44,313 nt of DNA, taken from the NCBI GenBank assembly GCA_022825085.1, contig JAJDYQ010000056.1, forward strand, positions 1 through 44,313. Reading direction: 5' to 3'. The position numbers were made by a program, and so were the translations under genes. Below, piece after piece: positions 1-44,313 of the stretch. The notes beneath the pieces were generated by a model that made no database searches, had not been told where the DNA came from, and saw only the letters and a list, made by a program, of their open reading frames with translations. The stretch comes from Gammaproteobacteria bacterium. GTDB taxonomy: Bacteria; Pseudomonadota; Gammaproteobacteria; JAJDYQ01. Numbering within the stretch: position 1 is the first letter of the stretch; each line of letters starts with the position of its first letter.

Positions 1-74
1 ATTTTGGCGGTCTGCCCTCTTCCCTGCTTCTGCCCTGTTGGTTTAGAATGGCATTTTTTACGGTCGGTTGTCTT

Positions 75-275
75 ATGAATATAGTCTTGAATGGTGAGTC
101 GCGCCGGCTTGATGACGGTTGTACCCTGCAGCGGCTGGCTGAGCAGCAGGGTTTGTGCCAACAGAGGTTCGCTGTTGAGGTCAATCTTTGTATCATTCCG
201 CGCAGCCGGCTGGCAACATATCGGTTGCATGAGGGCGATCGGGTGGAGATTGTTCGCGCCGTTGGCGGCGGCTGA
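75..275 (+). CDS. thiS: Sulfur carrier protein ThiS
   Basis: 66-aa MNIVLNGE...[10 protein letters not shown] with C-terminal GG; directly upstream of thiG. Start moved to the ATG at 75. Confidence 0.95.
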
Positions 276-277
276 GC

Positions 278-1087
278 ATGGTTATGGAGGCTGGTGTTAT
301 GGGTACAGATTCGTTCAAGGTCGGGGAGCGTGTGTTTTCGTCTCGCCTATTGGTCGGTACCGGCAAGTATCGGGATTTAACGGAGACCCGGCTGGCTGTC
401 GAGGCGAGCGGTGCCGAGGTTGTTACTGTGGCAGTGCGCCGCAGTAATATCGGGCAGTCGGCGGATGAACCGAGTCTGCTGGATGTGATCCGACCGGATG
501 ACTATACCATTCTGCCTAATACTGCCGGCTGTTTTTCGACCGAGGAGGCGGTGCGTACCTGCCGTCTGGCGCGGGAGTTGCTCGACGGTCACGATCTGGT
601 CAAGCTGGAGGTGCTGGGCGATGAGAAAACTCTTTTCCCGGATGTTGCGGCCACCCTTGAGGCTGCGGAGTTGCTGGTGCGGGACGGCTTTCAGGTGATG
701 GTTTATACCAGTGATGATCCGATCATCGCCAGACATCTGGAGGAGTCGGGTTGTGTCGCGGTGATGCCGCTGGCCGCTCCTATCGGGTCCGGACTCGGTA
801 TCCGCAATCCCTATAATCTGCTTGAGATTATCGATAACGCAGGGGTGCCGGTTATCGTTGATGCCGGCGTCGGTACGGCTTCCGATGCGGCGGTTGCCAT
901 GGAGCTGGGTTGCGACGCTGTATTGATGAATACTGCTATCGCGGCCGCCAGTCATCCGGTGTTGATGGCTTCGGCCATGAAGAAAGGTGTCGAGGCGGGC
1001 CGTGAGGCGTTTCTGGCGGGTCGTATGCCACGTAAGCGTTACGCTTCTGCTTCTTCTCCTGTTGACGGTACGTTTTTTCAGGCATGA
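278..1087 (+). CDS. thiG: Thiazole synthase ThiG
   Basis: [35 protein letters not shown](S)ASSP motifs. True start may be the Met at 299. Confidence 0.97.
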
Positions 1088-1791
1088 CTTCGTCCCTGTC
1101 GGGGGTTACTGGCAGTGGTCATCGGGCCGGTTGTCGGTCTGTTCGGAGTTTTGTGCGCCGTGATGGCCGGTTGACTGTTGCCCAACGGCGTGCGCTGGAT
1201 GAGTTGTTGCCCCGGTATGCCATCGATCATTGTGCCGGTGTGCTGGATTTCGCCGGACTTTTTGGCAATTCTCATGCGGTTGTTGTCGAGATCGGGTTCG
1301 GCAGTGGCAGTCTGCTGGCCCGGCAGGCACGGCATCATGCCGAGGTCAATTTTATTGGTATCGAGGTTTATCGTCCGGGAGTCGGGCATTTGTTGCGGTT
1401 GCTGGATGAGCAGGATAGCCGCAATGTGAGAATTTTTTGTCTGGATGCCATGGATGTGCTGGAAAATCATATTCCACCTCGTTCACTTTTTGCGCTGTGG
1501 CTGTTTTTTCCCGATCCATGGCCCAAGAAAAGGCATCATAAGCGGCGTATCGTCAACCCGGAATTTGTTGAGCGGGTGGCCGGGCTGTTGTTGCCGGACG
1601 GGGTGTTGCATATCGCTACGGACTGGTCGGATTATGCCCGACATATTGAGGCGGTGGTTGCGGCTGATGGCAGGTTTGCAATAGCCAATGACCGGACGGG
1701 GTATCCGTTTGTCCGTCCACAGACCCGCTTTGAGCAACGAGGGTTACGCAGAGGTTATGCTATCCATGATTTGCTTTATCGCCTGTCGTAG
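1084..1791 (+). CDS. trmB: tRNA (guanine-N7)-methyltransferase TrmB
   Basis: [35 protein letters not shown] motifs; conserved thiS-thiG-trmB order; 4-nt overlap with thiG. Confidence 0.96.
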
Positions 1792-1906
1792 ATTGACGAC
1801 TTGCCGGCGCTGGCAACGGGCGGGGGTATGGCGGACCGACCACTATTGGTTTGGTCGCCTGCTTTCAGGCACTTTATGATCTGCACTGGTTTAATCGGGA
1901 GCTTTT

Positions 1907-3031
1907 ATGTCTAATATCGTTATTGCCGGTTCCGGGTTCGCCGCCTGTACGGCTGTCCGTGCGCTGAGAAAAAACGGCTTCCGTGACTATATTACGCTGG
2001 TCTCACCCAGGGCCGAGTTGTTTTATTATCCCAGCCTTATCCGGGTCGCCGATGGCGGTCGCAAGGAATCCGATCTGCGGGTTTGTCTGGATGGCTTTTT
2101 CAGGCGACATGGCGTCAATCATGTGGCGGCTTCCGTTACCGGGCTGGATAGTCATAACAGGGCCCTGGATACCAGCCGGGGCAAGCTGGAATACGATTAT
2201 CTGCTTATCGCCAGTGGCGGGCGCTATATCAGAAAGTTACCCGGCCTGGAGCTTGCCCATATCGCCTGCGCAGGCTGGCAGGAGACGAATAGCTGGGCAC
2301 AAAAATTAAATTCCATGTCGTCCGGCAGTCTTGCCTTTGGCTTTGCCGGTAATCCGAATGAGCCTTCTGCCATGCGCGGCGGTCCTGTCTTCGAGTTTTT
2401 GTTCGGCACGGATACGTTGTTGAGGCGGCAGGGTCGGCGCAACAGGTTTGAGCTGCATTTTTTCTCTCCCGCCAAAAAGCCAGGGGCCAGAATGGGAGAT
2501 AAGGCCGTCGAGCGCATACTGGGTGAAATGCAGCGCCGCCATATCACGATTCATGCAGGCCATAAAATGAAGCGGTTCGAGGCCGGCAGGGTTGTTACCG
2601 ACGGCGAGGAGTTTGCCGGTGATCTGATATTGTTTGTGCCGGGTATGACTGGCCCGGACTGGGCATCGAATAGCGGGCTGGCTTTGTCGGCAGGTGGCTT
2701 TTTTCAGGCTACGGAGCATTGCAGGGTGACCGGCAGCGAGCGTGTGTATGTCGCTGGCGATGCCGGGAGTTTCCCCGGTCCGGACTGGAAACCGAAGCAG
2801 GCACATATGGCTGATTTGCAGGCTGAGACTGCCGCTAAAAATATATTGAATCAGATTGCCGGCCGTGAAGATGATCATACGTTCAAAACCGAGTTGATTT
2901 GTATTATTGATACGCTGGATACCGGCACTATGGTGTACCGGGATTGTCAGCGTATGTTTCAGATTAAGGCCAGACCATTTCACTGGGCCAAGTCCTGGTT
3001 TGAGTGGCGTTATCTGCGCCCCTATCGGTAG
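1907..3031 (+). CDS. sqrF: Sulfide:quinone oxidoreductase, type VI (SqrF-like)
   Basis: 374 aa; N-terminal GxGxA FAD fold; GNPNEPSAMRGGPVFEF; AGD..PKQAHMA. Cys at 121, 272 and 332 (counted), and no Cys in the 150-165 loop, as I recall for type VI SQRs. Confidence 0.8.
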   Translation: MSNIVIAGSGFAACTAVRALRKNGFRDYITLVSPRAELFYYPSLIRVADGGRKESDLRVCLDGFFRRHGVNHVAASVTGLDSHNRALDTSRGKLEYDYLLIASGGRYIRKLPGLELAHIACAGWQETNSWAQKLNSMSSGSLAFGFAGNPNEPSAMRGGPVFEFLFGTDTLLRRQGRRNRFELHFFSPAKKPGARMGDKAVERILGEMQRRHITIHAGHKMKRFEAGRVVTDGEEFAGDLILFVPGMTGPDWASNSGLALSAGGFFQATEHCRVTGSERVYVAGDAGSFPGPDWKPKQAHMADLQAETAAKNILNQIAGREDDHTFKTELICIIDTLDTGTMVYRDCQRMFQIKARPFHWAKSWFEWRYLRPYR

Positions 3032-3202
3032 CTGTCTCTGTGGCATCAGTGGCTGACTCTTGCCGCTGTCAGGTTGATGTGGGTAAAGTTGTTTGTGCGC
3101 CTTTGATTGGTTTTTTTATTATAATATGTGAGGTTTTTTAGATGAGTCGCTTTTAATACGGTGCTCTTCTATATCTTTCGACATGTATCTGGAGATTCTA
3201 AA

Positions 3203-3523
3203 ATGAAAGTCGTTTATTTTGCAGTTGTCGCCGCAGCCATGACCGCTGCCACCTGCCCCGCCATGGCCGCCGATGCGGATGCCGGTCAGGCTGCCTTTAA
3301 TGCCAAGGGCTGTGTCGGTTGCCACGGTGTCGCCGGCAGCAGTCCGATTCCGGCTAATCCTCCCAATCCGGCTCTGAACGGCAAGGGCGCTGACTATATC
3401 AAGCAGGCTTTGACGGATTACAAGTCCGGCGCAAAGCAGAATGCCACCATGAATGCCATGGCAGGCCTGTTGAGCGACGAGGATATTGATAACGTTGCAG
3501 CCTATCTGGGTGCCCAGGAGTAG
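3203..3523 (+). CDS. Periplasmic monoheme c-type cytochrome (c553/c554-like)
   Basis: Signal peptide MKVVYFAVVAAA...AMA; CVGCH heme motif; distal Met (TMNAMA); GGAG RBS at 3191; start ATG at 3203. Confidence 0.9.
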   Translation: MKVVYFAVVAAAMTAATCPAMAADADAGQAAFNAKGCVGCHGVAGSSPIPANPPNPALNGKGADYIKQALTDYKSGAKQNATMNAMAGLLSDEDIDNVAAYLGAQE

Positions 3524-3563
3524 GAATATCGGTAACCATGCTGCTCTGCGGCAGGTTGAGAAG

Positions 3564-3593
3564 AGCCGGCAGGGGTTTTCTGCCGGCTTTTTT
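3564..3593 (+). terminator. Rho-independent terminator after the cytochrome c gene
   Basis: AGCCGGCAG-ggggttt-CTGCCGGCT stem followed by a T run; lies between convergent genes. Confidence 0.8.
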
Positions 3594-3660
3594 ATTGCCA
3601 GCCCTGATAACGGATCAGTTCGGGAGACAAGGCAGGGGTGGCATCATTCCAGAAACGCCG

Positions 3661-3921
3661 CTAAAACTTTTTCTTGGAGGCAAAGTGACCACGTTCACCG
3701 GAATCCTGGTCCACTATCCTGTCTGTTTCTATGGCCAGTTCTATCGCCATGTCAATCGCCTTTCTCAGGGCACTCTTCTGGTTTTTTTCGGTTACTTTTC
3801 CGGTACCTACCATCTGGGCGAATATCTGCGTCGCGGACTGGTAGATGACGGTGGGGATTACCAGATCGCTGCGTGCAACCCTGATTCTCGTCATTTCAGA
3901 CATATTACGCATGTCAGCCAT
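3661..3921 (-). CDS. Small hypothetical protein (86 aa)
   Basis: AGGAG RBS before the ATG; helical, protein-like sequence; same strand as and downstream of the GMC gene. Confidence 0.6.
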   Translation of the reverse strand: MADMRNMSEMTRIRVARSDLVIPTVIYQSATQIFAQMVGTGKVTEKNQKSALRKAIDMAIELAIETDRIVDQDSGERGHFASKKKF

Positions 3922-4025
3922 TATGTTCTCCTGCTTTGCTCGATACGGTAGTGATTACAACGTCACTATTTTATCATTGCTCCGGTTATTGCATAGAGAT
4001 ATTTGCCATTCTTTGCCGAGGCAGC

Positions 4026-5627
4026 CTAACGGTTGTCCGCTTTAATCATATCGCTGGCCTTTTCTGCAATCATAATGGTCGGGGCATTGGTGTTGCCCGA
4101 TGTGATCTGCGGCATAATGGAGGCGTCTGCAATACGCAGGTTTTTTATTCCGTAGGCCCTGAGTCTTTCATCTACTACGCTTGTACCATCATCTGTTCCC
4201 ATTTTACAGGTACCAACAGGATGGTAGATGGTCTGGCTGTAGTTTTTTGCCGCTTCCAGCAGTTCGTCATCGCTCTGGTAGTCTCTGCCCGGAATGTATT
4301 CTTCTGTAATCACTTCTTTCAACGGTGAGCTGTTGGCAATTTTACGCGCCACTTTTATGGCACCAATGGCGGTCTTTCTGTCTTTTTCCGTAGCAAGGTA
4401 GTTGGGAATTATGTCCGGCTTTTCCAGATAGTCGTTGCTTTTTATGGCAATGCTGCCTCTACTCTCCGGACGCAGGATGCACACCGAGGAGGTGAAGGCT
4501 GAAAATGGATGTACTCCATCTCCCGGTTTGTCGGCACTCAGGGGTTGCATGTGAAATTGAATGTCAGGGCGTGAACCGTCCAGTCCGGTATTGGTAAAGG
4601 CGTAAACCTGACTGGCACTCAGGGTAAGCGGACCCGTTCTGAATAATATGTACTGCATACCTACCAGGGTCCTTTTCCACCAGCGATTCAGCTCGTCGTT
4701 CAGTGTGTTTTCTCTGGTTTTATAGACCAGCCGAATTTGCAGGTGGTCCTGCAGATTTTGCCCAACCGCCGGATTGTCGTACTCTGGCTTGATATTGTGT
4801 GCGACAAGTAATTTTTCATCTCCAATACCCGATAGCTGTAATAACTTTGGCGAGTTGATCGCACCGGCACTCAGTATTGTTTCCAGAGCTGCATGGACTT
4901 CTTGCTCTCTGCCATTCTGTATGTATTGTACGCCAATCGCTTTTTTGTCCTTGATTATAATTTTTCTGACGTTTGCCCCACAAATAATGGTGAGATTTTT
5001 TCGGTGCTTGACGGGGTGTAAAAATGCCTTCGCGCTGCTGTAGCGGAAGCCTTTGTAGGCAGTCTGCTGGAAATAGCCTACTCCCTGCTGTTGTCTGCCA
5101 TTGCAGTCATTGTTCAGCGGTATGCCGGCAGCAACGCTGGCCTTGATGAATTTGTCGGCGATGGGCCGCCTCAGGCGCAGCTTCGAGACTCGCAGTTCTC
5201 CGCTATCACCGTGATATTCGCTTTTACCTTCTTCATTGTTTTCTGATTTTATAAAATACGGCAGAATGTCGTTATAACTCCAGCCTTTGTTGCCCAGCGC
5301 TTCCCAGTTGTCGTAGTCGTGTTTGTCACCGCGAATGTACAACAGGCCGTTGAGTGAGCTGGACCCCCCCAGAACCCTGCCTCTTGGCCATTCGATAGAT
5401 CGGTTGTTGATACCTTTGTCTTTATTGGTTTTGTACATCCAGTCGAACTGTGGATTGTGCATGGTTTTGAAGTAACCTACCGGTATGTGTATCCAGGGGC
5501 TGTTGTCTCTGCCTCCTGCCTCCAGTATCAGCACTTTTTTGCTGTTGTCTTCCGAAAGTCTGTTGGCCAGTACGCATCCGGCCGAACCGGCACCAATAAT
5601 AATGTAGTCGTAATGGTTGCTGCCCAT
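4026..5627 (-). CDS. GMC-family FAD oxidoreductase (choline dehydrogenase / isethionate dehydrogenase IseJ-like)
   Basis: DYIIIGAGSAGCVLANRLSE, PRGRVLGGSSSLNG, VGQNLQDH, YHPVGTCKMG, GNTNAPTIMIAEK. Confidence 0.92.
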   Translation of the reverse strand: MGSNHYDYIIIGAGSAGCVLANRLSEDNSKKVLILEAGGRDNSPWIHIPVGYFKTMHNPQFDWMYKTNKDKGINNRSIEWPRGRVLGGSSSLNGLLYIRGDKHDYDNWEALGNKGWSYNDILPYFIKSENNEEGKSEYHGDSGELRVSKLRLRRPIADKFIKASVAAGIPLNNDCNGRQQQGVGYFQQTAYKGFRYSSAKAFLHPVKHRKNLTIICGANVRKIIIKDKKAIGVQYIQNGREQEVHAALETILSAGAINSPKLLQLSGIGDEKLLVAHNIKPEYDNPAVGQNLQDHLQIRLVYKTRENTLNDELNRWWKRTLVGMQYILFRTGPLTLSASQVYAFTNTGLDGSRPDIQFHMQPLSADKPGDGVHPFSAFTSSVCILRPESRGSIAIKSNDYLEKPDIIPNYLATEKDRKTAIGAIKVARKIANSSPLKEVITEEYIPGRDYQSDDELLEAAKNYSQTIYHPVGTCKMGTDDGTSVVDERLRAYGIKNLRIADASIMPQITSGNTNAPTIMIAEKASDMIKADNR

Positions 5628-5633
5628 GCCGGC

Positions 5634-6860
5634 CTAAAATCTGTCGTAGTCAATCGCGCCACGGTCCAGGCGTTTGAATGATGAGGTCATGGGGTATTTC
5701 AAGCCGGTAGCGCAGTTATACAGGACGGCGGTGTCACTTTTGTCAATCCAGCCCTCTTCAAGCGCCGTTTTGCAGGCTACCGCTGTTGCCGCTCCTTCCG
5801 GGCATAAAAGCAGGCCGTCTTTGTCGGCAATGTCGTCTCGCATTTTCATAATGTCGTCATCGCTGACGGATACCGCAAAACCACCCGATTCATTGACAGC
5901 CTGTAAAATTAAAAAATCTCCAATGGCAACAGGCACGCGAATGCCGGCAGCAACCGTTTGGGCATTCTCCCAGGGAACCGCTGTGGTCTGTTTGTTTTCC
6001 CAGGCCCTGACGATGGGAGCACAGGTCTGCGCCTGTACGACAACCATTCTTGGCAGTTTACCGCTTATCCAGCCCATGGCTTTCAGCTCGTTAAATGCCT
6101 TCCACATGCCTATCATTCCGGTACCGCCACCAGTCGGATAGAAAATAACGTCCGGCAGTTGCCAGCCCATTTGTTCGGCAAGTTCCATACCCATCGTTTT
6201 CTTGCCTTCAATGCGGTATGGTTCTTTCAATGTCGATACGTCGAACCAGCCTACAGCTTCTTTGCCCTCGCCTACTATCCTGCCACAGTCATTTATCAAT
6301 CCATCTATCAGATAAACATCGCCACCCTGTTGCTTGATTTCTGCAACGTTTATTGTCGGTGTATCATCCGGACAGAATACCGTTGTCTTTATGCCGGCAT
6401 GGGTCGCATAGGCCGCCATGGCCGCACCCGCATTGCCATTGGTCGGTATGGCCAGATGCTTAATGCCAAGCTCTTTGGCCATGGATACCGCCAGACATAA
6501 ACCTCTGGCCTTAAATGAGCCGGTGGGCAGCCGGCCTTCGTCTTTGACGATTATCTTGCCACTGGATGATCCCAGAACTTCACTGGATCGGTTCAGGGGA
6601 ATAAGGGGGGTAATAACTTCTCCCAGTGAAATCTGATTTTCGCTTTTTGTGACTGGCAAAAAGTTTTCATATCGCCAGAATCCGTTTTTACTGCTGGCTT
6701 TGATTGTCTGTTTGCTGACATGCTCTGCCAATGCCTCCAGGTCATATTTGACCAGCAGGGGCTTGCCCGCCTCGGACAAGGTTTGAATTGTATCTTTCTC
6801 GTATTTTTTGCCGGTCAACGAGCATTCCAGATGGGTAACGAAGGTGTTTATTTGTGACAT
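5634..6860 (-). CDS. Threonine-synthase-like PLP enzyme (fold type II), function unknown
   Basis: DEGRLPTGSFKARG (PLP lysine), PTNGNAG, EGKKTMG, PTGGGTG, NCATGLKY. Sits in the sulfonate cluster, not with thrA/thrB. Confidence 0.85.
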   Translation of the reverse strand: MSQINTFVTHLECSLTGKKYEKDTIQTLSEAGKPLLVKYDLEALAEHVSKQTIKASSKNGFWRYENFLPVTKSENQISLGEVITPLIPLNRSSEVLGSSSGKIIVKDEGRLPTGSFKARGLCLAVSMAKELGIKHLAIPTNGNAGAAMAAYATHAGIKTTVFCPDDTPTINVAEIKQQGGDVYLIDGLINDCGRIVGEGKEAVGWFDVSTLKEPYRIEGKKTMGMELAEQMGWQLPDVIFYPTGGGTGMIGMWKAFNELKAMGWISGKLPRMVVVQAQTCAPIVRAWENKQTTAVPWENAQTVAAGIRVPVAIGDFLILQAVNESGGFAVSVSDDDIMKMRDDIADKDGLLLCPEGAATAVACKTALEEGWIDKSDTAVLYNCATGLKYPMTSSFKRLDRGAIDYDRF

Positions 6861-6873
6861 TTATGGTTCCTTG

Positions 6874-8190
6874 TCAGTCGTACAGTACCCCTGGCAGCCA
6901 AAGCGCCAGTTGGGGAAAAATAATAATCAGTAACAGTCCCAGCAGTTGGATCCCTATAAACTGGAACATGCCCTTGTAGATGTCTTTCAGATCCCATTCG
7001 GGGACGACCCCTTTCAAGAAATAGGCCGACAGGGCAACAGGGGGCGAAAGCCAGGCAGTTTGCAAATTAACGGCAACCAGAATGGCAAACCAGGTCAGGT
7101 TAAATCCCAGTTGTTCGACCAGAGGCAGCAGAATGGGAATAATAATGAGGACTATGGGTACCCACTCCAGTGGCCAGGCCAGCAAAAAAATCAGCACCAT
7201 GATGATGGCCAGAATAATGTATGGCGACAGTTCAAGGGTCAGCAGAAATTCGGTCATCATTATCGGGGTGCCGAGTCGCGAAAAGACAGCACCGAAAAAG
7301 TTGGATGCCGCCACCAGAACCATAATCAGCACGGTAATTTCCAGGGTTTTCATCAGGGCATCCTGAAAAACTCCAAAGGTCAGCCGTCTGTATATCAGGG
7401 TGAGGAAAATGGCACCGATAACCCCTATCGCTGCCCCTTCTGTCGGTGTTGCCAAACCAAATAAAATACTGCCCAGTGCCGCAGCAACCAGAACAGCAGG
7501 AGGCAGCAGGCCTCTGGCAAATTCAAGCCAGACTGTGCCCATGGAGGCACTGCGCAGATGTTCGGGAAGTTTGGGGCCCAGACTCGGATTGATGTAACAG
7601 CGAATCAGTGTGTAGGCCATGTACATGGTAGCCAGCATCAGCCCCGGTATGATGGCGGCCGCAAACAGTTCAGTAACCGGCACTTCCAGTATGGGTCCCA
7701 TCACGACCAGCATGATACTGGGCGGGATCAGTATGCCAAGGGTTCCTCCTGCGGTAATTGCTCCGGCTGCCATGCGTACATCGTATTGGGAACGCTGCAT
7801 GATTTTGCCGGACATAATACCCAGAATAGTCACGGATGCGCCAACAATCCCGGTTGCTGCCCCAAAGATGGTCGATACCACCAGTACCGCAATGAACAGG
7901 GCACCATTTACTCTGGACAGCAGCAGTTGTATTGACTGGAAAAGCCTTTCCATCAGATCCGCTTTTTCCATCAAAATACCCATAAATACAAAAAGCGGTA
8001 TGGCAGCCAGAGTCTGTTCCAGCATGATGTCGGCAAACTGGAAGGTGATCAGATAAAAAACCAGATCACCAAAGCCCAGCAGGCCAAATACCAGACCCAG
8101 AAATATCAGCGTAAACGAGATGGGGAAGCCAATAAATATGGCTATCAGCATCACCGCGATTAAAACAAAACCCAGTGCCTCCGGGCTCAC
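6874..8190 (-). CDS. dctM: TRAP transporter large permease (DctM)
   Basis: Polytopic membrane protein with GGTLGILIPPS, TPTEGAA, LQTAWLSPP. GTG start at 8190 overlaps the upstream stop (TAGTG). Confidence 0.92.
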   Translation of the reverse strand: MSPEALGFVLIAVMLIAIFIGFPISFTLIFLGLVFGLLGFGDLVFYLITFQFADIMLEQTLAAIPLFVFMGILMEKADLMERLFQSIQLLLSRVNGALFIAVLVVSTIFGAATGIVGASVTILGIMSGKIMQRSQYDVRMAAGAITAGGTLGILIPPSIMLVVMGPILEVPVTELFAAAIIPGLMLATMYMAYTLIRCYINPSLGPKLPEHLRSASMGTVWLEFARGLLPPAVLVAAALGSILFGLATPTEGAAIGVIGAIFLTLIYRRLTFGVFQDALMKTLEITVLIMVLVAASNFFGAVFSRLGTPIMMTEFLLTLELSPYIILAIIMVLIFLLAWPLEWVPIVLIIIPILLPLVEQLGFNLTWFAILVAVNLQTAWLSPPVALSAYFLKGVVPEWDLKDIYKGMFQFIGIQLLGLLLIIIFPQLALWLPGVLYD

Positions 8191-8795
8191 TATGGCCACC
8201 TGTTATGTTTGATCGTGTAGGCACATTTCAGAAGCTCGGAGATGCCCTGGATAACAAGCAGTACAATACCGACAGGCAGCACTGATTTAATGGGACCCAT
8301 GTGCGGCATCCACGCGGTATCCATGCCAAGTTCTCCTCGAATCCAGGCGGTAAAGGCATAGTCCGAGGCTGCAATTAAAAACAGAAACATGCCCGGAAAG
8401 AAAAAGACGATATATAAAAAGGCATCCACTTTTGCCTGAGTGGATGCCTGCCAGTTTCTGTAAATGAAATCGGCACGAATATGTACTCCTTTCAACAACC
8501 CGTAAGCCGCCCCCAACATAAACAGGGCACCACTGAACATGCGGCTGACATCGTAGGCCCAGAGTGTCGGCGCATTGAGAAAGTGGCGCATGAATACTTC
8601 ATAGCCCATAGCCAGAAATATCGGTACCACAAGCCAGCATATTGCAATGGCGAGGCGGTGATTAAACCTGTCAATCCGTCCAATCACCGCCGCCATCCAG
8701 GGCGCCATATCATCCGGCAGATTGCCAATACCACGGGATTCGGCAATCAGCTCATCGGTAATGTCAAGCTCGGCACCCTTATCTGAAGCAGGCAT
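8190..8795 (-). CDS. dctQ: TRAP transporter small permease (DctQ)
   Basis: Four TM segments; YEVFMRHFLNAPTLWAYD and HIRAD motifs; between DctP and DctM. Confidence 0.92.
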   Translation of the reverse strand: MPASDKGAELDITDELIAESRGIGNLPDDMAPWMAAVIGRIDRFNHRLAIAICWLVVPIFLAMGYEVFMRHFLNAPTLWAYDVSRMFSGALFMLGAAYGLLKGVHIRADFIYRNWQASTQAKVDAFLYIVFFFPGMFLFLIAASDYAFTAWIRGELGMDTAWMPHMGPIKSVLPVGIVLLVIQGISELLKCAYTIKHNRWP

Positions 8796-8803
8796 CAGGT
8801 TGG

Positions 8804-9895
8804 CTACTTTAGCTGGTCTGCAAACGCCTTACCCAGCTTTGCATTGGAGGTCTGTGCGCCTGACCAGAAAGGAACTACCGTTTTGGCGAACTCCTTTTGA
8901 GAGTCCCAGACACGCTTGAAGAAAGCATTCTCTTCTGCATTTTTATCGAGAATGTTTTTGGCCGCATCCATATAGGCAGGAAAGTAGTCGGCAGGGGTGT
9001 CATGCAGAATGACTCCATGATTTTCTGTCAGGTCCCTCAGCGCCTTGCCATTTTCGTGAATCCTGTAGGCAACAGCACGCATAAGCGAGGCATCGGCAGC
9101 AACTTCAATGGCGCGCTTTTGTTTGTCAGTCAGCTTACGCCAGACATCACCATTGATATATAAGTCCGCATTCACCACAACCTGATGCAAACCCTGCAGG
9201 TAGTAGTGTTTCAGTACCTTTTGAAAGCCAAATACACTGTCCGGCTTGGGGCAGCACCATTCCGCTGCATCGATGGTGCCTTTTTCCAGCGCGGGCAGGA
9301 TGTCACCTCCACCCATGGCTACTGCGGCAACGCCTATGTCGTTGTAGGTCTGACCCGGTATGCCCGGCGGTGTCCTGAAACGATATTTACGGAAGTCATC
9401 CATGCTTTTTATGGGTTCCTTGAACCAACCCAGCGCCTCAGGGCCCACAGGCTGGAGCATAAGGCCCTTGACATCAAGGCCCATTTCATCCCATAACTGG
9501 TCATACAATTCCTTGCCACCACCGTTCAGATACCATGACATAAAGGCAAAGTTATCCAGCCCAACACCTGCACCTGCCACCGGTGAACCAAACAGCATGG
9601 CCGCCGGGTGATATCCGGACCAGTAGTGCGTCCACGCAAAACCGGCACCAATAAGGCCCTTGTCAACAGCCTCGATGACCTGCTTGTTACCGACAACAGC
9701 ATTAGCCGGCAAGACAGTGAATGTCACTTCTCCATCGGTCAGGTCACTCACATTTTTGGCAAAATCCTTGAGCATGACAATCTCGTCTGCCTTCGATGGA
9801 ATGACCGATTGAACTTTAATATCGACCGCTGAATAGGCGAGATTACCCGCCAGCAACAAGGCCGCTGAACTGACTAAAAGCAATATCCTTTTCAT
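8804..9895 (-). CDS. dctP: TRAP substrate-binding protein (DctP/TakP-type), probably sulfonate-binding
   Basis: Signal peptide; FRTPPG; ILPALEKGTIDAAEW; GGAGGA RBS. The substrate is inferred from neighbouring genes only. Confidence 0.9.
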   Translation of the reverse strand: MKRILLLVSSAALLLAGNLAYSAVDIKVQSVIPSKADEIVMLKDFAKNVSDLTDGEVTFTVLPANAVVGNKQVIEAVDKGLIGAGFAWTHYWSGYHPAAMLFGSPVAGAGVGLDNFAFMSWYLNGGGKELYDQLWDEMGLDVKGLMLQPVGPEALGWFKEPIKSMDDFRKYRFRTPPGIPGQTYNDIGVAAVAMGGGDILPALEKGTIDAAEWCCPKPDSVFGFQKVLKHYYLQGLHQVVVNADLYINGDVWRKLTDKQKRAIEVAADASLMRAVAYRIHENGKALRDLTENHGVILHDTPADYFPAYMDAAKNILDKNAEENAFFKRVWDSQKEFAKTVVPFWSGAQTSNAKLGKAFADQLK

Positions 9896-10157
9896 ATTAA
9901 TCCTCCTGATTTGTTTAGGTCAAGCCCATTTCCAGTATGCGGAATGGGCAGCGTGGCAGTGTGCCCAACACTACACAGACAGTCAATACAACAACCCGTA
10001 TGAGATACAGCACACTACCTTTGGGCAGGATACGCCAGCCTTTCTGAAAAAACCAGCCATAAAATAAAATTTATAAAAAGATTTTGATATCGATGGATGT
10101 AAGGCAGCTTATCGCCATGAATTATTTTTAATCTGCAAGAGGCAAAATACGGGCGGG

Positions 10158-11156
10158 CTATTCTGAATCAGGCGGGTTAAGAATGATTTTTATGGCGTCC
10201 GCCTGCCCATCCAGCAGTTGCTTAAATACCATTGGCCCTTCAGACAAGGCATAGTTTTTATGCCAGTCCAGTTTGCCAAAGCCTCCCCTGGACATGATAT
10301 CGACGACTTCTATAAATTCATCGTGAGTGTAGGTATAGCTACCCACCACAGTAATCTGCGCCAGCGTCATCTTTCGAGGCTCGAATCCGTACTCGGCATC
10401 ACCCAGCCCGATATGTACAAGCACTCCACCGGGGGAAATGCTATCTATGGCATTTTTGCGGGTTATGCTGGAACCAACGGCATCAAGAATGACATCCGCT
10501 TCATGGACGGTGTTGTCGGTGGACGGATTACGGACTTCAATATCTATTGCCTGTGCAAGCAGATCTATGCGTTTGCTGTTCGTTTCCAGCATGACAATGT
10601 TATCGCAACCCAGATACTTCAGGGCCAGAGCAGATGCCAGACCTATGGCCCCACCGCCATAAATTAAAATACGGGCAGATTGCAGCGGTCTTATGCTATG
10701 TTCCTGCGCCAGCTTTACACCGTGCCAGGCAGTTGACAGGGGTTCCGCCAGAGAAGCCTGCTCAAAAGACAGGTTATCATCCACCGTCATCAGATTGCGC
10801 TCCGGTATGGCAAGCCATTGCGCGAAGGTGCCTGGCCTGGGTTCCATGCTGACAATCTGCCTCGATGTGCACAGGTTACTGTGACCATTCAGGCAGTACC
10901 AGCATTGGGTACAGGTCACCAGCGGATCAATAACAACTCTCTCGGATTTGCCACCTATCTGCGCTATGCCGCTGGCTTCATGTCCGAGAATCAGGGGCGG
11001 CGGCCTTCTGCTGTCATGCCCAACATAGGCGTGCATATCCGAACCACAAATACCGGATGCCCTGACCTTGACCAGAACTTCATCTTCTTCGGGACCGGGC
11101 TTCGGGCAGGAAGCGTACTCCAGTTTTTCAATATCTGTAAGGATCAGTGCTTGCAT
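10158..11156 (-). CDS. hpsP: Zn-dependent dehydrogenase HpsP (DHPS dehydrogenase)
   Basis: GICGSDMHAYVGHD.RRP.PLILGHE; structural Zn CxxCxxC-x7-C; RQIVSM.PR.G; order hpsN-hpsO-hpsP. Confidence 0.8.
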   Translation of the reverse strand: MQALILTDIEKLEYASCPKPGPEEDEVLVKVRASGICGSDMHAYVGHDSRRPPPLILGHEASGIAQIGGKSERVVIDPLVTCTQCWYCLNGHSNLCTSRQIVSMEPRPGTFAQWLAIPERNLMTVDDNLSFEQASLAEPLSTAWHGVKLAQEHSIRPLQSARILIYGGGAIGLASALALKYLGCDNIVMLETNSKRIDLLAQAIDIEVRNPSTDNTVHEADVILDAVGSSITRKNAIDSISPGGVLVHIGLGDAEYGFEPRKMTLAQITVVGSYTYTHDEFIEVVDIMSRGGFGKLDWHKNYALSEGPMVFKQLLDGQADAIKIILNPPDSE

Positions 11157-11193
11157 TATTCATCTACCTTTCAAAGTGAGCGCATTAAAAATT

Positions 11194-11973
11194 TCATTTT
11201 GCTGTATAGCCCCCGTCAACCGGCAAAACCTGGCCTGTGACATAGCGGCAGGCACTGGAAGCAAAAAACAGTGTCGCCCCTTCCAGATCCGACATTTCTC
11301 CATTACGGCCTATCGCTGTCATATCCGCATGGTGCATCAACATGTCTTTATCTTTATATACTGGTGCTGTCATTCTGGTCGGAAAAAATCCTGGAGCAAT
11401 GGCATTGCAGTTAATGCCGTAACCGGACCATGCCTCTGCCATAGCCCTCGTCAACTGGACTATGGCTCCCTTGGAGGCACCATAAGCCATGCCGTTTTTG
11501 AAGGCGCGATAGGATTGCAGCGAGGCGATATTGATTATGTTGCCACCACCTTTTTGTCGCATGCCACTGATCAGCGTCCTTGCCAGAAAGAAAGGCACTG
11601 CGGTGTTGATATTCAACGTTTGTTGCCAGTCTTCAATCTGAATATCATCCACCGCCTGTCTCAAATTAACACCTGCCGCGTTGATCAGAATATCGACAGA
11701 ATCAAACTCTTCGCCAATCTGCGCAACTGCCGGTTCAATATTTTCCAGAACGCTTAAATCCACCGTTTTGCAGATACATCTGCCAGTGGGGTTTTCTGCC
11801 AATACTGCCTGACGTGTCTCTTTCAAACCCTGCTCATCCCTGCCAATTAAAACAGTGTCCGCGCCGGCCCTTGCCAGTGTCTTTGCCATGTGTGCCCCAA
11901 TTCCGGAGCTCGCCCCCGTACATAAGGCAACTCTGTCTCGCAGGGAAAACATGGCTTCCAGATAGGTACTCAT
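11194..11973 (-). CDS. hpsO: Short-chain dehydrogenase HpsO (DHPS dehydrogenase)
   Basis: TGASSGIG; INIASLQ..RAF..G.AYGASKG; QLTRAMAEAWS; ends VDGGYTAK; follows hpsN. Confidence 0.82.
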   Translation of the reverse strand: MSTYLEAMFSLRDRVALCTGASSGIGAHMAKTLARAGADTVLIGRDEQGLKETRQAVLAENPTGRCICKTVDLSVLENIEPAVAQIGEEFDSVDILINAAGVNLRQAVDDIQIEDWQQTLNINTAVPFFLARTLISGMRQKGGGNIINIASLQSYRAFKNGMAYGASKGAIVQLTRAMAEAWSGYGINCNAIAPGFFPTRMTAPVYKDKDMLMHHADMTAIGRNGEMSDLEGATLFFASSACRYVTGQVLPVDGGYTAK

Positions 11974-11977
11974 TAAT

Positions 11978-13282
11978 TCAGCCTTCTATTCCGGTATTAA
12001 ATTTTTGTCCCGGAAAATAATGCTTGAGGCGAATATCACCAGTGCGGGCATGGGCCTCCATGCCTTCCAGCCTTGATAGTCTGGCCGTTACCGTTGCCAG
12101 CTCCCTGTTGGCCTGCCTGTCCGCCTTTTGCGTGGTGACAATTTTGATAAATTTATGTACCGACAGGCCGCCGGTGTAGTGACCGGCTCCTCTGGTCGGG
12201 AGAATGTGGTTGGTACCTGAACATTTATCACCAAATGCGACGGTCGTTTCTTCACCAACAAACAGCGAACCATAGTTTTTCAGGTGCCTTTCGTACCAGT
12301 CCGGGTTGCCGGTTTGTATCTCCAGGTGCTCGGGCGCGTATTCATCACTTAGTTCAACCGCTTCTTCATCGTTGTCACACAGGATAACTTCACCGTAATC
12401 ACGCCAGGATTCAGTCGCCGTCTGCCGTTGTTCTTCAGGCAGGGCATCGATAATGTGCGGTACCCGCTCGATAACTTCTGCGGCCAGTTTTTCACTGGTC
12501 GTAATCAGCCATGCCGGTGAATCAACACCATGCTCTGCCTGCCCGACCAGATCATAGGCAACCAGCTCTGCATCGGCATCGCCATCGGCAATAATCAGTA
12601 TTTCTGTTGGCCCGGCAAACAGGTCTATGCCAACCTCGCCATACAGTATTCTTTTTGCTTCAGCCACAAAACGATTGCCCGGACCGACCAGAATATTGGC
12701 CTTATGACCAGTAAACAGGCCAAACGCCATGGCAGCAATGCCCTGAACACCTCCCATTGCCAGAATCTGATCAGCACCGCATAAGTCCATGGTGTATAAA
12801 ATGGCCGGATGAATGCCGTTATATTCTGGCTTTGGCGTGGAAGCAGCAATAACATTGCTGACGCCGGCGACTCTGGCAGTAGTAATGCTCATAATGGCTG
12901 AGGCAACATGGGCATAGCGACCACCCGGCACGTAGCAGCCGGCTGTCTGGATCGGTATCAGCTTTTGCCCCGCCCAGACTCCCGGTGACAGCTCGCATTC
13001 AAACTCCCGGATGCTATCGAGTTGCTGGCGGGCGAAGCTGCTGACCTTGTCGTGAGCAAACTGTATATCGTCTTTCAACTGCTGGCTGAGGCTGTCTTTT
13101 GCTTGCGCTATTGTTTTTTGATCGACCACAATATCGCCGTGCCAGCCATCAAATTTTTTGCCATAGTCAATGGCCTGTTGCTCGCCATTCTGCCTGATGT
13201 TCTGCAGAATATCATTCGTAATGTTTCTGGTTTCCTGTTCATTGGAACCAGGTGTTACCACTGCTTTTTTCAGATACTGCAT
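11978..13282 (-). CDS. hpsN: Sulfopropanediol (DHPS) 3-dehydrogenase HpsN, a histidinol dehydrogenase homologue
   Basis: HisD fold with HpsN-type signatures: MQYLKKA, GCYVPGGRYAHVASAIM, VGPGN.FVAEAKR, QAEHG.DSP, GEETTVAFGDK.SGTNH, EGMEAHAR. GGAGG RBS before ATG 13282; no his operon context. Confidence 0.9.
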   Translation of the reverse strand: MQYLKKAVVTPGSNEQETRNITNDILQNIRQNGEQQAIDYGKKFDGWHGDIVVDQKTIAQAKDSLSQQLKDDIQFAHDKVSSFARQQLDSIREFECELSPGVWAGQKLIPIQTAGCYVPGGRYAHVASAIMSITTARVAGVSNVIAASTPKPEYNGIHPAILYTMDLCGADQILAMGGVQGIAAMAFGLFTGHKANILVGPGNRFVAEAKRILYGEVGIDLFAGPTEILIIADGDADAELVAYDLVGQAEHGVDSPAWLITTSEKLAAEVIERVPHIIDALPEEQRQTATESWRDYGEVILCDNDEEAVELSDEYAPEHLEIQTGNPDWYERHLKNYGSLFVGEETTVAFGDKCSGTNHILPTRGAGHYTGGLSVHKFIKIVTTQKADRQANRELATVTARLSRLEGMEAHARTGDIRLKHYFPGQKFNTGIEG

Positions 13283-13395
13283 GGTGTCCTCCAAGGATTA
13301 TTTGTAGTTTTAGGGAAGTCCCCAATCAGGGGCCCCCTTGCATAATAAAGAATATTTACGGTACCGGCACAGCCAATATATGCAGCAGCTCATGG

Positions 13396-13704
13396 TCACG
13401 GGGCATTCAGCTCTTTCAGGAACCACCCTCCAACAAGCAGATAGGCCACTACTGCCAGCCAGTACTTGCCCGGGTCATCCCTGCGGGTACTGAAAACCCT
13501 GTGCCCATAGTTACCACCTGCCCATGTGATTCCGCCGGTCAGTAAGCCATGTATAGCGTTGTAGAAACACAGGCAGGGCACACCCAACCCATAGCCTTTC
13601 GGTACGGCACCGAACAGCGCCATCCCTATCAGGCTACCGACAATCCCGGCAATCCATACGCCTCTGGGAAAATTCGGCACATCATCTCCCATAGCATTGC
13701 TCAA
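13396..13704 (-). CDS. Small hypothetical membrane protein
   Basis: Two to three hydrophobic segments and an RRDDPGKYW motif. Start uncertain (TTG at 13704; see the frameshift finding). Confidence 0.45.
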   Translation of the reverse strand: MSNAMGDDVPNFPRGVWIAGIVGSLIGMALFGAVPKGYGLGVPCLCFYNAIHGLLTGGITWAGGNYGHRVFSTRRDDPGKYWLAVVAYLLVGGWFLKELNAP

Positions 13705-14057
13705 AAAACTCTTCCACAGCAGTGCGGAATGATTCGGGTTTAGCTGGGCGAGACATGGTTGTTTGCATTACTTTTAAAAATATCCGTTATCCGATTGTAC
13801 CCATAGCCTGCGCCGGGTGACAATGTATTTTTTTGTCCTCCAGCCGGCTCTGTATGGCGGTATCCAGAGTCAGACTTTTGCCGGCTTCGCTCTGTCCGGT
13901 CTGCCCATCACAAAAAAACCAGACTGCTTTCCTGCCAGACTTTATATCAGTCCGGGCAAGCCATATAATAAGCAAAACCCGATTACAGGATAGATTTGTG
14001 TCTGCATCCAGAGTTTGGCACTACACCCCGCATTCTGTCTTTGCGCTGCATGACTGG

Positions 14058-14792
14058 ATGAACAGATTTCGCAGCAGAAAAAAATGGCGGGGTCTCACCT
14101 TCCTGATCACCTGTATCGCTGTCGCCAATCTGGCCTTCAGCGATTCCGTTTATGCTGATATTGATGGTGTGCTTGAAGCCGAGGGGTGGTCTGAGCTGCG
14201 CTTCGATGACAAGCCTGCCAATCAATTTACTGCGGTTTCCGGAACATCCTCTGTCATTCGTATTGACACGCAGCAGTCTGTTTCGATTGCCTATCTGCCA
14301 TTCTCCGGGAGCATTGATCTGGAGCAAACTCCGGTTTTGTCATTTTCCTGGCAGTATCAGGGGCCAGCCCCGGATACCGATCTGACAAGGAAAGGCGGCG
14401 ATGACAGAATCGCGGCTGTTTATGTTGCTTTTCCCTATCAACCTGAAAAAGCCAGTATCAAAGACAGGCTGCTGCGCCCGTTTGTCGAGGCCCGGCAGGG
14501 AAAGGATGCACCGGGCCGTGTGCTGACCTACTTATGGGGTGGTGGAGCAGCCAGAGGTGAGTGGTTTGAAAACCCATATGCAGGAAAGGCCGGATGGATG
14601 CAGATCAGGCAGCTACCGTCTGATCCGGAACAGGTCTGGTTCTCGCATGATATTGATATTGCTGCTGATTTTATGGATCGGTTTGGCTATAAAGCTCCTT
14701 CTCCAAGCTATGTGGCGATTACGGCGGACAGTGATGATACCGATGCAATGTTCAGTGTTTTTATCAGGGAGCTGGCATTTGGTAAAAAATAA
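14058..14792 (+). CDS. DUF3047-family exported protein
   Basis: Signal peptide from M76 of the ORF; LSFSW, GGDDRIAAVYV, LTYLWGG, ADSDDT resemble DUF3047. Confidence 0.7.
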   Translation: MNRFRSRKKWRGLTFLITCIAVANLAFSDSVYADIDGVLEAEGWSELRFDDKPANQFTAVSGTSSVIRIDTQQSVSIAYLPFSGSIDLEQTPVLSFSWQYQGPAPDTDLTRKGGDDRIAAVYVAFPYQPEKASIKDRLLRPFVEARQGKDAPGRVLTYLWGGGAARGEWFENPYAGKAGWMQIRQLPSDPEQVWFSHDIDIAADFMDRFGYKAPSPSYVAITADSDDTDAMFSVFIRELAFGKK

Positions 14793-14878
14793 CTGTCGGC
14801 GCTGCCAGACTGACAGGATTGATTCTGCGCCCGCTCTAATATCAGGGCCATACCCGGCACAGGCATCAAGCCGGAGAG

Positions 14879-15916
14879 CTATGGGCAGGGATTGGCATTA
14901 TGCCGGTGGACTTTTTCTATTTTCCTCAGCACGGCTTTGGGTAGTCTGACCTGCTGACTGTCTATGTTTTCGCGGAGCTGGCACAGCGAGGTTGCACCGA
15001 TGATATTGCTGGTAACAAAAGTGCGACTGTTGACGTAGGCCAGCGACATCCGGGCCATACTGAGGTTATGTTCACTGGCAATCTGTTGGTAGCTGGCAAT
15101 CGCCTCTTCGGCCTCCGGGGTATTGTAGCGTTTGAAGTGGTTAAAAAGGGTCATACGGGTATTTTCTGGCCGGGCACCATGGAGGTATTTACCACTGAGC
15201 AGGCCAAAAGCCATCGGTGAGTAAGCGAGCAGTCCCATATCTTCGTGATGAGCAATTTCGGCATGCCCGATTTCAAAAATCCGGTTCAGCAGGTTATAAG
15301 GATTCTGGATTGAGGCCATGCGCGGCAGCCCATGGTAGTTGGCAGCATTAATAAACTGCATCATGCCCCAGGGAGTTTCATTAGAAAGCCCAATGGCCCT
15401 GATCTTGCCGGCATCAAGCTGCTTTTTCAGGGCCAGCAGGGTTTCATGTATCGGCGTAGCATCGGGGTCCTGTTTATGAAAGTATCCCAGCTCCCCAAAA
15501 TAATTGGTCAACCGATCCGGCCAGTGCAGTTGATAGAGGTCAATATAGTCCGTTTGCAGGCGCCTCAGGCTTGCGTCCAGTGCCTTACAGATATTTTTCT
15601 CTGTAAAGCGGGAATTACCGTTGCGTATCCAGGGCAACCAGACTGCCGGACCGGAAATCTTGCTGGCCAATATCACCTTGTCTCGGTTCCCCCTTGCGAA
15701 CCATTCTCCGATCAGTGTCTCGGAAAGCCCCTGCGTTTCAGGTTTTGGCGGAGACGGGTACATCTCTGCGGTATCAACGAAGTTGACGCCACGCTCAATA
15801 GCATAGTCAAGTTGCTGATGTGCTTCCGATCGGGTGTTCTGTTGTCCCCAGGTCATACTGCCAAGACAGATCCTGCTAACCTGGATCCCGGTTTGTCCCA
15901 GACTGGTGTATTGCAT
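14879..15916 (-). CDS. tas: NADP(H)-dependent aldo-keto reductase, Tas family
   Basis: LG.TG..VSRICLGSMTWGQQN, DTAEMYP.PP, YIDLYQLHWPDR, SNETPWG, SIQNPYNLLNR. Confidence 0.9.
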   Translation of the reverse strand: MQYTSLGQTGIQVSRICLGSMTWGQQNTRSEAHQQLDYAIERGVNFVDTAEMYPSPPKPETQGLSETLIGEWFARGNRDKVILASKISGPAVWLPWIRNGNSRFTEKNICKALDASLRRLQTDYIDLYQLHWPDRLTNYFGELGYFHKQDPDATPIHETLLALKKQLDAGKIRAIGLSNETPWGMMQFINAANYHGLPRMASIQNPYNLLNRIFEIGHAEIAHHEDMGLLAYSPMAFGLLSGKYLHGARPENTRMTLFNHFKRYNTPEAEEAIASYQQIASEHNLSMARMSLAYVNSRTFVTSNIIGATSLCQLRENIDSQQVRLPKAVLRKIEKVHRHNANPCP

Positions 15917-15920
15917 GGTT

Positions 15921-17009
15921 CTATAGAAAAACGGTCAGTACACCGGTAAAGCCATGGAGCTGATTATGTGTGATTTCACCATTACCGAAGAAACCAGTGA
16001 TGGGGATATCGCCGAGTTGCTGGTGGATCATACCGAGTTCTTCTGAATCCGGACCGAACAGCGCACGACCACGACCCAGGCAGGAATAATACAAGGCCCC
16101 TTTGGCCTGTCGGTCACCAATATGTTTTTTAATGCTGCCCAGCATACGGAGCATATCTCTGCGGGCGGCGCTTCCATCTCGACAGCAGAACATCATGGGT
16201 TGCCCCTGCTCGACCATTTCACCAACCGCGATCAGGCTGTTGTTGACATCGACCCCCATCAACTGGCGTACCAGATAATCGCCGGTGTCTGAACCAACAA
16301 CCGGAAAACCGACAAAGACATTGCCATCACGGGAAAGAATCTCTCCCATGTCCTCCTGCATGACTTCCAGAGCCGGCCGATCATCCAGCGAGACAATGAC
16401 ATTTCTTGAGCATTCTGTGATCGTATGCCTGACAGCAATTGGTGAGCATCCCTGGGTCAAAGCGGTGGTAATCGGTACCTGTTCAGAAAACAGTACTCCA
16501 GAGATACTGCCTTCACTCAGGCTGGAGCAGATAATTTGGGGATTATCATTGCGCGAGGATGTCAAACCTCCAATCATAAAGCCTTCTGGTACGCTGCCGG
16601 CCAGCTTCTCTATCAGATTCGGCAGAGACTGGTTATAGGGGTCGCCGTGCAGGATGCCAACGGTAGCAATATTATTCTGACACTGCCGTATATCTGCCGG
16701 CTGCAGATCAATACCCTCGAATATGCAGTAATGCTCCGGGTCAATATCCGTCAGCAGGATAGACAGGGCGGGCTGCTCATACACCTCCTGAAAACCGGCG
16801 CAGATACCCCGTCCGACCGTACCGACCCAGTTTTCAATGCCGGTGGCACGTTGCAGCTCGCCTACAATCGGCTGTAGATAACAGGAAAAGCTATCGGAGG
16901 TGTAAACAAAGCCAAGGGTCTTGCCCTGTACCTGCTCGCCGAGCTGGCTGATGCACTCAGCAATGGCCTGACTCCAGTCAGGATGCGTGGAGTACGTGGA
17001 GGCAAACAA
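15921..17009 (-). CDS. FIST-domain (FIST_N/FIST_C) sensory protein
   Basis: GTVGRGIC, TQGCSPI, YLVRQL.G.D, LYYSC.GRG..LFG, GFFGNGEI. TTG start 8 nt after the prk stop. Confidence 0.88.
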   Translation of the reverse strand: MFASTYSTHPDWSQAIAECISQLGEQVQGKTLGFVYTSDSFSCYLQPIVGELQRATGIENWVGTVGRGICAGFQEVYEQPALSILLTDIDPEHYCIFEGIDLQPADIRQCQNNIATVGILHGDPYNQSLPNLIEKLAGSVPEGFMIGGLTSSRNDNPQIICSSLSEGSISGVLFSEQVPITTALTQGCSPIAVRHTITECSRNVIVSLDDRPALEVMQEDMGEILSRDGNVFVGFPVVGSDTGDYLVRQLMGVDVNNSLIAVGEMVEQGQPMMFCCRDGSAARRDMLRMLGSIKKHIGDRQAKGALYYSCLGRGRALFGPDSEELGMIHQQLGDIPITGFFGNGEITHNQLHGFTGVLTVFL

Positions 17010-17017
17010 GGCAGTGG

Positions 17018-17890
17018 TTAATCACGCCTTTCCATCATACCGGCGATGATCGGAGCCAGTATGACTTCCATGGCAAACCCCATCTTGCCACCCGGAACAA
17101 CAATTGAGTTGCGACGCGACATGAATGAATCATGAATCATGGCCAGCAGATATGGAAAATCAACATCAAATTTTTTCGGTTCCTTGAAGCGGATGACAAC
17201 AAAACTTTCATCCGGTGTTGGTATATCACGTGCAATGAAGGGGTTTGATGTATCCACTGTCGGCACACGCTGAAAGTTGACGTCGGTTTGCGAAAACTGG
17301 GGCGTGATGTAGTTAATGTAATCAGACATGCGGCGCAGGATGCTGTCAACAATCGCTTCAGCAGAATAACCACGTTCGGAATTGTCACGATGAATTTTCT
17401 GGATCCATTCCAGATTGACGATGGGCACCACACCGATACCCAGATCAACATGTTCAGCAACATTGGCCTCATCGGATTGAACCAGTCCATGCAGACCTTC
17501 GTAAAACAGGACATCCGTACCAGATTCAATGTCTTCCCAGGGAGTGAACTCGCCTGATACCTTATTGGTTCCAAGGCGAGCATTATGATGAGCTGCCTCC
17601 TCATCGCTGTGCAGATAGTAACGACGCTGACACATCCCGGTCTCACCATAGGATTTGAAGGTTTCTGCCAGACTGGAAAATTTATTCGCCTCTGGACCGA
17701 AGTGACTCAGGCTGTCTTTCTCCATCTTGAACCGCATTTCGGTTCGCTCATAGCGATGGTAACTGTCGCCTTCAATGATCGCGGGTTTGATGTTTTCGCG
17801 CAGAAAGATATGCTCAAACGCACGCTTGACTGTCGTGGTACCCGCACCGGAAGAACCGGTAACAGCAACAACAGGGTATTTGCGAGACAT
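17018..17890 (-). CDS. prkB: Phosphoribulokinase (proteobacterial class)
   Basis: MSRKYPVVAVTGSSGAGTT, EGDSYHRY, FYEGLHG, WIQKIHRD, INFQRVPTVDTSNPF; GGAG RBS; start at 17890. Confidence 0.96.
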   Translation of the reverse strand: MSRKYPVVAVTGSSGAGTTTVKRAFEHIFLRENIKPAIIEGDSYHRYERTEMRFKMEKDSLSHFGPEANKFSSLAETFKSYGETGMCQRRYYLHSDEEAAHHNARLGTNKVSGEFTPWEDIESGTDVLFYEGLHGLVQSDEANVAEHVDLGIGVVPIVNLEWIQKIHRDNSERGYSAEAIVDSILRRMSDYINYITPQFSQTDVNFQRVPTVDTSNPFIARDIPTPDESFVVIRFKEPKKFDVDFPYLLAMIHDSFMSRRNSIVVPGGKMGFAMEVILAPIIAGMMERRD

Positions 17891-18145
17891 GATGTGCTCC
17901 TGCTTTCGTGGTCTGCGGCCCGTCATAGCGGGTCGGGCAGAATGGAAAAATTTATTGCCGAACCTCTCTATATCGGCCAATTATACATTTTATCTCAGGC
18001 GGCACCTGCCCGGAAATAAGTAAATCTTATACAGGGTGCGAAAGTTGATATGATGTTCGGGTTTTATGCGGGAATACGGCTGGTCTGTGCAAAAAATCGT
18101 ATTATGGCCTTTACTGCCCCAACAGGTGCAAACCCAGAATTCTCT

Positions 18146-18787
18146 CTAAACTCCGTACCGCTGCCGATAATCCTGTATTAGCCCCAAGTAATCATCATAA
18201 TCGACCGACTGTTCGATAAATTGAATCAACAGCTCCAGACTGGCAATGTTGATGATCTTTAAACCATAAGCAGACTCTATTTCCTGAACCGCAGAAGTCC
18301 GACCCTGGCCTTTCTCCATACGGTCCAGAGCAATCACTATGCCTGCTGCCTCTGCCCCATTGGCGGCGATAATATCCATGGCTTCGCGTATGGCTGTACC
18401 CGCTGTAATCACATCATCTATGATCACGACACGACCTTCCAGTGGTGCTCCTATGAGGTTGCCTCCCTCGCCGTGGTTCTTTGCCTCCTTGCGGTTAAAG
18501 CAATAAGGCACTTCCCTGTCATACTGTTCTGCCAATGCCATCGCCGTTGCGGCCACCAGTGGAATACCTTTGTATGCCGGGCCAAACAGGACATCGAATT
18601 GCATACCATGATCCATGATTGCACTGGCATAGTATGCCCCCAGACGCGACAGCGAAGTGCCGGTATTGAACAGGCCGGCATTAAAAAAATAAGGACTCAG
18701 ACGCCCTGACTTCAAGGTAAACTCTCCAAGTTGGAGCACACCCCGTGCAAGCGCGAATTGCAGAAATTCCTTTTGGTAATGCCGCAT
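18146..18787 (-). CDS. pyrE: Orotate phosphoribosyltransferase
   Basis: [46 protein letters not shown]. Confidence 0.97.
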
Positions 18788-18854
18788 AACGGTTCCTTGT
18801 GATCATCCAGGCGACAGGTATGATACACGCCCACCTGATCAGGACAAACATGAC

Positions 18855-19631
18855 ATGAGAATCATCAGCATCAATGTGAACGGTATTCGCGCCGCCGCCC
18901 GCAAGGGCTTTTTCGACTGGCTTGCCGAGCAGGATGCCGATATTGTCTGCATTCAGGAAATCAAGGCGCAGGTCGGGCAGCTTGAAGATTCTTTATTCTG
19001 GCCGCAGGGCTATAACTGCCATTACTGTCAGGCAGAGAAAAAGGGTTACGGTGGCGTTGCCATTTATTGTAAAAAAGCACCCGATGAGGTCATTGTCGGC
19101 TTTGGCGTTGATGAGTTCGACAGCGAAGGACGTTATGTCGAAGCCCGCTACAGAGGATTGTCTGTGGTATCCCTGTATGCACCCTCCGGTTCTTCCGGGC
19201 CGGAACGTCAGGCATCAAAAGACCGTTTCCTTGATACATTTCCCTCCCGGCTCGCCAGACTCAGGCAGGAGCAGACAAACGCCATCATCTGCGGTGACTG
19301 GAACATTGCTCATAATGAAATTGACTTGAAAAACTGGAAGGGCAATCGGAAAAATTCGGGCTTCCTGCCCCATGAACGTGCCTGGATGGACAAACTGTTC
19401 AGCGACGAATTCGGTTATGTCGATGCCTATCGCGTGATTGAGCCTGAGACCGAGCAATATACCTGGTGGTCCAATCGTGGCCAGGCTCGTGAAAATAATG
19501 TCGGATGGCGCATTGATTATCAGGTCATCACTCCCGGTCTGGCAGACAAGGTGCAAACTGCCCGGGTTTATACCGGCCAGTGGTTTTCAGACCATGCACC
19601 GCTTACGATCGATTACGACTATTCCCTGTAA
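18855..19631 (+). CDS. xth: Exodeoxyribonuclease III / Crc-like AP endonuclease
   Basis: SINVNGIRAA, QEIKA, GDWNIAH, GWRIDY, SDHAP; divergent from pyrE as usual. Confidence 0.95.
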   Translation: MRIISINVNGIRAAARKGFFDWLAEQDADIVCIQEIKAQVGQLEDSLFWPQGYNCHYCQAEKKGYGGVAIYCKKAPDEVIVGFGVDEFDSEGRYVEARYRGLSVVSLYAPSGSSGPERQASKDRFLDTFPSRLARLRQEQTNAIICGDWNIAHNEIDLKNWKGNRKNSGFLPHERAWMDKLFSDEFGYVDAYRVIEPETEQYTWWSNRGQARENNVGWRIDYQVITPGLADKVQTARVYTGQWFSDHAPLTIDYDYSL

Positions 19632-19634
19632 ACC

Positions 19635-20990
19635 ATGACATCATCCACACTACATAGCTGGAAAGAGTCCTTTCAGGTTTATAAAAAGCCACAGGTCCTG
19701 GCCATGTTGTTTCTGGGATTCTCAGCCGGGCTGCCACTGTTACTGGTTTTCGGAACATTATCGGCATGGCTTAACAGCGAAGGCGTAGATAAGACCACTA
19801 TCGGCTTTGTCAGCTGGGTGGCGCTGGCCTACGGTTTCAAGTTTGTCTGGTCACCTCTGGTTGACAGGCTGCCGATTCCGGTGCTGTCTTCATTACTGGG
19901 GCAAAGACGAAGCTGGATGCTGCTGGCACAGATCGGAATCATTACCGGCCTGATCGCAATGTCGGCATCTGATCCACAGGCGAGTCTGGTCGCCATCATC
20001 ACTTTTGCCGTGCTGACCGCGTTTTCATCAGCCACTCAGGATATCGCCATTGATGCCTGGCGTATCGAGGCAGTATCAGATGATTTTCAAGGTGCAATGG
20101 CCGGCACCTATCAGCTTGGCTACCGTCTGGGAATGATTATCGCCGGCAGCATGGCCTTTATCATTGCCGATTACACCTCCTGGTCTGTTGCCTACCTGTC
20201 CATGGCAGCCTTTATGCTGGTCGGCGTCATCAGCACTTTCATCATCAGCGAGCCCGACCATACACCTGGCAATGAAGAATGGAAAACCGAAGAGCGTGTT
20301 CTTGTACTTCTTGAACATAACGTACATTTACCAGCAAAAATCCGTCAGATTCAGGCATGGTTCATCGGTGCCGTGATCTGTCCATTCGCCGACTTCTTTG
20401 CCCGCAATGGCTGGAAGGCATTATTAATTCTGGGCTTCATCGCTATTTTTCGCATGAGCGACATCACCCTGGGGGTCATGGCCTTTCCCTTTTATCAGGA
20501 TATGGGCTACAGTGACTCGGAAATTGGCATCGTCAGCGGACTGGTCGGCAAGTTTATTACGATTACAGGTGCCCTGATCGGTGGCGTACTGGTAGTACGC
20601 TATGGGATCATGCACATGTTGCTGGCTGGTGCCATTGTCGTAATTGCCACCAATCTGTTATTTGCATGGCTGGCCGGACAGCAACCACTGGTCATCTGGC
20701 TGGTTCTGGTCGTAGGGGCAGATAACCTTGCCGGCGGGCTGGCCGGCACCGTGTTTATCGCCTATCTGTCCAGCCTGACCAACCGTGCCTACACGGCCAC
20801 TCAATACGCACTGTTCAGTTCAGTGATGTTGCTTCTGCCAAAATTCATAGGCGGCTTTTCCGGCATGGTCGTTGATGCAACCAGCTACCCGGTGTTTTTT
20901 CTATATGCGGCAACCCTGGGAATACCTTCTGTACTGCTGATTCTGTTGATCATGAAACAGGAATTCCGTCATGCTAATGCAAAACCCTAG
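19635..20990 (+). CDS. ampG: Muropeptide MFS permease AmpG
   Basis: LGFSAGLP, KF.WSPLVD, SATQDIA.DAWRIE, TATQYALFSS. Confidence 0.95.
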   Translation: MTSSTLHSWKESFQVYKKPQVLAMLFLGFSAGLPLLLVFGTLSAWLNSEGVDKTTIGFVSWVALAYGFKFVWSPLVDRLPIPVLSSLLGQRRSWMLLAQIGIITGLIAMSASDPQASLVAIITFAVLTAFSSATQDIAIDAWRIEAVSDDFQGAMAGTYQLGYRLGMIIAGSMAFIIADYTSWSVAYLSMAAFMLVGVISTFIISEPDHTPGNEEWKTEERVLVLLEHNVHLPAKIRQIQAWFIGAVICPFADFFARNGWKALLILGFIAIFRMSDITLGVMAFPFYQDMGYSDSEIGIVSGLVGKFITITGALIGGVLVVRYGIMHMLLAGAIVVIATNLLFAWLAGQQPLVIWLVLVVGADNLAGGLAGTVFIAYLSSLTNRAYTATQYALFSSVMLLLPKFIGGFSGMVVDATSYPVFFLYAATLGIPSVLLILLIMKQEFRHANAKP

Positions 20991-21405
20991 GACTGGATTC
21001 AATATCCGGCAACTCCCACTCTTGCAGGATATTCGACGGTATCGACGCATGATGCAGGATCATTTTCCAACCACCTTCGGTAAGTTTATAGGCATTTGTA
21101 GTGACGATGTCTATCAGTTTATCCGGGTCGGATTGCGGCAGTAGCTGCTCATGCAGGATATGTACCGCAAGCTTGCCTGATATTTGTCGATCAATGTCCC
21201 TTGGATTGAACCGAAGCGAGGATTCTTTACCAAAGATATGCTGCCAGCCAGCCATCACTTCCTGTCGCCCCTGCAGGCGGGTTCCCATTGGATGGATACA
21301 GATAACATGTTCCGAGTCCAACCACACATCCACCATGATGCCCATATCCTTATCTTCAATCGCCGTGTAAAATGCAGTTTCTGCATCTGCTGGTGTTAAA
21401 AACAT
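20974..21405 (-). CDS. SnoaL/NTF2-like protein
   Basis: AETAFY.AIE..D, CIHP.G..L.G...V...W, TN.Y.....GWKMILHHAS. Start at 21405 or 21426. Confidence 0.8.
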   Translation of the reverse strand: MFLTPADAETAFYTAIEDKDMGIMVDVWLDSEHVICIHPMGTRLQGRQEVMAGWQHIFGKESSLRFNPRDIDRQISGKLAVHILHEQLLPQSDPDKLIDIVTTNAYKLTEGGWKMILHHASIPSNILQEWELPDIESSPRVLH

Positions 21406-21438
21406 TTTTGCATCGCCTGTTTTCAAGTCATTTCATTA

Positions 21439-21822
21439 ATGGAAACCATATATAATATCGAACTCTGTGATCTAAATGAACTGGAGGAAAATACTGCACT
21501 TGGGTTTGCGGCTGATGTCACAAAAACCGATGTCGATATCTTTATCGTCAAAAAAAACAATTTTGTTTATGGTTATATAAATAGCTGTCCGCATACCGGT
21601 GCTCCACTTGAATGGATGCCGAACCAGTTTCTGAGCCTCGACACCAAATCCATACAATGCTCTCTGCATGGAGCCCGCTTTTCTATCAGCGAAGGAAAAT
21701 GCCTGTATGGCCCCTGCAATGGTCAAAGCCTGACGACAGTCAGGCTACTCATAAAAGACAATAAAATTTACTGGGAAAAGAAAGCCAGCGAAAATTCCGA
21801 ACCTCTTACAGAGACGACATAG
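21439..21822 (+). CDS. Rieske [2Fe-2S] ferredoxin-like protein
   Basis: CPH...CSLHGARF...GPC Rieske ligands. Confidence 0.88.
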   Translation: METIYNIELCDLNELEENTALGFAADVTKTDVDIFIVKKNNFVYGYINSCPHTGAPLEWMPNQFLSLDTKSIQCSLHGARFSISEGKCLYGPCNGQSLTTVRLLIKDNKIYWEKKASENSEPLTETT

Positions 21823-21851
21823 CCACACTGCCCTGCATAGGTTATTCGGCT

Positions 21852-22823
21852 TTATTCCGGCTTGATTTTATAGACATTTTTGCGCAACTGCGTGCCCGAC
21901 GAAGACAGGTCAGTAAAGTGCAGGGTTTTATCCGGGTAATACTCAATAATGAGGTGCTGCCTGGAGATGTCATCAAACCCGGAATCCAGTACAATAGAAC
22001 ACTTCGAGCTGCGACCTATTAGATTTTCACCAGACTTAAGACTGTATCTGTCACCCTTTCGGCTGATTAAAAGAGGCTCTGATCCACTATTATCAACAAT
22101 GAATGCGTGGCTGGCAATTTTTACAGGCAGCCGGGAGATTTTGCCAACATCTACGATGACCGTCTGACCTCTTGGAATCCTGGTAAATTCAGCAGGTATG
22201 GCGTGTTCATCCACATGGCTGGTTTTCATGGCCTGAACCCGAATGCTTTCCTCGATGTCCGCCGTATCAGAGTAATCGACCGAAGCACCTGTTACTACAG
22301 TTTCTATCGTATCCAGGCTTTCTTTATCTGGTGCCTGCATTCTGGCACGACTATCGCGATCCTTGATAATGCCATTTACGATATTAATGCGCGACTGAAG
22401 ATATGCCAGATAAGCGGCGACAGCTTCCAGTTTAAACTCACTGAAATCTGTTGAATGCTTGCTGAGCTCAAACATAATCTGGCGCCAATCATAATCCTGG
22501 GTAAAGCGCACCATAGTGGCATCATTAAGATAGCTGTCTATACTGCCTGGATCCCGGACGGTCGCTGCCAGCCTCTCGTTGATTTTATGCTCAGCCTCAG
22601 CCAGTTGCTTTGCCTCCTCGACAAGATAACGATCCGCTTTTTCCAGCATCTTCTGCATCTTGGATGCTGGAATTTCAGTTCTGGCAGCAAGGAACTTCCT
22701 GAACTCGTCTGTAGTTTCGAACTCGAAAGTCTGGCTTTCTATCGTGATTTTAAGGCTGCTGACCCCAAAAAAACGGTTCAAAATTCCAAGTTGCCGATGC
22801 CTGCCTGGAGGTTTATCGCTCAT
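21852..22823 (-). CDS. FHA-domain protein with an unknown N-terminal helical region
   Basis: C-terminal IGRS..C......ISRQHL....DLSSSGT FHA motifs. Start probably MSDKPP at 22823. Confidence 0.75.
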   Translation of the reverse strand: MSDKPPGRHRQLGILNRFFGVSSLKITIESQTFEFETTDEFRKFLAARTEIPASKMQKMLEKADRYLVEEAKQLAEAEHKINERLAATVRDPGSIDSYLNDATMVRFTQDYDWRQIMFELSKHSTDFSEFKLEAVAAYLAYLQSRINIVNGIIKDRDSRARMQAPDKESLDTIETVVTGASVDYSDTADIEESIRVQAMKTSHVDEHAIPAEFTRIPRGQTVIVDVGKISRLPVKIASHAFIVDNSGSEPLLISRKGDRYSLKSGENLIGRSSKCSIVLDSGFDDISRQHLIIEYYPDKTLHFTDLSSSGTQLRKNVYKIKPE

Positions 22824-22928
22824 TGATAATACATTGCCTTGATCATGCTGTTTATACCAAAGTCCAAGTGACTCTGCCGGACCATTTATACCGCCTTGAT
22901 ACACCGCTGGCAATCAGCAGATCAAAAG

Positions 22929-24212
22929 TTACTGTAAAATATCCTGTCTTTCATTGTGCCCCATGACATTTAATCTAACTGTTTTAACACTGTTATGCTG
23001 GGTTTGCAAAATTTCCACAGGACTACCATAGAGCCAAAGACTGGTTCCAGGCTGTGGAATATCCTGCATATGCTCCAGTATCAGTCCATTCAATGTCTTG
23101 GGTCCGTCAGTCGGCAGCTCCCACTGTAACGCACGCTTAAGCTCACGCACAGTGATGGCAGCGTTAATGAGATAACTTCCGTCTTTCTGCGGAAAAACAT
23201 CCTGATGGATAGCTGAGGGATCGGTTGTGAACTCGCCGACAATTTCTTCCAGGATATCCTCTAGTGCGACCAGACCCTGAATATCACCGTATTCATTAAC
23301 GGCAAGCGCAATACGCCGCCCTTCCTTCTGGAAATTCAGTAGCTGTTTATTAAGCGGCGTCGTTTCCGGAATAAAATACGGCGAACGTAAATCATCCAGT
23401 AAAATTTCCTCCGTCAGACTACCGTGCTGGATATATTTCAATAACCGCTTGAGATGTGTAAAGCCGATAATCTGGTCAATATTGTCGCGAAAAATCGGGA
23501 TGCGCGTGTGCTGAGAATGGCTCAACTGCTCCACGATATCAGGCCAGTCATCGTCCAGATCAATGCCGACTATTTCATTTTTCGGGATCATGATATCCTC
23601 GACTGTGACCGTTTCAAGATCCAGAATGCTCAACAGCATTTCCTGATGGGCATCAGGCACCAGACTACCGGCCTCCTGCACCACGGTCCGCAGTTCCTCC
23701 TGACTCAATGCCTCATTCCTGCCGTCTCCAGGAGAAACTCCGACAGATTTCAACAGGCCATTGGTGACGAAATTGATGCCGATAACAAAGACAGAAGTAA
23801 GCTTAAGCAACGCAGAGAGGATATAAGAGGCCGGGAAGGCAACCCGTTCGGGATACAAGGCCGCAAGTGTTTTCGGTGTCACCTCGGCGAATATGATAAT
23901 GACAAACGTCAGAACAACACCGGATATAAATATCCCCGGCTCCCCGTAAAGGCGATAGCCGATGATCGTGGCCAGTGATGCGGCAATAATATTGACCGCA
24001 TTATTACCAAGCAAAATAACACCAATCAACCGGTCAGGACGTTTCAGTAAATGATCGGCCAGCATGGCCCCTTTATGGCCCCGCTCGACAAGATGCTTCA
24101 GCCGATACCGGTTCAACGCCATGAGAGCGGTTTCAGAGCTGGAGAAAAAGCCCGACATAACAATCAGGCCAACAAGAATAACCAGCAGGCTGGCTATTGA
24201 AATATCGTCCAA
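22929..24212 (-). CDS. HlyC/CorC (CNNM + CBS + CorC_HlyC) transporter-associated protein
   Basis: FFSSSETA, EVTPKTLA, CBS pair (HTRIP..., NEYG.IQGLV.LEDILEEIVGEF); YfjD-like position after ypjD. Confidence 0.93.
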   Translation of the reverse strand: MDDISIASLLVILVGLIVMSGFFSSSETALMALNRYRLKHLVERGHKGAMLADHLLKRPDRLIGVILLGNNAVNIIAASLATIIGYRLYGEPGIFISGVVLTFVIIIFAEVTPKTLAALYPERVAFPASYILSALLKLTSVFVIGINFVTNGLLKSVGVSPGDGRNEALSQEELRTVVQEAGSLVPDAHQEMLLSILDLETVTVEDIMIPKNEIVGIDLDDDWPDIVEQLSHSQHTRIPIFRDNIDQIIGFTHLKRLLKYIQHGSLTEEILLDDLRSPYFIPETTPLNKQLLNFQKEGRRIALAVNEYGDIQGLVALEDILEEIVGEFTTDPSAIHQDVFPQKDGSYLINAAITVRELKRALQWELPTDGPKTLNGLILEHMQDIPQPGTSLWLYGSPVEILQTQHNSVKTVRLNVMGHNERQDILQ

Positions 24213-24284
24213 TGGGGCCGATGACCTCAGTATTAAGGGACCGCTATTCGAGCATCAACCGGCTGCGAAGTCAAGAACCAGCGA

Positions 24285-25097
24285 TCAACGGTTAAGGATT
24301 ATTTCCAAAACAAATTTGGTGACCGGATAGGCAAGACCGAGCACCACAAAGCCACTTAAAGTCCAAACCATGGCCTTTCTCCCTCGCCACCCTGATTGCC
24401 AGTGTCCCCACAGAAGGATAGCAAAAACCAGCCAGGCGACAATCGAAAGCACTGTTTTATGTGCCAGATGCTGGGCAAACATATCAGTAATATAGATCGC
24501 ACCCGTCAACAGCGAAAAGTTTAAAATGACGAAACCCAGCAGGATTATTTGAAAAAGCAGGGCTTCCATAGTCTGTAGCGGTGGCAATGCCCGCACATAG
24601 CCACCGGCCCGATGTCTCCGCAGTGACCTGTCCAGTACAGCGATCAGAATAACCTGTACCGCCGCAAGGGCAAACAGGCTGTATGCCAGTATAGAGGAAA
24701 GCACATGAACCTTCATCGGCCATCCACCCTGCAGTTCCGCCACCTCATTCGATGGAAATAACACCATCAGCAACAGAGTAATGGCCGCTCCCGGAAACAT
24801 GACGATACCAAGACTCAATACCGGCCCAAGGAATGTGCCGGCAATTAACAGGGCAGCAATCATCCAGCCCAGCAGAGACAGGGCATTAAAGAAGCCCAGA
24901 CTCAGGCCACTCTCGGCGACAACCCCCTGATAAAGATAAATGGCATGCAAAATGACCGCAATGGCACCAATACCCAGAGAAATGCCAGAATCATCCAGCG
25001 TCACCGCAGAGCCCCTGGACAAATCCATACCTAAACGGGCGGCCGACAAGACATATAAAAGCATGGCAGAAGCTGCTGTGATGATCAGTATGTCCAT
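24285..25097 (-). CDS. ypjD: Cytochrome c assembly (CcsA-like) inner membrane protein YpjD
   Basis: LPPLQTME.LLF, HKTVLS..AWL.F..LLWG....GWRG motifs; ypjD-yfjD synteny. Start uncertain (25097-25139). Confidence 0.88.
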   Translation of the reverse strand: MDILIITAASAMLLYVLSAARLGMDLSRGSAVTLDDSGISLGIGAIAVILHAIYLYQGVVAESGLSLGFFNALSLLGWMIAALLIAGTFLGPVLSLGIVMFPGAAITLLLMVLFPSNEVAELQGGWPMKVHVLSSILAYSLFALAAVQVILIAVLDRSLRRHRAGGYVRALPPLQTMEALLFQIILLGFVILNFSLLTGAIYITDMFAQHLAHKTVLSIVAWLVFAILLWGHWQSGWRGRKAMVWTLSGFVVLGLAYPVTKFVLEIILNR

Positions 25098-25322
25098 AAG
25101 CAACAACAATATCATTGCGTAGAGGCTTTCGGCAATCACGCTCGTGCAATAACCTGAGCGCTATCCGGCAACCTGAAAAATATCACACGATCTTCCATAT
25201 CAGGATCCGAGATCGATTTTTTCAGTCCCATCCAGAACAAACTCGTCTGGTTTTTCTATCAACGCATATCCACTGATGTCAGGCTGGCTCCGCACCATAA
25301 CACACTATAGACAGCCACTCCA

Positions 25323-26498
25323 TCACTCACCCTCAACACCATGCACCGGTTTCATATTATGCCAGCTCTTACACCCTGGACATTGCCAGTGCAGTGATCG
25401 CCCCTTGAATCCACAGCGCACGCAGCTATATATGGGCTTGTCTTCCAGAATTTTGCGAGTCAATTCTCGCAGCATCATCAGGTTTTCCTTTGCGCTTTCT
25501 TCGCAGTATGCCAGGTGGACATCAATCAATCTGTCAAGCCCGCGAACGGTCGGTCGGCGCCTCAGTTGCTGAGTAATATAGCTTTCAGCAACCTCGTCCC
25601 CGTCTCTTGCCTGAATCAGCGAAGCCTGCGCCAGCATCGGTGAAAGCCCTCTGGATTTGCGTACAAGCTCATCCAGATGAGGCATAACATCATAGGGTTT
25701 GCCCAGCTTTGCATAGCAGGATAGCAGGTCATCTATCACCTCAGGGACATACTCCACATCCTGATCTTCTACTTTTTTATAGGCTGCGATGGCCTTCTCA
25801 TAATCACCTGCCTGCTGATAGATGTGGCCCGACAGCAAACTGGCTCTGACACAATTCGGATCGGTTAATAATGCTCTTTCCAGATAGCGCATGACGGCAC
25901 TGGTATCACCTCGTTCACTGGTCTGTTCTGCCAGTTCGCAAAAATACTGTGCCATGACACTGTCATAATTTTCGCCCGACTGCCCGGAAAGCTCACGGGT
26001 GGCCTCAATCGCGCTTATCCAGTCCTTCTCCTGCTCATAAATATCAATGAGGTATCTGAGGGCGCGTGGATGACTGCCATGGTGCCGAACTATCTGCTTG
26101 AACAGATCTTCAGCGCGGTCCAACAATCCTGCTCGCATATAGTCTTCTGCCAGAGCTAATAAAGCCTGTGTTCGGTGTTCTTCGGATAGAGCCTCTCTGG
26201 CAATCAGGCTTTGATGGATGCGTATGGCTCGATCCACTTCACCACGCTTGCGAAACAGGTTACCGAGCGCAAAGTGGGTTTCCACGGTGTCTTTATCGAC
26301 CTCAGCCATATGAAGAAAAACTTCGATTGCCTTGTCTTCCTGCTCATTCAGAAGATAATTCAGCCCCTTAAAATAATCACTGTTAAAGCGATTCATTGTA
26401 GAGTCTGGAGGACGCTGACCGCTACGCCATGCAGCAAACCATCCGGATGCGGCGGCAATCGGAAGTAACAGCAGAAAAGTAGAATTCAGATCAGCCAT
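25323..26498 (-). CDS. lapB: Lipopolysaccharide assembly protein LapB
   Basis: N-terminal TM (LLLPIAAASGW); TPRs (ETHFALGNLFR.RGEVDRAIRIHQ); C-terminal rubredoxin CxxC...WQCPGC. Confidence 0.96.
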   Translation of the reverse strand: MADLNSTFLLLLPIAAASGWFAAWRSGQRPPDSTMNRFNSDYFKGLNYLLNEQEDKAIEVFLHMAEVDKDTVETHFALGNLFRKRGEVDRAIRIHQSLIAREALSEEHRTQALLALAEDYMRAGLLDRAEDLFKQIVRHHGSHPRALRYLIDIYEQEKDWISAIEATRELSGQSGENYDSVMAQYFCELAEQTSERGDTSAVMRYLERALLTDPNCVRASLLSGHIYQQAGDYEKAIAAYKKVEDQDVEYVPEVIDDLLSCYAKLGKPYDVMPHLDELVRKSRGLSPMLAQASLIQARDGDEVAESYITQQLRRRPTVRGLDRLIDVHLAYCEESAKENLMMLRELTRKILEDKPIYSCVRCGFKGRSLHWQCPGCKSWHNMKPVHGVEGE

Positions 26499-26580
26499 GC
26501 GGAAGCTGTGGCATCATCAGGACAATCCACATTGTTAGTAATCTTGGCGGAATGGCAAATAAGTTTACGGACACCTGCGA

Positions 26581-26901
26581 TTAATCATCCTGCCCGACCT
26601 TTCGCTGTGACACATTTTGCATACTGGCATCCACTCTTTCTTTTAATTCCTTGCCCGGCTTAAAGTGCGGAACATGTTTGGCGGGTAACGCAACGGATTT
26701 ACCTGTTTTCGGATTTCTGCCCATACGCGCAGGGCGATGATGCAGGGAAAAACTACCGAACCCCCGGATTTCAATACGCTCACCATTGGATAATGACTGG
26801 CTCATAAGCTCCATGAGATACTTTACGGACAGTTCAATGTCACGATAAGCCAGATGATTAAGCTTATTTGATAATGTCTCGATTAATTTTGATTTAGTCA
26901 A
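26581..26901 (-). CDS. ihfB: Integration host factor beta subunit
   Basis: [24 protein letters not shown]...PHFKPGKEL; follows rpsA; TTG start. Confidence 0.96.
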
Positions 26902-26955
26902 ACCAGCCTCTCCCCGGACCCGGGTCGTATCATAACCCAGGCAAGCCCATAAACG

Positions 26956-26989
26956 AACAGGTTATCTGAAAAAAATCAGGTAACCTGTT
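26956..26989 (-). terminator. Stem-loop just downstream of rpsA
   Basis: AACAGGTTATCTGA-A6-TCAGGTAACCTGTT: 14-bp stem with one mismatch between rpsA and ihfB. Confidence 0.5.
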
Positions 26990-27003
26990 GTACGGTAATT
27001 GTT

Positions 27004-28683
27004 TTATTCCTTGCCACCTCCTATCTGCTCCTTCAGCAAGTCACCCAGACTGGCCGTACCGGTACTGGCAGGAGCCGAAGCATATTCCTGAACTGCCGCA
27101 CTTTCCTCATCTTCTTCCATTTCTTTAATCGACAGTGAAATCACCCGATTCTTGCGATCAACCCCTGTGAACTTTGCCTTAATCTCGTCATCAACGGCCA
27201 GAAAGGCGTGTATATCATCCACATGAGTACGGGAAATTTCGGAAATGCGTATCTGCCCTTCGACACCATCACCCAGATCAATGGTCGCCGCCTTGGCATC
27301 TATTTCCCTGACCCTGCCCATAACGACACTGCCCTTGGGATTGAGCGCCAGATAATTGGAGAAAGGATCCTGATTTAGCTGCTTGATGCTCAACGAAATA
27401 CGCTCACGCTCAGAATCAACCGCGATAACAACCGCTTCGATCTCCTGACCTCTCTTGTAATTACGAACGGCTTCTTCACCCGGGATATTCCAGGAAATAT
27501 CCGAGAGATGCACCAGACCATCAATTCCTCCCGGCAGGCCAATAAAGATACCGAAGTCGGTAATTGACTTGATCTGACCGGAAACCTTATCACCTTTTTT
27601 CCGTGTTGCCGCGAACTCATCCCATGGATTGGGCCTGCACTGCTTCATACCGAGAGAGATACGGCGACGTTCTTCATCGATATCCAGTACCGAAACTTCA
27701 ACCTCTTCACCAATGGTAACCACCTTGGCAGGGTTAACGTTTTTGTTCGTCCAGTCCATTTCAGAAACATGGACCAGACCTTCAACCCCCTCTTCAATTT
27801 CAACAAAGCAACCGTAGTCAGCGATGTTGGTAACATTACCGAAAATGCGCCTCCCTTCCGGATAGCGGCGTGCCAGATCAGCCCAGGGATCATCACCCAT
27901 TTGTTTCAGACCGAGAGATATCCGGCTCTTATCCTTATCGAGCTTGAGGACCTTGACCTCGACCTCCTGCCCCACTTCAATTATTTCAGAGGGATGTTTA
28001 ACGCGCCGCCAGGCCATATCGGTAATATGCAGCAAACCATCAACGCCACCGAGGTCAACGAACGCACCATAGTCAATCAGGTTTTTGACGACACCGGTCA
28101 GTATCTTGCCCTCTTCGATGCTGGATAATAACTGCTCACGTTCTTCACTGTACTCGGACTCGACAACGGCACGGCGTGAAACCACCACATTATTGCGTTT
28201 TTGATCCAGCTTGATCAGTTTGAACTCAAGCTCTTTACCTTCCAGATAGGAGGGGTCACGGACCGGGCGCACATCAACCAGAGAAGCCGGCAGGAATGCC
28301 CGGATTTCTGTCAACTCTACTGTAAAGCCGCCTTTCACCTTGCCCGTAATGGTGCCTTTAACAATCTCACCGGCCTCCATAAGCTTTTCCAGCTTTTCCC
28401 AGGTGCGAGCACGCTTTGCCTTTTCGCGGGACAGCCGGGTCTCACCACTACCATCTTCAAACGCCTCCACAATAACTTCCACTTCATCCCCTGCCTGAAC
28501 TTCCACCTCGCCGTCTGCACCTTTGAACTGCTCCAGCGGGATAACGCCTTCGGATTTCAGATCTGCATCAACCACAACCATATCCGGACCCACTTCCACT
28601 ACATGGCCCGTAATAAGCATACCCGGACGCATATCCAGCTTCTTTTCGCTTTGTGCAAATAGTTCAGCAAAACTTTCATTCAT
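27004..28683 (-). CDS. rpsA: 30S ribosomal protein S1
   Basis: Six S1 repeats ([31 protein letters not shown]); start MNESFAELF at 28683. Confidence 0.98.
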
Positions 28684-28876
28684 TTTAATATCATTCCTGA
28701 CCCACTCGGGTCGATTACATGACATTTCATCAGCCTGCCTGTCATGGTCAAATTAATAATGACTGCTGCTATCCTGGCAAGAATAGATAACAGCCGCCGC
28801 GTTAAGGAAAGCTCCCGTCAAACCAGGGCTTCCCGCGATACGGAAATGTACCGCTGATTCATAAAATTACTCCGGG

Positions 28877-29548
28877 CTACACCCGCCCCTGCAGATATTC
28901 CTTTGTCTTCTGCAACACCTGCTCAATGCTTAATCTGGACGAATCCAGCAGACAGGCATCCGCCGCAGGCCTCAAAGGAGAAGCAACTCGTCTGGTATCG
29001 CGTTCGTCCCTCTGCCTGATGTCCTGCAAAAGACCCTGAAAGCTAACATAAAATCCGCTTTTTTTCAACTGCTTATAGCGTCTCTTTGCCCGCTCCTCAA
29101 CGCTTGCGGTCAAAAAAATCTTTACCGGGGCATCCGGGAACACGATGGTGCCCATATCTCTCCCGTCAGCCACCAGACCCGGAGACCTTGCAAAATCACG
29201 CTGACGCTTTAGCAAGGCTCTCCGGATACCATTCATTGCCGCCACTTTAGATGCTGCGCTGCCTGTAGTCTCTGTGCGAATATGAACCTCAACACTTTTT
29301 CCATCAAGCAGGGCATGTACATCACCCTCTATTGCACCAAAACTGACAGGCAGATTTTCTGCCAGCTCAATCAGACTGCTCGATTCGGCGTTAATGGATA
29401 TGCCCCGTTGAACCGCAGCATAGGCCAAAACCCGGTATAACGCACCACTATCCAGCAAATGCCAGCCAAGACTGCTGGCAAGCAACCGGGCGATTGTACC
29501 TTTGCCCGAACCACTGGGGCCGTCAATGGCAACAACAGGTACCGTCAT
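28877..29548 (-). CDS. cmk: Cytidylate kinase
   Basis: AIDGPSGSGKGT, LDSGALYR, DGRDMGT.VFP. Confidence 0.97.
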   Translation of the reverse strand: MTVPVVAIDGPSGSGKGTIARLLASSLGWHLLDSGALYRVLAYAAVQRGISINAESSSLIELAENLPVSFGAIEGDVHALLDGKSVEVHIRTETTGSAASKVAAMNGIRRALLKRQRDFARSPGLVADGRDMGTIVFPDAPVKIFLTASVEERAKRRYKQLKKSGFYVSFQGLLQDIRQRDERDTRRVASPLRPAADACLLDSSRLSIEQVLQKTKEYLQGRV

Positions 29549-29581
29549 AAGGTCATCCGATATTGATGAATAAAAGCTGCT

Positions 29582-44313: not shown

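What the first reader, a model, noticed from the sequence alone, without database searches (positions are those of the whole stretch)
4026..13282. Extended organosulfonate cluster: hpsNOP plus a TRAP-PLP enzyme-GMC operon, with no known desulfonase
Seen: two co-oriented, tightly packed units. One is hpsN-hpsO-hpsP (gaps 4 and 37 nt); the other is dctP-dctQ-dctM-thrC-like-GMC (gaps 8, overlap, 13, 6 nt). Known: HpsO/HpsP interconvert DHPS enantiomers and HpsN oxidises DHPS to sulfolactate. Sulfite release then normally needs SuyAB, CuyA or Xsc, none of which is in the window. Inference: the two extra enzymes co-transcribed with the transporter form an undescribed sulfonate entry or desulfonation branch. 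This is the best candidate for a new system in the window.
Basis: partly seen in the sequence, partly recalled or inferred. Interest (0 to 1): 0.82.

Follow-up and report, generated by a model that had tools for sequence, protein, structure and literature searches.

The report
Sulfonate cluster with misnamed ThrC-like enzyme
A symbiont-like marine gammaproteobacterium carries an ordinary gene set for importing and oxidising the algal sulfonates DHPS and isethionate, but its genus lacks every known enzyme for releasing sulfur from the three-carbon branch and has instead inserted a "threonine synthase" look-alike that is probably an undescribed sulfite-releasing enzyme.

Summary
The eight minus-strand genes are real and spaced as described. 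The reading is partly right.

**Ordinary parts**
- hpsN, hpsO and hpsP are orthologue-grade.
- The TRAP transporter belongs to a TakP-like binding-protein family. In many other bacteria this family sits beside hpsNOP, suyAB and the same GMC gene.
- The GMC enzyme is 54-62% identical to GMC genes in classic isethionate clusters (iclR-xsc-pta-GMC-MFS; iclR-TRAP/GMC). It is most likely IseJ.
- Xsc-Pta, its partner desulfonase, is present elsewhere in the genome. "No desulfonase" therefore holds only for the window.

**The novel part: the ThrC-like gene**
- It is not the housekeeping ThrC. A canonical ThrC exists in all 10 genomes tested.
- Two ThrC phosphate ligands are invariantly replaced.
- It occurs inside this operon only in this genus, where it is under strong purifying selection.
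- All four genus genomes lack SuyAB, CuyA, ComDE and ComC.
- Members of its family (NF006050) sit in sulfonate contexts in Azospirillum, Aliarcobacter, Rhodosalinus and Kiloniellales (with ssuADCB, SsuA-type ABC plus Ldh_2, TauE, or HpsN-CuyC).

**Best reading (about 0.5):** a PLP-dependent desulfonase acting on L-cysteate or a close analogue. This is untested biochemically.

The parts
11978..13282 (-). hpsN: DHPS-3-dehydrogenase (sulfopropanediol 3-dehydrogenase). The same enzyme type also oxidises L-cysteinolate to L-cysteate.
   Evidence: 523 bits to C. pinatubonensis HpsN (PDB 8v35) against 251 bits to the best HisD structure. A separate hisD lies elsewhere in the genome (C23, 33% identity). 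Cysteinolate activity of HpsN is from PMC12814064.
11194..11973 (-). hpsO-like SDR (DHPS-2-dehydrogenase, one half of the enantiomer-interconverting pair)
   Evidence: adh_short_C2, 191 bits. The hpsN-SDR-ZnADH order is conserved in L094, L095, L097, L120, L123 and L128.
10158..11156 (-). hpsP-like Zn-dependent medium-chain dehydrogenase
   Evidence: ADH_N plus ADH_zinc_N. It stays attached to the TRAP unit in G001 and G002, where hpsN-SDR lie elsewhere.
9896..10157 (-). 262-nt A+T-rich spacer between hpsP and dctP; possible internal promoter
   Evidence: Sequence read. Only weak consensus matches, no more than in shuffles, and no terminator-like site in the spacer.
8804..9895 (-). TRAP solute-binding protein, TakP-like subfamily. 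Inferred ligands: DHPS and/or isethionate.
   Evidence: Best PDB match is TakP (2hzk, 111 bits); the isethionate-binding IseP (8t9t) scores only 24 bits. Homologues at 70-82% identity sit with hpsNOP, suyAB or GMC in 6 of 6 metagenome or genome contexts and in most gammaproteobacterial contexts.
8190..8795 (-). TRAP small membrane subunit (DctQ)
   Evidence: PF04290, 74 bits.
6874..8199 (-). TRAP large membrane subunit (DctM)
   Evidence: PF06808, 238 bits; TIGR00786, 275 bits.
5634..6860 (-). ThrC-like fold-type-II PLP enzyme of family NF006050 (named 'threonine synthase'). Candidate desulfonase acting on L-cysteate or a similar amino-sulfonate.
   Evidence: - NF006050 625 bits; TIGR00260 139.7 bits, below the 167.1 cut-off; cysteate synthase TIGR03844 82 bits against a 325 cut-off.
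- A canonical ThrC is present elsewhere.
- Invariant family changes T88A, N188G and D62A relative to T. thermophilus ThrC.
- dN/dS is 0.045-0.086 within the genus.
- Family members lie in sulfonate contexts in other phyla.
4026..5627 (-). GMC flavoprotein, IseJ-type (isethionate to sulfoacetaldehyde). It would feed Xsc-Pta encoded on contig C11.
   Evidence: - GMC_oxred_N/C.
- 62% identical to the Caballeronia GMC in iclR-xsc-pta-iclR-GMC-MFS.
- 56% identical to the Paracoccus GMC in MFS-GMC-xsc-..-pta.
- 54-56% identical to the Leisingera and Ruegeria GMCs in iclR-TRAP/GMC.
- Below the BetA cut-off: TIGR01810 517 bits against 732.

Best explanation
The block is a combined C3/C2 hydroxy-sulfonate catabolic locus.

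**Steps supported by orthology and conserved context**
- A TakP-type TRAP system imports DHPS and probably isethionate.
- HpsO and HpsP interconvert the DHPS enantiomers.
- HpsN oxidises (R)-DHPS to (R)-sulfolactate.
- The GMC flavoprotein is an IseJ-type dehydrogenase that oxidises isethionate to sulfoacetaldehyde.
- The genome's Xsc-Pta pair (another contig) splits sulfoacetaldehyde into sulfite and acetyl-CoA.

**Inferred**
- This genus has lost, or never had, every known enzyme downstream of sulfolactate: SuyAB, ComC, ComDE and CuyA. SlcD was checked only by a motif search in G000.
- The ThrC-like gene sits directly after dctM, the place SuyAB occupies in other lineages. I propose that it supplies the missing C3 desulfonation.
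- The most likely route is sulfolactate to sulfopyruvate by a dehydrogenase (possibly the GMC enzyme), then to L-cysteate by a general aminotransferase. Alternatively, HpsN forms L-cysteate directly from L-cysteinolate.
- The ThrC-like PLP enzyme would then remove sulfite by beta-elimination or beta-replacement, giving pyruvate plus ammonia, or serine. Cysteate is the sulfonate isostere of O-phosphoserine, so this is ThrC / cysteate-synthase chemistry run on a C-S leaving group.

**Confidence by part**
- About 0.9 that the locus is a DHPS/isethionate module.
- About 0.75 that the GMC enzyme is IseJ-like.
- About 0.5 that the ThrC-like enzyme is a desulfonase.
- About 0.35 that its substrate is specifically L-cysteate.
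For: **1. Not the housekeeping enzyme**
- The genome has a canonical long ThrC (C61, 264 bits to TIGR00260).
- 10 of 10 genomes carrying a family member (Gamma-, Alphaproteobacteria, Acidobacteriota) also have a separate, better-scoring ThrC.

**2. Remodelled active site**
- 82 family members keep the PLP lysine and R160.
- They invariantly replace T88 by Ala, N188 by Gly and D62 by Ala.
- They share an invariant WFDxSTLKEPYRIEGKKTMG block.

**3. Missing-step argument**
- There is no SuyB, ComDE, CuyA-type or Ldh_2/ComC in any of the four genus genomes, two of which are complete.
- hpsN and xsc-pta are present in the three genus genomes searched for them; the fourth, G241, carries hpsN in the same cluster.
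- Of 14 other gammaproteobacterial genomes with this TRAP family, 8 have a SuyB-sized hit and 2 have CuyA-type proteins.

**4. Position**
- L094/L114 reads DctPQM-SuyAB-HpsN-SDR-ZnADH-GMC.
- In the window's genus, the ThrC-like gene follows DctM instead.

**5. Retention**
- dN/dS is 0.045-0.086 over dS up to 1.75, like dctP and the GMC gene, in 2-2.5 Mb genomes.

**6. Independent sulfonate contexts of NF006050 members**
- Azospirillum ramasamyi: SsuA-family SBP, ATPase, TauC/SsuC-like permease, ThrC-like (703 bits), then an overlapping Ldh_2 gene.
- Azospirillum B510: a sulfur-scavenging island.
- Aliarcobacter: ssuA-ssuD-ssuC-ssuB-amidohydrolase-ThrC-like (646 bits).
- Chlorohelix: PGDH-like dehydrogenase then ThrC-like, with TauE 4 kb away.
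- Rhodosalinus: TctCBA-ThDP enzyme-MR/MLE-TauE-ThrC-like.
- Kiloniellales L027: HpsN-CuyC-like pair divergent from the ThrC-like gene.
- L016: CuyC-like gene overlapping the ThrC-like start by 4 nt.

**7. Phylogeny**
- The genus clade nests (99/97) with the CuyC-coupled and TauE-linked members.

**8. Chemistry and precedent**
- HpsN plus CuyC make L-cysteate (PMC12814064).
- Archaeal cysteate synthase is a ThrC homologue (established knowledge).

**9. GMC as IseJ**
Against: - There is no biochemical evidence.
- Among the 80 closest genome loci, most family members (all Bryobacterales and many Alphaproteobacteria) stand alone among unrelated housekeeping genes with no sulfonate neighbour. The family's general role may therefore be something else.
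- The operon insertion is a single evolutionary event in one genus.
- A Bilophila protein annotated as threonine synthase, next to a Tct transporter, showed no cysteate sulfo-lyase activity (PMC11193023, data not shown there). Whether it belongs to this family could not be checked.
- The alphaproteobacterial genomes with CuyC-linked copies also have ACC-deaminase/CuyA-like proteins, so there is no complementarity there.
- No dedicated aminotransferase or sulfolactate dehydrogenase is encoded in the cluster.
- SlcD absence rests only on a motif search in G000.
- G000 is 87% complete.
- The operon in L019/L129 (MttB, DAO/GCV_T, arginase-family, OpuAC) could point to a non-sulfonate substrate.
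Confidence: 0.5

Rival explanations
1. The ThrC-like gene is a passenger or a true second threonine synthase with no role in sulfonate use. DHPS is oxidised only to sulfolactate, yielding 2 NADH. The sulfolactate is excreted to the host or to other community members. Only isethionate is desulfonated, through IseJ-type GMC plus Xsc-Pta.
For: - NCBIfam names the family threonine synthase.
- The PLP lysine, R160 and overall ThrC architecture are kept.
- Most family members have no sulfonate neighbours.
- Incomplete DHPS pathways ending at sulfolactate have been reported for other symbionts in earlier notes of this scan (unchecked).
- Xsc-Pta plus the GMC enzyme already explain a complete C2 route.
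Against: - A canonical ThrC co-exists in 10 of 10 genomes tested.
- Two phosphate ligands are invariantly replaced.
- The gene has 13- and 6-nt junctions inside a transporter operon and is retained under strong purifying selection in reduced genomes.
- Family members recur inside ssu, tau, TauE, HpsN and CuyC clusters in four distant lineages.
Confidence: 0.22
2. The enzyme works in the synthetic direction as a bacterial cysteate synthase: O-phosphoserine plus sulfite gives L-cysteate. It would mop up toxic sulfite released by Xsc, or make cysteate or cysteinolate as an osmolyte or lipid head group.
For: - The only characterised ThrC-derived enzyme with sulfonate chemistry is archaeal cysteate synthase (established knowledge).
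- The gene lies next to the TauE sulfite-exporter family in Rhodosalinus and near it in Chlorohelix.
- The Aliarcobacter copy lies in a sulfur-assimilation cluster with a CysM/JAMM/ThiS set.
Against: - It scores only 82 bits against the cysteate synthase model, whose cut-off is 325.
- Its placement in uptake and catabolic operons (TRAP, SsuABC-type importers, ssuD) fits release of sulfur better than fixation of sulfite.
- Sulfur-scavenging clusters are expressed when sulfite is scarce (established knowledge).
Confidence: 0.13
3. The enzyme acts on a different imported amino compound. One candidate is cysteinolate-derived D-cysteate after GMC oxidation, which is the reader's 'entry branch'. Others are homocysteate by gamma-elimination, or a non-sulfonate such as a homoserine derivative.
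For: - GMC enzymes of the choline dehydrogenase type oxidise amino alcohols in two steps (established knowledge).
- ThrC chemistry is natively a gamma-elimination.
- The operon in L129 carries MttB, a DMG-dehydrogenase-like enzyme, an arginase-family enzyme and an OpuAC-type importer. This suggests an N-methylated or guanidino substrate.
Against: - The GMC orthologues sit next to xsc-pta with MFS or TRAP isethionate-type transporters.
- The binding-protein family is tied to hpsNOP and suyAB, not to amino-acid genes.
- ThrC-family enzymes act on L-amino acids.
Confidence: 0.15

Closest known systems
DHPS clusters hpsRKLMNOPQ-slcD of Ruegeria pomeroyi and hpsRNOUP-suyAB of Cupriavidus pinatubonensis
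   Same: The HpsN, SDR and Zn-ADH trio is followed or preceded by a TRAP importer. HpsN scores 523 bits to the crystallised CpHpsN.
   Different: - The TRAP binding protein belongs to another subfamily: TakP-like, and unrelated to the Ruegeria-type SBP tested here.
- There is no SuyAB and no regulator gene next to the cluster; no SlcD-type motif was found in G000 (weak test).
- A GMC gene and a ThrC-like gene are present instead.
Isethionate clusters iseR-iseMLK/iseJ (R. pomeroyi SPO2355-2359) and iseJ-iseU with xsc-pta (Cupriavidus type)
   Same: The GMC flavoprotein is 54-62% identical to GMC genes in exactly these layouts on annotated replicons of Ruegeria, Leisingera, Paracoccus and Caballeronia. 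Xsc-Pta are present in the genome.
   Different: - The transporter binding protein is of another family.
- There is no IclR regulator here.
- xsc-pta are unlinked.
- A PLP enzyme gene is wedged between dctM and the GMC gene.
- No direct comparison with the published IseJ sequences was possible.
CuyA (D-cysteate sulfo-lyase) and the CuyC-HpsN-CuyB-CuyA D-cysteinolate pathway (PMC12814064)
   Same: - It is a fold-type-II PLP enzyme (PF00291) genetically linked to HpsN, and in relatives to CuyC-like genes.
- The proposed product set is the same: sulfite plus a C3 keto or amino acid.
   Different: - It belongs to a different PALP subfamily: ThrC branch, not D-cysteine desulfhydrase (TIGR01275 finds nothing in the genus).
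- It would be expected to take the L-isomer, making the CuyB racemase unnecessary.
- That paper's neighbourhood census counted 'CuyA homologs' by PF00291, so it may have included such ThrC-like genes.
Archaeal cysteate synthase (TIGR03844), a ThrC-derived enzyme
   Same: ThrC ancestry, an N-terminal Zn-ribbon-type extension (its cysteines are kept only in Acidobacteria members), and sulfite/cysteate chemistry as the proposed substrate space.
   Different: It scores only 82 bits against a cut-off of 325. The direction proposed here is the reverse (sulfite release), and the context is catabolic or scavenging.
Canonical threonine synthase (TIGR00260; T. thermophilus 1uim, B. subtilis 6cgq)
   Same: Same fold. 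PLP lysine K61, R160 and the EGxKT block are conserved, with 136-145 bits to the solved ThrC structures.
   Different: - T88A, N188G, D62A and T85N/A are fixed across the family.
- It scores below the TIGR00260 cut-off.
- It was a second copy in all ten genomes tested.

Membership tests
HpsN (DHPS-3-dehydrogenase) | HisD-fold protein closer to characterised HpsN than to histidinol dehydrogenase | tested here: met
   523 bits to CpHpsN 8v35 against 251 bits to the best HisD structure.
HpsN (DHPS-3-dehydrogenase) | A separate hisD in the genome, and synteny with an SDR and a Zn-ADH (hpsO/hpsP) | tested here: met
   A second HisD-family gene lies at C23 (33% identity). The hpsN-SDR-ZnADH order recurs in at least 6 other lineages.
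HpsN (DHPS-3-dehydrogenase) | [quoted passage not shown] | not testable with these tools
   Needs an enzyme assay.
IseJ (isethionate dehydrogenase) | GMC-family FAD flavoprotein | tested here: met
   GMC_oxred_N 184 bits and GMC_oxred_C 134 bits. That IseJ is a GMC protein is from my own knowledge; PMC6453916 calls it a membrane-bound flavin-dependent enzyme.
IseJ (isethionate dehydrogenase) | Orthologues encoded beside an isethionate transporter (iseKLM or iseU), an IclR regulator and/or xsc-pta | tested here: met
   Caballeronia iclR-xsc-pta-iclR-GMC-MFS at 62%; Paracoccus MFS-GMC-xsc at 56%; Leisingera and Ruegeria iclR-TRAP/GMC at 54-56%.
IseJ (isethionate dehydrogenase) | Sequence orthology to the published IseJ of C. 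necator H16 or R. pomeroyi SPO2359 | not tested
   The reference sequences could not be fetched, and the Weinitschke 2010 paper is not held.
IseJ (isethionate dehydrogenase) | Xsc present to consume sulfoacetaldehyde | tested here: met
   Xsc scores 1035 bits, above the cut-off, with pta adjacent on C11. The same holds in G001 and G002.
Threonine synthase (canonical ThrC) | Passes the equivalog model TIGR00260 | tested here: not met
   139.7 bits against a cut-off of 167.1.
Threonine synthase (canonical ThrC) | Conserved phosphate-binding residues of O-phosphohomoserine (T88, N154, S155, R160, N188 in T. thermophilus numbering; residue roles recalled from Omi et al. 2003) | tested here: not met
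   R160 is kept, and N154S and S155T are conservative. T88A and N188G are invariant in 82 family members.
Threonine synthase (canonical ThrC) | Is the organism's threonine synthase | tested here: not met
   A separate canonical ThrC is present in G000 and in all 10 genomes tested.
NF006050 / PRK08197 ('threonine synthase' by name) | Score above the curated cut-off | tested here: met
   625 bits against 303. The family name is not backed by any experiment I could find.
CuyA (cysteate sulfo-lyase) | Member of the D-cysteine desulfhydrase / ACC deaminase subfamily | tested here: not met
   TIGR01275 finds only weak IlvA hits in the genus. The ThrC-like protein belongs to the ThrC branch.
Cysteate synthase (TIGR03844) | Passes the equivalog model | tested here: not met
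   82 bits against a cut-off of 324.9.
DHPS/isethionate TRAP binding proteins (RpHpsK, IseP, SAR11_0864 types) | Sequence membership in a characterised sulfonate-binding cluster | tested here: inconclusive
   - Only 24 bits to IseP 8t9t.
- Unrelated to the Ruegeria iseK-position SBP.
- It is TakP-like, and SAR11_0864, which binds DHPS and isethionate, needs Ca2+.
DHPS/isethionate TRAP binding proteins (RpHpsK, IseP, SAR11_0864 types) | Conserved genomic linkage to hpsNOP, suyAB or iseJ | tested here: met
   6 of 6 contexts of 75-82% homologues. Of 10 informative gammaproteobacterial loci, 5 have HpsN, 5 have GMC and 2 have SuyAB.

The most novel reading that the evidence does not exclude
NF006050/PRK08197 is a large family annotated everywhere as 'threonine synthase'. 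In this reading it is a previously unrecognised class of PLP-dependent C3-sulfonate desulfonases. They would act directly on L-cysteate, the sulfonate isostere of O-phosphoserine, bypassing both SuyAB and the CuyB/CuyA racemase-lyase pair. Bacteria would recruit it both into catabolic DHPS/cysteinolate clusters, as in this symbiont genus and in marine Alphaproteobacteria, and into sulfur-starvation ssu/tau clusters, as in Azospirillum and Aliarcobacter.
Probability: 0.35. Interest if true: 0.8.

Novelty: new variant of a known kind. Interest (0 to 1): 0.62.

Why it matters
DHPS, isethionate and cysteinolate are major currencies of marine carbon and sulfur flux, and sulfonate use is a recurrent trait of sponge and other invertebrate symbionts.

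Gene-based surveys score sulfonate desulfonation by SuyAB, CuyA, Xsc and the glycyl-radical lyases. This lineage carries hpsNOP but none of the C3 markers. Such surveys would call it an incomplete pathway.

If the ThrC-like enzyme is the missing lyase, three things follow:
- A large family now annotated as threonine synthase would need renaming.
- PF00291-based neighbourhood censuses of 'CuyA' would need splitting.
- A simpler, racemase-free route from cysteate to sulfite would be added to the sulfur cycle.

The hypothesis is directly testable with one recombinant protein and a sulfite assay.

Tried and rejected
- **Housekeeping ThrC: rejected.** A canonical ThrC is present in G000 and in 10 of 10 other genomes.
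- **TRAP-ThrC-like-GMC as a conserved three-gene module: rejected.** Among 80 genome loci with 48-97% ThrC-like homologues, only the same genus has TRAP/GMC neighbours. Conversely, no TRAP/GMC locus outside the genus has the ThrC-like gene.
- **GMC as choline dehydrogenase BetA: rejected.** It scores below the TIGR01810 cut-off, and orthologue contexts are xsc-pta or isethionate-type.
- **Unbiased clustering of neighbours of the 80 loci.** This gave only lineage-specific housekeeping genes such as lytic transglycosylase, an ECF sigma factor and ClpP.
- **Greedy ORF calling in high-GC loci.** It proved unreliable and was dropped.
- **Sequences or papers that could not be obtained.**
  - SAR11_0864: no supplements are held.
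  - The IseJ paper is not held.
  - Cluster-member names did not reveal SAR11.
- **Promoter and terminator scans.** They were no better than shuffles.
- **TRAP binding protein against plasmids.** No match.
- **Structure prediction.** It was not run, since it would not discriminate between substrates.

Full report
**Observation**

The window is contig C96 of a 1.95-Mb, 87%-complete metagenome-assembled genome.

| Junction | Spacing |
|---|---|
| hpsN-like to SDR | 4 nt |
| SDR to Zn-ADH | 37 nt |
| Zn-ADH to dctP | 262 nt |
| dctP to dctQ | 8 nt |
| dctQ/dctM | 10-nt overlap |
| dctM to ThrC-like | 13 nt |
| ThrC-like to GMC | 6 nt |

- Pfam and NCBIfam confirm every domain call.
- The HpsN start is the ATG at 13282, behind a GGAGGA motif.
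- No regulator flanks the block. The divergent neighbour is a DUF3047 protein, and downstream lie a cytochrome c and an SQR/FCSD-like flavoprotein on the other strand.

**The hps trio**

- The HisD-family protein scores 523 bits to crystallised C. pinatubonensis HpsN and 251 bits to the best histidinol dehydrogenase.
- The genome has a separate hisD.
- The hpsN-SDR-ZnADH order recurs in many unrelated lineages.
- Recent work shows that HpsN also oxidises L-cysteinolate to L-cysteate, with the DegT-family racemase CuyC as the pathway marker (PMC12814064).

**The transporter**

- The binding protein is TakP-like: 2hzk scores 111 bits.
- It is essentially unrelated to the isethionate-binding IseP structure (24 bits) and to the Ruegeria iseK-position protein.
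- Homologues at 70-82% identity are abundant in marine and host-associated Gamma- and Alphaproteobacteria.
- All six contexts fetched through the protein collection carry sulfonate-cluster genes:
  - DctPQM-SuyAB-HpsN-SDR-ZnADH-GMC
  - IclR/GMC-DctPQM-HpsN-SDR-ZnADH
  - DctPQM-GMC-ZnADH
  - GMC/DctPQM-IclR-SDR
  - SuyAB..DctP..DctQM..HpsN-SDR-ZnADH
  - GMC-SuyAB-EamA..DctP
- In an even sample of 400 genomes of the class, 18 carry the family.
- Of ten informative loci outside the genus, five have HpsN, five have the GMC gene and two have SuyAB next to the transporter.
- The published SAR11_0864 protein binds isethionate and both DHPS enantiomers, needs Ca2+, and sits in an hpsNOP-associated cluster (PMC11485210, PMC13335735). 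This fits a TakP-type cation-dependent binder, but I could not obtain its sequence to test membership.

**The GMC enzyme**

- It is below the BetA equivalog cut-off.
- On annotated replicons, its closest relatives lie in textbook isethionate layouts:

| Organism | Layout | Identity |
|---|---|---|
| Caballeronia | iclR-xsc-pta-iclR-GMC-MFS | 62% over the full length |
| Paracoccus aminovorans | MFS-GMC-xsc-(exporter)-pta | 56% |
| Leisingera and Ruegeria | iclR-TRAP(M,L,K) divergent from GMC | 54-56% |

- The Leisingera/Ruegeria layout is the arrangement listed for R. pomeroyi iseR-iseMLK-iseJ (PMC4334477).
- The genome encodes Xsc (1035 bits) with pta adjacent on contig C11. Both complete genomes of the genus do the same.
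- The GMC enzyme is therefore best read as IseJ, and the C2 branch (isethionate to sulfoacetaldehyde to sulfite plus acetyl-CoA) is complete.

**The C3 branch is open-ended**

| Enzyme or marker | Result in the genus |
|---|---|
| SuyB (PF04295) | absent in G000, G001, G002, G241 |
| Sulfopyruvate decarboxylase (TIGR03846) | best hit 25 bits |
| CuyA-type (TIGR01275; PALP census) | absent |
| ComC/Ldh_2 (PF02615) | absent |
| SlcD-type motif | not found in G000 (weak test) |

By contrast, of 14 other gammaproteobacterial genomes with this transporter, 8 have a SuyB-sized protein. The two that lack it but have hpsNOP carry CuyA-type proteins. Hence the genus makes sulfolactate with no known way on.

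**The ThrC-like gene**

- *Family and copy number.*
  - It is a strong member of NF006050/PRK08197 (625 bits).
  - It fails TIGR00260 and the cysteate synthase model.
  - The genome has a canonical long ThrC.
  - In 10 of 10 genomes carrying a family member, a separate better-scoring ThrC exists.
- *Active site.* Mapped on T. thermophilus ThrC, the PLP lysine and R160 are kept. T88, N188 and D62 are invariantly Ala, Gly and Ala in 82 members spanning three phyla. The block WFDxSTLKEPYRIEGKKTMG is invariant.
- *Distribution.* Inside the TRAP operon it occurs only in this genus (four species genomes). There it occupies the position directly after dctM that SuyAB holds in L094/L114.
- *Selection.* It is under purifying selection as strong as that on its neighbours: dN/dS 0.045-0.086 with dS up to 1.75.
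- *Origin.* Its clade nests with 99/97 support among marine alphaproteobacterial copies.

**Independent contexts of the family**

Most close homologues stand alone among unrelated genes, which is a real caveat. A recurrent minority sit in sulfonate settings:

- Rhodosalinus: LysR/TctCBA-ThDP enzyme-MR/MLE-TauE-ThrC-like.
- A Kiloniellales MAG: an HpsN-CuyC-like pair with overlapping stop and start, divergent from the gene.
- A second alphaproteobacterium: the CuyC-like gene overlaps the ThrC-like start by 4 nt.
- Another Kiloniellales MAG: LacI / CuyC-like-DAO/GCV_T-arginase-OpuAC-ABC-permease-MttB-ThrC-like.
- Annotated plasmids:
  - Azospirillum ramasamyi: SsuA-family SBP-ATPase-TauC/SsuC-like permease-ThrC-like-Ldh_2.
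  - Azospirillum B510: a sulfur-scavenging island.
  - Aliarcobacter cibarius: ssuA-ssuD-ssuC-ssuB-amidohydrolase-ThrC-like.
  - Chlorohelix: PGDH-like dehydrogenase-ThrC-like, near TauE.

A 2-hydroxyacid dehydrogenase is a frequent direct partner. This suits the series sulfolactate, sulfopyruvate, cysteate, which are the sulfonate isosteres of 3-phosphoglycerate, phosphohydroxypyruvate and phosphoserine.

An earlier agent of this scan reached a similar idea from the Azospirillum locus. I re-derived those contexts independently from annotated records, so that note is not counted as evidence.

**Mechanism proposed**

- Shown by orthology and context: import by the TRAP system, the HpsO/P/N steps, and IseJ plus Xsc-Pta.
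- Inferred: sulfolactate goes to sulfopyruvate through an unidentified dehydrogenase, possibly the GMC enzyme, and then to L-cysteate by a general aminotransferase. Alternatively, L-cysteinolate goes directly to L-cysteate by HpsN.
- The ThrC-like PLP enzyme then expels sulfite from C3 of the external aldimine. The aminoacrylate is released as pyruvate plus ammonia, or hydrated to serine.

**Counter-evidence**

- The stand-alone majority of the family has no sulfonate neighbours.
- The operon insertion has a single origin.
- A ThrC-annotated Bilophila protein gave a negative cysteate-lyase result, with data not shown and family membership unverified (PMC11193023).
- CuyA-like proteins are present in the CuyC-linked alphaproteobacteria.
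- No aminotransferase is encoded in the cluster.

**Literature**

Full-text searches for a ThrC-like enzyme acting on cysteate, cysteinolate or other sulfonates found nothing. The JBC 2025 neighbourhood census counted 'CuyA homologs' by PF00291. That count would include these genes.

**Verdict**

The transporter and GMC genes are a known kind of module, and Xsc exists elsewhere. The genus does lack all known C3 desulfonation routes, and the ThrC-like enzyme is a well-motivated, untested candidate for a new one.

Noticed in passing
window 1907-3523 (+ strand): An SQR/FCSD-like flavoprotein (374 aa, Pyr_redox_2) is followed by a small c-type cytochrome, convergent with the GMC gene. The pairing is kept in the close relative L005. 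It is a likely sulfide-oxidation unit next to the sulfonate cluster.
   Followed up: partly
window 13833-17980: A DUF3047 protein lies divergent from hpsN. Next come an NADP-dependent aldo-keto reductase, a FIST-domain protein and phosphoribulokinase on the minus strand. The same order lies upstream of hpsN in G001 (L110).
   Followed up: partly
G001 (L005/L013, L109, L110) versus window 11156-11194: In the complete relative G001, about 31 kb separate hpsN-SDR from ZnADH-TRAP-ThrC-like-GMC. This stretch includes homoprotocatechuate-pathway genes (HpcH, CHMI, LigB, aldehyde dehydrogenase). In G002 the two halves are 1.7 Mb apart. The cluster is therefore being rearranged within the genus.
   Followed up: partly
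L129 (Kiloniellales MAG) 5010-17737: A LacI regulator lies divergent from an eight-gene operon: DegT (CuyC-like), DAO/GCV_T demethylase-type enzyme, arginase-family hydrolase, OpuAC binding protein, ABC ATPase, permease, MttB-family methyltransferase, ThrC-like. It looks like catabolism of an N-methylated or guanidino zwitterion, possibly a sulfonate. The substrate is unknown.
   Followed up: no
L006/L007 (Rhodosalinus) 2234-11227: LysR / TctCBA-ThDP enzyme (532 aa, not Xsc)-MR/MLE enolase-superfamily enzyme-TauE-ThrC-like, with a second TauE upstream. This is a candidate uncharacterised sulfonated-carboxylate pathway. In L006 the ThDP gene appears truncated relative to L007.
   Followed up: no
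PMC12814064, Fig. 6 analysis: The published census of cysteinolate clusters scores 'CuyA homologs' by Pfam PF00291 within 5 ORFs of CuyC. ThrC-like NF006050 genes next to CuyC, as in L016 and L027, would be counted as CuyA.
   Followed up: no
G002:C1:10877-12421 and 2566407-2567951: Two copies of a 545-aa ThDP-enzyme gene with identical scores lie near both ends of the 'complete' chromosome record. This is possibly an unremoved overlap of a circular assembly.
   Followed up: no
G000:C11:12000-27000: xsc-pta sit next to clpA, isocitrate dehydrogenase and a PHA synthesis set (thiolase, reductase, PhaE/PhaC-like). No taurine or isethionate genes are nearby. The Xsc protein is 82% identical to that of a betaproteobacterial Caballeronia plasmid.
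   Followed up: partly

What the first reader, a model, noticed from the sequence alone, without database searches (positions are those of the whole stretch)
5634..6860. Threonine-synthase-like enzyme as a candidate sulfite-eliminating lyase
It has a full fold-type-II PLP motif set but sits inside a sulfonate transporter operon, away from thrA/thrB. Known precedents: archaeal cysteate synthase is a ThrC homologue that does C-S chemistry with sulfite, and CuyA is a fold-type-II PLP cysteate sulfo-lyase. Hypothesis: it eliminates sulfite from an amino-sulfonate. One route would be GMC oxidising cysteinolate towards cysteate, then this enzyme releasing sulfite, pyruvate and ammonia.
Basis: inference. 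Interest (0 to 1): 0.7.

Follow-up and report, generated by a model that had tools for sequence, protein, structure and literature searches.

The report
Misnamed threonine synthase in sulfonate operon
A gene that databases call "threonine synthase" is really a second, differently built vitamin-B6 enzyme wedged into an operon for eating algal sulfonates; it is a good but unproven candidate for a new enzyme that splits sulfite off cysteate.

Summary
Window 5634-6860 (-) is an intact 408-aa fold-type-II PLP enzyme. It starts 13 nt after a TRAP permease gene and ends 6 nt before a GMC flavoprotein gene. It belongs to NCBIfam NF006050/PRK08197 "threonine synthase", but it is not the housekeeping enzyme. 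A canonical thrC lies beside hom on another contig. All 11 carrier genomes checked also have a canonical thrC. Four of the five ThrC phosphate-site residues, as I recall them, are replaced.

The locus is an organosulfonate locus: hpsN-hpsO-hpsP, then dctPQM-thrC-like-GMC. Relatives carry the same TRAP/GMC/hpsNOP module without the thrC-like gene, one of them with suyAB. Within the genus, the operon, HpsN and Xsc-Pta co-occur (4 genomes with all, 3 with none). SuyB, CuyA-type, ComC-type and ComE enzymes were not detected.

In alphaproteobacteria, 67-71%-identical homologues sit next to CuyC-like and HpsN genes, which make L-cysteate.

My best reading (about 0.37) is an L-cysteate sulfite-eliminating lyase. 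Most family members have unrelated neighbours, so the function remains unproven.

The parts
5634..6860 (-). ThrC-like fold-type-II PLP enzyme (P0001, 408 aa), NCBIfam NF006050/PRK08197; candidate cysteate-acting lyase
4026..5627 (-). GMC flavoprotein oxidoreductase (P0002, 533 aa), IseJ-like candidate isethionate dehydrogenase
6874..8199 (-). TRAP large permease DctM
8190..8795 (-). TRAP small permease DctQ
8804..9895 (-). TRAP solute-binding protein DctP (P0005). Orthologues of 68-86% identity sit in hpsNOP/GMC clusters. Probable DHPS/isethionate binder.
10158..11156 (-). Zn-dependent alcohol dehydrogenase (HpsP-like). Stays with the TRAP-ThrC-like-GMC module in all four genomes of the genus that carry it.
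11194..11973 (-). SDR dehydrogenase (HpsO-like)
11978..13294 (-). HpsN, sulfopropanediol 3-dehydrogenase of the HisD family. Published substrates of homologues are (R)-DHPS and L-cysteinolate.
   Evidence: PMC12814064
3161..3523 (+). Small cytochrome c, convergent with the GMC gene; possible electron acceptor of the GMC enzyme (inference only)

Best explanation
P0001 is a ThrC-fold PLP enzyme that has lost the O-phosphohomoserine phosphate site. In this genus it has been inserted into a DHPS/isethionate uptake-and-oxidation operon (dctPQM-[thrC-like]-iseJ-like GMC, with hpsNOP upstream).

Proposed mechanism (inferred, not shown):
1. It binds L-cysteate as an external aldimine on K117.
2. It abstracts the alpha-proton.
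3. It eliminates sulfite from C-beta.
4. It releases 2-aminoacrylate, which hydrolyses to pyruvate and ammonium.

L-cysteate would come from HpsN acting on L-cysteinolate. Alternatively it would come from HpsN-made sulfolactate via sulfopyruvate and a general aminotransferase. The enzyme would then be a racemase-independent counterpart of CuyB+CuyA and a functional stand-in for SuyAB.

The C2 branch (isethionate -> GMC -> sulfoacetaldehyde -> Xsc -> acetyl phosphate -> Pta) runs in parallel.

Shown: gene, fold, motifs, operon structure, paralogy, co-occurrence and neighbourhoods. Inferred: substrate, reaction and direction.
For: (1) Not a classical ThrC.
- TIGR00260 scores 140 bits, below its 167 cut-off.
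- A canonical thrC is present here and in 11 of 11 other carrier genomes.
- ThrC motifs are replaced family-wide: SFKDRG>SFKARG, STGNTS>PTNGNAG, VNSVNPYR>VSTLKEPYR, PVGNAGN>PTGGGTG. This removes 4 of the 5 phosphate ligands of T. thermophilus ThrC (T88, N154, S155, N188; residue list from memory) and keeps R160.
- The SxGNAG and GGGxG motifs resemble Ser/Thr dehydratases.

(2) Tight operon position: 13-nt and 6-nt junctions. The position is kept in four species at 86-100% identity.

(3) The same module exists without it.
- dctPQM-GMC-ZnADH (L242).
- GMC-dctPQM-hpsN-SDR-ZnADH (L243).
- suyAB-hpsN-SDR-ZnADH-gntR-dctMQP/GMC in Ca. Pseudothioglobus-like contigs (L112).
So the ThrC-like gene is a lineage-specific addition where suyAB is absent.

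(4) Within the genus, the ThrC-like operon, HpsN and Xsc-Pta are present in G000, G001, G003 and G005 and absent in G002, G004 and G006. No genome in the genus has SuyB, Ldh_2/ComC, a CuyA-type enzyme or ComE.

(5) Independent alphaproteobacterial loci with 67-71%-identical homologues:
- L037: ABC-CuyC-like-HpsN, divergent from the ThrC-like gene.
- L223: TauA-like ABC transporter + class-III aminotransferase / ThrC-like / 119 bp / HpsN-CuyC-like.
- L026: CuyC-like gene overlapping the ThrC-like start by 4 nt.
- L029: CuyC-like...OpuAC-ABC...ThrC-like.
- L021: two TauE genes.
- L199: two TauD genes.
- L198: RidA 35 bp upstream, which fits an enamine-releasing lyase.

(6) CuyC plus HpsN make L-cysteate (PMC12814064). 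That paper scored 'CuyA' neighbours only by PF00291, which also covers this family.
Against: - Most homologues, including 68-71%-identical ones and all Bryobacterales, lie in unrelated, housekeeping-like neighbourhoods. The active-site motifs are invariant across all of them, which suggests one general function.
- A Bilophila wadsworthia 'threonine synthase' (E5Y294) beside a tricarboxylate transporter showed no cysteate sulfo-lyase activity (PMC11193023). Whether it belongs to this family is unknown.
- This MAG has no CuyC orthologue.
- The TRAP system probably imports non-amine sulfonates, so a sulfolactate dehydrogenase and an aminotransferase would still be needed and were not identified.
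- Sulfolactate could simply be excreted.
- G038 carries a 63% homologue without HpsN.
- The neighbourhood enrichment is post hoc.
Confidence: 0.37

Rival explanations
1. A housekeeping-type amino-acid lyase unrelated to sulfonates, for example a Ser/Thr or other beta-substituted amino-acid dehydratase. It is merely co-transcribed here, and the sulfonate neighbourhoods are coincidence or reflect ammonia/pyruvate metabolism.
For: Most family loci have unrelated neighbours. The motifs resemble dehydratases. RidA is adjacent in L198. The active site is invariant from soil Acidobacteria to marine bacteria.
Against: The gene is inserted precisely between dctM and the GMC gene and is retained in four species. 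It is repeatedly adjacent to CuyC-like/HpsN/TauA-type genes in other classes. The genomes already encode IlvA-type dehydratases.
Confidence: 0.2
2. A beta-replacement enzyme that handles sulfite in the other direction or by exchange. Examples: cysteate + H2O <-> serine + sulfite; or a sulfite/thiosulfate-capturing synthase making cysteate or S-sulfocysteine from an activated serine. It would buffer the sulfite released by Xsc.
For: ThrC and cysteate synthase chemistry ends in nucleophile addition to an unsaturated PLP intermediate. The CapA2 cysteate synthase is a structural match (rank 22). Some homologues lie near TauE sulfite exporters, a SulP permease, a Cys/Met PLP enzyme and an oxyanion-type ABC system.
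Against: The cysteate synthase model TIGR03844 scores 82 bits against a cut-off of 325. The phosphate-site residues needed for O-phosphoserine are replaced. Making a sulfonate inside a sulfonate-degrading operon would be futile.
Confidence: 0.15
3. A PLP lyase acting on a carboxylate-free amino-sulfonate (taurine, cysteinolate or homotaurine). It would eliminate sulfite directly, in the manner of ethanolamine-phosphate phospho-lyase.
For: The operon context with C2/C3 sulfonate genes. A TauA-like transporter and a class-III aminotransferase lie beside the L223 homologue.
Against: The Asn loop that binds the substrate alpha-carboxylate in fold-type-II enzymes is invariant (G142-N143-A144). No fold-type-II precedent is known to me.
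Confidence: 0.08
4. A genuine second threonine synthase isozyme, as the NCBIfam name says.
For: NF006050 scores 625 bits against a cut-off of 303. The best sequence and fold matches are threonine synthases. R216 (equivalent to ThrC R160) is kept.
Against: It is below the TIGR00260 cut-off. It always accompanies a canonical thrC. It is dispensable within the genus. Four of five phosphate ligands are replaced in the whole family. It has no hom/thrB context. I found no experimental paper behind the family name.
Confidence: 0.07

Closest known systems
Threonine synthase ThrC (EC 4.2.3.1; short bacterial type, PDB 6NMX, 2ZSJ, 1V7C, 2D1F)
   Same: Same fold, including the catalytic lysine position. 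About 29-33% identity over the aligned region, TM-score 0.72-0.77 normalised to the query and 0.85-0.89 normalised to the target. The PYRIEG arginine is kept.
   Different: Extra N-terminal domain of about 60 aa. The phosphate-site and neighbouring motifs are systematically replaced. Always a second copy beside a canonical thrC. Operon context is sulfonate catabolism, not hom/thrB.
[quoted passage not shown]
   Same: Fold-type-II PLP superfamily (PF00291). The proposed reaction is the same: cysteate -> pyruvate + NH4+ + sulfite. Both are found beside CuyC and HpsN genes.
   Different: CuyA belongs to the D-cysteine desulfhydrase/ACC deaminase family. TIGR01275 finds no such protein in this genus and does not hit P0001. 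CuyA needs D-cysteate and a racemase. No activity has been shown for P0001.
Cysteate synthase (archaeal TIGR03844; bacterial CapA/CapA2, PDB 9K3C)
   Same: A ThrC-derived enzyme doing C-S chemistry with sulfite at C-beta. Structural match TMq 0.79.
   Different: 19% identity. HMM score 82 bits against a cut-off of 325. It is biosynthetic and uses O-phosphoserine, whereas the phosphate-site residues are replaced here.
SuyAB (R)-sulfolactate sulfo-lyase in suyAB-hpsNOP-TRAP-GMC clusters (for example Ca. Pseudothioglobus-like contigs)
   Same: Holds the C3 desulfonating role in an otherwise homologous gene cluster (DctP 68%, DctM 76%, GMC 68%, HpsN 57% identity).
   Different: Unrelated fold (altronate dehydratase-like). 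Acts on a hydroxy acid without PLP. Absent from this genus.
iseKLM-iseJ isethionate module with xsc-pta (Ruegeria pomeroyi, Cupriavidus necator)
   Same: TRAP transporter plus GMC dehydrogenase. The GMC is 71% identical to one encoded next to xsc-pta. Xsc-Pta is present in this genome.
   Different: No PLP enzyme is part of the described ise clusters (PMC4334477). I could not compare directly with characterised IseJ or IseK sequences.

Membership tests
Threonine synthase (EC 4.2.3.1) | Scores above the curated cut-off of the general thrC model TIGR00260 | tested here: not met
   139.7-140.1 bits against a cut-off of 167.1. The canonical copy on C61 scores 263.7.
Threonine synthase (EC 4.2.3.1) | Conserved O-phosphohomoserine phosphate-binding residues (T. 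thermophilus T88, N154, S155, R160, N188; list recalled from Omi 2003 / Murakawa 2011, not re-read here) | tested here: not met
   Alignment with the Aquifex and B. subtilis ThrC and three short ThrCs gives A, T, L, R, G at these positions. Only the arginine is kept, and this is invariant in 40 family members.
Threonine synthase (EC 4.2.3.1) | Is the genome's threonine-pathway enzyme (single or essential copy, hom/thrB context) | tested here: not met
   A canonical thrC lies beside hom on C61. 11 of 11 other carrier genomes also have one. The gene is absent from 3 of 7 genomes of the genus.
Threonine synthase (EC 4.2.3.1) | Converts O-phosphohomoserine to threonine and phosphate | not testable with these tools
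   Needs an enzyme assay or thrC complementation.
NCBIfam NF006050 / PRK08197 ('threonine synthase') | Whole-protein score above the curated cut-off | tested here: met
   625.3 bits against 303, aligned over residues 5-399. I found no experimental basis for the family name.
Fold-type-II PLP enzymes (PF00291) | PALP domain with Schiff-base lysine, Asn loop and Gly-rich PLP-phosphate loop | tested here: met
   219 bits. K117, G142-N143-A144 and G244-G246/G248 are invariant. Confident ThrC-like model.
Cysteate synthase (TIGR03844 / CapA) | Score above the model cut-off; O-phosphoserine phosphate site | tested here: not met
   82 bits against 324.9. CapA2 9K3C is only a fold-level match at 19% identity.
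CuyA cysteate sulfo-lyase (D-cysteine desulfhydrase family, TIGR01275) | Membership of the D-cysteine desulfhydrase/ACC deaminase family | tested here: not met
   A TIGR01275 search of the genome hits only the IlvA-like gene weakly (41 bits) and not C96.
CuyA cysteate sulfo-lyase (functional class) | Releases sulfite, pyruvate and ammonium from cysteate | not testable with these tools
   Context only. There is one negative published assay, on a Bilophila 'threonine synthase' of unknown relation.
HpsNOP DHPS-oxidation locus | HpsN orthologue with SDR and Zn-ADH partners and a TRAP transporter | tested here: met
   HpsN scores 523 bits to 8V35 against 251 to HisD. SDR and Zn-ADH are adjacent. 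Homologous clusters are L112 and L243.
IseJ isethionate dehydrogenase (for the neighbouring GMC gene) | GMC flavoprotein encoded with a TRAP system and feeding Xsc | tested here: inconclusive
   71% identity to a GMC directly upstream of xsc-pta. Xsc-Pta is present in the genome. No direct comparison with characterised IseJ was possible.

The most novel reading that the evidence does not exclude
The whole NF006050/PRK08197 'threonine synthase' family is misnamed. The family has at least 8,000 90%-identity clusters at E<=1e-20, the candidate cap of the search. Under this reading it is an L-cysteate-specific, racemase-independent sulfo-lyase of ThrC ancestry. That would be a fourth aerobic desulfonation route beside SuyAB, Xsc and CuyAB. 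It would close the C3-sulfonate (DHPS/cysteinolate) pathway in marine gammaproteobacteria and Kiloniellales-like alphaproteobacteria that lack SuyAB or CuyA/CuyB next to HpsN.
Probability: 0.3. Interest if true: 0.75.

Novelty: new variant of a known kind. Interest (0 to 1): 0.6.

Why it matters
DHPS, isethionate and cysteinolate are major currencies of carbon and sulfur flow from phytoplankton to bacteria. Surveys count desulfonation potential using suyAB, xsc and cuyA only.

If this ThrC-derived enzyme cleaves cysteate, lineages now scored as incomplete degraders would be complete. The cysteinolate pathway would have a shorter, racemase-free ending. Thousands of database entries called "threonine synthase" would need renaming.

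Even if the cysteate idea fails, the family is a large, conserved, uncharacterised PLP enzyme with an altered ThrC active site. It is cheap to test.

Tried and rejected
- Neighbourhood census of 80 genome loci and 80 metagenome loci. There is no family-wide conserved partner. Bryobacterales neighbours are a lytic-transglycosylase-like gene and sigma/anti-sigma genes. The metagenome scan returned mostly soil Acidobacteria and added little.
- My first crude ORF caller failed on high-GC loci. I replaced it with a GC3-weighted one.
- I rejected the idea that the family is the sole ThrC in some phyla.
- I rejected the idea that this locus has no desulfonase at all. Xsc-Pta is on contig C11.
- Promoter and terminator scans gave no more than chance.
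- Literature searches for a characterised ThrC paralogue or a ThrC-like sulfo-lyase found nothing. Weinitschke 2010 on IseJ is not held.
- Complementary distribution with CuyA does not hold in the large alphaproteobacterial genomes, which have CuyA/ACC-deaminase-family paralogues as well.
Full report
**1. The observation**

Window 5634-6860 (minus strand) is an uninterrupted 408-codon ORF (P0001).
- An AAGGA motif lies 8 nt upstream of the ATG. The ATG is 13 nt after the dctM stop, and the ORF's own TAG is 6 nt before the ATG of a GMC oxidoreductase gene.
- Pfam PALP covers residues 77-383 at 219 bits.
- An AlphaFold2 model built on 40 homologues is confident (pLDDT 92.8, pTM 0.91). Its best PDB matches are threonine synthases: B. 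subtilis 6NMX/6CGQ, Aquifex 2ZSJ, M. tuberculosis 2D1F, and Arabidopsis 2C2B at TMq 0.88. The sulfonolipid cysteate synthase CapA2 (9K3C) is at rank 22.

**2. It is not the housekeeping threonine synthase**

- NCBIfam places it firmly in NF006050/PRK08197, named 'threonine synthase' (625 bits, cut-off 303). It falls below the cut-off of the general thrC model TIGR00260 (140 against 167), and the cysteate synthase model scores 82 against 325.
- The MAG (1.95 Mb, 108 contigs, 87% complete) has a canonical 489-aa thrC on contig C61, convergent with homoserine dehydrogenase.
- Eleven other genomes that carry an NF006050-type gene all have a better-scoring canonical thrC as well. They include Bryobacterales, Sphingomonas, Blastomonas, Hwanghaeella, Halioglobus and two congeners.
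- In the genus the gene is present in 4 of 7 genomes.
- An alignment with short ThrCs shows systematic motif changes, invariant across 40 family members of 49-97% identity:
  - SFKDRG>SFKARG
  - STGNTS>PTNGNAG
  - VNSVN-PYR>VSTLKEPYR
  - PVGNAGN>PTGGGTG
  - EPASA>PEGA
  - TLTGNGLKD>YNCATGLKY
- From my memory of the T. thermophilus ThrC structures, the phosphate of O-phosphohomoserine is held by T88, N154, S155, R160 and N188. Four of these five are replaced and only the arginine remains.
- The new Asn loop (xGNAG) and Gly loop (GGGxG) look like those of serine/threonine dehydratases. The retained Asn loop argues for an alpha-amino-acid substrate.

**3. The surroundings are an organosulfonate locus**

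- Upstream on the same strand lie three genes:
  - an HpsN orthologue (523 bits to Cupriavidus HpsN 8V35, against 251 to true HisD);
  - an SDR;
  - a Zn-ADH (HpsO- and HpsP-like).
- These are followed by dctP-dctQ-dctM, the ThrC-like gene and the GMC gene.
- The binding protein's nearest solved relatives are TakP/SmoM-type proteins, but its orthologues are informative:
  - L242 (86% identity over the aligned part): dctPQM-GMC-ZnADH. This is the window's order without the ThrC-like gene.
  - L243 (80%): IclR / GMC-dctPQM-hpsN-SDR-ZnADH.
  - L112-114, Ca. Pseudothioglobus-like contigs (68%): suyA-suyB-hpsN-SDR-ZnADH-gntR-dctMQP / GMC.
- The GMC enzyme is 71% identical to one encoded as DUF599-GMC-Xsc-Pta beside a different TRAP system (L115). 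That is the published iseJ-xsc-pta logic (PMC4334477).
- TRAP plus GMC plus HpsNOP is therefore a widespread DHPS/isethionate module. The ThrC-like gene is a lineage-specific insertion into it.

**4. What the genus can and cannot do**

- Xsc (1,035 bits) and Pta are adjacent on contig C11.
- The ThrC-like operon, HpsN and Xsc are all present in G000, G001, G003 and G005, and all absent in G002, G004 and G006.
- G003 has the same contiguous hpsN-SDR-ZnADH-TRAP-ThrC-like-GMC order. In the two closed genomes, hpsN sits elsewhere and the core ZnADH-TRAP-ThrC-like-GMC unit stays together.
- No genome of the genus has any of these:
  - SuyB (PF04295);
  - Ldh_2/ComC (PF02615);
  - a CuyA-type D-cysteine-desulfhydrase-family enzyme (TIGR01275);
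  - sulfopyruvate decarboxylase beta (TIGR03846).
- The C2 route (isethionate -> sulfoacetaldehyde -> Xsc) is therefore complete. The product of HpsN (sulfolactate or cysteate) has no recognised onward enzyme. The ThrC-like protein is the only unassigned enzyme in the module.

**5. Evidence from elsewhere**

- Most homologues have unrelated neighbours.
- A minority, in other classes, point the same way:
  - L037 (Kiloniellales): ABC ATPase, CuyC-like PF01041 and HpsN (58% to the window's), divergent from a 68% ThrC-like gene.
  - L223, found in an unbiased sample of CuyC-like loci from 401 alphaproteobacterial genomes: a TauA-like binding protein, an ABC permease and a class-III aminotransferase on one side; HpsN-CuyC-like 119 bp away on the other.
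  - L026: a CuyC-like gene overlaps the ThrC-like start by 4 nt.
  - L029: both genes in one OpuAC-ABC cluster.
  - Rhodosalinus (L021): two TauE genes, a TPP enzyme, an MR/MLE enzyme and TctABC.
  - L199: two TauD genes and TctABC.
  - L198: RidA 35 bp upstream.
- CuyC (cysteinolate racemase) plus HpsN convert D-cysteinolate to L-cysteate, which CuyB and CuyA then cleave (PMC12814064).
- That paper identified 'CuyA' neighbours only by PF00291, which also covers this family. The association seen here would not have been noticed.
- Reviews up to mid-2026 list SuyAB, Xsc, CuyAB and glycyl-radical enzymes as the desulfonases (PMC13436972).

**6. Interpretation**

- The best-supported mechanism is alpha,beta-elimination of sulfite from L-cysteate, giving pyruvate and ammonium. 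I rate this at about 0.37.
- Arguments against it:
  - the many non-sulfonate contexts together with an invariant active site;
  - the negative cysteate assay on a Bilophila 'threonine synthase' of unknown family (PMC11193023);
  - the lack of a CuyC orthologue in this MAG;
  - the unidentified steps from sulfolactate to cysteate;
  - the possibility that sulfolactate is simply excreted.
- Rivals:

| Rival | Odds |
|---|---|
| Unrelated amino-acid lyase | 0.20 |
| Sulfite-handling beta-replacement enzyme | 0.15 |
| Lyase for carboxylate-free amino-sulfonates | 0.08 |
| True ThrC isozyme | 0.07 |

The GMC is IseJ-like, and HpsN is the known cysteinolate dehydrogenase.

**7. Earlier notes of this scan**

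- One follow-up on an Azospirillum operon reached a similar suspicion about NF006050.
- I treated it as a lead. My tests used different loci and agree with it, but the agreement is not independent proof.

**8. Verdict**

- The feature is real and the annotation is wrong or at least unsupported.
- The sulfonate link is credible and partly new: the insertion into a conserved DHPS/isethionate module, and the recurrence beside CuyC-HpsN.
- The biochemical function remains untested.

Noticed in passing
window 4026-5627 (-), with L112, L115, L242, L243: The GMC oxidoreductase is a constant partner of this TRAP system and of hpsNOP in several lineages, and elsewhere sits directly upstream of xsc-pta. 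Its role in DHPS clusters (isethionate dehydrogenase, or an oxidase of DHPS or sulfolactate) seems not to be described.
   Followed up: partly
own genome contig C11:23893-26700 (locus L103 8888-11716): xsc-pta pair (Xsc 1,035 bits) next to clpA, icd and class III PHA synthase phaEC with a thiolase. This is the genome's only recognised desulfonase and it lies outside the window.
   Followed up: yes
window 1907-3031 (+), 3161-3523 (+), 17018-17980 (-): An SQR-like flavoprotein, a small cytochrome c and phosphoribulokinase flank the sulfonate locus. This hints at a sulfur-oxidising mixotroph related in gene content to the SUP05/Pseudothioglobus group.
   Followed up: no
PMC12814064, section 9: The published CuyC neighbourhood network colours 'CuyA homologues' by PF00291 alone. 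ThrC-like NF006050 proteins next to CuyC would be counted as CuyA.
   Followed up: partly
L029 1-8315: A Kiloniellales cluster of a CuyC-like PLP enzyme, a DAO/GCV_T dehydrogenase, an arginase-family hydrolase and an OpuAC-type ABC transporter, upstream of a ThrC-like gene. It could be a route for a guanidino- or N-methylated amino-sulfonate.
   Followed up: no
G003:C6:5475-6322: A PALP-family gene in a congener carries several in-frame stops (1 TGA and 3 TAG in one piece), so it is probably a pseudogene.
   Followed up: no
window 13833-14792 (+): A DUF3047 protein is divergent from hpsN. The adjacency to hpsN is kept in G005, even though the TRAP operon lies 31 kb away there.
   Followed up: no
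L021/L022, L199, and PMC11193023: ThrC-like genes repeatedly lie near TctABC tripartite tricarboxylate transporters. The Bilophila 'threonine synthase' E5Y294 was also reported beside one.
   Followed up: no
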